In this document: positions 1 through 64,000 of the stretch, one piece after another
How positions within the stretch are numbered: position 1 is the first letter of the stretch
How the letters are laid out: each line of letters starts with the position of its first letter
Assembly: GCF_963921235.1 (NCBI RefSeq)
Contig: NC_086097.1
Location: 173,106,001-173,170,000 of the forward strand
Origin: Mobula hypostoma
Taxonomy: Eukaryota
Direction of reading: 5' to 3'
Length of the DNA stretch: 64,000 nucleotides
The notes under the pieces: generated by a model
Seen by the model: only the letters and a program-made list of their open reading frames with translations
Database searches by the model: none
What the model was told of the DNA's origin: nothing
Translations under genes and position numbers: made by a program

Positions 1-1397
1 TATGGTAACTTTTACACTTTTTAGGCTCTTGAAGGTTGCATCAATGCAAGATGTTGTTGAAGCAACTAACTACAGTTAAGGTTTCTCGATGTCTCTAAAG
101 GATCAAGTAAAATGTATTCTTCTTCTAAATCTGAGTAAACAAGATTGTCTAACCATAAAATGGAAAAGACAAACACAGTTATTCCTCCCATCTAGCTTGA
201 CAGAAGATTATTTGCTCAAATAGATATGGTCCACTCTGAGTTATAAGGTAGAGCAAAGATTGTTTTGCACTGTCGTAAACACAACCTATCTCCACCCTCT
301 GGAGAAAAATAATCATAATTCTCCACTACGATGCAATTTTATTTCCAAACCAGCAACTCTTGTGGTTTTTGTCAGTAAGAACAACCAATTTAGTGCCAAA
401 TTATGGACGACTCTACACAGTAGACTTGCACCCATAGAATCTGGATTTAGAACTGCCAGCATTAACATCACATGGATCCTTAGTAGCTAGCAGAAGCAAA
501 GATTATGTCTCCAACAGTCCGGCTGTATTAAAACTTAATTAGAGTTGAAAGTAGAAAAAGGAGTTAACAGCACTCTCTTAATTGGCTTACTTAAAAACTT
601 AGCAGTAAGGTGCTGTCTTTCTCTGCTTTGCTGAATACATATAAAATAAAATAATTGTTGTTCCCACTGGATAGCTTGTGCAATAATTAAAAGGGCTACA
701 GGAATTTGGCAAACTGAAGAGTACTGGGGATTACATAATTGCATTTTCTGCCCAAATGGTTCAGACTAAGCATAAAAAATGGGTTAACAAAAATTAATAC
801 AAAGATAACTGTAAAGGAATGTACAAACTTTGTATAAACTGGATAATGGACTTGCTAAACCAAATATATTTGGCTATATCTTTCAACAAATGTATTATGC
901 ATTTGCTTTCTTGATTTCTTAAAACAAAGAAAAAATATGAAATGACTGCTAAATCCTTGTGAAGAAGTTTTAGTGGAAATAATATGTGTTTGATATTATC
1001 ATAGAGTTTTGGAAAGATTAAAACAAATCGAGCAAATAACTGTGACCCCTCTAGGGTGCGCTAGAACACTGGGAATTACAGAAAAGGATAGAGGATGGAG
1101 TGTCAGCAGATGAGGAAATTTTATGACCATAGTCTTTAAGATCAGAAATGTCAAATTTAATGTATTTCAGGATAGCAGTTGCTTAGCAAAACCTCTGCAG
1201 AATAATGAACACCAGCAGCTGTCACAGCACCTCAACTATATAAAAAGGCTATACCCTTAACACTGTTTCAGGAGTTACAGTGCAAAGATAAACCTCTCTT
1301 TGGTAAGAATATCATTCAACTTTGCTGAAAAATACATTTAAGTAAAAAATATTTTTTGAATAAATGAATGATGGGAATGTCATTACAACAAAAATAA

Positions 1398-1850
1398 AAA
1401 CAACAGGAATTCTGCAGATGCTGGAAATTCAAGCAACACACATCAAAGTTGCTGGTGAACGCAGCAGGCCAGGCAGCATCTCTCGGAAGAGGTGCAGTCG
1501 ACGTTTTGGGCCGAGACACTTCGTCAGGACTAACTGAAGGAAGAGTTAGTAAGAGATTTGAAAGTGGGAGGGGGAGATCCAAAATGATCGGAGAAGACAG
1601 GAGGGGGATGGCTCTTCAACTTTTCGACCACATTTTGACTCAGACTCACTATCACAGCCATATATCCATCCCTCCCTCTCCTGTCTTCTCCTATCATTTT
1701 GGATCTCCCCCTCCCCCTCCCACTTTCAAATCTCTTACTAACTCTTCCTTCAGTTAGTCCTGACGAAGGGTCTTGGCCCGAAACGTCGACTGCACCTCTT
1801 CCTAGAGATGCTGCCTGGCCTGCTGCGTTCACCAGCAACTTTGATGTGTG
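1398..1850. mobile_element. Palindromic (head-to-head) Penelope-like-derived short element, family A
   Basis: Inverted arms about 1435-1611 and 1666-1852 with a 54-nt spacer; 15-bp direct repeat ttacaacaaaaataa at 1383-1397 and 1851-1865 (TSD); hammerhead motif in each arm. The Penelope-like assignment is inferred from the hammerhead and inverted architecture. Confidence 0.85.
1755..1792 (+). ncRNA. Minimal type I hammerhead ribozyme motif (intact core)
   Basis: UAGUC (helix I) CUGACGA A GGGU-CUUG-GCCC (helix II) GAA ACGU (palindromic helix III) C / GACUG (helix I partner). GUC cleavage triplet, predicted cut after 1787. Confidence 0.75.
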
Positions 1851-4214
1851 TTACAACAAAAATAACATGTTTTTACTGTTTTTTATGATATTCATGAACA
1901 CTAAAGGATAAACTGGACTGAGCATATCTGATGACAAGTAAGTCACCAATGATGATGTAAACAACACACAACCTGCAAACCTGAGTGGGCAGGGGAAATA
2001 CAATTTACACTTCTTCAAACATTCTGGTTTGTGCTTTATCTGTCAGTAGTGAAATGCATCCCTCAACAATAGTCAACATAAGAACCTGAAGGAGACAGTT
2101 TGGCTGATTACCCCAGCCGATTCGAAGGTTGAAGTTTAACCTTCAGCAGCCTTCCGGTGCTATTCAATGAGACTGAACAACAACACACTATCAGCTGAGA
2201 GGGAGCTCTGCAGATCCTAGCTGTGGTACACTCTAGTGTCACAGGTGGCTTACTTTGCCATAAGTTATAATGCATAATTCAATGTTAGTGGAACCAACAC
2301 TCCCAACTGTACCTCTAAAGAAAAATAAGCTGCTTCTCACATGTGCCTGAGACTACAGAAATATTTTGAATATCTAATTTCTGAATCAATCTAGACTTGG
2401 TGAAACAGAAGATTTATCTTCAACATATGCAATTGAAGATATGCTATTCATAACATTCACTGAACTGTAACAATACTAAATTCTGAAAATAATCAGACAG
2501 AATTACATACATCCATTCCCATGTATCTCAAATGTCTGTTTTGGAACAAGGAACAATCAATCTTCCAGCAGTTAATTGCTGTACTTTTTTTTCCCCTGCA
2601 GTAGTTCTGATATATTTGAGTAGGAACCTGATGCTGATCAGATAGCCTGGACTAGACCAGTCAACTAAGGACATTGTTCAGGATTGTGACCTGAAACAAA
2701 AACCCAAGTAAGAAAAGTCAAATTCTTGGGCTTTAGTGATAAGGCCAACAATTCTCAGTCCTGATGAAGAATATTGGCCTGAAATGTTGACTGTTACTGG
2801 AGGCTAAGATTTTATTTATCTTGGTGTTTAATTTACTGGATTCATAACTAGAGGCCAGAACTAGTGATTCCCATCATAGCAACTTATTCACAGTATGTGA
2901 GCACTACTGGCAAAGATGCCATTTATTGTTCATTACTAATTTCCCTTGACCTATGGAGGCAATTAAAATCAATGATGTCAATGGGTCTGAAGTCACATAT
3001 AGGGTAGACCAAGTAAGATTGGTAGATTGAGACTCCTGAAGAACATGAGTAAATCAGGTGGGGTTTTACAAACATCCAGTTATTACATGGTCATCATCTT
3101 GGCTTGATTTTGCTCTGTAATTATTTGAGTTTAAATTCACAAGTCAACATTGTGGGATTTAATCTCATGTTCCAAGATTGATGGTGGAAGCCTTTTCTGC
3201 TAGCCATTAACTTTATCACTATTCTATCTATAAACTATCTGTTGGACCTATCAGCAGGCCAAGCAGCATGTGTGTGAGGAAAGGAATTTTCAACGTTTCA
3301 GATCGAAGCCTTGCATCAGGGTCCAAAACATCAACAATCCCTATCCTCCTATAGATGTTGCCCAAGCCAATGTGTTCCTTCAGCAGATCTTTCGTTGCTC
3401 CAGATTTCAGCATCTACAGTTGCTTGCGTCTTCACTGTTGTATATAGTCTAGACTGAAAAGTTAATAACAGCAAAGGTGATTGTAAATTGGCAGAATGCA
3501 TAAGAAACATCTCATCTGTTAAAGTTCTGCAGGTAAGAAGGGAACCTTCCTTACCCTTTCTAAGCCATAAATGACTTCATGTGCACTGATGTTCTTGACT
3601 TTCAATGGATTTCTCAGTTTAGGGGTAATCAGGGATGCAGTAGCATCCTGATCTCTTGAATGAATACTTCCCTGAACATAGGACATTAACATGTTTCTGG
3701 ATCAACAACCCTAGCATCCGGATTACTAGACTAGTAACCTAACCACTATTATATACATATCCTGGACTTCTACTTTTCACTTCACAGAGAAATATTCTCT
3801 GATGTTAAATATAGATAACAGACAGAGAAAGGAAACTTCAAGACAAAGCAACATATATGAAAGGGATAAAGAGAAAAAATAACTACATGTGTATAGCACT
3901 TCTCATAGTTCGGAATGTCCCACCTGCACTTTACAGCCAAAGAAATACAAAGCGCATAGATGGATGTGAAAAAGGAGACATGCAGCAGCAGAGAAATTAG
4001 TCAGGAAAGTCAGACAATTCCAGCAGTTTCCCTCGTTCCAAATTAGGTTCCAATCAATCAAGCTATGTTGTGTAAAGTCAAAACTTCATGGCCATTTGGT
4101 CAGCGCTCGTCTACTTTATTGTGTTTTTCTTCACGGCAGCTGGCTATGTGAACTTCTTGTGCTCACTAACCATATTACAAAAAAACTTTACCCATTGCCT
4201 AGGGGAACCATGCA

Positions 4215-4770
4215 ATAGTCATAACAGCGAGGCAGAAGCTGTCCTTGAGTCTGGTGGTATACGTCTTCAGACTTAAGACATAGTTTGTGCCCAACGGGAG
4301 AGGGAGTAGGGAGAATGTCTGAGGTGTGTGGGGTCTTTGATTATGCTGGCTTTACCAAGTCAGCGACAGAGTCCGTGGAGAGGAGACTGGATTCTGTGAT
4401 GCGCTGAGCTGTGTCTGCAACTCTTTGCAGTTTTTAGCAGTTATGGGTAAAATAGTTGTCATGTCAAGCAGTGATGTACCCAGACAGGATGCATTATATG
4501 GTGCATTGATAAAATTGGTGAGGGTCAATGAGGACGTCAAATTTCTTCAGCCTCCTGATGAAGTAGGGGTACTGCTGAGCTTTTCCTGGCCATCGTGTCA
4601 ATGTAGTTGGACCAGGACAAGCTTTTGGTGATATTCAGTCCTAGGAATTTAAAGCTCTCAAACCTCTCGACCTCAGCACCACTGACATAAACAGAAGCAT
4701 GTGCACCACATCCCCCCCACCCCCCACCACCTTCCTGAAGTCAATAATCAGCTCTTTTGTTTTCTGAAAT
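4215..4770 (-). mobile_element. Degraded Rex1/Babar-type LINE 3' fragment
   Basis: Minus-strand ORF remnant LTNFINAPYNASCLG... and a FKFLG-like segment resemble the better-preserved Rex-type C-termini at 6830-7346 and 27888-28400. Confidence 0.55.
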
Positions 4771-5929
4771 TACCACCTTTAAGTTCAGATATACTGGAGA
4801 TCAGATATAAAAATGGCAGAATTACTCATAATTTTAAGTATTTAAGTCCAATGTTCAGTCTAGAAAATATTAACATATATAGTCTGAAGATGTACCTTGA
4901 GTTTTTGTTGCTATTTTAAGCAAATGCTTGTAGCCAATACTTAAAAAATACTTTGGTTACATTTCTTTTTTGATCTGATGTGTATTTGGCACATGGCGAA
5001 ACCCATTGCAATGTTTAACACGTGCATGTTAATAGAGAGATGTAGCTACCTCAATAGTTTGTTGAATTATTAAACAAAGTATTCCTTCTGCAAAATGCAT
5101 ATATTATTGGTTTTAGTTTATGGAGCACAGCAGATTGTCAGAGTTAAGCCACAGAGCCCTCACAAAGAGATATACAGTGGGATGACAATGGCTCACACGC
5201 AAACTCAAACGATTTAGTTTATTATATTATCAACGTCAAAGGAATTTTAGAGAGGGACAATATATTTCAGAATAACCTGATACTAAAAGTGGAATTCAAT
5301 AATACAAATTAATTACAGGAATTCCTTCTGTTACAAGCATTTGTGTAATGAAAATTTGCCTTTATACAATTTACGGATCACTACTTGAGATCCAAAGTAA
5401 TGCTTGCTCTTACAAAAATTAAGTGTGGTGGGGGAAAGTAAATAATGAATTACAATAAATTTCAATTTATGCACATATGCAGATGAGATGTATTTACATT
5501 ACAGAAAATCATACTATGGGCCATTTTGAATTGAATTGAATGTTCTTCATTGTCATTATACATAGGTACAAAGAAACTCTGTTTGGCTTCCTCTCAGGCA
5601 ATTAAATAAAGCGGTAGATAAAAACAAGACAGAAATAGAAAAACAGTATTAAATAGATAAGTAGCAGAAAATAAGTTGCAGCAGCACCAGAGAGATTTTC
5701 TAGGAACACAAACCCCTGTAATGGGGGTGGGGGGGGGGTTAATCTGTGTTACTTAAATTGCTTATATTAAATTCTAACAAAATGAAATAGCACTGGCAAT
5801 CAAATAGCACAGACATTTGATTGCCGGCCATCCATTGCCTCACTTCTAATTTTCTTAGGTGAGTTTTCATAACATCATTTGTACATCAAATTGCAACATT
5901 TTTATCACTTAAAGTTGAAAACAGATGAG

Positions 5930-6210
5930 ATAAGACCATGAGATAGAAAAGCAGAAATAGGTCATTTGGCCCATCAAGTCTGCTCTGCCATTTCGTCATG
6001 GCTGATCCAATTTTCTTCTCAGCCTCAATATCCAAGCATCTCTCTGTATCCCTTCATGCCCTGACCAATCAAGAATCTATCAATCTCTGCCTTCAATATA
6101 CATAAAGACTTGGTCTCCACAGCTGCCTGTGGCAAAGAATTTCACAGATTCACCACTCACTGGCTGAAGAAATTTCTTCTCAGTTCCATTCTATAAGGGC
6201 ACCCCTGTAA
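5930..6210 (-). mobile_element. CR1 LINE 3' end fragment
   Basis: Reverse complement of the CR1 3' region (FFSQ.VVNLWN plus 3' UTR hairpin and tail) seen in the long copies. Confidence 0.75.
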
Positions 6211-6669
6211 ATGGTAGCTAGCAACTAAGAAACAAAAATAATTAACGGGCTGCATACATAAAGTCCCTCTCACGCTTGCAGAATGCCTCAAAATCTCTAC
6301 AACCAATGTCATCAAGTTAGTGAGTACAGGAATGAAGCAATTAGCAAGATTCCAACAGTAGAAAAAAAGGATACAGTACTGATGACCTGCTTTTAAGATG
6401 TTAATGGAGAAATAAGTATTGGCTGCACACTGGGAAAAAAATTATCCATTCTTCCTCAAAATGAGCTTCTAGAGCATCCAAACCAAGATTATATTAAGCA
6501 AGACATTTAACTTGGTGGAGTGTTAAGAAGTTTCACGACATATGCTGGTGATATTAAATTTGATTTTGATTCTGATTGTGGTATCATTCTGGAAATAGAC
6601 TACATTGAAGGCCAGCATGAAGGAGTCTCTGACCAACTATCACCAGAATGTCACCTACAGAACCAGAGC

Positions 6670-8190
6670 ATTGAATTGAATTGACGTTATTACCTACATC
6701 CTTCATATACATGAGTAGTAAAAATCTTTACGTTACATCTCCATCTAAACGTGCAATGTGCAATTTATAGTAATTTATAATAAATCATATGTACAACAGG
6801 ACAGTCAATATAACAGAAATGCAGTTGTGTCAGCATGAATTAATCAGTCTGATGGCCTGGTAGAAGACGCTGTCCCAGAGCCTGTTGGTCCTGGTTTTTA
6901 TGCTGCTGTACTGTTTCCCAGATTGTAGCAGCTGGAACAGTTTGTGGTTGGGGTGACTCAGTTCCCCTAAGATCCTTCGGGCCCTTTTTACACACCTGCC
7001 TTTGTAAATGTTCTGAATAGTGGTAAGTTCACATCTACAGATGCGCTGGGCACCACTCTCCTGCAGTGTCCTGCGATTGGAGGAAGTACAGTTCTCGTAC
7101 CAGGCAGTGATGCAGCCAGTCAGGGTGCTCTCAACTGTGCCCCTGGGAGCCCAAACCAAACTTCTTCAACCGTCTGAGGTGAAAGAGGCGCTGTTGTGCC
7201 TTTTTCACCACACTGCCGGTACGTACAGACCATGTGAGATCCACTGTGATGTTTATGCCGAGGAATTTAAAGCTGTTCACCCTTTCAATCCCATATCCAT
7301 TGATGTGAATAGGGGCTAGCCTGTCTCCATTTCTCCTGTAGTCCACAACCAGCTCCTTTGTTTTTGCGACATTGAGGGAGAGGTTGTTTTCTTGACACTA
7401 CTGTGTCAGGGTAATGACTTCTTCTCTGTAGGCTGCCTCATTATTATTTGAGATTGGGCCAATCAGTGAAGTGTCGTCAGCAAATTTAATTAGCAGATTG
7501 GAGCTGTGGGTGGCAACACGGTCATGGGTATACAGAGGGTAAAGGAGGGGGCTTAGTACGCAGCCCTGAGGGGCATCTGTGTTGAGAGTCAGAGGGGCAG
7601 AGGTGAGGGAGCCCACTCTTACCATCTGCCAGCGATCTGACAGGAAGTCCAGGATCCAGCTACACAATGCAGGGTGAAGGCCAAGGTCTCTGAGCTCCTT
7701 GCCAAGCCTGGAGGGAATTATGGTGTTGAATGCTGAACTGTAGTCCAGGAACAGCATTCTCAAATAAGCATCCTTCTTTTCCAGATGTATAAGGACGGTG
7801 TGTAGAGCTGTCGCTATTGTGGTCATCTGTCGATTGGTTGTGTCAATAGATGAATTGTAGGGGGTCCAGTGTGGGTGGTAGCATGCTTAGTCTTTTTAGG
7901 TACTGAAACAATGATGAATGTTTTGAAGCAAGAGGGCACTCTACACTGGGAAAGGGAGAGATTAAAACTGTCTGTAAATACACCTGCCAGTTGTGCCACG
8001 CACACTCTGAGTACCCGCCCTGGGATGCCATCCAGTCTTACAGCCTTGCAACTGTCCACTCGTTGGACCATCTGTGAACTTTGGCCTCAGAGATGACCAA
8101 GTTGCAGGTCACATCAGCTGTAGGTTTCCTCAGGGGCTCAGTGTTGGTAACATCGAATCAAGCGGAAAAAAGATTTAGCTCGGCAACACA
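6670..8190 (-). mobile_element. Rex1/Babar-type LINE, 5' truncated, frameshifted RT
   Basis: ORF pieces 7823-8071, 7398-7826, 7131-7346 and 6830-7159 contain LFLDYSSAFNTIIP, APQGCVLSPLLY, KFADD, FKFLGI, KKAQQRLFHLRRLKKF. Short (TCAAT)n tail at about 6670-6685. Confidence 0.85.
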
Positions 8191-8639
8191 CTTGGTCACT
8201 GTTACACAATAACCAAGAATGCTCACTGTGCCAGTCTGTGACCGTATTTTTAGCAAGATTGTTCACCTGGCTGTACTTCTACTCCCAGAATATAGGCAGC
8301 AACTGAGAGCCACAGCACCACTGGTGATGACCGTGAAGGTACGGTCTTGGGAGGTCATGTGAATCAGTGGACTGGACAATATTTGGTTTGGAATTAATAT
8401 GCTGCATCTTTCACTGACTTTATCAAGACCAGAGTAATGAGGGTGTGCCTTTGAGAACATATGAAGTTTTCTCAAACCAGAAGCCCTGAATGAACCAGGA
8501 GACTTGCAGTCTGCTGTGGGCTGTTCAGGACCAGTGGTCCAGAAGCCGATGAGTCCAGGTGAAAGCAAAAAGGCAATTATGAGTGAAGTTAGAGACCACT
8601 GCAGTTGTGGCAGGGTTTGCACACCATTAATTCCTATAA

Positions 8640-10245
8640 GGTGAAGCTTAACAGCATAAATGGCGCTGCAGCTTGATAACCATCGGCTAATACAGGAAAC
8701 TGAGGAGGTGATGGATAGGACCTAGAGGGAGGTGGTCACCCCTAAGTTGCAGGAGGCAGGTACCTGGGTGACTGTCACGAGAGGGAAAGAAAATCAGCAG
8801 CCAGAGCAGAGTACCCCTGTGGCCCTTCCCCTCACTTTGGCTACTGTTTGTGGGGGGACCAACCGGGGGCAGCCGCAGCGATGAGATCTCTGGCACAGAG
8901 CCTGGCGCTCCGGCTCAGAAAGGAGGACTACAGTAGTGATAATGGGTTCCATAGTTAGAAGACTAGACATGAGATTCTGGTCATGCAATAGACCCCCAGA
9001 TGGTATGTTGCCTTTCAGGTGTGAGGGTCAGGGATGTCTCGGATCGGGTTGAGAGAATTTGAAAGGGGGAGGGTGAGCAGCCAGAAATCTTGGTACATTT
9101 TGGCGCTAATGATTTAGGGAGGAAAAGAGAAGAGGTGTTGTAAAATGAATTGGATTTGTTTAGGAAGCTTAAGGTAAAGGAACCCTTAGGAGGCAGTGAT
9201 CATAATATGATAGTGAAGTGAGGGCCTCCGTCAGTCAGAGTTGGCCATGGATATTGCATTCTAGCTGTCTAGATACGCAAGCCTCAGCAGTACGATATGG
9301 AGAGCAAGCTACCCCTCTCAACACAACTGATCAACCCAAAGGAACAGTAGAGACCAATTCAGTTTGGTACCAGCAGGAGCTGCCAGTCAACATTGAACTC
9401 AATGTCAGACTGCCTTTGGGACTGCAGCTCCATATATTTTTCCCTCGGGGTTTACTCCCAAAGCTTCCTTCATGAGTAGGTATAGCTGCAAGGCAAGCGG
9501 AGCTTTGGGATCAGGAGTTTTCCTTCTCCTAGATGAGCTGCCAACCACAGGTAATGAGACCCATCGGCCCAAAGCAACTAATTTTAAGACACCAGTAACC
9601 CACCTTTGCCCCTTCTCCTGTCAGTAGAAACAGTTCTGCCAGGAGCTGGACTTTGGTTGTCAGAGGCTATTTGAGGAGCATACCATTGGGAGCATTTAAT
9701 AGATAGCGGGAGCTTGTCCCAATTAGCACCTTCAACTATGACAACCTTAATATGATAGAGCTCACCCTGCAATTTGAGAGGGAGAAGCTATAATCAAATG
9801 TATCAGTATCACAGTAGAGTAAAGAGAATTACAGATGCATGGGAGAGGAGCTGGCCAAAGTTGATTGGAAGGGGACACTAGAAGAGATGACGGCACAACA
9901 ACGATGTCCGGAGTTCCTGGGACAAATTTGGACACCACAGGATAGATACATTCCAAGGATGATACAACCATGGCTGACAAGGGAAGTCAAAGCCACCATA
10001 AAAACAAAAGACAAGGCATGTAATAGAGCAAAAATTAGTGGAAAGTTAGAGGATTAGGAAGATTTTAAAAACAAACTGAAGGTAACGACAAACAGCCATA
10101 AGGAGAGAAAAGATGAAGTATGAAGGTAAGCTACCCAAAAATTTCAAAGAAGATACCAAAAGTTTTTCAGTTATATAAAAAGTGGGACAAGAGTAGATAT
10201 CGGGCCTCTGGAAAATGACATTGGAGAGGTAGTAATGGGGGGGGG
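8640..10245 (+). mobile_element. Old CR1 LINE, ORF1 esterase and ORF2 5' remnants (outer element of nest)
   Basis: Decayed G.SIVR..D..F, VCCL.G.RV and QPEILVH.G.ND ORF1 motifs, then EPLGGSDHNMI and PWLTREVK ORF2 motifs; internally deleted and interrupted at 9214-9747. Confidence 0.75.
9214..9747 (-). mobile_element. Internally deleted RTE-type non-autonomous element
   Basis: 11-bp TSD taatatgatag at 9203-9213 and 9748-9758. Minus strand contains ggcagctcatctaggagaaggaaaactc, which I recognise as an RTE-clade 5' UTR motif. No ORF. Confidence 0.65.
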
Positions 10246-11372
10246 GGAATCAAGCAAATAGTTTATTTTTTAAATTGCAATTGAGAGATATGGTCTAGTG
10301 GAGTGGCCATTGTTGGACTGGGGTCTAAAAACAGAGAGGGAACTTAGAGGCTTTGACTCAAGAGGCTTCGATGAAAAGAGGCTGAGGCCAAAGAAACAGG
10401 TAAGAAGGGTAGGTTTTTCTTTTCGTTATTGCTGATTTGGTCTTGGTTGCTCATAGTACAGTACAGGCAGGATGGAAGATATGGCAGTGGAATGGTCCTC
10501 CTATAGGTTGTGGGAATTCATGGAACCTGGTGGTCTCCCTTTTGACTATACCTGTGGGAAGTGCATCCAACTCCAGCTCCTGAAAGACTGCATTAAGGAG
10601 CTGGAACTGGAGATGGATGAACTAAGGATCACCCAAGAGGCAGAGTAATTGATAGGTAAGACTTTTAAGCAGGTGGTTACACCCAGAGTGCAGAATTCAG
10701 GGACTAGATAGGTGAGCACTGAGAGAGATAAAGGGAGAAAGAAAATACAGGGTTCCCCTTTGTGACCATTCCCTTCAGCAAAAGGTATACCCCTTTGGAT
10801 ACTGCTGAGAGGGATAGCCTATCTGGGCAAGCCAACAGTAGCAGCCAGACTAATAGCGCTGTGGTCAGCTTTGAGTTTCAGAAGAGTAGGGTGAAGTCAG
10901 GGGAAGCAATAGTCATAGGGGACCCGATAGTTAGGGGAACAGATAGGAGATTCTGTAGCAGCAAAAGAGACATCAGGATAGTGTGTTGCCTCCTGGATGC
11001 TAGGGTCCAGGATGTCTCTGAGTAGTTGCAGAATATTCTTGAAAGGGAGGGTGAGCAGGCGGAGGTCGTGGTACATATTGGTACCAATGACATAGGAAGG
11101 AAAGGGGTAAAGGTCCTGCACAGTAAGTTTAAGGAGTTAGAAAGGAGGCTGAAGAGCTGGACCTCCAAGGTGGTCATCTCCAGATTACACCCAGTGCCAT
11201 GAGCTAGGTAAGGTCAGAACAAGAAGATACCACAGACGAATGAGTGGCTGAGGAGATGGTATAGGGGACAGGGTTTCAAGTTCTTGGATCATGAAACCTT
11301 TTCTGGGGAAGGGGAGACCTGTACATTTGGGACAGGTTGTACCCGAACTGGAAGGAAACCAATATCCTGAGA

Positions 11373-11463
11373 AGGGTCTCGGCCTGAAACGTCGACTGCG
11401 CCTCTTCCTATAGATGCTGCCTGGCCTGCTGCGTTCACCAGCAACTTTGATGTATGTTGCTTG
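11373..11463 (+). mobile_element. Short single-arm family A insertion inside CR1 ORF1
   Basis: 12-bp TSD aatatcctgaga at 11361-11372 and 11464-11475; insert matches the family A arm from hammerhead helix II onward. Confidence 0.85.
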
Positions 11464-11669
11464 AATATCCTGAGAGGAAGGTTTGCTAATGCTGTTGGGG
11501 AAGGTTTGAACTAGGTTTGGAGCAGTGTGGGCACCAAGTGAAGAGGCAGAGGTTGGGGCAGTTGGCGCACAAGAAGGGACAGATTGTAGTGAGTTTGTGA
11601 GGAAGGATAGGCAGATGATAGACCAAAGATGCACTTAACCAGATGGTTTGAGATGTCTCTATTTTAATG

Positions 11670-13998
11670 CAATTAGCGATCTTGTCGTGAGAGGCCCCTT
11701 GGGTAAGAGTGACCATAATATGGTGGAATTCTTCATTAACATGGAGAGTGACGTAGTTAATTCAGAAACAAAGGTTCTGAACTTAAAGAGGGGTAACTTT
11801 GAAGGTATGAGACGTGAATTAGCTAAGATAGACTGGCAAATGACACTTCAAGGATTGACGGTGGATATGCAATGGCAGGCATTTAAAGGTTGCATGGATG
11901 AACTACAACAATTGTTCATCCCAGTTTGGCAAAAGAATAAATCAAGGAAGGTAGTGCACCCGTGGCTGACAAGAGAAATTAGGGATAGTATCAATTCCAA
12001 AGAAGTAGCATACAAATTAGCCAGAGAAAGTGGCTCACCTGAGGACTGGGAGAAATTCAGAGTTCAGCAGAGGAGGACAAAGGGCTTAATTAGGAAGGGG
12101 AAAAAAGATTATGAGAGAAAACTGGCAGAGAACATAAAAACGGACTGTAAAAGCTTTTATAGATATGTAAAAAGGAAAAGACTGATAAAGACAAATGTAG
12201 GTCCCCTGCAAACAGAAACAGGTGAATTGATTATGGGGAGCAAGGACATGGCAGACCAATTGAATAATTACTTTGGTTCTGTCTTCACTAAGGAGGACAT
12301 AAATAATCTTCCAGAAATAGTAAGGGACAGAGGGTCCAGTGAGATGGAGGAACTGAGCGAAATACATGTTAGTAGGGAAGTGGTGTTAGGTAAATTGAAG
12401 GGATTGAAGGCAGATAAATCCCCAGGGCCAGATGGTCTGCATCCCAGAGTGCTTAAGGAAGTGGCCCAAGAAATAGTGGATGCATTAGTGATAATTTTTC
12501 AAAACTCGTTAGATTCTGGACTAGTTCCTGAGGATTGGAGGGTGGCTAATGTAACCCCACTTTTTAAAAAAGGAGGGAGAGAGAAACCGGGGAATTATAG
12601 GCCGGTTAGCCTAACATCGGTGGTGGGGAAACTGCTGGAGTCAGTTATCAAGGATGTGATAACAGCACATTTGGAAAGCGGTGAAATGATCGGACAAAGT
12701 CAGCATGGATTTGTGAAAGGAAAATCATGTCTGACGAATCTCATAGAATTTTTTGAGGATGTAACTAGTAGAGTGGATAGGGGAGAACCAGTGGATGTGG
12801 TATATTTGGATTTTCAAAAGGCTTTTGACAAGGTCCCACACAGGAGATTAGTGTGCAAACTTAAAGCACACGGTATTGGGGGTAAGGTATTGGTGTGGGT
12901 GGAGAATTGGTTAGCAGACAGGAAGCAAAGAGTGGGAATAAACGGGACCTTTTCAGAATGGCAGGCGGTGACTAGTGGGGTACCGCAAGGCTCAGTGCTG
13001 GGACCCCAGTTGTTTACAATATATATTAATGACTTGGATGAGGGAATTAAATGCAGCATCTCCAAGTTTGCGGATGACACAAAGCTGGGTGGCAGTGTTA
13101 GCAGTGAGGAGGATGCTAAGAGGATGCAGGGTGACTTGGATAGGTTGGGTGAGTGGGCAAACTCATGGCAGATGCAATTTAATGTGGATAAATGTGAAGT
13201 TATCCACTTTGGTGGCAAAAATAGGAAAACAGATTATTATCTGAATGGTGGCCGATTAGGAAAAGGGGAGGTGCAACGAGACCTGGGTGTCATTATACAC
13301 CAGTCATTGAAAGTGGGCATGCAGGTACAGCAGGCGGTGAAAAAGGCGAACGGTATGCTGGCATTTATAGCGAGAGGATTCGAGTACAGGAGCAGGGAGG
13401 TACTACTGCAGTTGTACAAGGCCTTGGTGAGACCACACCTGGAGTATTGTGTGCAGTTTTGGTCCCCTAATCTGAGGAAAGACATCCTTGCCATAGAGGG
13501 AGTACAAAGAAGGTTCACCAGATTGATTCCTGGGATGGCAGGTCTTTCATATGAAGAAAGACTGGATGAACTGGGCTTGTACTCGTTGGAATTTAGAAGA
13601 TTGAGGGGGGGATCTGATTGAAACGTATAAGATCCTAAAGGGATTGGACAGGCTAGATGCGGGAAGATTGTTCCCGATGTTGGGGAGGTCTAGAACGAGG
13701 GGTCACAGTTTGAGGATAGAGGGGAAGCCTTTTAGGACCGAGGTTAGGAAAAACTTCTTCACACAGAGAGTGGTGAATCTGTGGAATTCTCTGCCACAGC
13801 AAACTGTTGAGGCCAGTTCATTAGCTATGTTTAAAAGGAAGTTAGATATGGCCCTTGTGGCTACAGGGGTCAGGGGGTATGGAGGGAAGGCTGGGTTCTG
13901 AGTTGGATGATCAGCCATGATCATAATAAATGGCGGTGCAGGCTCGAAGGGCCGAATGGCCTACTCCTGCACCTATTTTCTATGTTTCTATGTTTCTA
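11670..13998 (+). mobile_element. Young 5'-truncated CR1 LINE with uninterrupted RT domain
   Basis: 657-aa ORF 11648-13621 with KSPGPDG, NYRPVSLTS, YLDFQKAFDKV, GVPQGSVLGP, KFADD. A single extra G in the run at 13605-13611 shifts the last ~95 codons (to 13901). 3' UTR hairpin and (TTTCTATG)n tail ending at 13998. Confidence 0.95.
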
Positions 13999-16589
13999 AA
14001 CAAGGCGGATGAACTTAAGAGCGTGCATCAATACATGGAACTATGACATGGTGGCCATTACAGAGACTTGGATGTCTCGGGGGCAGGAATGGGTGCTGAG
14101 TGTGCCGGGCTTTAGATGTTTCAAAAAAGACAGGGAGGGAAGCAAAAGAGGTGGGGGCGTGGCATTGCTAATCAAGGATAGTATCACAGCTGCAAAAAAG
14201 GAAGAAGTCATGGAGGGATTGTCTACTGAGTCATTGTGGGTGGAAGTCAGAAACAGGAAGGGGGCAATAATTCTACTGGGTGTTTTTTTATAGATCCTCA
14301 ATAGTAATAGAGACATCAAGGAGCAGATAGGGAGGCAGATTCTGGAATGCTGCAATAATAATAGGGTTGTTGTGATGTGGGATTTTAACTTTCCTATTGA
14401 CTGGCATCTCCTTAGAGCAAGGGGTTTGGATGGGGTGGAGTTTGTTAGATGCATTGAGGAAGGTTTCCTGATGCAATATGTAGATAAGTCAATTTAAGGA
14501 GCAGCTGTACTTCAACTGCTATTGGTCAGGGATCAGATTTCTTGGTGGGAGAGCACTTTGGAGGTAGTGATCACAACTCTATCTCCTCTACCATAGTGCT
14601 GGAGAGGGATAGGGCAGACAATTTGGGCAAATATTTAATTGGGGTAGGGGGAAATATGATGCTATTAGGCAGGAACTTGGAGGCATAAATTGGGAGCAGA
14701 TTTTTCAGGGAAATGCACAGCAGAAATGTGGCAAATGTTCAGGGAACATTTGCATGGCGTTCTGCATAGGTATGTTCCATTGAGGCAGGGAAAGGATGGT
14801 AGGGTAAAAGAAACATGGTGTACAAAGTATGTAGAGAATCTAGCTAAGAAGTAAAGAAACAATTATGAAAGGTAAGAGAAACTAGGTACTGTTGGAGCTA
14901 TAGAAAATTACAAGGTTGCCAGGAAGGAGCTTAAAAATAAAATTAGGAGAGCAAGAAGGGGCCATGAGAAGGCCTTTGCGAGCAAGATTGAAGAAAACCC
15001 CAAGGCATTTTATAAGTATGCGAAGGGCAAGAGGATGAGCCATGTGAGGATAGGACAAATCAGGTGCGATAGTGCAAGCATCTGCATGGAGTCAGAGGAG
15101 GTAGTGAAGGTACTCAATGAATACTTCAGTATTCACCAGGGAAAAGGACCTTGGCAATTGTGGGTATGACCTACAGCGGACTGAAATATTTGAGCATATA
15201 AACATTAAGAAAGTCGGTGTGCTGGAGCTTTTGAAAAGCATTAAGTTAGATAAATCACTGGGTCCGGATGAGATATACAAGTGGGCAAGTTGTAGGAGAA
15301 GATCCTGAAAGGCAGGATTTATGAGCATTTGGAGAGACATTATCTGATTAGGGATAGTCAGCATGGCTTTGTCAAGGGCAGGTCATGCCTTATGAGTCTG
15401 ATTCAATTCTTTGAGGATATAACAAAACACATTGATGAAGGTAGAGCAGTGGATGTAGTGCATTGGATTTTAATATTTGATAAGGTTTCCCATGCAAGGC
15501 TCATTCAAAAAGTAAGGAGGCATGGGATCCAAGGAGACCTTGCTTTGTGGATCCAGAATTGAATGGCCCCCAGAAGGGTGGTTATAGATGGATCGTATAT
15601 TGCATGGAAGTCAGCGACCAGTGGTGTTCTGCAGGGATTTGTTCTGAGACCCCTCCTCTTTGTGATTTTTATAAATGACCTGGATGAGGAGGTTGAAGGG
15701 TGGATTAGTATGTTTGCTGACGACACAAAAGTTGGGGGGGTTGTGAATATTTCAGAGGGTTCTCAGAGGTTACAGCGGGACATTGATGGAATGCAGAACT
15801 GAGCAGAGATATGGCAGATGGAGTTCAGCCCAGATAAGTGTTAAGTGGTTCATTCCGGTAGGTCAAATTTAAAGACAGAATATAGTATTAATGGTAAGAC
15901 TCTTGGCAGTGCAGAGGATCAGAGAGATCTTGGGATCCATGTCCATAGGATACTCAAAGCTGCTATGCAGCATGGTTAAGAAAGCGTATGGTGTGTTGGC
16001 CTTCATCAACTGTGGGATTAAGTTCAAGAGCTGTGGAGTAGTGTTACAGCTATATAAGACCTTAGCTAGACCCCACTTGGAATACTGTGTTCAGTTCTGG
16101 TCACCTCACCACAGGAAGGATGTGGATACTATAGAGAGAGTGCAGAGGAGATTTACAAGGATGTTGCCTGGATTGGAGAGCATGCCTTATGAGAACAGGT
16201 TGAGTGAACTTGGCCTTCTCTCCTTGTCGAGTGACGGAGGTTGAAAGGTGACTTCATAGAGGTGTATAAGATGATGAGAGGCATTGATCATGTGGATAGC
16301 CAGAGGCTTTTTCTCAGGGCTGAAATGGCTAACACGAGGGGTCATGGAAATAGGTATCCAGAGGTAAGTTTTTCACACAGAGATTGGTGGGTGAGTGGAT
16401 TGCACTGCGACGATGGAAGAGGAGGATATAATAGGGTTTTTAATTAAAAAACTTTTAGATAGATACATGGAGCTTAGAAAAATAGAGGAATAAGTGGTAG
16501 GGAAATACTAGGCAGTTTCTGGAGTAGGTTACACGGTCGGCACAACATTGTGGGCCAAAAGACCTGTAATGTGCTGTAGAGTTCTGTGT

Positions 16590-16930
16590 GATGTTGAAAA
16601 AAGTTTGTACCTCGGGTTGAGGATGTTGTTGTTGAGTGACTCACCAAGCTGGCTTGTTAGCTTGCAGGTGTTTCGTTACCCTGCTAGACAACATCATCGG
16701 TGCAACTTCGAATGAAGTGTTGGTGATCTACATAGTTCGTCTTTTATGTGTCCTGTGATTAGTCCGTTTACACACACACACACACACAAACTGACTAATC
16801 ACAGGACACATAAAAGACGAACAACGTAGATCATCAACGCTTCATTCAAAGTTGCACCGATGATGTTGCCTAGCAGGGTAACGAAACGCCTGCAAGCTAA
16901 CAAGCAGCTTGGCAAGCTACACAACAACAG
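16590..16930. mobile_element. Palindromic Penelope-like-derived element, family B, with (AC)9 loop
   Basis: Arms about 16624-16769 and 16788-16929 are reverse complements; loop is (AC)9; each arm has a hammerhead-shaped motif. Inserted at the CR1 tail. Confidence 0.75.
16852..16895 (+). ncRNA. Variant/degenerate minimal hammerhead motif (family B)
   Basis: UUGCA CCGAUGA U GUUGCC-UAGCAG-GGUAAC GAA ACGC C UGCAA. Helices I and II pair well, but the core has U4C and U16.1C. Mirror copy at 16662-16705 on the minus strand. Confidence 0.55.
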
Positions 16931-16954
16931 ACTTCTATGTTCTATGTTCTATAT

Positions 16955-17652
16955 TCTTAATTGTAGGTTGAGTTGGCAGTAACGAACACAAATGTTTGCA
17001 TTCATTTCCAGAGCAGTAGAGTATAAAAGCAACAATGTAATGCTGAGGCTTCATAAAGCACTGGAGAGGCCTCAATCGGAGTATTGTGAGCAATACTCAT
17101 TTCCTAAGAGTACTATTGTACCCATTATCTAAGAAAGGATGTGCTGATATTGGAGAGGTTTCAAAGGAAGTTCACGAAAATGGTTTCCTGGAATGAAAAT
17201 CTTATCATATGAGGAGCGTTTGATTGTTCTGGGCTGGGCCTGTACTCGCTGGAATTTAGAATGAGGGGGAGGGGGGAATCTCATTGAAACCTATCGAATG
17301 TTGAAAGGCCTAGACAGAGTGGATGTAGAGAGGATATTTCCTACAGTGGGGAGTTTAGGACCAGAGGGCGTAACCTCAGAATAGAGGGATGTCTACTTAG
17401 AATGGAGCTGAGAAGGAATTTATTTATTCAGGGGGTGCTGATTCTGTGGAATTAATTGCTACATATGGGTATGAGGCCAAGTAATTAAGAGCAGTTAAGG
17501 CGGAGGTTGATAAGTCAGGGTGTGAATGGTTACAGGGAAAAGGCATGAGGATGGGGTTGAGAGGCAAATGGATCAGCCATGATCAAATGGCAGAGCAGAC
17601 TCAATTGGCCAAATGGCCTAATTCTCCTCCAATGTCTTACGGTCTTATGGTC
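16955..17652 (+). mobile_element. Old CR1 3' portion
   Basis: Decayed EYKS..VMLRL.KAL.RP, LYSLEFR and IETYRMLKGLDRVD motifs, CR1 3' UTR and tcttatgg tail. Confidence 0.75.
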
Positions 17653-17659
17653 TAAATGG

Positions 17660-19170
17660 TAATGATGCTTCACTTGCCGATGAGCTTCAATGCCTTTCAT
17701 GCACACTTTGAAAGGGAAAATAACATTGGTGCAAATCTCAACAGCATCAGGTGACCCTCTGATAACCAAGTATCCTTCGAGAGGGTGAACCCTCACAAGG
17801 CATTGGGCCCTGGCTGCGTATCTGCGCGGGTATTAAAAACCTGTGCCAACCAGTTGGCTGTTTCTCACCTGCTTCAAAAGGGCTGCAATCATTCTGGTGC
17901 CCAAAAAGAGCAGGAAAAATTGCCTCAATGATTATCGCCCAATAATTCAAAGTCAATTTATTATCCAAGAGTATGTACATGTCACATTATACTATCTTGA
18001 GATTCATTTTTTTTGCAGCCATTCACAGTAGGACAAAGAAATACAATAGTATCAATGAAAAACTACACACAAACTGACAAACAGACACGTGAGCAGCACA
18101 CACATCTACCGTAATGAAGTGCTTCAAGAGGTTTGGCATAACTGCTGCCCAAGCATGGACCTGGACCCACTGCAATTTGCCTCGCCATGCTCCAAGTCTG
18201 CTATGGATGCAATCTTACTGGTCCTCCATTCACTTTGGAGGACCTAGGCAACTGCAAGACACATGTCAGGCTGCTGTTTATCGATTATAGATCAGTGTCT
18301 AACATCATCATTCCTTCTGTACTACTGACCAAACTTCAAAATGTTGGCCCCTGTAACTCCCTCTACAACTGAATCCTTGAGTTCCTCATCAGGATAAACA
18401 GTCAATGTAGATCAGAAATAACATCTCCTCCTTGCTGACAATCAACGCAGGTGCACCTCAAGGATGTGTGCTTCGCAAATTGTTCTACCTTCTCTACACT
18501 CATGACTGTATGGCTAAGAACAGCTCAAGTGTCACCTATAAATATACTGATGACAGCATTCTGTTGGTAGACTCTCAGATGGTGACAAGTAGGCACACAG
18601 AAGTGAGATAGATCAGCTGCTTGAGTAATGTCGCAACAGCAAAGTCACACTCAACATCAGGAAGACCACGGAACTCCTGTGTGTCAACACCTCAGGGGAT
18701 CTATCCTGGGCCCAAGACATCGGTGCAATCACAAAGAAGGCACACCAGTTGACTATAATTCATTAGGAGTTTGAGGAAATTTGATATATCACCAAGAACT
18801 CTTACAAATTTCGATAGATTTACACCAGAAAGAATTCTAAATGGCTGTACCAAGTCAGTATGGAGGTCAGGCAGCATCAATGAAGGGGAATAAACAGTCG
18901 ACACTTCAGGACATGCTCTCTTCTTATTACTGCCTTTGGGGAAGGAGTTACAGGAGTCTGAAGATCCACATTCAATGATTTAGAAACAGCTTCCTTCTGC
19001 CATCAGATATCTGAATAGTCCATGAACACATAAATACTACCATTATTCCATTTTATTTACACTATTTTTTCACAACTTATGGATTTTTATGTCTTATGCA
19101 CTGTACTTCTGCTGCAAAAACAACAAATTCTACGCCATGGCAGAGATAATAAATTTGATTCTGATTTTTC
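17660..19170 (+). mobile_element. Highly degraded Rex1/Babar-type LINE
   Basis: CFKRAAIILVPKK..CLNDYRP, HVRLLFIDYRS..NIIIP, GAPQGCVL remnants; (TTCTGA)n-type tail near 19150-19165. Confidence 0.75.
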
Positions 19171-20039
19171 TCAGCTATTTGGAAAAGAAAGGTAATTTTT
19201 GTCAAAATTAATTTGGGTACCGACCTGAAACTACTGTCGAAATATAAAGAACTACAAATGATAAGCAGGTACGCTAACTACACAGTAAAGAAATGCATAC
19301 AGACATATTATTTAAATATACACTAAAACGTGACAAAACTATACAGCTGATTGATAAAAAAGAGAAGTTTTCATAGTCCTATAATTCAGAACACTTCTCC
19401 CTTCCAATTAAAGTTCAAAACCACAATCTGTGAATCATATTGGTGCGAAGTGTCCGACTTTATTCCCCAGTTGTTTTCTGGCTTCCAAAAGAAAACTATA
19501 CACATAGCATGAGACTGTAATGTGATATTCTGCAAGGCATAATCTGTGTTATTCTTCATTTTTTTAATGTCAGCTATAGTTTAAAAGACCATTGTTTACC
19601 TCGCAGCTCCATACATCAGTTGTCCCTAATGAGATCACATTTCCATTAGAACATTCAGCAGGGATCCCCTTTGTTGCTTGTTTCTTTGCATTAGCTTTTG
19701 AAATGCTGGCAACCAGTATTCATGTGAATCAAGACCTTCAAACCACAAGCAAATAACTTGTGGTTGAACTTCTTTCATAATTTTTATTCCAATGAAAATC
19801 ATAAACAGCAGCACAGACCAGTTAGATTGAGCGACCTGCTTCTATGCTGTAAATTCTACCTAATGCATGGAGAACGATAGCTGGGGTTTGTTCTTAATTC
19901 AACACTATTAATCTGTATGTTATGGATCAAATTTAATGTCACGATTCTTACATTATCCCTGTGGTTGAGCATCATCTTCCATCTTCATAAATGCAATTCA
20001 AAAGATGAGAAAGGAAATTGAAATCAGGTATGAGCTTAC

Positions 20040-20183
20040 CTCTGACATTTGGTCTGACACCACCACTCCAAGCATATTGGCTTCTATCAGCTGTTGTAAG
20101 AGCTGTACTTGAGCTACACTGAGGAAGAAATCCAGACTTGTGGTAACGTTGACTTCCAGTGAATGGCCGCACACTACTATTTC
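20040..20183 (-). CDS. VPS13B: VPS13B internal coding exon (144 nt, phase 0 to phase 0)
   Basis: accattgtAG|GAA ATA GTA...TCA GAG|GTaagc. Translation EIVVCGHSLEVNVTTSLDFFLSVAQVQLLQQLIEANMLGVVVSDQMSE matches recalled human EILVCGHSLEVNITTNLDFFLSVAQVQLLHQLI. This frame is not in the ORF track. Confidence 0.95.
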
Positions 20184-20981
20184 CTACAATGGTATTATAT
20201 ATAACATTATAATCTGATTTCCTGCATAGTAGCGTCATATGAATGTTTCAAAACAAGAATACCAAAATTAAAGTTGAAAGGTTATATGTGACACATATAT
20301 AATAAAAATGTAGTAAATTCAAATCTATATATCAGGCAGTTATTAATTCATAGAAAGTTTTTCCAGACTTTAGAAATGGGACTCATTCCCCACTGGCAGT
20401 CAGTCGGATCAGAGTTGATCTATCAACTTCTTGCACCCACCCTACTTCTGAAATTCTTATATATTTTATGAAAGTAAATTTGTTCAATCTCTATTTAGAA
20501 ACTTTTTAGAGTTTCCTTCAGCATCCTTGCCCCATTTGGTTTTTAGTGAAAGAGTAACCGGGAGTACTTCATTTGGTAGCCCCAGCTTCCAAGAGCAAAA
20601 GGAATTCTTTGTAAGTTGAGCTGGATGCAATTATAAAGCAACTGGGCAGACAAGAACTCATCTTTCTTTATGCAGAAATAGAATTTATATAAAAAAAACT
20701 GTCCATCAAATATGCTGCTAACTTTGAGAGAATTAACAGAATATTAACAAGTAAAATTTGACATCAAGCCACAACAAAAATTTAGGGCAAATAACCAAGT
20801 GCTTGATTTGACCTGTAAATTTAGTGACAAAATTATAGATCACTGATGACAAAACAACTAAATTCATGCAGACATGGAAAAGGGGATTAAAAAGGAAAAG
20901 TCAAAGCAACTTTAGTAGATAGAGAGTCTAGATAATTTTAGATGGCAGAGAGAGCAGTTCATTAAAACTCACATTACTGAC

Positions 20982-21105
20982 CTCAGTCTGTGCATTCTCA
21001 GGTGAGAGTTTTTTAAAAAGAATGGCAGGGGCAGCTGTTATTCGCAAACTGAAGTCTGTCAAAATTGGAGTTAATATTGCCCTTCGCTCTTGATGACGAC
21101 GAATA
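20982..21105 (-). CDS. VPS13B: VPS13B internal coding exon (124 nt, phase 2 to phase 0)
   Basis: tctttttacacAG|T ATT CGT CGT...ACT GAG|GTcagt. Translation (S)IRRHQERRAILTPILTDFSLRITAAPAILFKKLSPENAQTE matches recalled human SIRRHQERRAILTPVLTDFSVRITGAPAVIF. The first T completes the AG|T Ser codon from the upstream exon. Confidence 0.95.
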
Positions 21106-23619
21106 CTGTGTAAAAAGACATATAGTAATGCAATGTTATTATTCCTCTGCATCAACTTAGTTACAGACCAGTTGTCAAACTGGCAAATAAACATAGGTCA
21201 TTTCCAAATAATTAAATCAGATTGTTCGACGCAGCCTTCCTTACACTCCATAAATGAGTTACAGCTTAATAACTAAGGTCAAAATATTTACTGGGATGGG
21301 TTGTAGAGATGAGAAAAGTGGGTTAGTAGTGCACAAAATCCTTGGTTTCTGTATATTATGGAGATTCACACTCTCTTATCAATCCAACTGACTGATCTGG
21401 CATCCTGTAGGGCAGGAAATAGTCAAGCAGCCCATGGGAGGAAGAATGTCCAATCTATGGCCCAAGAAAGTCATGGTCCCGGACACCAAGTATTTTTGGA
21501 TAAGGTGATATGTCAATGATACGGTAGTTTTGCCTGGAAGTCCTCTTGATTCATAAAGAGTAATGTATATAAAGACAGTTCTGCTCTCCTTAGGCTTATT
21601 AATATATTCAAAACGTGAAACCATCTTCCAGTTGTGGATTGAATAAACACATCTTGCCCCATGGAAGTAAAACCTTGTCTGAAAGAATTTACCTCATATG
21701 CTTGGTCTTTTTCCCCATTTAATGTTCCAATAATCACCCAACCTTCTGACTTAATTATACTAGAATTCCCTCGAGCCAGTCAACAACTTGATCTATTATT
21801 TAGCAAAACAGGTGTCCATATTTTTCAATCCAGAACAGAAATGTAGTATGAAGAAAGCCATAGAAAATAATTGAAAAACGAAGAAAGTTCAGCATAAGAA
21901 AAACAAACTGTTCCCTTTTGTGGAAGAATCTAGAACTCTAGGGTCACAGTTTGAAAATATGAGACTGTTCACTGAGACAGAGTTAAGTAAATATTTTTTT
22001 CTCTCACGAGTCTTTGGAACTCTCTTCCATAAAGGCATTTAAATCAACGTTGTGATAGATAGTTAGATACTTGATAAGCAAGAGGTAGTGAAAATTTAGT
22101 GTGAAGAGGCTGAATGCACTTACAAGCAAATCAATATGAATTTATTAAATGGCAAAGTAGGCTGAAAGAACCAGAGATTTATTTCTAACTTATACATTTG
22201 TTTGTTCATATCTCTATGTTGAATTCCTCCTCAGGATGGAAGTACTTATTATTACAATAAAAAGCATTTTTTTCTTGAAGAATAAACTGAAGCTTTTTTT
22301 TACTCAAAATCAAACCTGACATACTGGGGCAGTCCTGAACTGGTTGAGGTATTGTCCTCCAAGTAAGATATTAAACAGAGGACTCATGTGCTCTACCTCA
22401 AGATCTCACTCAACTATGTTGAAGATAAACAGGGGACATATTCAAAGAGCTCTGGTCATCATGTCATCTCTCAAACAACATCAATAGAAACACAATATCT
22501 ACTCACTATCACATTCCTGCTTAAACTGGCTTGTTATGGAATTGGAATTGAATTGGTTTGTAACTTTCTGAAAGTATACTGAGATATAGTGAAAAAATTT
22601 GTTTGCATGCCATCCATGAAGATCATGCATACATTAGTACGCCAAAGCAGTGTAAAAAAAGGGAGAATGCAAATATAGTATAGGAGTTGCAAAGAAAGGG
22701 CAATACAGGTAAATAAATGAAGTGCAAGAACCATGATTGGGAGAAAAAGAATCCATCTTTAGCATATGAGTGGTCCATTCACATGATGACAGCTGGATAG
22801 AAGCTGTCATGGTACATGTGACAACAATAGACCATTCCTTGGGTCTGGTGGTGTGTGCTTTCAAGTTTTGTATCTTCTGCCTGTTGGCAGAGGGAGGAAG
22901 AGAGAATAACCAGGATGGGAGGGGTCACTGAATTTATTTTTGGGGAATTGCTATTATGATGATTTTCTTTGTAAATTCTTGTAACAAATAGCATCTATAG
23001 GGTTAAAATCGGTCTCAACTGAGACCGAAGGAATGATTATTGCTTTAAAAAATATATAATTCCAGAAGTCCTCTTCTGTTAATGACCTCTTGCCTCAAAA
23101 CCAATTAGTGTGCTTTAACAAGTTATCTCAAGCAGCATTTTACAAATATCTTCAAAAATAATTCATTTAAACTAAGCTTTCAATTTGGTCCTAAATTTGG
23201 TCGTGATGTTACACTGTACTCCACCAGATGGTACAAGTAAAGTAAGCACTAAATAATTTAGTTTGCTAATCCCAGATTCATGGCAGGATTTTCAAGAGCC
23301 CTTGCCCCATAAGATTTGAATTAGTTGACTTGAATTTCATAAGAATTTAGCTGCTGATGTAAAAACAGATCTTTCTTTACATCTGCAAAGTGGAATCTAA
23401 GATACACTTCTGAAGCATGTGGGACTTGATAAAAGGAAGGAATTGTAAGTTCTGTATAACAAAGTATTCCGAGACTCCCTTGGGGAGGAACTTATGAAGA
23501 GATGTGAGTAAAGTTCTATCTGCATGCCAAGTCAAATAAGGCTAGTCCACAACCAACACATGAAGCTTACAAACACTCCTTGCTGAAAGTGATCAATTCA
23601 AATGATTATTTTAAAGTAA

Positions 23620-24015
23620 TAGTCATAGTGCACAACAGCATGGAAACAGGCCCTTCAGCCCACACAGTCCATGCTGACCCAATCTTCTGTTTAGTCCCAT
23701 CTACCTGCACCTACAGCATATCCCTCCAAACCTCTTTGATCTATTTACCTATCCAAACTTCTCCTACATGTTACAATTAAACCTGCATCTATCACTTCTG
23801 CTGGCAGCTTATTCCTCACTTGCACCACTTTCTGAGTAAAGAAGTTTCCCCTCAGATCCCCCTTAAATATTTCACCTTTCACCCTCACCCTCTAGTTCTA
23901 GTCTCACTAAACCTCAGAGGAAAAAGCCAGCATGCATTTACCCCATCTATACCCCTCATTCTCCTGTTCTCTAGGGAATAAAGTCCTAACCTATTCAATC
24001 TTTCTGTAAAACTCA
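23620..24015 (-). mobile_element. CR1 3' fragment
   Basis: Minus ORF ERLNRLGLYSLENRRMRG...LFPL..SETRTRG plus 3' UTR. Confidence 0.75.
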
Positions 24016-26538
24016 GATTAAATTGCAGAAAATTGATAGGTACCCATTGTTCTGAAGGATGGTTCACAACTTATGGAGTAATACGTAAAGCTGCATGCAA
24101 GATAGTAAAGTGTCATACAGAAGACAGGAATTTAAAAAGTAATTTCACAATTCAGAGATGTCCCAAAATGTTGTACATAATGGAGTTATTTCTGAAGTAT
24201 AGTCATAGCTTCAATGATATATGAAAGTAGAAGCAACAGCAGACCAATTGGCCCTTCTATCAGGCTCCACCATTCAGTGGGATAACGGTGGGGGCCTCAT
24301 GTCTTCTTGTGTAACTGTTCTCCATAGTCCTAAAATCCTCCAATATTTTGAAAGCCTATCCTCATTAAATAACTCTAGCCCTTTCAACCTACATGATCAT
24401 CTGGGATCACCAGAGATTCACAATCACTATTGGCAAAGCAATAACCCATAAATACCTTTCAGATAAATAAATATATAGAGTGTTGTTTAAGGAATAAATG
24501 TTGGCTAAAATTTTGAGACAATTCCTCTTGAAACTTATACATTCATAATAAAAACAGAAACTGCTGAATACACTCAGTATTTGTGAACCACAAACCAATA
24601 AACCTTCTCAGAATGCAACATTTTTCCTTCCACAGATTATACCTGACATGGTGAGTGTTTCCTGCATTTTTATTTCAAATTTCCATTTTCTACATTTTAT
24701 TGATTACTATTTACATTCAATTGAGAAGATAAATGGGGGTTTTAATTAATGTCTGATTCAACAGAAGAGAGCAACCAAAGCACAGTGAGATGGAAAGAGA
24801 CATAGAAAGAAAGAGAGGGACAGAGAGAGTCAAAGACAGAGAGATAGGGAGATGAAAAGGTTGACAGAAGAGAGGTAAAAACAAAGCAGAAAGAAAATAA
24901 CAACAATCCTTGCTTTTTCTCTCTCAAATAAGGAATCAAGACTCCTCACTACATATGTTTACCATTTCTGAATGACAAAAAGCTACTGCTTATAATTTCA
25001 AATTTGTTACAACACAGCTGATTTCCCAAAACTAAAATTTCAGTCAGCTTTACACATGATAGAACTAATACCATCACCATGGACTATAACAAAACATATT
25101 TCATTCCAATTCTGACTGCATCTCAAATGTGTTCACAGGAGATATGTAGCTCAGTGTTACTGTGACCCAGCTTTCTCAATTTATATCAGGGAAGGAGATA
25201 AAGATAGTAATTTAAACCTCTAGATAGCATCCACAACTGGGTTTAAACTTTCTCCGTGGCTCTAACTTGGACTGTCAGTTCCTCAGCTCCCAAAGAAGAT
25301 CACAAACATGTTTCTACTCACTAACAGAATGTCCAAAGAGGACAACAGAAAAATTGGTATTAAAGAATTTTGTCAAAGTTGGTCTGCATGGTGACACAGC
25401 TAATCTGACAATCCCAACTGCCCATGTTCGATCTCTAGTGCTTTTGTGCGGAGTTTTCTCATTTTCCCTGTGAGAATCTGGGTTTTTTTTTAACATTCTT
25501 CAGTTTCCACCCACATCCCAAAGCTGTGCAGGTTGGTCACAGTAAATTGCCCCTCATGTGAAGTTGTGTGGTAAGAATCTGGGAGGAGTTGATGAGAATG
25601 TGGTAATAATAAACAATGGAATTTATGTAGGATGAGTGTAAATGGATGGTTGATGGGCAATGGTCAGAGCTTGAGAAATCAGCAACAAGCCTAGAAAATG
25701 GAGGAGTAGAAAGTACATAATACCACATATATAATGGACAGGAGTCTGCTCAAGATTGGAAAGGCTGGGTCGAGCCATGATCTGGAACAGCCTTCTTGTG
25801 GGAGGGAAGGAGGTGATCAAGTGTAACAGCAAGACCCTTGCTAAATAATATAATTAAGCAGAATCAACATGGATTGAAATGAGGGAAATTATGTTTGACT
25901 AATCTTTTAGATATCCATGAGAATATTTTTAATAAATGAAAGGAAACTAATATATTAGGATTTTTCAGTAGACTCTTAATAAGAACACCCACAGGAGAGC
26001 AGTGTACAAACTAAACACACCCACTAAATTAACTCTTCATCTGACTATCTCTGACCTTTTGTTCTTAGCCTTCTTCCACTGTCCCAATAAACATAAAGTA
26101 AGCTCCAGGAAGGCATTTTACAACTGGCTTAACAGCACTGAATTCAACAAATTCAGATCATTGCTCTTCTATTTACCTTCGCTCTTTTATTTACCTTTGA
26201 TGGTAAATGTTAACATAAGTTCTTGTATTCGCGGACACATCCACTTGGCCTGTCCTTTACTTCTTTGCATGCTTCACTTCCCTATGCCCATCATCCTTCC
26301 TGCTATTTAGTCTCTTCTGCATTAAGCAATGGACTACCACTTGCACTACAGCAGACTTGTCTCTGATTGTGCAGTTTTGCACTGATGGCTTGTTTTGCAT
26401 AGTCCCTTTTCTTCACTTCATTGTAAAACTTCAGCAAATTATATTCTTTGTGGTGTCTGAACCTGTGAAGCTGCTTCAGTGTACATGCACTATACTTGTG
26501 CATGTGAGAATAAATTTGACTTCATTCAATCCCAACTA

Positions 26539-26757
26539 GCCGGCTGGTGGAGTAGTGTCATCAGCGCTAGACTTTGGGGTGGAAGGTCCTGAGTTCGAAT
26601 CCAGCTGGCTCTTGTGCGCGCTTTCCATCCATGCTGGGTTGAGCGTCGAGCTAGCAACTTGACCTCGTAAAAAATAAATTGCTTGCTACAAAAACATCAA
26701 CAGCAAAAAGTTGATGGCCTATGCTCTCTCGTGAGTTTAAAGGCAATTTCTCTCTTT
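26539..26757 (+). mobile_element. tRNA-derived SINE
   Basis: Pol III A box (tggagtagtg) and B box (gagttcgaatcc) near the 5' end; 14-bp TSD ttcaatcccaacta (26525-26538) / ttcaattccaacta (26758-26771), one mismatch. Confidence 0.8.
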
Positions 26758-27761
26758 TTCAATTCCAACTAAGGCAGCTCTCTCCTCTCCTTCCTCTGTA
26801 CCTTAAACCTTATTTTAGCTTTAGCTTTTCTCAGTTCCAAAGAAAGGTCTGTGATTTAAAACATTAACGCAGTATCTCTCTCTATAGATACTGCCTGACC
26901 AGCTTGAGAATTTTGGTTTATGTTTTAATGTTAAATTTTCAACTTCTCTGCTGTTCTGCTTTTATCCATGACAAACAGGCATGGAAGTTTCAAAGTTCAA
27001 AGTACATTTATTATCAAAGTGTATTTATGTCACCATAAAAAACCTGAGATTAATTTTTTGTGGGCATACTCCCAATAAATCCAATTGCCATAATAGAATC
27101 AATGAAAAACCACACCAAAAGTGTGGCCAGTGTGCAAGAGATAACAAACTGTACAAACACAAAAAGAAAGAAAAAAAGAAATAATAACAATAATAATAAA
27201 TAAATAAATAATAAATAGTAAGAACATGAGATGAAGTCCTTAAAAGTGAGACAATAGGTTGAGCAAGAAATTACCCAAAGTTTAGGCCATTTAAAGTTCA
27301 GGCTAAATTGAAAAGGACAGGGTGTCAGGGCCGGAGGCACGGGATGGGTCAGTTTAGCTCACTGCTCTGCAAGGTTCACTCATCTCTGCGCTGAGATGAG
27401 CCTGTGCCCTGCAACTAATGGACTGCTGAATCGTTTGCAGTGATGATTGGCTTCGTGGCTGTGGACTCACATTTGTGAACTTCAGTTGTTTGTTTGCTTT
27501 CGTTGTTTACATGATTTGTTTTTGTTTTCTGCACATTGTGTGCTTGATGGTCTTTTTTTAACCAGTTGCATTGGGTTTCTTTGTTTTGTGGCTATCTGTA
27601 AGGAGCTGAATCTCAAGGTTGTATAATGTATACATACTTCGATAATAAATGTACTTTGGAATTTGATTCTCATGTATGAATCTTAGCTGTCCAGATGTTC
27701 CAGGGTCGGGTGAAGAACCAATGAAATGGCACCTGCTGTGGACCTATTATGCCAGTAGGCA

Positions 27762-28620
27762 AATTGATACTAGAATGTACAATCATCACAGTGATATTTG
27801 ATTCTGCGCTTCGCGCTCCCTGGAGTACAAATCGATAGTAAATATCAAAAATTTAAATTATAATTCATAAATAGAAAATAGAAAAGGGTGATCATTTACA
27901 CTGGTGGTGCGCAAGTGAAACAGGTCAAAAGCTTTAAGTTCCTTGGGGTCAATATCATAAATGACCTGACTTGGTCCAACCAAGCGGAGTCCACTGCCAA
28001 GAAGGCCCACCACCACCTTTACTTCCTGAGAAAGCTAGAGAAATTTGGCCTGTCCCCTAAAACACTCACTAATTTTTATAGATGCACCGTAGAAAGCATT
28101 CTTCGAGGGTGCATCACAACCTGGTATGGAAGTTGTCCTGTCCAAGGCCGGAAGAAGCTGCAGAAGATCGTGAACACAGCCCAGCACATCACACAAACCA
28201 ATCTTCCGTCCTTGGACTCACTTTACACCGCATGCTGTCGGAGCAGTGCTGTCAGGATAATCAAGGACACGACCCACCCAGCCAACACACTTTTCATCCC
28301 TCTTCCCTCCGGGAGAAGGCTCAGGAGCTTGAAGACTCGTACGGCCAGATTTAGGAACAGCTTCTTTCCAACTGTGATAAGACTGCTGAACGGATCCTGA
28401 CCCGTATCTGGGCGGTACCCTCCAAATATCCGGACCTGCCTCTCGGTTTTTTTGCACTACCTTACTTTCCCTTTTCTATTTTCTACTTATGATTTATAAT
28501 TTAAATTTTTAATATTTACTATCGATTTGTACTCCAGGGAGCGCAAAGCACAGAATCAAATATCGCTGTGATGATTGTACGTTCTAGTATCAATTATTTG
28601 GCGACAATAAATTATAAAGT
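27762..28620 (+). mobile_element. Young Rex1/Babar-type LINE 3' fragment with inverted copy of its own 3' UTR at the 5' end
   Basis: Open 170-aa RT C-terminus at 27888-28400 (VKSFKFLGV, KKAHHHLYFLRKL, TNFYRCTVESIL, LPSGRR, RFRNSFFP). About 27762-27888 is the reverse complement of about 28469-28595. Inserted in an older minus-strand Rex remnant (about 27680-28950). Confidence 0.85.
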
Positions 28621-30284
28621 ATTGGAGGAGATCCAAGTTGCTTCTCAGGCAAGAGTTGATATGTTTCATCACTGGATGTAAGTTCTACTGGAAGATAATC
28701 ATTGAGGCAGGTTATCATGTTCTTCTTAGGTACCAGTACAATTGAAGCCAAAGCGAGCGGTCACAGATCTCAGTGAATACTCCATCCAGTTGATGAGCAC
28801 AGGTCCTTATTGCTCAGCCAGGTACCTCATCTGGGTGAGATACCTTCTGTGGGTTCACCCTCCTGAAGGATGTTCTCACTTCCACCTCAGATACTGAAAA
28901 CACAGGATCCACAGGACACAGTGGGTTGTGGGAGTTTGCAAAGGTGCGTCCATGTGAAACACATATGGAAATTATAAAATTATGCTACTTTTAGGCCAGA
29001 GATCGATGTAGTCCATAGGTCATAGCAAGAAAATAGAGGAAAAAGGAAAGACATATGCAACAATTTCACACCCAGAGATCCTACTGTGATTAACTTTGGA
29101 GCAAAAACGATATGTATTCAAAAATTAACCTTTAGCTCCAGATAAATTTGTGAGATGCTATTTAAATTAATTTAGCTTTTACTGTAATACCTGAGCATCA
29201 TTTTGTATCCAGAAGGGCAGTGTGGCTGGAAATGCCTTTATTCGAGAAGCTATTTAGGAAGTTACAGATTTCATTTGTATCTATTTACAACAGTTCAAGA
29301 CCAGTTTCATGATCACTTGATGATCAGTCAATCAACTAGTACTTAAACTCTGCTTAAGCAAACATGTCACAGTTTTAAAGATAAACACACACTTCCGCTT
29401 TTGGATAAAAGGGGGTTAATCACAACATACTTCAAACACTCTAATTCAAGACTATTTCCTCAACTTTCTATCTAACACAACATTCTGATATTACCACATA
29501 TATGCCTATATAACTGATGACTACAAGAAATGTGAGCAATAAGGCTTAAATTAAAATACTCCATGTATGTGTCACATCAATAGCTAGAATTGCTTGCATT
29601 AACACCATCAACTGCACTTAAAGCACTATGCAAGTCTGTTCCAATACAGTTCTGGCCAGTATTTATTTAGATGTGATACACTCAAGTTAATGTATTAATT
29701 TACAGGTCGTGACCATCACCCTTCATGGCTTCCTCCTATTAATGTTCTAATGGAACTAATTTACATTTGGTTTTATCTCAGTAATGCATTTCCTCTGCCC
29801 AGAGTTACTGAAACAGCATTGCAGTCCATCTTCTAATCTTTTCCAAAAGTTAAACAGTGAGTGATGAGTGTAAGGCACCTTCTAACCCCACTGTTTGATC
29901 ATCCACCCTTCAGAGAAGACCACCTGTGGTTTGTTTTTTCAAACTACATATCCAGAATATATACAATTACAAATGCCTACAGCTTACTCCTACATAATGT
30001 TCTCAAATGAACTTTAATCTGAAAGCAGTCGCTGAACGATGAACTCTAAAAACTTAACTCCAAAGAGCCCAAAAGGTAAATCTCCACTGTGAATATTTAT
30101 TTACTTGCTGTCTGGATTGATAGAAGAGGCTGTATGCAGTTACAGCAAAAACACAAAATCCACTTTACAATGTAATTTTAAAGGACACATCTGCTGCAAT
30201 TTAAAACAATGGAAGGATTTGGTCTCTACTATTTGCAGTGAGTTAGAGAAACATTAAGCTCAGGTCACAAGTGGCTCCTGTTCC

Positions 30285-30482
30285 TCTCTCAGTTTCACCT
30301 ATCACCTACCACCTTGTATTTCTTCCTCCCCTTCCCCCACCTTCTTCTTCTTTTCCTGTCCTGATAAAGTGTCTCAGCCCGAAATATTGACTGCTTATTA
30401 TTTTCCATAGATGCTGCCTGGCCTACTGAGTTCCTTCAGCATTTTGTGTGTGTTGCTCTAAATTCCAACATCTGCAGGTTTT
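30285..30482 (+). mobile_element. Older family A-related Penelope-like short element
   Basis: Pyrimidine-rich leader, decayed hammerhead (cctgataaagtgtctcagcccgaaatattgactg), then gatgctgcctggcctactgagttcc...catctgcag. Confidence 0.7.
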
Positions 30483-30934
30483 CACATCCTGTGTGTTACT
30501 AGTGATCACACAAAGGGGATAAATTTCAAGCAGGTCTTCAAACACTCTGATGCAAATGATGTCTTTTGGGAGTTAAGAATGTTTTGTATAGAATTAAAGA
30601 ACATTTTCAAAGACTGCATAAAATCCAAAAGAGAATTGAATATTCCATAACCTGATTTAGAAAGCGATTTTGGCAATATAACCATCAAAACTGGATTTAA
30701 TAGAGGCTTCACATGGATGAAGGGTTTATGAGGGAGAAAGTGTTTCTACTGATGAAGGATTGATAACTGGAGGAGATAAATTTAAGATAGCCAATGGAGA
30801 GTTGGATATACTTTCAGGTTGCAGCTTGGTCAGATCCAAAATATACTTCATGAGAAGGAAGTAGAGACATTGTTTGAGATGACTTAAGCCAGGGGGTTCG
30901 TCCAACATCTTACAAATCCCAAAGACTCTCTCAC

Positions 30935-31138
30935 CTACTGGCCATATTCCATTCCAGTGCTGGATTCTGATAATTCCTTTCATTTTCTGCACAAAGTCCT
31001 CCTCTGCTAACTTCCTTTTCAGGCTTTAGCTGATCCCAGAGGGCTGTTCCAATGGTAATGGATTGCAGGTCTACTTGGTATTGTCTGTCTTCAACTTCGG
31101 ATCCTGGGTCTCGCAATATTCCCAAATTCAGAGCTTTC
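30935..31138 (-). CDS. VPS13B: VPS13B internal coding exon (204 nt, phase 2 to phase 2)
   Basis: Minus strand reads ttttttatccaccacAG|G AAA GCT...GCC AGT AG|GTgaga. Translation KALNLGILRDPGSEVEDRQYQVDLQSITIGTALWDQLKPEKEVSRGGLCAENERNYQNPALEWNMAS matches my recollection of human VPS13B (RALNLGILRDPGSEIEDRQYQIDLQSINIGTAQW...QNPALEWNMAS). Splices in frame to the next exon. Confidence 0.95.
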
Positions 31139-31893
31139 CTGTGGTGGATAAAAAACAGTGAGCATTCTATCTGTATCCAAACATTTAACAGAATGCCTAA
31201 ATAAAACAGCAAATCATCCTAAATATCCCAGTGAAGTGGGTAGTTAAGGGAGAAATACCATTAAATATTTATTGAAAAAGTGACCTGCGTTGTCTAGACA
31301 TTGGACTAATCCCCACATGCTTTCTCTCTGTAAGTCACATATAAGAGTTACTTTGCACAGATTTGATGATGCTCATAATTGTTTCTGAGTGGAACAGTTG
31401 AACCTGGGCAATTCTGAGCGTGATTCCCCCAAAAGGCGACGGCAGGCATGTACATGATACAACATCCTTTATTTCTTCCACTGCCTGCTTAAATTTGAGC
31501 ATCAAGGCAAATCTAAAATCTTTGTTGTCAATTGATGAGATAAAAATAGGAGCACGTCAGTTTATGGTTCAGGAATGAGATGGCAATTGAAATTGATAAA
31601 TAGTTTATTATTGGCACAGATACAGATGCACAGTGAAAAAGTTTGCTTTGCATGCCATCCATACAGATCACTTCATCACTTCACTGCACTGAGATAGTAA
31701 ATGGGAACAAAAACAACAGAAAACAAAATAAAATACTGCAGTTACAGTTGAAATGCAATGCAGCAAAAAATAAGTTGCAAGGGCTAAGACATGGTAAATT
31801 ATGAGGTTAAGGGTCCATCTTTTTATAAAAGATGATAATTCAATTTGTCTTATCATAGTGGGATAGAAGATGTCATTGAGCATCCTTTTAGAC

Positions 31894-31974
31894 CAAAGGT
31901 TCCCAAGCTGGGGTGCACAGACCCCTCAGTTAATGGTAGGGGTCCACAGCATTAAAAAAAGTTGGGAGCTCCTG
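31894..31974. mobile_element. 81-bp hAT (Charlie-like) MITE
   Basis: Imperfect TIRs caaaggttcccaa / ttgggagctcctg; 8-bp TSD ttttagac / ttttagag. Sits inside a minus-strand Rex 3' remnant (about 31585-32120). Confidence 0.7.
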
Positions 31975-34019
31975 TTTTAGAGTTTTATTTCTACTGCTTG
32001 AAGGGAGGAGGGAGAAGGGAGATGTCCTGGGTAATTGGGCCCTTGATAATTTTGGCTGCTTTACTGAGGTAGTAAGAAGTGTAGAGAGAGTCTATGGAAG
32101 GGAGGTTGTTTCATGTGAGCTGCACTATCACACTGAAATTCCACCAATAGCATCTCCCAATTACACCTTATAATGGGCAGCTACAGTTATATAGTTTAGT
32201 AAATGCAATATTTTAAAATCTATTGTGAGTTGCACACAATAATCACGAGCCCTTTTACCCACCTGCACCTCACAATTGCTTTGTACCTTTGTACTCCTCA
32301 TGGTACAGGAGTTGATCAGATCAGAGGTCTGTCACACACCACAACGAACTGGATTATACATGGAGAGAATGTTTCCATTAATGGGATAGTCTAGGACCAG
32401 AGGATAGAGACTTGGAATAGAAGGACATCCCTTTAACCAGAGAATAGCAGATATGTCAAATTCATTGCCGCAGATAGATGTGGCATATTTAGAGGGGAGG
32501 TTGATAGGCTCCTGCTTAGTGTGAGTACCAAAGATTATGGGGAAATATCAAGAGAAAGGGGTTGAGAGGGAAAATAAATCAGCTATGATTAAATGGCAGA
32601 ACAGACTAGTGGGCCAAATGGCCTACTTCTGTTCCTATGACTTATGATCTTATGGCCCTGGACACACTAAGGAGCATGAAACACCCACCCCAAAACATTC
32701 ACTTCCACAGCGGCCTTGGTTGTCACTATACTATGCTACCAAGGTGCACACTTATCCCACAATAGTCAGCATGGCAGTTTTGCAGCAGCTCCAATTCTGA
32801 ATGCAGCCATCACAGTGCTTTGCGTGTCAATTCCCATTGCGCTGCTTTTAACATACTGCCCAGTTCTGTGAAACCTCTAAGGAGATCTAGATGGACAATA
32901 ACTCTGTACACAACATACTGTATATTCAGCAAATCACAAGAGGGTGCACTTCAATTTCCAGGCATATATGCCTGAAATTATCACTGCATACAGTTCATAC
33001 CATTAGAATTTGTTTGCTTAATTCCCAATTCACAACTGTACAAAAGAAGGTACTTTGTTTATAAAAATACCAGTCCTTAAATATTTCAAGATGTGTTTAA
33101 CATTTTATAAACTAAAAATGTTTCACTTATTTTTCTCAGGTGATCCCATTACAAAGATGATATCTTTAGTTTAGAACAAAACTGTATTATGTTTTGATTT
33201 AAGATATGGTAAACAGAAGAATTGTTAAGCAGATCAGTTTTGCAGCTAAAGTTTTATAGATTAAAAAAGATAAGTAATTAGAAAAGATTGATCAAGATTA
33301 ACATAAACTGTGTTACGAAAATTTTGTCATTTAATGCTAAGCATTCAATGCTTCAATGATGAGCTCACAACCAATATGAGCTCATGCAACAATGGATTGG
33401 TTTTTGATTTTCTCTTCTATGCCTAGAAGGGTGGTTAAAGTTGAGCTGTTAACACACTGAGTCTCAATTCTTTCAGATCAAATTATTTCATGAGGTTCTG
33501 GCAACATAGTGGTTATGAGATTAAACTAAGATCCAGGCCAGGACATGAACCAGAATCAGGTTTATTGTCACTGACTTAAATGACATGGAATCTGTTGTTA
33601 TGTAGCAGAAGTACAGTGCAATATAGCACTATAGTATATGATTTTGAATCCGACCCCACCATCAACTTCACGAAGTTATATGTCTGGAATTCTACAAAAG
33701 CTAATAAATCTGCTGTTCATAACATGGCTTCATCTGTCTTTGAAGAATAAATGAAGACCGATGACTTCTTTAATATCAGTTCAGTCCACAGGCAAGACTC
33801 TTATTATCTGATCACTGATCTGCTTAATTACTCACGTTTTAAGCCACCTACATTATTCTAATGTAGCTCACCTTACAACCCAGCACAATATAGTTTTCTG
33901 GATTCAACATGAGTTCAACTATTTTAGAAGGTGGTTTTATTTTGCACCATGTCTGGACCATCTTTTTCTTCTTTATTTCTTCCATTACCAACACCCTGTA
34001 TTCTACTGTCATATAGGAC

Positions 34020-34560
34020 ACGAATCAGGCCACACTTGGAGTACTGTCAACAGCTTTGGGCCTCTTAGTTCAGAAAAGAATGATTGTTATTGGAGATCCC
34101 AGAGGAGGTTCACGATGATGATTCCTGGAATGAAAGGGTTAACATATGAGGAGCATTTGGCAGCTTTGGGCCTGTACTCACTGGAATTTAGAAGAATGCG
34201 TGGGTATCTCAATGAAACCTACTGAATGTTGAAGGACGAGATAAGGTGGATGTGGAGAGGATGTTTCCTCTGGTGGAGGTATCCAGAACTACAGGGCACA
34301 GCCTCAAAATTGAGAGGCGACCTTTTAGAACAGAAGTAAGGAGGAATCTTTTTAACCAAGGAGTAGTGAATCTGTGGAATGCTCTGACAGACTGCGGTTG
34401 AGGCCAAGTCCACAGGTATACTTAAAACGCAAGTTAATAGATTCCTGATTGGTCAGGGCATCAAGGGATATGGTCAGAGGGCAGGTGTATGGGGTTGAAT
34501 GGGATCCAGGATCAGCCATAGGCTGAATGGCTTAATTCTGCTCCTATGTCTTATGGTTTT
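34020..34560 (+). mobile_element. CR1 3' fragment
   Basis: RPHLEYC, IPGMKGLTYEE, GLYSLEFRRMRG remnants; 3' UTR and tcttatgg tail. Confidence 0.8.
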
Positions 34561-36464
34561 TTATTTGATCTACCTTACTTTCCAATCCATTATACACTTT
34601 CTCTTTTGTTTGATTTTTCCTTTCTCATTTTATCTGCATCTTAAAAGTTGTTGGGGCAGAAAATCACCCTCAATTATTTGCTTTAAGCATTGTGTGGCAC
34701 CTTCCGTTTCTCAATTTCAGCTTTCCCTCTGTAATTAGTATTAGTTTCTTTTTCAGAACTTGATAATCTTCCTCATGTTCAGGACAAAGTGTGCAAAGTC
34801 ATACAGCTCAGAAACAGGCCCTTCAGTCCACCACATCCATGTTAGCCATCAAGTACCCATAGTACAGTATTAATCCTAACTAGCCTATAGCCTGCAATGC
34901 CTTGCCTTGGCAATTCAAGTCCTTGATGAGCTACTTCTTACACGTTGTGGGAGTCTCTGTCTTCCCTCGCTCCTTAAGCAGTTCCACTGCTTTCTCAGAA
35001 AAAAAAATTGCCAATATGATTGTGTGAAGGAATCTCTTCATTCAGCATGAAGACATGGGCAACTACTTCTGCACACACAAGCATTGCATTTGGAAATATG
35101 CTGATGAAATGCCAGGGCACCTTTTCACCATAAGAAAGATTGTTCAATTTGAATCCAGAGCACTGTGACTTGCACAGCAAAATTAATCAAAGGATGAGGA
35201 AAATAAAATTTGTCAAAATTCCCAAGAGTTCACTCATTTCTACCGACACCCAATGAACTGCATAAGGCAGCACTGATTTTTCCATATGGTTAACTGTTGA
35301 ACCAATAGTTTAGAATTCATTATTTGAAATCTTTGTGGCTGCTTTCAAGTTTACCAATAGTCCAATTGCCACCCCCACTTCTGTAAAAAAAAACATCTCC
35401 AGCCTTCCAACCCTCTGACCCTTTACTCTGAGCTGCGCCAATTCTGACAACCTGTGCTGCATCACTGGTAGCCATGCACCCAAACTCTGGCATTCTGTTT
35501 AATTATATACCTCTCTGAACAAGTTTTGGGTCTTCTATGGCATGCATTGCATCAGAGGATCTACAGTCAACATCCTGTCTGCTAAAACTTCTAAGAAGTA
35601 CAATGATCTTCACCCCATTACTTCAGTCTCCTTTTACAGTGTTAAAAGTGCTCTATGAACATAAGCTGTTGGATCACCCTCAGCTCTTCTTTTCAGTAAT
35701 GCTCAGCTGCATCATTCAGTGTTGCTATTCTACCCGGTGCATTTGTTGCAACCACTTTAGGCCTCCTTGCACCAGGAATGGTGAACCCCTGCGCATTGCA
35801 GGCTTGCACTCAAGCACATTGTTTCACATACACACAGAGCACCAGTGCACTGCAGCAGCAATGACTCGGAGTTGTGCACTGCCTTTAATCTAAAGGAAAA
35901 ATCCCAAGGCATTTTACAGGCAAGCATATGGAAAACAGACACCAGACCATAAAGAAAGAGATGTGGAAGGGTAGCTGAAAACTTGGTCAAAGGGATGTAT
36001 TTAAAAAGGCTTTTTAAAGGAGAATGGTGAAGGAAGAAATATAAAGAGGAAATTCCGCAAAAGTCAAATACACATGGTCGAAGTAATTGGCACAAGCATT
36101 AAGATTAAATTCAAGGTCCATAAGATAAGGAAAATAAAGACCTGGGGTTCATATGAATGGGGAGCAAAGAATAAAGTTTGAGGTGGAGACAGCATGGTTG
36201 AACATAATTTAAGATGAATGCAGGATGAGATATATGCAGCAACACTAAATCTGCATTTTATTTTCTTTTTACTAGCTCGATGTAATAATGTATGACATGA
36301 TCTGTTTGGATTGCATACAAACAAAATCTTTTCACTGTATCACAGTGCACATGACAATAATAAACCAACAGCAATACCAATACCATTGTTTTGGCCAAGT
36401 TAAATGTATGAGATATGTAAGGGGTTCCTTCTTTTATGTTACTGCTAAGGTTGATAAAATGGCT

Positions 36465-36680
36465 ATAACCATAAAAATTGCTGGTGAACACAGCAGGCCA
36501 GGCAGCATCTATAGGAAGAGGTACAGTCAACGTTTCGGGTCGAAGGGATGAAGGGTCTCGGCCCGAAACGTCAACTGTACCTCTTCCTATAGGTGCTGCC
36601 TGGCCTGTTGTGTTCACCAGCAATTTTTATGTGTGTTGCTTGAAATTCCAGCATCTGCAGATTTCTTCGTGTTTGCGCTA
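36465..36680. mobile_element. Palindromic family A element inside the solo LTR
   Basis: Arms about 36470-36543 and 36557-36631; full 3' end on the plus arm; repeat ataaaatggct at 36454-36464 and 36681-36691 (likely TSD). Both hammerheads are truncated at the junction. Confidence 0.85.
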
Positions 36681-37327
36681 ATAAAATGGCTTCTTTGTTA
36701 TGTTATAATAAAATGGCTTCTCTGTAATGTTAACTGCTGAGTTAACGGTAGCAGCTTGTTTGGGTTATAATTACTGATAACGAGAATTGTATTCATTTGT
36801 TAACCAATTGGGATAGATGTTATTCTTTCTTGTGTGTCTGTAAGCTACTGTTTTCGCGGGCTTTGGGGAGAAGGCGTGATGGGGACAGAGAGAGGAGACG
36901 CGATGAGAGATATGCTGTAAGATGGGCGAGGATTGGACCCCGAGCGGGAGTCCAAGGCCCAGGGTCTTCGGCGAGGAGAGGAGACAAGGACAGATTTGTG
37001 TGGAGCGTTTGGTCGACCACCAAGGATGGTCCCATTCAAGGGTCGGCGAAGTTCGGAGGACATCGACTGAAGGAAAGGGAGACCCAGTTTTCTAAGAGCT
37101 CCAACTAATTATTTGTGCACAGAACTGATAGAGTTACTGACTTGGCACTTTTGTTCTACTTGTTTCTACTAACCAATCACCAAGAAATACTTATAAAGTG
37201 TAATCATTTAATCGCATATGGTGTGCTGTCTGTTATTTGGCATGGTGGGGTACATCACACAGCATCTACACAAACTTGATTACCCAGTTTGGTGGGGCCA
37301 AAGGCTGCTTCCCCTAGACGAGGTCGA

Positions 37328-37806
37328 AGTCATAGTCATGGTCATACTTTATTGATCCCGGGGGAAATTGGTTTTCGTTACAATTGCACCATAATAATAA
37401 ATAGTAATAGAACCATAAATAGTTAAATAGTAGTATGTAAATTATGCCAGTGAATTATGAAATAAGTCCAGCACCAGCCTATTGGCTCAGGGAGTCTGAC
37501 CCTCCAAGGGAGGAGTTGTAAAGTTTGATGGCCACAGGCAGGAATGACTTCCTATGATGCTCTGTGTTGCAACTCGGTGGAATGAGTCTCTGGCTGAATG
37601 TACTCCTGTGCCCACCCAGTACATTATGTAGTGGATGGGAGACATTGTCCAAGATGGCATGCAACTTAAACAGCATCCTCTTTTCAGACAACACCGTGAG
37701 AGAGTCCAGTTCCATCCCACAACATCACTGGCCTTACGGATGAGTTTGTTGATTCTGTTGGTGTCTGCTACCCTCAGTCTGCTGTGGGTAGCAGACACCA
37801 ACAGAA
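37328..37806 (-). mobile_element. Rex1/Babar-type LINE 3' fragment with 21-bp 5' foldback
   Basis: Minus ORFs RINKLIRKAS and HPLH...KSFLPVAIKLYN; (TATGAC)n-like tail at about 37328-37346; 37753-37773 and 37786-37806 are exact reverse complements. Confidence 0.8.
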
Positions 37807-38301
37807 AGTGAGCTGAGCAAGCCTGAGGCTTACCAGGAGGCTACAGATACCTTCCGCTTGGACCACTGATGCATCCTTTCCTGCACTACACTCGCTATTG
37901 TGACTGGCCCCTTATGAATCCCCACTGAGCTTCACCCAATCACTTCAGTCTCCTTTAAGAAGAGTGAAAACAGCAGATTTAAAGGTAAAACAGATGATCC
38001 CCATTAACCAATATGAGTGCTAAGGAGGTGGAGATAGAAAAAGATTGATGGAATAGGAGGTGGGACTTCTGAACAAGTTGAACAGTAGGGAGAAAAGAAT
38101 GGATAAGCTACAAGGATAAAGGAGTAAATCAAGCCAACAAAGATGCTAGTTTCTAAATAAGTAGAGGAACAAAAATATCGGATTTCAAATCATGAGTACT
38201 TAAAATTATACAGTATCTAAAACCCCCTTCCATGTTAGAATTAAATCTTGCATAGAAAATGCACTAACTTGTAAATGGCTTCTCCAAATATATAATAAAA
38301 T

Positions 38302-38515
38302 CACAGACACAAGAGATTCTGCAGATGATGGAATCCTTGAGAAACACACACAAAATGCTGGAGGACCTCAGCAGCTCAGGTAGCATCTATGGAATGAACT
38401 AAATGGTCAATGTTTCAAGTCAAGAGAGAGGCCTGATGAAGTATCTCGGCTTGAAAAGTCGACTGTTATCTCCCTTCACAGATGCTGCCTGACAGTTCTT
38501 CCAGTATTTTGTATG
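38302..38515. mobile_element. Older palindromic family A-related element
   Basis: Full minus arm (gagattctgcagatg...cacaaaatgctggagg...gcatct) followed by a plus arm with decayed hammerhead cctgatgaagtatctcggcttgaaaagtcgactg. Similar older copies at about 39085-39250, 40005-40172, 41595-42090, 45305-45420 and 49425-49605. Confidence 0.7.
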
Positions 38516-39350
38516 CTTTATATACAATCTGTTACATTTACAATATATTCCAGAGAGTTTGGTACACTCAAAACAGGAGCCTAGATAATTTCATTGCTTG
38601 AAAAGGCACAGCGGACTAGTGAGTGTGGAGAGGCCAATGTGTGTCTCCTTGTAAAACTCTGCTGTACACAAAAGATTAGCCTCATTCAACTAAACACAGG
38701 CCATGAATAAACCAGCTGAGGAACTTGTAAATCATGGGTGCCTGGACTAAAGCTGAGAGTCGCAGTTAGAGAAATAAAGAAATAGATTTTCAGTCCAGAG
38801 TAATGGAAACCTCAAAGATTACTTCCAGGCTTTGGTAGGAATATCATCATCTGGGAGGACAGTTAGGGAGCTGTGGGATCAGCATGGGGCCAGGATCCAG
38901 TAGTAAAAGATCAGAGAAAACAGGGAGGATGATGGTACAAGGAATTAAATGGGCCCTACCTACAAGAGGCTACAAGCATATTTGGATTACCATTTGACCT
39001 TCCAAGTCATTAAAGACTCTCACCATTTGACACATGCCCTCTTTTTGTTACTAACACTGTGAGGTACAAGAGCCAGAAGTCATAAACACAAGAGTTTCTA
39101 CAGATGCTGAAAATCCAGAGTAACACGCACAAAATGCTGGAGGAACTCAGCAGGTCAGGCAGCATCTACGGAGAGGAACATCGACGGTTTATTTCTCTCC
39201 ATTGAAGCTGCCTGATTTGCAGAATTCCTCCAGAATTTTGTGTGTGTTGAACAGGAGCCAGAAGACTCACACTCAACATTTTAAGAACAGCTTCTTCCTC
39301 TCTGCCTTCAGATTTCTGAACAGTCAATGAATGCACGAATATTATCTCAT

Positions 39351-39536
39351 TATTCATTTTTTGCACTTTATGTTAATTTTCATAACTTATAGTAACTTTT
39401 ATGTCTTGTCCTGTACTTGTTGCAAAAAAACACATTTCACAACTATTCATTTTTTGCACTTTATGTTAATTTTCATAACTTATAGTAACTTTTATGTCTT
39501 GTCCTGTACTTGCTGCAAAAAAACACATTTCACAAC
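39351..39536. repeat. 93-bp tandem duplication (2 copies, 1 mismatch) in a Rex-type 3' UTR
   Basis: 39351-39443 is repeated at 39444-39536; only tgttgc versus tgctgc differs. Confidence 0.95.
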
Positions 39537-42207
39537 TTATGTCAGTAATAATAAACCTGATTCTGATTCTGATGCCAGCTCCCAGCAGAGAAATCCTGTC
39601 AGTTGCCAATTAAGCTACCAGCACATCTTTGTGAAGTGGGAGGAAACCAGAACATCAGGAAGACACCCATGCAGTCACAGGGAAATCACACTAACTCCAT
39701 ACAGACAACTAAGGTCATAATTGACTGCAGGTCCCTGCAGCCATGAGACCGCAGCAATTGCCGTGCCATCGATAAGTGCCATGGCAAATGCCCAAGACAT
39801 CCAAGTAAGTATTTTCCTTAAGCATGTGGATATGGAAACAATTTAAAAATCCTTAGCTGACGATATTGGAAAGACCGTATTTGATTTTGTGACTAGATAT
39901 TTCACACAGACATTGGGAGATACCTGGGATTTGCTGCCGGACCAGGTGATGGAATGAGTTAGCCATTCCAGTTAAGAGAGAATCAGATTGGCACTTAAAT
40001 AGCAAAAGCAAACTGCTGGAGGAAGTCAGCAAGCTAGGCAGCATCTGCAGAGGTTATTAGACTGTCAACATTTCAGGCTTGGCCTGTCCGTTTCCCTTCA
40101 CAGATTCTGCCTGAGATCATCCAGCAGTTTGTTTTTTGCTACAGATTTCAGCATCTGCAGTTCTGTGTGTCTTCAGGCACTTCAATAAACAAGGCACACA
40201 AGAATATGGCCTTAATGCAGGTGAATGGGATTAGTGTAGATGGTCAAGATGGTCATGGAGGTTGGTAGGGCCTGATTCTGTGCTGAACAATTCTATGACT
40301 CTACAAGATCTGTTTATATCTCTATTGTTACTTTTGCTCTGTCTAAAGTATTTTCTTCTTTAACTATGTGGACACAGTAATACCGTACTAATGCTGTGAA
40401 GAAATTATTAAACATTACCAGTGTTAACAAGATCCACTTGAATTGATCTCATAGGAAATGACAGAGCCATTAATAATTCTACAGAAGAAATTAAAGTGTT
40501 ATTCTATTTCCTATCTAATATTGTACAGGTGTATTTATATAACAGATGGCTCTATTTACATATAAGCACATAGCTTGGATTTCACACTCACATATGGGTT
40601 TTGCAACTTAGACTCAGTCCATAGATCAAGATCTTTGGGGAATAATTACAACTAATTCAAACTTGTGCATATCTGTAGCTGCCTGATCATTGGGTATTAC
40701 ACAGCAACTTACTAGACCAAGGGTCTTGCAGTCAACCATGTACTCTGGAACCCGAACAAAGGTGGCTTTATACTAAATTGTTTAAGTAATGGTTAGTTTT
40801 TAAAATTTGACCCCAAGCAACAACATTTGCAAGATTTATTAGTTCTGTCTTGTGCAATTATCCAGCATAAGTATTTAACGAAACAGTTATATATTTTAAT
40901 TGTTCCTTAGCCATGCTTCTTGGTAATGCAGGAACAGCAACATCAACAATTATCATTTCATCATTTATCATGTATCATTTTTTTGTTATAACACCATTAA
41001 TCTCCAAGCTATGTTCCAATAAACACACAGTGTATTTGAACTTTAAAAAGGGCAGTATACTCTGAGAAAGATATTTAAAACTATAATTTCCTACAATGGC
41101 ACTGTACAGGAAAGCACGTTCATCCTGGCCACTCAATCTTGGCTAACATAGACATTAGGGGCCAATAATAGGAACCTGAATGTGAAAAATCATACAGATT
41201 TGCCTTCGCCAAGCACAGCAGAAGTATGAAGAAAGGAGAAGTTGACTGATTTAAGAAAACATTTCCAAATAAAATCTGTGTAGATTATAAGTGTTATATA
41301 TGTGGTCAAAACCAGAGTGTCATTCTTTTACCATAATCCTTGATTAATTCTTTTACCTTAAATGTGTTACTGGCTATAAATACCTCTGGAATTAGTGTAT
41401 TTTAAACACACTATATTCTGTGTTCTATTTTTGTTTTCCCTTTGCTCTACCTCGATGTACTTGGTTATGGAATGATCACTCTAGTGGCATGCAACAAAAG
41501 CTTCTCGTTCTATCTGAGTACAGTACATGGGGCAATAATGAGCCAGTTCTGAATTACTTAAACACATTGCAGAGCTAACCCATGATGTGAGGCACAAGAG
41601 ACAGCAGATGATGGACCTTGAAGCACAGAATTAACTGCTACAATAACTCAGCAGGTCCTGAAATATCTGTAGAGGCAATGGGAGAGTTGATGTTTCAGGT
41701 CAAGACCTCATAACACATGCAGGAATTTGATTTAATTTGTGATATTAGGAGCCAGTTACACTACTTATTCTTTCATTTAAACGCTAAAAATTACACAAGC
41801 AGGAAATATAAAATAAAACAGAAAATGCTGGAGATATTTGGCAGATCGAGCAGCATCTGTGGCAAGAGTAACAGAATTAATAAAAGTAGAAAATGCTTGG
41901 AAACCTCAATAGATCAGCCAGCAATTGTGGGAAGAGTGACAAATTAATATTTCAGTCTGAGATCCTCTAAAGGCTCTAAAATGTTAATTGTTTTTCTTTT
42001 CACACATACTACCTGACCAACTGAGTTCTTCCAGTTTTCTGTTTTTGTCTCAGATTTCCAGCATCTGCCATTTCTATTTTTATTTTCAGAAAAACAGAGA
42101 TAATGTTTCAGGTCAATGTCAAAGGTTATTGACCTGAAGCACTGGGCAAACTAACACAGTTTCCCTAGAGATTGACTCCAGAGGGAAGGTAAATTAGCTG
42201 CAGCACA

Positions 42208-43400
42208 TCCATAAGACCATAACACATAAGAGACACAATAGGAGAATTAGCCCATTCAGCCCGTCAAGTCTGCTGCCATTCCAACATGACTGATTTATTA
42301 CCCCACTCAACCCCATTCTCCAGCCTTCTCCTTGTAACCTTTGACACTCTGATTAATCAAGAACCTATCAATCTCCACTTTAAATATATCTTATATAATA
42401 TGACTTGGCTTTCTCAACCATCTGTGCTAGGTTCAATACTCTCTGGCTAAAGAAATTCTTCCTCATCTCTGTTCTAAATGAACTTCCCGCTATTCTGAGG
42501 CTGTGCCCTCTGGTCCTAGACTCCCATACTATAGGAAACATCCTCTCCACATCCACTCTACCTAGGCCTTTCAATATTTGATAGGTTTCAATGAGATTTC
42601 CCCCGCGTTCTTCTAAACTTCAAAAAATACAAGCCCAGAACCATCAAATGCTCTTCGTACATTATTAACCCTTTCATTCCCAGAATCATTCTCGTGAACC
42701 TCCTCTGGACCTTCTCCAATGCCAGCACATTTTTCTAAGATAAAGGGCCCAAAACAGCTCACAATGCTCCTAGTGTAGTGTAGTCTTAGCAATGCTTTAT
42801 AAGTCTCAGCATTACATCCTTGCTTTTTATTCCCTGTTTAGAAAATAGTCCATGCCTTTATTCCTCCTACCAAACTGCATGGCTGTACATTTTCCCACAC
42901 TATATTCCATCTGCCACTTCTTTGCCCATTTTCCCAATCTGTTGAAGTCCTTTACAGACTCCCTGCTTCCTCAACAGTAACTGCATCCCCACCTTTCTTT
43001 ATATCATCCGCAAACCTGGCCATAAAGCCATCAATTCTGTCATCCAAATCAGTGATATACAATGTGAAAAGAAGTGGTCCCAACACAGACCCCTGTGGAA
43101 CACCACTAGTCACTGGCAGCCAGCTAGAAAAGCCCCCCTTTATTCCCACTCTTTGCCTCCTGCCAGTCAGCCAATCTTCTATCCATGCTGGGAACTTTCT
43201 GTAATACCATGGGCTTTTATATTGTTAAGCAGCATTATGTGTGGCAACTTGTCAAAGGCCTTCCGAAAATCCAAATATAGAACATCCACTGACTTTCCTT
43301 TCCTGCTTGATATTTCCTCAAAGAATTCCAACAGATTTATCAGGCATGATTTCTCCTTAGGAAACGTGCTGACTTTGGCCTATTTTGTCATGTGCATTTA
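42208..43400 (-). mobile_element. Degraded CR1 RT and 3' end
   Basis: Minus ORFs GVPQGSVLGPLLFTLYI..FADD and RTRGHSLRI..FRTEMRKNFFSQRV; 3' UTR and tail at about 42208-42350. Confidence 0.85.
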
Positions 43401-44289
43401 AATAAACAAATAGATAAATAAATAAATAAATTCTGTATCCAAGGCTGTTAAACAGGCACATGTTCCTACGCTGTACTGTTCTATGTTCTATATTCTACCT
43501 AATATTTGCATCAAGGATGAGGTGAAAGTCAGATATCACCATTCTGTTGTTGTACTCAGCCACAAGTCTAGGGCTGAAGTAGCACTCAGCTTTATGCATG
43601 AAATACATAGAGCTTACCTTGATTGGAAGGATTCTGTTTATTTCCCCAACTGCCTTTGGGTGACACAAGTAATTTCTACTTTTGCCAAAATCCAGTGACT
43701 CACTTTGCATAATCTTTTTCATGGTTACTTTAATCTCTAGTACATAATAATGTTTTAAGAACTTTTTTACAATATTTTTTAGTATCAGAGAGAATTATAG
43801 AATCATAGAACAACATGGAAACAAGGCCCTTTGGTCCTCCTTACTCATGTTGACCATGTTGCCCATGTCCCTCTAAGCCTTTCTTTATCCTTGTCCTTAT
43901 GTTTTTTTACTTGTTTAAATAAGTTCAAAAATTCTCACATTAGTGACAGCAGTCTACAGAAGCAGAGTCACAGGAAATGATTCCCATGGCTCAGTAACAG
44001 CTTACAGACCAACGCACTTGGTAAAAAACCAAGATCTCTGTGCCTTTCTGGATTTACTGATGACTGATCCGTATTTATATAATACACAATAGTATTTTGC
44101 ATTTTGATAATTCTCATTAAACAAAGACAATGTGTGTCTCTCTGTCATTTCAATGTCTGCCCCTCAGTCTATTTCTGTTCTCGTATAAAGATTCCCAAAC
44201 TTGTTCAGTCGTTCCTGACTGGTGTTGTTCCTGTGAGGTACTCACTACTGTTGGTGGAGTCCTTTAGAAATATCTGAACTTTATCAAGA

Positions 44290-44785
44290 TCCTCAATGAT
44301 CATGGAAAAGGGGCAGGAAAGATTCATGATAATATTACCAGGACTGGAAGGTTTGAATAATGAGAAGAGGCTGGAAAGGCTAGAACATTTTTCCTTGGAG
44401 CAGAGGGAGCAGGAAGATGACATGTTGAGAAGTATAAAATCATGCTGAGCAAAAATAAAATGAATGGTCACAATGCTATACCTAGAGCAGGAGAGTCTAA
44501 ATTAGATAGTATAGGTTTAAGATGAGAGAGGAAAGATTTAAAAGGGACTTAAGAGGAAACTTTTTCCCACAGGTAGTGGTAATCTGAAACAACCTGCTCG
44601 TGCTATGCACAAATTATAATGTTTAAAACACATTTGAACAGTACATGAATAAAAAAAGGTTTAGAGGGTTATAGGTGAAATGTGGGCAAATGGGACAATT
44701 CAAATAGACATTTTGGTTTGCATGGATGAGTTGAGCCAAATGAGCCTGCTTCCATGTTATATACAGTAACTCCATGACTCTATGA
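44290..44785 (+). mobile_element. Old CR1 3' fragment
   Basis: RF..ILPGLEGL..EKRLERL..FSLEQR remnants; tail ccatgactctatga. Confidence 0.7.
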
Positions 44786-45423
44786 CCAATAAACAGGTTT
44801 CTTTGGAATCCATTTTCTAATCTTCTGCTGACTGGTTTAGAACTGAAATGATGGCCTACCTCCTAATTACTTCTAGAACATGAATGTACAGACTTAAGGA
44901 AGAAATCAAAAACGTGGCAGCCAATATGTCAAGAAATCTTGACACACAGAAGACATTGCCATAAGCTGTATCACCACAAGTTCTCTCAGCTCATATATAG
45001 TACATCCTAAACTTTAATAGTTACATTATTCAAAGCCTTTAGTTATTGTCAGGTTACCAAATTATCATTTACTAGGTAATTATCAATCTACTAGGCAGTG
45101 CATAAGCATACAATGAATTTACTTTTGATCAGTGGGTGGAAAGGCTTCAGCCACGCATGGTATACATAGATTTTGAGATCCTATCATCCTATGCTTGCCC
45201 CATGACTTGTACGGTTCTAGACCTGACACTTAAGGAAAAGGATTAGGGACTTAAGTTATCTAGGAAGCACAGAAATAGACAGACAATATCAAAAATATTC
45301 AATACCAGTCCTTTGACCTGAGATGTTAACTATGTTTCCCTTTCTAAAGATGCTGCCTCACTTGCTGACTGTTGCTGGCATTTTCTATTTTCATTATAGA
45401 TTTATAACATCTGCAGGATTTTA

Positions 45424-47017
45424 CAGTGGCATGTAAAAGTTTGGGCACCCCTGGTCAAAATTTCTGTTACTGTGAATAGCTAAGCGAGTAAAAGATGACC
45501 TGATTTCCAAAAGGCATAAAGTTAAAGATGACACACTTCTTTAATATTTTAAGCAAGATTACTTTTTTATTTCCATCTTTTACAGTTTCAAAATAACAAA
45601 AAAGGATAAGGGCCTGAAGCAAAAGTTTGGGCACCCTGCATGGTCAGTACTTAGTAACACCCCCTTTGGCAAGTATCACAGCTTGTAAACGCTTTCTGCA
45701 GCCAGCTAAGAGTCTTTCAACTCCTGTTTGGGGGATTTTCGCCCATTCTTCCTTGTAAAAGGCTTCTAGTTCTGAGAGATTCTTGGGCTGTCTTGCATGC
45801 ACTGCTCTTTTGAGGTCTATCCACAGATTTTCGATGATGTTTAGGTCGGGGGACTGTGAGGCCCATGGCAAAACTTTCAGCTTGTGCCTCTTGAGGTAGT
45901 CCATTGTGGATGTTGAGCTGTATTTAGGATCATTATCCTGTTGTAGAAGCCATCCTCTTTTCATCTTCAGCTTTTTTACAGATGGTGTGATGTTTGCTTC
46001 CAGAATTTGCTGGTATTTAATTGAATTAATTCTTCCCTCTACCAGTGAAATGTTCCCTGTGCCACTGGCTGCAACACAAGCCCAAAGCATGATCGATCCA
46101 CCCCCGTGCTTAACAGTTGGAGAGGGGTTCTTTTCATGAAATTCTGCACCCTTTTTTCTCCAAACATACCTTCGCTCATTGCGGCCAAAAAGTTCTATTT
46201 TAACTTCATCAGTCCACAGGACTTGTTTCCAAAGTGCATCAGGCTTGCTTAGATGTTCCTTTGCAAACTTCTGACACTGAATTTTGTGGTGAGGACGCAG
46301 GAAAGGTTTTCTTCTAATGACTCTTCCATGAAGGTCATATTTGTGCAGGTGTCACTGCACAGCAGAACAGTGCACCACCACTCCAGAGTCTGCTAAATCT
46401 TCCTGAAGGTCCTTTGCTCGTAGCCTTTCTAGCAATCCTACGAGCAGTTCTCTCGGAAAGTTTTCTTCATCTTCCAGACCTCCACCAGTCCTGTTAACTG
46501 CCATTTCTTAATTACATTATGAACTGAGGAAACGGCCACCTGAAAATGCTTTGCTATCTTCTTATAGCCTTCTCCTGCTTTGTGGGCATCATTTATTTTA
46601 ATTTTCAGAGTGGTAGGCAGCTGCTTAGAGGAGCCCATGGCTGCTGATTGTTGGGACAAGGTTTGAGGAGTCAGCGTATTTATAAAGCTTTGAAATTTGC
46701 ATCACCTGGCCTTTCCTAACGATGATTGTGAACAAGCCATAGCTCTAACAAGCTAATTAAGGTCTGAGACCTTGGTAAAAGTTATCTGAGAGCTCAAATC
46801 TCTTTGAGTGCCCAAACTTCTGCATGGTGCTCCTTTCCTTTTTTTCACTCTAAAATTGTAAAAAACAAAAATAATACAATAATCTTGCTTAAAATGTTGA
46901 AAAGAATGTGTCATCTTTAACTTTATGACTTTTGGAGATCAGTTCAACTTCTACTCACTTAACTATTCACAGTAACAGAAATTTTGACCGGGGTGCCCAA
47001 ACTTTTGCATGCCACTC
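45424..47017 (-). mobile_element. Tc1-family DNA transposon, IR/DR type, DD34E transposase pseudogene
   Basis: TA TSD at both ends; about 220-bp TIRs starting CAGTGGCATG(T/C)AAAAGTTTGGGCACCCC, each with an inner direct repeat (about 45621 and 46806). Transposase on minus about 46638-45644: paired-like N-terminus (GEGYKKIAKHFQV), VLWTDE, QQDNDPK, SPDLNIIENLW, with 34 residues between the second D and E; frameshifted in the N-terminal half. Confidence 0.95.
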
Positions 47018-47024
47018 TAATATA

Positions 47025-47447
47025 CTACTGGAGAGACCAGGTTTGTTCTCCTTGTAACTGAGGAGGTTGTGAGGAGAGTTCGCAGCTATGTAAAATCACA
47101 AAGGTAACAGACACAGTAGATAGGAAAAAACTGTTCTCGTTAACGTAAGGTCGAGAACAAAGAGGCACAGAGTGAAGGTGACTAAGAAAGAAGTAAAACT
47201 AACATGAGGAATTACTTTTTTTACACAGCCAGTGGTTAGGGTGTGGAATGCGCTGCAGGGGGAGCAGAGGAAGCAGATACAATTATAGCATCCAAAAGGG
47301 AGATGGATAAGTATTTGGAAGGAAAGAATTCACAAGGATACAGAGAGAGGCCAAGTGAGTGGGATAAGTGAGATTGATGTAACATGGAACTGATACAGAC
47401 TTGATGGGCTGAATGATCTCCTTCCACACTATAACCATTCCAACTCT
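47025..47447 (+). mobile_element. Old CR1 3' fragment
   Basis: RTRGTE..., FTQPVVRVWNAL remnants and a CR1-like 3' UTR. Confidence 0.65.
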
Positions 47448-48450
47448 AATTAAACATAGACAAAAGCCATATTTTCTTCAAAACACATTTCTAAAATGAT
47501 GAACAGAAAGGATTTAGCCCAACACTTGCAAAAACCACATCCTTCCCCCAGCACCCAGTAGCAGATCCCAGCTCAGTTTCAGTAAATGGATACAGCTCAC
47601 ATTACAGCTATTGTTACATCTGCAAATTATTACCTGCACTGTAATTTTACCACAAAGCATTTGAAACTGCAAACAAGATAATACAATTCAAATAAAATGA
47701 AAGAAACCTGAGACTAGGGAGTTACAGATTGCTCTCATATAATGATTTTGTACACTTCTGACATTAAGGATATTTTGATGTTGTTGTGTACATCTTTATT
47801 AATTTAAAACAGCAAATAATAAGGCAGATAACCTAACCGTAGTTCCTTTTACTCAAACATTGAAAATGCTTGAAATAACATGCAGAATGACCATTCAGTC
47901 CACAGGCATGGGCTTTCAGTTTACAAGAGAGAACTTTATTATTTTCTATAATACAGTAAAGTACAGCAGCACAACATTTACCCCGACTAGACGCTGCAAA
48001 GCACTGTGAAGACAGCTGATATCACTTTTCATTCTAGTTTCCCTCTTGTGCATATCAGACATTAATTTTGTTTTATTTGGTTATTTTGAAATTTTAGTGG
48101 CATTCTCTTTCAGACTCTTTTTGATTTAATCTAACACAAAACAGATCTTCAGCATTAAGTAATTTTAAAAAAATACAAAGTCAAAATGTGGGAATAATAT
48201 CAACCTTTTTTTGGTATATATAATTAGACTAAAATTTTGGAAATATATTTAAAGAATAACTAAAGCAAAAATATCAACTGGGGCAGTGAGCATAAGCAGA
48301 GCAGCAATTTGAAGCATTACAGTATCAATAACGTGCAGAGGATTTTTCAACTCAAACAACAGGAATTCTGCAGATGCTGGAAATTCAAGCAACACACATC
48401 AAAGTTGCTGGTGAACGCAGCAGGCCAAGCAGCATCTATAGGAAGAGGCG

Positions 48451-48488
48451 CAGTCGACGTTTCAGGCCGAGACCCTTCGTCAGGACTA
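48451..48488 (-). ncRNA. Minimal type I hammerhead motif, sense to VPS13B pre-mRNA
   Basis: Reverse complement reads UAGUC CUGACGA A GGGUCUCGGCCU GAA ACGU C GACUG; all core nucleotides are present. Confidence 0.72.
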
Positions 48489-48524
48489 ACTGAAGGAAAC
48501 TGAAGGACTAACTCTTCCTTCAGT

Positions 48525-48562
48525 TAGTCCTGACGAAGGGTCTCGGCCTGAAACGTCGACTG
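48525..48562 (+). ncRNA. Minimal type I hammerhead motif (mirror copy)
   Basis: Identical sequence on the plus strand; predicted cut after C48557. Confidence 0.72.
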
Positions 48563-49607
48563 CGCCTCTTCCTATAGATTTTTCAACTAACTGTTTCATT
48601 TTTTAATTAAAACTTTCATCATATGCATTGATTATGAATGAACAGCATATGGTAACTCTGAACCATCACCTCTTTCAAATCCCCTATCCAGTGGTGCTGC
48701 CCATTCTCAAACCCTGAATTCTACTTCTTCCATTCTGTCACTTTAGCATTTCTTTTTACACTACCACACTTTGCCAACTGATATATTTTGCACCATTCCA
48801 TTGTTCCTGCACTCATCCCTGTATTTATTGCCGTATTCATTATTACCACTTGCTCTGTTTACAATGTGAGCTTCATGTGAGAAACAAAATTTCATTGCAT
48901 TCTGGTGTACATGACAATAAATAATATGAATCCAATCTGAATGATAATAGCAGCTCTGTTCATCTGAACTTCTCCATGGTTATGGGGATTTATGGTTAAA
49001 ATTAAGACACAGAAGCAAAGTTAAATGACACTCATAAAAGCCAAGTAAAGTAAATGATCATCAAGAAAGTGAAAAGGGGAAAAGCTGGGAGAATTTACTC
49101 GACAAAAAAAAGCTTGAAAGTATTCAATTACCAGTCCACGTTTGTGAAATGCAAGACTGAAACTTCAATTTATGATGGAATTCAAAATATTCCTCACTGG
49201 ATAGGCTTTAAGATCTTATCATGGTAATAAACCAACTGGACAGTCACGAACATTAAAAAATTAAGACATCTTCCACTACTTCTGAGCAGGTCTTTACATA
49301 TATTTTAGGCACACTACTTACAAGACAGGAACTGGATGAAACCTACAACACCCTGAGTATGAAAGTCAGAAGGGGCTGTGAACATGTTACTTAACCCCGA
49401 GTTTCTGCAGTAATTGAAATTAAAAAAGGTAGATGCTAAAAATATGAAAAAAATACAGAAAATGCCAGAAGTATTCAGTAGATCAGGCAGCACCTTGCAG
49501 AGAGAAACAATAAACAGTTCAAGTGAAAGGTAATTAAATATGTGGCATGAACTCTGTGTCTCTCCACAGATGCTGAATGACCTGCTAGATATGGTTTGTT
49601 TCTATTA

Positions 49608-50379
49608 CAGGTGTCCCCTGCTTTTTAAACATTCGCTTTACGAAACCTCACTGTTACGAAAGACCTACATTAGTTACCTATTTTCGCTAACAGGAGATGT
49701 TTTCACTGTTACGAAAAAAGGCAGTGCGCAAAAAGAAGGCAGCACGCGCCCTGAGCAGCTGTTTTCCCCGGGAACTGCATTCTAGCTGGCAATGCTTAAA
49801 CACGTGCCTGTGAGCATCCGTTAGCAAGATGAGTTCTAAGGTATCGGAAAAGCCTAAAAGAGCTCGTAAGGGTGTTACACTTAGCATAAAACTAGACATA
49901 ATTAAGCGTTTGGATCGTGGTGAACGAAGTAAGGACAAAGTGAGTTTGGCTTGTGGAAATTCATGAAGATGATGTTGAAGAGGTTTTGACATCCCATGAC
50001 CAAGAACTGATTGATGAAGAGCTGATGCAATTGGAAGAGGAAAGGGTAACAATCGAAACCGAATGCAGTAGCGAACGGACCGAAAGTGACTGCGTGAGAT
50101 TTTCGCTACGGTGGACAGTGCAGGCAACTATTGTGGAGAAGTATTTCTACTTTATATAGGCTGTGTACTTATCATATCACTCCTGCTTTTACTATATGTT
50201 ACTGCTATTCTAGGTTTTATGTGTTATTTGGCATGATTTGGTAGGTTATTTTTGGGTCTGCAAATGCTCACAAATTTTTCCCATATAAATAAATGGTAAT
50301 TGCTTCTTCACTTTACAACATTCCAGCTTACGAACCGTTTCATAGGAACACTCTACCTTCGGATGGTGGGGGAAACCTG
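49608..50379 (+). mobile_element. Tigger/pogo-type non-autonomous DNA transposon (772 bp)
   Basis: TA TSDs; TIRs CAGGTGTCCCC / GGGGAAACCTG. From ATG 49829: MSSKVSEKPKRARKGVTLSIKLDIIKRLDRGERSKD (CENP-B/Psq HTH-like), joined to an acidic C-terminal piece EDDVEEVLTSHDQELIDEELMQLEEE; DDE core deleted. Confidence 0.85.
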
Positions 50380-50464
50380 TACCGGAGTTTCTGTGGAGGT
50401 ATTATCCAATAAAGAATTCAAGAACTTTCCTAATATTTTAAATCTATGAAGCCGAAAGGGAATA

Positions 50465-53400
50465 TGTAGTATTTTCAATATTTGAATAATATTGTAAATA
50501 CATTGTTTGATTAAGCATTCTTTGTTTGTTTAGTTCATTCATTATGGGTTACATGTAAGAAGTACATGAATAGCATATATCATTATGCCACATCATATGT
50601 AAGCGTCTCACGAGAAAAAGTAAAAAAAAAACTAAGTAGACAAGTATCCCGATCCCGTGATTTTCTTTCAATTCGTTTCTGGAGTTATAAACATAACAGT
50701 GGCAATGAGAAAGTTTTAAAACAAACCCAAGATGACTGCCCACCTGTTGAAGCGCAGCACGTTTTTCTTTGGAAGGGAAGAGAAACATTTGATCAATTAA
50801 GAACGCAGAAATTGGATGAAATTAACAAGCACAAGTACGGCCTCAGGTTTATCAAAAGTGAGTATCCAGTGATGAGAATAATATTAATTTTTTAAAATGG
50901 CTGAAAGATAGACATGATCAATTGCACAACAGATAACTGGATGATGCTTACTGAACAAATTGAGCAGTATTTTGAAGCAAATGAAAAATGACTGCCAGTG
51001 TTGCTGAGTGCAGTGGGTGGGATAGTTTGCTTAGAAGTTCAACTGCTACAACCAAACCAACTGAAATGAGCCTTTCTGATATTGTGAAGGCAATGCAGGA
51101 ACATTTTAAACTGAAACCACTGTTGACTGCAGAACACTTTGTTTCATAAGCAGAATCAACACAAAGGAACGTCTATTTCAGCTTATGTGACTGAACTGAA
51201 GACATTTTCTGAGCATTGACAGTTCAGTGATGGGCTTAATGATGCACTGAGAGATTGTTTCATTTGTAGAATCTTACAAGAAAGTATTCAAAAACGGCTC
51301 CTAACTGAAGCGCATCACACGTTTAAAAGAATAGTGGAAATCCCTGTATCAAGGAGCCAGAAACACAATTCATTGTAGTTAGGAATGAAAGTGAGCATGA
51401 GCAAAATTGCAATATTTAAACGGAAACCTGCCTGGCCAAACAAATTGTGTTACCGTTGTGGCAGGGGCTCACGTACACCACACCAATGCATGCGAAAGCT
51501 GCAGAAAATGCAACAAAATAGGACACATACAAAGAGTAGATTTAGAATGGAGATGAGGAGAAACTGCTTTTCCCAGAGAGTAGTGTATCTATGGAGTTCT
51601 CTGCCCAATGAAGCAGTGGAGGTTACCTCAGTAAATATATTTAAGAGAAGGTTGGATAGATTTTTGCATTGTAAGGGAATTAAGGGTTATGGGGAAAAGG
51701 CAAGTAGGTGGAGATGAGTCCATGGCCAGATCAGACATGATCTTAGGAATGGTAGATCAGGCGCGACAGGCCAGATAGCCTACTCTTGCTCCTATTTTTT
51801 ATGTTCTTAAGTAAACAAGAGAAAATCTGCCTGGCCTGCTGAGTCCCTCCAGCATTTTGTCTGTATTGCTTGGATAACTAATCATGGAAATTCAGATGGA
51901 TTGTCCCATTTAAGCTTGGAAAAGGAAATAACCTGAAAATTTACAAACACCCCTCTTGACGTATTCTCCCTAATGCAAATCAAACGTCTCCCTATTGTGG
52001 CAGATATGATTCAAAGGGAAACGAGAAAAGAGCCCACAGTGTCTCAGGGTACATGACAACCCAAAATGGCTGGAATGTGCAGCAGAAATTCCAGTTCCCC
52101 CATTTTTACCTGTGTCAGGATGAAATTGCCCATAACAGGAGTTGCTTATCTAGGGATTGAGAGTTGTACCATCCAAGGTGAGAGCAAAAGTGTTGGAGTC
52201 ATCTAGGCATGGTCAAAATAAAAGTGTTGTCTCAAAGCTTTGTCTGGTGGTCTGGGAGAGATCAGCAGATCAAGCAGCTTGCCATGTATTGTTTGGTATG
52301 CCAACACATTCAGAACATGCCAAGAGCAGCATCTCTCCATCCCTGGGAATGGTCTGCATTGCCCTGGCAGAGGATTCATGTGGACTTTGCTGGATCACTC
52401 ATGAGCACAAAGTTCTTGGTAGTAGTGGACGCAGGTACTCTATGGCCAGAAGTGTTCACAATAGCCCCCACTATAGCCTCGCACACTGCTGATGTGCTGA
52501 GAAGCTTCTTCTCATGGACCTGTGTTCCAGTACACTTAGTCACTGACAAAGGACCACAGCTTCTTGCTGAACAGTTTCAGTCATTCCTGAAAATGAACGG
52601 AATAAGTTTTACATCCTCACCGGGGCAGCCAGCTACAAATGGCTTGGCGGAAAGATTAGTCCAGATTCCGAAGAACACGCTGCAAGAAATGTCAACAGAA
52701 CACAATACACTGAATCAGAAACTCGCCAGTCTCCTCTTTGCATGTCACAATGCAGCAACCTGCACAACCAGCAATTCACCAGCTCTGCTGTTCCCGGGTC
52801 ATCCCTTGTGCTCATACTTATATTTCCTCAAACCCAATCTCAGAAGAAGTATGCAGGACAAACAGCTGAGACAAATTGAGGGCTCCTCAAACAAGAAGGT
52901 TCGATGTTGCACTCCTGGACAAACAGTCCTGGCCAGGGACTACCGAGATGGTCAAAAATGGGTACTTCTAAAGATTAAGGACAGAACCGGACTACTCTCC
53001 TACAAAATGGAGATAGCATCTGATGTCATCTGGAGATGACACATTGATCAGTTGAGGAGAGTAGAGTCAATTGTTAGAGAAGAAAGGTGTCCGGAGCTGT
53101 CAGAATCACCTTCTACAGTCCCAAAGTCAACTCCTACAACCACCCCGGAGGAGGCCCCAGAACCTGAGATTGTTTCACCACCACAAGTCTCACCTCCCAA
53201 CTAGAGTGACCCAGGACATGTTCTCTTTTCATTATTGCCATCAGGAAGAAGGTACAATAGCCTCAGGACTCACATCACCAGGTTCAGGATAGTTATTACC
53301 CCTCAACCATCAGGCTCTTGGACCAAAGGGGATAACTTCACTCAACATCACTTGCACCACCATTGAAATGTTTCCACAACCAATGGACTTACTTTCAAGG

Positions 53401-53800
53401 ACTCTTCATTGCATGTTCTCAATATTTATTGCTCATTTACTTATTATTGTCATTTCTCCTTTTTGTACTTGCTCAGTTTGTTGTCTTCTGCACTCTGGTT
53501 GAATGCCCTAGTTCGGCAGTTTCATTGTTTCTGTTATGGTTATTATTCTATAGATTTATTGAGTATGCCCACAAGAAAATGAAATCTCGAGGTTTTATAT
53601 GTTGACGTATATGTACTTTGATAATAAAATTTACTTTGAACTTTGAACTATTGCGTGACCACCCCCACCTTGTCAAGAAAAACGTTATCCCACAAGAAAA
53701 AGAAATCTTCCATGGCGATTAAATCTTTAGGCCTGAATGGAACAATTAAAAATTTACTCTGCTGTGTACGTCTGTATTTTGTATTATATGGTATACTGTG
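50465..53800 (+). mobile_element. Decayed Gypsy LTR retrotransposon
   Basis: 5' LTR TGTAG...AACA at 50465-50698, PBS-like gtggcaatgag, gag remnants from about 50897, zinc knuckle CYRCG..., integrase 52209-53039 (C..C, PWQRIHVDFAG, TDKGPQ, PATNGLAER). Protease/RT mostly deleted. CR1 (about 51535-51810) and Rex (about 53207-53647) inserts; no clear 3' LTR. Confidence 0.85.
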
Positions 53801-54294
53801 CGTGCATATATACAGAACCTACTGCAGTTTACACAGTCTATTAGACTGATTTTCATCCTGCCCTGTATCATTATTTCTGGAGTGCAGCCAGGATCATTCT
53901 CTGACTTTCATTCTCCTCATTCACAAGACACGGCATAGTTTTCCTCGTAGCCATACATATAACTAGCTCAGCTTCCACACTGCCTCTCCTGCCCCTTCCT
54001 ACAAAAACCATAATTACTATCAGTTAAAAATCAGTTCCCTGATCTTGGGTCATCTCCATTCCCTCTTCACCAATTCCATCTTTCAGCCTCACAACATTAT
54101 CAGATTGGGTAAAAATTCACAACTTCAGTCTTTGATTTTGTTCAAGGTATGTTTTCAACTCTGCAGTTTTTCCACAAGCTGCCTTGTCGTCTATCATCAT
54201 GGCTGCTTTTGCCTCAGTCCCGTAATAACAGTTAGTGAATGATCACCAGTGATGGCCACATGAATAAAAAAACTACTTCTTAATGTGTCTTTCA

Positions 54295-54705
54295 TTCCTC
54301 CCCAAGATTGAAAGCATCTACTTGAGGCACTTCAAGATGGTGAGATCTATCATCAAGGATCTCCACAATCTGAGTCATGCCCTTGTCTCACTGCTACCAT
54401 CAAGCAGGAGTTACAGAAGCCTTGAGTCCCACACCATCAGGTTCAGAAACAGCTATTTTCATTCAATCATCACTGTCTTGAACCGGCCTGCACAAACCTA
54501 ACTCCACCTCAGCATTGAAACACTCCAGAGTTGTACTATGATGAACTTGGTTATAATTGTGCTTTTGCATTAATTTCCTATTTTGTGCATTTTTTTCATT
54601 GACTTGTACAATGTATGTTATTGTTTGAATCTAAGTTCCTGTGACAATGCTACAAGTTTATCATTGGACCTGTATGACAATAAACCTGACTTAACTGGAC
54701 TTGAC
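54295..54705 (+). mobile_element. Rex1/Babar-type 3' fragment
   Basis: SIIKDLH...LLPSSRSYRSL..T.RFRNSYF in ORF 54283-54501, followed by 3' UTR. Confidence 0.7.
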
Positions 54706-56724
54706 CTGGCAAGTGCATGGCATATTTGAAGAAGCCAGTGGAAGTAACAGTGGAAAGACTGTTGATACTCTTTCTGTAACATACATGAAAAGGAATCTCA
54801 GGTTGAGACACTGTGCTTTCATTATCATTTAAAAAAGTCCTTACATCCATGTGACTACTAAGCAAATTTAAAAAAAAAATCTATTTGTGGCTTTGTCATC
54901 ATTACTTAATGACTGGACTACAAATGATTTTGTTAAGTGCCTTGCTGTAATCCCTTAACATTTGTGTTAAGTCAAGATCAGACATTGCGAACATCTCATG
55001 ACAACATGGCATGTGGCAGGCCTTTGACCTTAAACACTAACTTTGTTTCTCTCTGCACAGATGGTAAAGGAATAAAAGTGAATAGTGGTCGTAGTTACTG
55101 CATATTTCTGAAACTTATCTGGTCACAGGCAATGTGCAATGGACAAAACTTCTTTTTCTCACTTTCCAAGAGATTATGAGTGTGTATTGATGGATGGATT
55201 TGGTCTCACTGTGAGAACATGTTGCATTGAACTGGTTAAGATAAGATCAGTGGGTCAGCTTTCTTGTTCCTTTTCACATGTATATACCGCTAGTAAGTAT
55301 TCTGCAGGGGACTCAATCTCCGCAATTTGGGAAAAGTGAGGTAAGAGAAGTGGTGTAAGGAGGCTGTTTCCTTCTCTTCAGATACAGACGTTGGTAGTTA
55401 GGTAAATGCAAAGAGATGCACATACCTTAGCATGACATTTCTAAGAAAATAACAGTAGAGCAGATGGTCCTGATTGACTTAAACCCAATTTACAGAACAG
55501 CAGCTCTGCACATTTGTTTTTATCTTTCTGCCAGCAAAACCACACAATTACAGTACAAAAGGTAGATAGAACAGCCAAAAATAATCTCAACTGTCATCCA
55601 GATGGATGCTCAGTACTCTGCTGTTACAGTACAGCGCTATACTCCTTGGTGTGTGTAATTTTATTGGGCAAGAAAAATAATTACCTTAAAAAAAGATGCA
55701 TGTGGAAGCCACTGCAGGTTTATTTTTACGAACTCTTTCTCCAAAATCCCCCCTCCCCCACACCCCATATCTTAACTTTCCAACCTCTGACTGCATTCCA
55801 GCCTGGGACAAAGGTGAAGGAATACAAGGCCTTCCGGCAGTTAGTCATCTGGAAGCCATCTTTTCATTGCTACTGTTTCCAATACTATGAGTGCAATTAA
55901 CTTAGGATCTAACTATAACTTAATGCTGAATTTCAGAACCCTACAAATCACATGTGAAAGTTTCACATTCACATTAACAAGCTGAAGCTTAAGTGCATGT
56001 TTATCATACATGTAGTTTTTTTGTTTTTATATTGACTTAATTTTTTTTTTGCAAAATCCTATGTTTCAGTGCTTGGATACAATCTGGATTCTTTGGCATT
56101 TTGGTCAAGTATTCCTGGTTAGAGTGAGTTTAGACATTTGACTGAACAATCCACAAACACCCAAGTGGAGTCTCAGTTAATAATTGATTTTTTTTTACAT
56201 AGTAGTTAATTGGTGATTTATACTGCACAATTTCAAAATTTCATTCTGTGTAGTCTCACCTAATATTTACATTTTGACACAGAGAATGATTATTGAGTTA
56301 TGTATACTGCACTATTTTAAATTGTCTTTCTTTGTAGTCAAATGCTCTTTTTGCCTCTTCAAATGCGCCCACTCCCAGGTCCAATACCAAGATAACTGAA
56401 GCAAAAAGAGAAATGCTGGAAGAACTCAGCCAGTCAAACGGCATCTGTCAAAAGACAAACTAATTATCATTTCAAGTTATTAGAAACTAAAGTATCTGCA
56501 CCCCTCAAACTCTGGTAACACAGAAGGTGCCAGGGATGTCTAAAAATTTAGATGAGCGTATAGTGGTGAACACGTCAGACTACCTGATTCCCCCAATATC
56601 TGAAGTGTCATCATCTTTGTTCACTGTCATTCTTCAAAATACAATCAGTGTCAGTTGTAATAATAAAATTAACCTATAATTGCTATCTCTCTCACTCTCT
56701 CCTCTCCACAAATACTGTAATTCC

Positions 56725-57063
56725 AATAACCAGTCCAAATGAAGGGTCTTGACCTGAAATGTCGCCTGTCTATTTTCCTCCACAGATGCTGCCTGGCCTG
56801 CTGAGTTTCTCCAACATCTTGTTTGTTGTTCCAGATTCCAGTATCTGCAGTCTCTTGCGTCTGCAGTGTGCCCGATAATTCTATGGACAAAAGTACTGTC
56901 GACGTTTCTGGCCAAGACCCTTCATCAGGACTGAAAAATAAAGATGAGGAATCAGAGTAAGAATATTGGGGGAGGGGAGGAGAAACTGGGAAGGGGTGAC
57001 TGGTGAAGAAAAGAGCTGGAAAGTCGATTGGTGAAAGAGATACAGGGCTGGAGAAGGGGGAAA
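56725..57063. mobile_element. Two adjacent, oppositely oriented family A-related copies
   Basis: Plus copy about 56730-56862 (decayed hammerhead); minus copy about 56880-57063 whose hammerhead (56896-56933) reads CAGUC CUGAUGA A GGGUCUUGGCCA GAA ACGU C GACAG. Confidence 0.7.
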
Positions 57064-57129
57064 TGGCACTGAGTATATATTACCTCAGTTATCTACAGCG
57101 GTTATTCCCATGCAGCAAAAATGTTTAGA

Positions 57130-60100
57130 AGAGAACTCTCATTGATAGTTTTGATAAAATAAATAAGGAAAAATAGGCTTTCAGCAGCAGAGCTGTCATT
57201 AATAATAGTGGTGAAAGAATATGAAGGAAAATTCCCTGCAGCATGTGGGAAATCAGGGATATTCCAGTGTCCTTGACGACTATGTGTGCAGGAAATGTGT
57301 CCAGCTGCAGCTTCTGGCAGACCGCATTGAGCGGCTGGAACTGCGATTGGATTCATACTGGAGCATCCGCGATGCTGAGAAAGTGGTGAATAGCACGTTC
57401 AGTGAGTTGGCCACACCACATATAAAGGCTACACAGGCAGAAAGGGAATGGGTGGCCACTAAACAGCGTAGTAGTAGGCAGGTAGTGCAGGAGTCCCCTG
57501 AGGTCATCCCCCTCCTGAACAGATATACTGTTTTGGATACTGTTGGGGGAGATGTCTCATCAGGGGAAGGCAGCAGCAGCCGAGTTCATGGCACCATGGC
57601 TGGCTCTGTGACACAGGAAGGAAAGAAAAGGGATGGGAGAGCTATAATGATAGGGGATTTGATTGTAAGGGGAATAGATAGGCGTTTCTGCGGCCGTAAA
57701 CAAGACTCCAGGAGGGTATGTTGCCTCCCTAGTGCAAGGGTCAAGGATGCCTCTGAGCGGTTGCAGGATATTCTGGAGTGGGAGGGTGAACAGCCAGTGG
57801 TCGTGGTGCACATAGGTACCAATGATATAAGTAAAAAACAGGATGAGGTCCTACAAGGTGAATTCAGGGAGTTAGGAGATAAACAAAAAGTAGGACCACA
57901 AAGGTAATAATCTCTGGATTACTGCCAGTGCCATGTGCTAGTCAGAGTAGAAATAGGAGGATATTTCAGATGAATACGTGGCTTGAGAAATGGTGCAAGG
58001 GGGAGGGATTCAAATTTCTGGGGCATTGGAACCAGTTCTGGAGGAGGTGGGACCGGTACAAACAGGGCGGTCTGCACCTGGGCTGGACTGGAACCAATGT
58101 CCTGGGGGGAGCGTTTGCTACTGTTGTTCAGGAGGATTTAAACTAATGTGGCAGGGGGATGGGAACAAGTGCAGAGAGACAGAGGGGTGTAAAATGAGGG
58201 TAGAAGCAAAAAGTAGTATGGTGAAAAGTATAAGTGGCAGACCAGCAAATCCAGGGCAAAAATCAAAAAGGGCCACTTTTCAACATAACTGTATAAGGGC
58301 TAAGAGTGTTGTAAAAGCAAGACTGAAGGCTTTGCGTGTCAATGCAAGGAGCATTTGTAACAAGGTGGATGAATTGAATGTGCAGATAGTTATTAATGAA
58401 TATGATATAGTTGGGATCACAGAGACATGGCTCCAGGGTGACCAGAGATGGGAGCTCAACATTCAGGGATATTCAATATTCAGGAGGGATAGACATGAAA
58501 GAAAAGGAGGTGGGGTAGCATTGCTGGTTAAAGAGGAGATTAACGCAATAGAAAGGAAGGACATAAGCCGGGAGGATGTGGAATCGATATGGGTAGAGCT
58601 GCATAACACTAAGGGGCAGAAAACGCTGATGGGAGTTGTGTACAGGCCACCTAACAGTAGTAGTGAGGTTGGGGATGGCATTAAACAGGAAATTAGAAAC
58701 GCGTGCAATAAAGGAACAGCAGTTATAATGGGTGACTTCAATCTACATATAGATTGGGTGAACCAAATTGGTAAGGGTGCTGAGGAACAGGATTTCTTGG
58801 AATGTATGCCAGATAGTTTTCTGAACCAACATGTCGAGGAACCAACCAGAAAGCAGGCCATTCTAGACTGGGTACTGAGCAATGAGGAAGGGTTATTTAG
58901 CAATCTTGTCGTACGAGGCCCCTTGGATAAGAGTGACCATAATATGGTGGAATTCTTCATTAAGATGGAGAGTGATATAGTTAATCCAGTAACAAAGGTT
59001 CTGAACTTAAAGAAGGGTAACTTTGAAGGTACGAGACATGAATTAGCTAAGATAGACTGGCAAATGATACTTAAAGGGTTGATGGTGGATATGCAATGGC
59101 AAGCATTTAAAGATCGCATGGATGAAAGGCAACAATTGTTCATCCCAGTTTGGCAAAAGAATAAACCAGGGAAGGTAGTGCACCCGTGGCTGACAAGAGA
59201 AATTAGGGATAATATCAATTCCAAAGAAGAAACATACAAATTAGCCAGAAAAAATGGCACACCTGAGGATTGGGAGAAATTCAGAGTCCAGCAGAGGAGG
59301 ATAAAGGGCTTAATTAGGAAAGGGAAAAAAGATTATGAGAGAAAGCTGGCAGGGAACATAAAAACTGACTATAAAAGCTTTTATAGATATGTGAAAAGAA
59401 AAAGATTGGTTAAGACAAATGTTGGTCCCCTACAGACAGAAACAGGTGAATTGATTATGGGGAGCAAGGACATGGCAGACCGATTGAATAATTACTTTGG
59501 TTCTGTCTTCACTAAGGAGGACATTAATAATCTTCCGGAAATAGTAGGGGACAGAGGGTCTAGTGAGATGAAGGAACTGAGGGAAATACATGTTAGTAGG
59601 GAAGTGGTGTTAGGTAAATTGAAGGGATTAAAGGCAGATAAATCCCCAGGGCCAGATGGTCTGCATCCCAGAGTGCTTAAGGAAGTAGCCTGAGAAATAG
59701 CGGATGCATTAGTGATAATTTTTCAAAACTCTTTAGATTCTGGATTAGTTCCTGAGGATTGGAGGGTGCCTAATGTAACCCCACTTTTTAAGAAAGGAGG
59801 GAGAGAGAAACTGGGGAATTATAGACTGGTAAGCTTGACATCGGTGGTGGGGAAAATGCTAAAGTCAGTTATCAAAGATGTGATAACAGCACATTTGGAA
59901 AGCAGTGAAATCATCGGACAAAGTCAGCATGGATTTGTGGAAGGAAAATCATGTCTGACGAATCTCATAGAATTTTTTGAGGATGTAACTAGTAGAGTGG
60001 ATGGGGAGAACCAGTGGATGTGGTATATTTGGATTTTCAAAAGGCTTTTGACAAGGTCCCACACAGGAAATTAGTGTGCAAACTTAAAGCACACAGTATT

Positions 60101-61226
60101 GGGGGTATGGTATTGATGTGGATAGAGAATTGATTGGCAGACAGAAAGCAAAGAGTGGGAATAAACGGGACCTTTTCAGAATGGCAGGCAGTGACTAGTG
60201 GGGTACCGCAAGGCTTAGTGCTGGGACCCCAGTTGTTTACAATATATATTAATGACTGAGACGAGGGAATTAAATGCAGCATCTCCAAGTCTGCGGATGA
60301 CACAAAGCTGGGCGGCAGTGTTAGCTGTGAGGAGGGTGCTAAGATGATGCAGGGTGACTTGGATAGGTTAGGTGAGTGGGCAAATTCATGACACATGCAA
60401 TTTAATATGGATAAATGTGAGGTTATCCACTTTGGTGGCAAAAAAAGAAAAACAGATTATTATCTGAATGGTGGCCGATTAGGAAAAGGAGAGGTGCAAC
60501 GAGACCTGGGTGTCATTGTACACCAGTCATTGAAAGTGGGCATGCAGGTACAGCAGGTGGTGAAAAAGGTGAATGGTATCCTGGCATTCACAGCAAGAGA
60601 ATTCGAGTACAGGAGCAGGGAGGTACTACTGCAGTTGTACAAGGCCTTGGTGAGATCACACCTGGAGTATTGTGTGCAGTTTTGGTCCCCTAACCTGAGG
60701 AAAGACATTCTTGCCATAGAGGGAGTACAAATAAGGTTCACCAGATTGATTCCTGGGATGGCAGGACTTTCATATGATGAAAGACTGGATCGACTAGGCT
60801 TATACTCATTGGAATTTAGAAGATTGAGGGGGGATCTGATTGAAACGTATAAAACCCTAAAGGGATTGGACAGGCTAGATTCAGGAAGATTATTCGCAAT
60901 GTTGGGCAAGTCCAGAATGAGGGGTCACAGTTTAAGGATAAAGGGGAAGCCTTTTAGGACCGAGATGAGGAAAAACTTCTTCACACAGAGAGTGCTGAAT
61001 CTGTGGAATTCTATGCCACAGGAAACAGTTGAGGCCAGTTCTTTGGCTATATTTAAGAGGGAGTTAGATATGGCCCTTGTGGCCAAAGGGATCAGGAGGT
61101 ATGGAGAGAAGGCAGGTATAGGGTTCTGAGTTGGATGATCAGCCATGATTGTACTGAATGGCGGTGCAGGCTCGAAGGGCCGAATGGCCTACTCCTGCAC
61201 CTATTTTCTATGTTTCTATGTTTCTA
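57130..61226 (+). mobile_element. Near-full-length CR1 LINE (ORF1 zinc finger plus esterase; ORF2 APE plus RT), inactivated
   Basis: ORF1 57221-58146 (YVCRKCVQL, IGDLIVRG, VHIGTND, GLHL) with frameshifts. ORF2 from about 58146: VNARS, VGITETW, GVVYRPP, MGDFN, SDH, RT; stop at 59691, frameshift near 60003, further stops, FADD changed to SADD. (TTTCTATG)n tail. Same family as 11670-13998. 5' end approximate. Confidence 0.95.
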
Positions 61227-64000
61227 AAATTTTACACTGCAAGCATCTGTGATTTTGAGAGCACTTCCTGAAAGCTCAGTGGGAGATAGGCAAACAGGTC
61301 AACAAGGAAACAGTGGGCCAAAGAGCCCATTCTGTATTAATTCTATAACTCCATGACTCTACAGAATCAGATAGTGAAATTTCAATTTATCATAAGTAAT
61401 TGGGAGTTTAACCTACTGTAAGTGGAAAAGAATAACTGTAAAATTGCATTTAATACACTCAACTTGAACCATTGAAGAGTGTGTAAAAGCTGAATGCATG
61501 ATATTTTAATGAGAAAGCCTTTTTTAGATTGCTGATTTGCATATTTATCCAACAACATTACTGTTAATGCAAATCTCCAATAAAACGTGATATTTTGAGA
61601 ATAACAGATTTGGATGAAACCACCATCAAATCTGTGTACCTTAAAAATAGACTTTAAAATACGTGATATTACTACAGGCATTGTTCATACTACAGGATTC
61701 CAAGGGCATATGTGGTTTCTCTGCAAACAAGTTTCACCAACTCCTTTCCCCCATCAGCTCTGACTGCTAAACCCCTACCATCCTGCAAACACACCCCACT
61801 AAAACTTCTAATAACTGCGGGCTCTGAGCCTTTGACAAAGGTAATAGTCACTTTGGGAATACTGACAACACCAAGCAGACTTAGAATTGCAAATGCTCTC
61901 CAGAATTCAGAAGCCAAGAACTTAAATAGTCTCTTAATGATGAGTGATAGCCTTCCGCAGACCAATTAATTGGTCTCACTTACAGATGTGGTGCAATTTT
62001 ATTGTCAACACTTAATTTTGCTATTTTAATATGCATGGATTAAGAACTAAGACTTCTGCACATATTTACCATCAACAGAGACATTGTAGATTATTTCAAT
62101 TTATTCACATCCCCTGGTTTCATTTGAATGTTAAAGGGAACAGCTGGTTGACCAGATGAATGAGTGACTTAATTACCCTAGACTTGGAACTAGTGAAATA
62201 CTGTGAATTTACCACATATAAATTTATTGTGCCTCTGGCTCTTTAGGAAGTTTTGTTGCTTGGTGATTCTTTATGTTATGGACAGATTTATTGGATGGAA
62301 CACCTAATAAATTTACACGACTAAAAAATTCCTTTTCAGTATGCACAATACTTATCCCACATACCTGTTTAATAAATAGTTTATTTTTTAAAATGCAGCA
62401 ATAAGTTTTATAGAATGGATTTAGATGAATCATAATCCTTTGACATCTTTAGGCATAGAAATTTATCTTTGATAGTGCTAAGCAGCTCAATCAAAAAAAA
62501 TATTGATAGAAGTGTACAATGAATTTCCATATAATACTAGTGTAGTGTTGTAGTAGCTGAGGACAGATTTCTCACCTCCCGCGATGCCTATTTCAGGGCA
62601 ACATTAATTTACCACACTTCTCTACTAATATATCACCAACACCTTTTCAATATTATTTTGATTTAGACATATGTCTATGGGTAGAAACTGAACCCATTGC
62701 ATGTTTTAGTATATGATCTGTGGATAAAAGGCCATTAGCTCACACTAATGACCATTTCTGGGTCAACTGGCAGCAATCAAGAAATTGGTCTGTCATGTGA
62801 TTCTCACCATACAGCTGAAGTTTGCAAATGTTTGTTCCACTGCTGACAGACACTGGGGCTTTTCAGGGAATCTACTAACTTTTTGTTACTGATTAAACAG
62901 AAAGCAGGAGTACATTTCATTTCACTGTTTTCAGAAAAGCATCAGAAATTATGAGATGTGCTCTGTAACTTCAATGATCCACAAGCCACATCTCTCTTTC
63001 CAATTGTCAGGTTTATGTTATATGATCCCCTGGAGCTTCATTTAATAGTTACAGACTTTTAAAAATAATTTGTGATCATTGGCACCTTGTACAGCTTGCA
63101 GGTTGCAATAGAATGAGGGTACCTGTGGTCCAATCCAACCACTCACTGCACACTACTGCAGGGTGAGCGCCCAGCAATACAAGAAAGTACATTTTTCACA
63201 TCCATCCAATGGCCCACTTTACCTAACCACCCTGTGTTCAGCTGTAGTGCAGCTGCCTCAAAGTGTGTACTTTAAGAGCTATTTAACCTTCCAGTGGACA
63301 GCAAAGCAATAAGGCAGCAGCCATAAGCTCTGTGGGCATTTGGAATCATAAGAGCATAGAATCGCTCCGCAAAAGAATGGGCCATTTCAGCCCACTTCAT
63401 TCATGCCTACCTTGCCAGTTTGGCACCAGGTCAGAGGCAAGTAAAATTTCTGTCAGTAATTTAAGATGAGATCTGCTCAAACAATTTTTAACCAGCTTTT
63501 TCTGCAGTCTTATTTTTCTTTGTGGGCATCTAATCAGGCATTAGTGCCATGTGCACTGGTCATTTTGCACACCTAGAGGTAGAGAACTCCAATTTTCTAC
63601 ACATTAAAGAGGCAAAGGATTTATTAATAAAAAGCCACCATATTTATTGTATGTTATGGAGCAAAGATAAGATAATGCTCAGGGAAGAAAGAATCTGTTC
63701 TGGGTGAATGAGATTGAGACATATAACTTCTAAGAAAAGTATTTTTAACTTAATATACTCAAAACTGTTTATATGCAAAGAAAGTATAAAATTCAAGCAA
63801 AATAGTTTTCACATCATATTTCTCAAAAAGTTATGCACACATTCCAAGACAAGTATTACATCAACTGGCTTATGCAATATTTCTTCTCCTTAACTGACTC
63901 ATTTGAATATTATGATTTTTTTTAATAAAGTGGCAACAACTTGTAATTATGGGTGCCCTTCATATTGTTAAGTTCTCCTACTTTCTTTACTGACATAAAG

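Follow-up and report, generated by a model that had tools for sequence, protein, structure and literature searches.

A hammerhead-bearing inverted insertion in Mobula hypostoma as the probable truncated pseudo-LTR end of a Penelope-like retrotransposon

Among the vertebrates sampled in published work, Neptune and Poseidon are the only clades of Penelope-like elements (PLEs) reported. A CX2-5CxxC linker marks Neptune and is absent in Penelope and Poseidon elements (PMC8557442). The anole element PAc nicks and extends both target strands, its reverse transcriptase (RT) starting at two sites that bound a tail, and mutants of its hammerhead core are unaffected in insertion in vitro (PMC11167929). 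In other hammerheads, among them that of phage Bcep176, the core change A6C weakens Mg-dependent cleavage (PMC3088659, PMC7151607). Why Penelope elements retain a hammerhead is a standing question on which core variants bear, and the origin of inverted pseudo-LTRs (pLTRs) with a one-sided tail is debated between self-priming and endonuclease (EN) resolution.

We analysed a window of 64,000 nt from Mobula hypostoma, in which a sequence-only reading had flagged an insert of ~450 bp with a 15-bp target-site duplication (TSD) and head-to-head arms. That outline is accurate: the insert spans 1398-1850 (453 bp) and its duplication is exact. It is very probably the truncated two-armed pLTR end of an autonomous Penelope-like retrotransposon (RT plus GIY-YIG, with a Neptune-type linker), likely formed from two cDNAs primed on opposite strands of one staggered cut, with a ribozyme that is probably inert at this locus. 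Mapping to a 3,514-bp reference unit (L104:3828-7341) places both arms in the pLTR end of the autonomous element; one arm ends at the tail (site A), the other short of it (site B). The parts of the insert, in window coordinates, are as follows.

1383..1397, no strand: left TSD, 15 bp, 15/15 identical to 1851-1865
1398..1611, minus strand: tail-bearing arm, a 5'-truncated pLTR plus ~38-nt tail; reference 3295-3514, 91% identity; ends at site A
1398..1434, minus strand: tail, confined to the minus arm by comparison with the reference
1495..1532, minus strand: damaged hammerhead motif; 1507 carries G12A, within a CpG, and 1518 a mismatch in helix II
1610..1667, plus strand: spacer, 58 nt of the 5' region of the element's own ORF; reference 123-180, 88% identity, E=1e-16
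1665..1850, plus strand: tail-less arm, a 5'-truncated pLTR; reference 3290 to about 3477, 94% identity; ends at site B
1755..1792, plus strand: complete minimal type I hammerhead motif, from sequence reading; predicted cut after C1787
1851..1865, no strand: right TSD, 15 bp

The arms form inverted repeats at 1435-1576/1711-1852 (142 nt, 97%) and 1563-1611/1670-1718, and differ by 7 mismatches and one 6-nt indel over 183 columns. Spacer and plus arm share a 3-nt overlap at their junction, and the spacer's ORF match was also recovered in full-length copies. Fold prediction gives an arm-to-arm hairpin of about -350 kcal/mol on either strand.

Each hammerhead element claimed for the plus arm can be read directly at 1755-1792: helix I (UAGUC 1755-1759 with GACUG 1788-1792), the core (CUGACGA 1760-1766 and GAAA 1780-1783, with C17 at 1787), helix II (GGGU/GCCC, last pair U-G, with loop CUUG; 1768-1779) and the helix III palindrome ACGU (1783-1786). 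An extra A at 1767 had been missed. The plus arm thereby shows the full set of minimal PLE type I features (CUGANGA, GAAA, NUH, helices I and II, an extra base between 9 and 10.1, and a palindromic helix III). The minus arm does not; besides the G12A already noted at 1507, it carries an overlooked G-to-U change in helix II at 1518. The proposed check with Rfam gave 20 matches at E<=1, none of them to a hammerhead family; these matches were hairpin-driven and below gathering scores, and we judged the miRNA ones to be hairpin artefacts, so the ribozyme call rests on motif and context. Neither the hammerhead nor the start-site hairpin folds locally with greater stability than shuffles (z -0.83 to 0.05), and the best predicted monomer fold differs from the active one. 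As modelled, the motif probably has no ribozyme activity in this insert. It would have entered the insert as a passenger; read-through RNA is predicted to pair arm with arm in one long hairpin, hiding the motif, and whichever strand is transcribed, just one arm would be in sense. Any activity in the parent element would call for a dimer or for help from protein, as reported for other Penelope hammerheads.

The family had been described as a Penelope-like terminal repeat or retrozyme-like, and as non-coding. The Penelope-like terminal repeat with its minimal type I hammerhead stands, and so does the link to a Penelope-like ORF: the repeat lies on both sides of intact RT plus GIY-YIG ORFs at four loci (L103-L106). 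The non-coding, retrozyme-like description does not, since the repeat flanks intact ORFs, copies share 3' ends with variable truncation into the ORF, and the spacer is ORF sequence. Intact frames, present in 4/142 scored matches, measure 1,043 aa (1,016 aa from the first conserved Met), and the first Met that the intact copies have in common is found 36 nt beyond the tail. Pfam places RVT_1 at 507-671 (E=3e-5) and GIY-YIG at 919-993 (E=5e-4), both below curated cutoffs. As in EN+ PLEs, a single ORF joins RT to a C-terminal GIY-YIG, pLTRs form partial tandems (L103-L106), and insertions combine 5' truncation, an inverted partner, a 30-40-bp tail at one end and a TSD; the upstream sequence of copies is continuous into GIY-YIG and RT. 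A CCHH motif is present (CxxC between VIY and YIG inside 920-935, two histidines downstream). Between RT and EN, residues 883-891 form a CX4CxxC zinc linker; of 120 homologues listed, 104 have a recognisable EN core, and in 101 of these the linker stands ahead of it. ORF homologues numbered 483, the closest named being bamboo-shark proteins (68-72%); a PDB sequence search with the ORF gave nothing meaningful. The parent element appears to be Neptune-type, an assignment by motifs rather than by a tree with named references.

More than ten related copies had been reported in the window, and we recovered 26 nhmmer matches at about 18 sites (E<=1e-4), with 0 matches in reversed 284-kb sequence as the control. 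A strict core regex matched only 5 times in the window, with GAAA in 4 of the motifs and AAAA in the fifth. Other copies in the window, and an exon-like frame, are these.

11365..11472, plus strand: single young copy, starting within the helix I 5' strand (reference 3383)
20040-20183, minus strand: exon-like frame, 144 nt, AG..GT-bounded
30347..57000, no strand: older subfamily fragments, about 70-80% identity to the reference (examples: 30347-30486, 38300-38515, 39079-39249, 40001-40162, 56726-56966)
36470..36677, no strand: second inverted pair, young family, one arm tailed, 11-bp TSD
48351..48579, no strand: third inverted pair, very young, 97-99% identity to the reference, 12-bp TSD, both cores intact

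Genome-wide, G12A was counted 1,247 times, decay of a non-core CpG 1,065 times and the unmutated form 5,457 times. Because G12A sits in a CpG and is about as common as the non-core decay, it is ordinary CpG decay and no meaningful feature. The intron setting proposed for the insert is plausible, and what speaks for it is weak: the exon-like frame matches Pfam VPS13_M at E=0.0074, below cutoff (1 of 105 frames in one scan; 199/211 repeat-poor frames covered). The leads from an ESM Atlas look-up of this exon were weak and pointed to bridge-like lipid transfer proteins, and a PDB sequence search with it returned nothing meaningful.

Inverted pairs follow a rule. Among 34 pairs, 30 were A+B, in which one arm reaches site A while its partner stops about 38 nt earlier, at site B; 2 were A+short, 1 was B+mid-tail and 1 was A+A. 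Single ends (n=103) comprised 53 A, 47 B and 3 other, so A+B in 30/31 pairs exceeds the 50% expected (p=1.5e-8), in a sample where most loci were chosen by pattern or protein searches rather than at random and the single-end set includes older-subfamily matches (6/14 inspected); the unselected 284 kb held only 6 pairs, 5 of them A+B. In 16/30 A+B pairs the B arm extended past the 5' limit of the A arm by >10 nt; in these, each arm holds sequence absent from its partner and neither can derive from the other. TSDs measured 11-16 bp in 30/34 pairs, with 65% AT; a nick-site consensus, suggested by the flagged insert's TSD, was not seen in 30 TSDs. Mean junction microhomology was 0.93 nt at site A (n=28) and 1.58 nt at site B (n=26), against 0.32 and 0.35 nt simulated, and 0/2,000 simulations reached either mean.

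Two-ended priming is favoured by three observations together: the A+B rule, arm lengths that vary independently, and the microhomology at priming junctions. The insertions show pLTR identity to intact elements, an ORF-derived spacer, a TSD and a tail on one arm, and in many of them the arms are not mutual copies. The endonuclease would nick both strands 11-16 nt apart and leave 3' overhangs. One overhang would start its cDNA at site A, where the tail ends, and the second at site B, about 38 nt upstream; either would use 0-4 nt of pairing, and both cDNAs would terminate early. At the flagged insert, the site-B cDNA may have continued by a jump along the same RNA to ORF position 180, after which the two ends were joined.

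The same element could also have produced these pairs if both cDNAs started at the tail end and endonuclease or repair trimmed one arm's tail at resolution. EN-mediated resolution is held responsible for the one-sided tail in PMC8557442, and trimming predicts A+B pairs equally well, but microhomology is stronger at site-B junctions, as primed ends would show, and B makes up 47/103 single ends; PAc RT initiates directly at both sites in vitro (PMC11167929). We consider trimming unlikely, yet the strongest of the competing accounts. Fold-back or self-priming, in which one arm is copied from the other or from an antisense template, was proposed in PMC3846280 and would suit the close inner ends that short pairs often have (3295 vs 3290 in the flagged insert; within 10 nt in 3/30). 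Private sequence in each arm in 16/30 pairs contradicts fold-back of a single cDNA. Moreover, the sense-oriented ORF spacer falls outside the tail-bearing arm, which therefore cannot have templated it. An antisense version, with an arm copied from a separate antisense transcript, may be compatible with the arm-length counts; overall, fold-back seems improbable.

That the repeat is an independent non-coding family (retrozyme, SINE or MITE) spreading as a ~450-bp hairpin unit is very hard to sustain, even though copies are numerous and short, with a TSD and terminal inverted arms, and animal retrozymes derive from pLTRs (bioRxiv 10.64898/2026.07.22.740005). There is no fixed unit: inner ends are spread between reference positions 1 and 3457, TSD length varies from 11 to 16 bp, and copies run upstream without break into GIY-YIG and RT. 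A MITE or SINE would have fixed length, constant termini and independence of the coding body, which these copies lack. Retrozymes by definition need head-to-tail tandem units, which the flagged insert does not have; it is an inverted pair continuous with the ORF, and membership among non-LTR retrozymes was likewise rejected. Equally remote is an active intronic ribozyme acting on host pre-mRNA. The plus-arm motif is complete and a likely host exon lies 18 kb away, but the minus strand carries the likely host gene, and the hammerhead in sense with it would be the damaged copy. The arms are also predicted to pair with one another, G12 is lost in inserted copies at the neutral CpG rate, and minimal hammerheads are reported inactive as monomers (PMC4209133). 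Two-ended priming of a truncated Penelope-like element is the preferred reading.

Excess conservation of the hammerhead across subfamilies, which the sequence-only reading had named as a test of its claim, was found (89% vs 40% in the adjacent UTR). Identical columns among three subfamily consensuses numbered 34/38 in the hammerhead, 130/323 in the UTR and 7/15 in the linker, the hammerhead figure being inflated because two of the three sets were chosen by hammerhead pattern; sets selected by downstream sequence yielded an identical hammerhead consensus. The 46 columns after the hammerhead are likewise conserved (35/46). In helices I and II, 94.8% of cells were paired, with two-sided change in 0/10 pairs and one-sided change in 5/10. 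One sub-lineage (O3; 30 loci chosen by downstream sequence, 20 copies parsed) breaks a helix I pair without compensation in 9/20 parsed copies; a compensatory pair hinted at by 2 copies was rejected, the 5' strand being constant where the 3' partner is altered. The idea that a reading frame is conserved across the hammerhead was dropped too, since subfamilies differ in linker length by 2 nt.

The core itself varies. An older ORF-linked lineage (C6) carries A6C, with at least 1,826 exact matches in the genome, and the youngest intact copies have G10.1-U11.1. A free tree nests the young family among 14/15 C6 copies, and C6 as a single clade was not rejected (p-AU 0.257; 14 vs 30 rows, L179 left out as a long branch); the young family may have regained A6 from C6, both tree alternatives being compatible with the data. 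One related lineage has multiplied with a core change predicted to weaken cutting. A tentative extension, which we hold to be possible rather than probable, is that a vertebrate Penelope lineage amplified to thousands of copies with a crippled A6C core and the rest of the motif intact, its youngest relatives being A6 again; that the motif was then retained chiefly for a role other than catalysis (at the RNA 5' end, as a splice acceptor or as an RT-binding platform); and that integration relies on a dimer that primes both target strands, each from its own fixed site on the RNA. If so, the hammerhead would be mainly non-catalytic in role and cleavage optional. In the small sample of inner ends listed, none fell on reference 3413, the predicted cut site, the nearest being 3410 and 3420. 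For a splice from the ORF stop to helix I, no RNA holding it was listed and no GT..AG joint occurred among the 15 of 65 joints listed from contigs of 4 runs, which says nothing either way.

Because class, motif and inverted-arm architecture are already in print, the flagged insert is ordinary in kind. The natural A6, C6 and G10.1-U11.1 versions, each from an amplified lineage, form a ready-made test set, and intact, very young ORFs in the Mobula hypostoma genome make two-ended priming testable.

The closest described hammerheads, the pLTR minimal type I motifs of metazoan PLEs (Cervera and De la Pena 2014, PMC4209133), share a short helix I, an unpaired base between 9 and 10.1, G10.1-C11.1 (in most subfamilies here), palindromic 15.2-16.2 and pLTR position, and their elements share dual opposite-strand motifs 100-700 bp apart and thousands of single truncated copies. 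Helix II has 4 bp here and 7-8 bp in the Schistosoma motifs (PMC4209133); the youngest intact copies here differ in having G10.1-U11.1. The core variant given in the portions of PMC4209133 available to us is U3-A8, not the A6C found in one lineage here. The Bcep176 hammerhead has the A6C of the C6 subfamily but is a single phage motif, weak in Mg and much better in Mn (PMC3088659, PMC7151607), whereas C6 is an ORF-linked vertebrate retroelement lineage of at least 1,826 exact matches, known from sequence alone.

With Neptune-clade EN+ PLEs (Craig et al. 2021, PMC8557442) the family shares the RT plus C-terminal GIY-YIG ORF, CCHH, the CX2-5CxxC linker, pLTRs, partial tandems, an inverted 5'-truncated partner and a 30-40-bp tail at one end; motif comparison with that account found no class-level difference. 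The full-length linker, and the restriction of sampled vertebrates to Neptune and Poseidon, point indirectly to Neptune, and Nematis is also conceivable. PAc (Poseidon of Anolis carolinensis; Frangieh et al. 2024, PMC11167929) has in common with it two RT start sites bounding the tail, a hammerhead upstream of them and AT-rich targets. The zinc linker present here is absent in Poseidon elements such as PAc, the PAc ORF starts in stem II rather than past the tail, and its ATT-like nick consensus is not seen here; strict one-A-one-B pairing is not described for PAc in the portions of PMC11167929 available to us. Non-LTR retrozymes (bioRxiv 10.64898/2026.07.22.740005) share the type I hammerhead and pLTR ancestry, but they are non-coding head-to-tail tandems, whereas the flagged insert is a one-off inverted truncation of a coding element.

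The palindromic insert picked out by the sequence-only reading is real and was correctly spotted: identical 15-bp repeats flank it and the hammerhead motif in its plus arm is complete, with an additional A between A9 and helix II on direct reading. The G12A change reported for the minus arm is also present, accompanied by a helix II mismatch. Features of the window are as follows.

1398-1850: the insert, 453 bp, between identical 15-bp repeats
1398-1611, minus arm (tail-bearing): damaged hammerhead copy, G12A at 1507 and helix II mismatch at 1518
1755-1792, plus arm (tail-less, 1665-1850): complete minimal type I hammerhead motif, predicted cut after C1787
20040-20183, minus strand: exon-like frame of 144 nt, cleanly bounded by splice sites and weakly matching VPS13
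11639-13621, 57215-61129, 45644-46351 and 52182-53039: other mobile elements

The claimed recurrence of more than ten copies was borne out by a profile search, which returned 26 related fragments within the window, spread over about 18 sites; across the surrounding 284 kb the count was 66, and the reversed control gave 0. An Rfam scan matched no hammerhead model at E ≤ 1. The intron setting is plausible rather than proven, because the exon-like frame at 20040-20183 combines splice boundaries with the weak VPS13 match; we take its peptide to resemble VPS13B, and the host gene is likely on the minus strand. The other mobile elements presumably include two long LINE-type reverse transcriptase (RT) frames and one Tc1-like transposase, and there is also a piece of an integrase, which matches Pfam rve and Integrase_H2C2 under cutoff. 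Separately, a near-perfect hairpin of about 120-160 nt at 16695-16862 gave several sub-threshold miRNA matches in the Rfam scan.

The proposal of a non-coding retro-family did not hold. Across the 3.48-Gb genome, one exact 34-base version of the motif was matched 5,457 times, against 0 in the control, and 30 fetched loci shared 3' ends with 5' truncation at varying depth, the longest continuing into GIY-YIG and RT sequence. Protein searches with these pieces reached full-length copies: in 4 of 20 regions, selected because they had long frames or paired hits, a 1,043-aa frame was flanked on both sides by the repeat. Against a 3,514-bp reference unit (L104:3828-7341; 3,xxx positions below refer to it), the insert reads as reversed 3295-3514, then ORF bases 123-180, then 3290-3477. 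Composed of such pieces, it is by its sequence a stub of a coding element.

Counted from the first Met common to intact copies, the ORF spans 1,016 aa. The frame that crosses the hammerhead stops at a TGA overlapping the ATG of the main ORF (L104:3861-3866), and some copies have an in-frame ATG upstream, inside the pseudo-LTR, leaving the exact start uncertain. RVT_1 and GIY-YIG matches both fell under Pfam cutoffs. The ORF also has a CCHH motif and a linker of the form CX4CxxC; by criteria in PMC8557442 this linker points to Neptune and excludes Penelope/Poseidon, a placement made on motifs. Among named homologues, bamboo-shark proteins come closest (68-72%), from which a cartilaginous-fish host is inferred; the literature searches, which covered papers and not Repbase or Dfam entries, turned up none dealing specifically with this family in such fish. 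Many near-intact copies (L061-L068) share a frameshift at a C-rich run between the RT and the zinc linker, a feature that the search query itself selected for.

The arms of inverted copies end in a non-random way. Among the loci collected, most of which had been picked by pattern or protein search, 34 inverted pairs passed an 84% identity filter. In 30 of these one arm stopped at site A, the end of the tail (3509-3521 once TSDs were trimmed), and its partner stopped about 38 nt before it, at site B (3466-3482). Of the other four, two joined A to a shorter arm, one joined B to an arm ending in mid-tail, and one was A+A. This last pair (L068:551-892), the only one with both arms tailed, appears to belong to a larger palindrome, since its flanks are inverted and a TSD is absent. 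Single ends split into 53 A and 47 B (3 other), so arms chosen independently should pair as A+B half the time; the observed figure was 30 of 31 (p = 1.5e-8). Five of six pairs in the unselected 284 kb were likewise A+B. One-sided tails have been described before (PMC3846280; PMC8557442).

Two-ended priming is the simplest reading of the inverted pairs: a single staggered cut would leave two 3' overhangs, from which two cDNAs would be primed, one at site A and one at site B. Alternatively, both cDNAs may start at A, with the tail trimmed afterwards from one arm. In 16 of the 30 A+B pairs the tail-less arm extends further upstream than the tailed one, so that neither arm is a copy of the other there. 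TSDs of 11-16 bp bounded 30 of 34 pairs, microhomology exceeded simulated values at both junction types, and in 5 of the 7 pairs with spacers of at least 15 nt the spacer included sequence copied from another part of the element.

Is the hammerhead itself maintained? When the consensuses of three subfamilies are compared, 34 of its 38 columns are identical, versus 40% in the UTR, with two of the three sets picked by the hammerhead pattern and the segment downstream of the motif also 76% conserved; sets picked by downstream sequence gave the same motif. On this sequence evidence the motif is conserved in parent lineages. A check for helix I/II covariation showed no two-sided change in 27 copies from four subfamilies. 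After insertion, core decay is, judged by genome-wide counts, neutral (G12A, 1,247; a non-core loop CpG change, 1,065; unmutated, 5,457). Folding prediction pairs the insert's arms with each other, in a hairpin of about -350 kcal/mol that would bury both motifs; either strand has one arm only in sense, and on the minus strand, that of the likely host gene, the motif is damaged. Downstream of the hammerhead, a conserved predicted stem with little covariation (alignment A1, columns 62-69 with 126-133) would enclose site B and extend into the tail.

Several subfamilies carry variants of the motif. An older lineage, 13% from its own consensus, has A6C; in one group, delimited by its downstream letters, this lineage accounts for 16 of 27 copies. 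Genome-wide, the exact pattern was matched 1,826 times with C6 and 3,116 times with A6. Of 30 A6C loci sampled (L153-L182), 17 had a GIY-YIG end just upstream on the same strand. The youngest intact copies carry G10.1-U11.1, seen in 98 of 117 copies of the young family, where loci selected by their ORF are over-represented, and part of subfamily O3 (6,375 exact matches) has one broken helix I pair. These variants suggest relaxed catalysis, and the young family may have regained A6 from a C6 ancestor. A literature search for 'hammerhead' and 'A6C' returned no retroelement among titles.

The helix I edge has features of its own. A splice-acceptor-like pyrimidine tract and YAG overlap the helix I 5' strand in all four subfamilies, and a donor-like GT at the ORF stop occurs in older subfamilies and is absent from the youngest (window 1750-1757; L209:1188-1196 and 1450-1462). 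Among true young-family single copies truncated at 3375-3391, five of eight begin at 3380-3384 (window 11365; L215; L219, twice; L228), which is the helix I 5' edge and not the cut site.

The testable two-ended priming pattern and the A6C lineage carry the interest here, rather than the insert itself; for Penelope elements, the open-access literature searched contained no proposal of two-ended priming. Known systems offer partial parallels. The Penelope intron of D. virilis ends at helix I, and minimal hammerheads of this kind are reported to be inactive as monomers and weak as dimers (PMC4209133); the A6C hammerhead of phage Bcep176 is reported to work weakly with Mg and better with Mn (PMC3088659; PMC7151607). 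In the anole element, cleavage is protein-assisted and dispensable for insertion in vitro, both strands are nicked and extended, and synthesis starts at two sites bounding the tail (PMC11167929).
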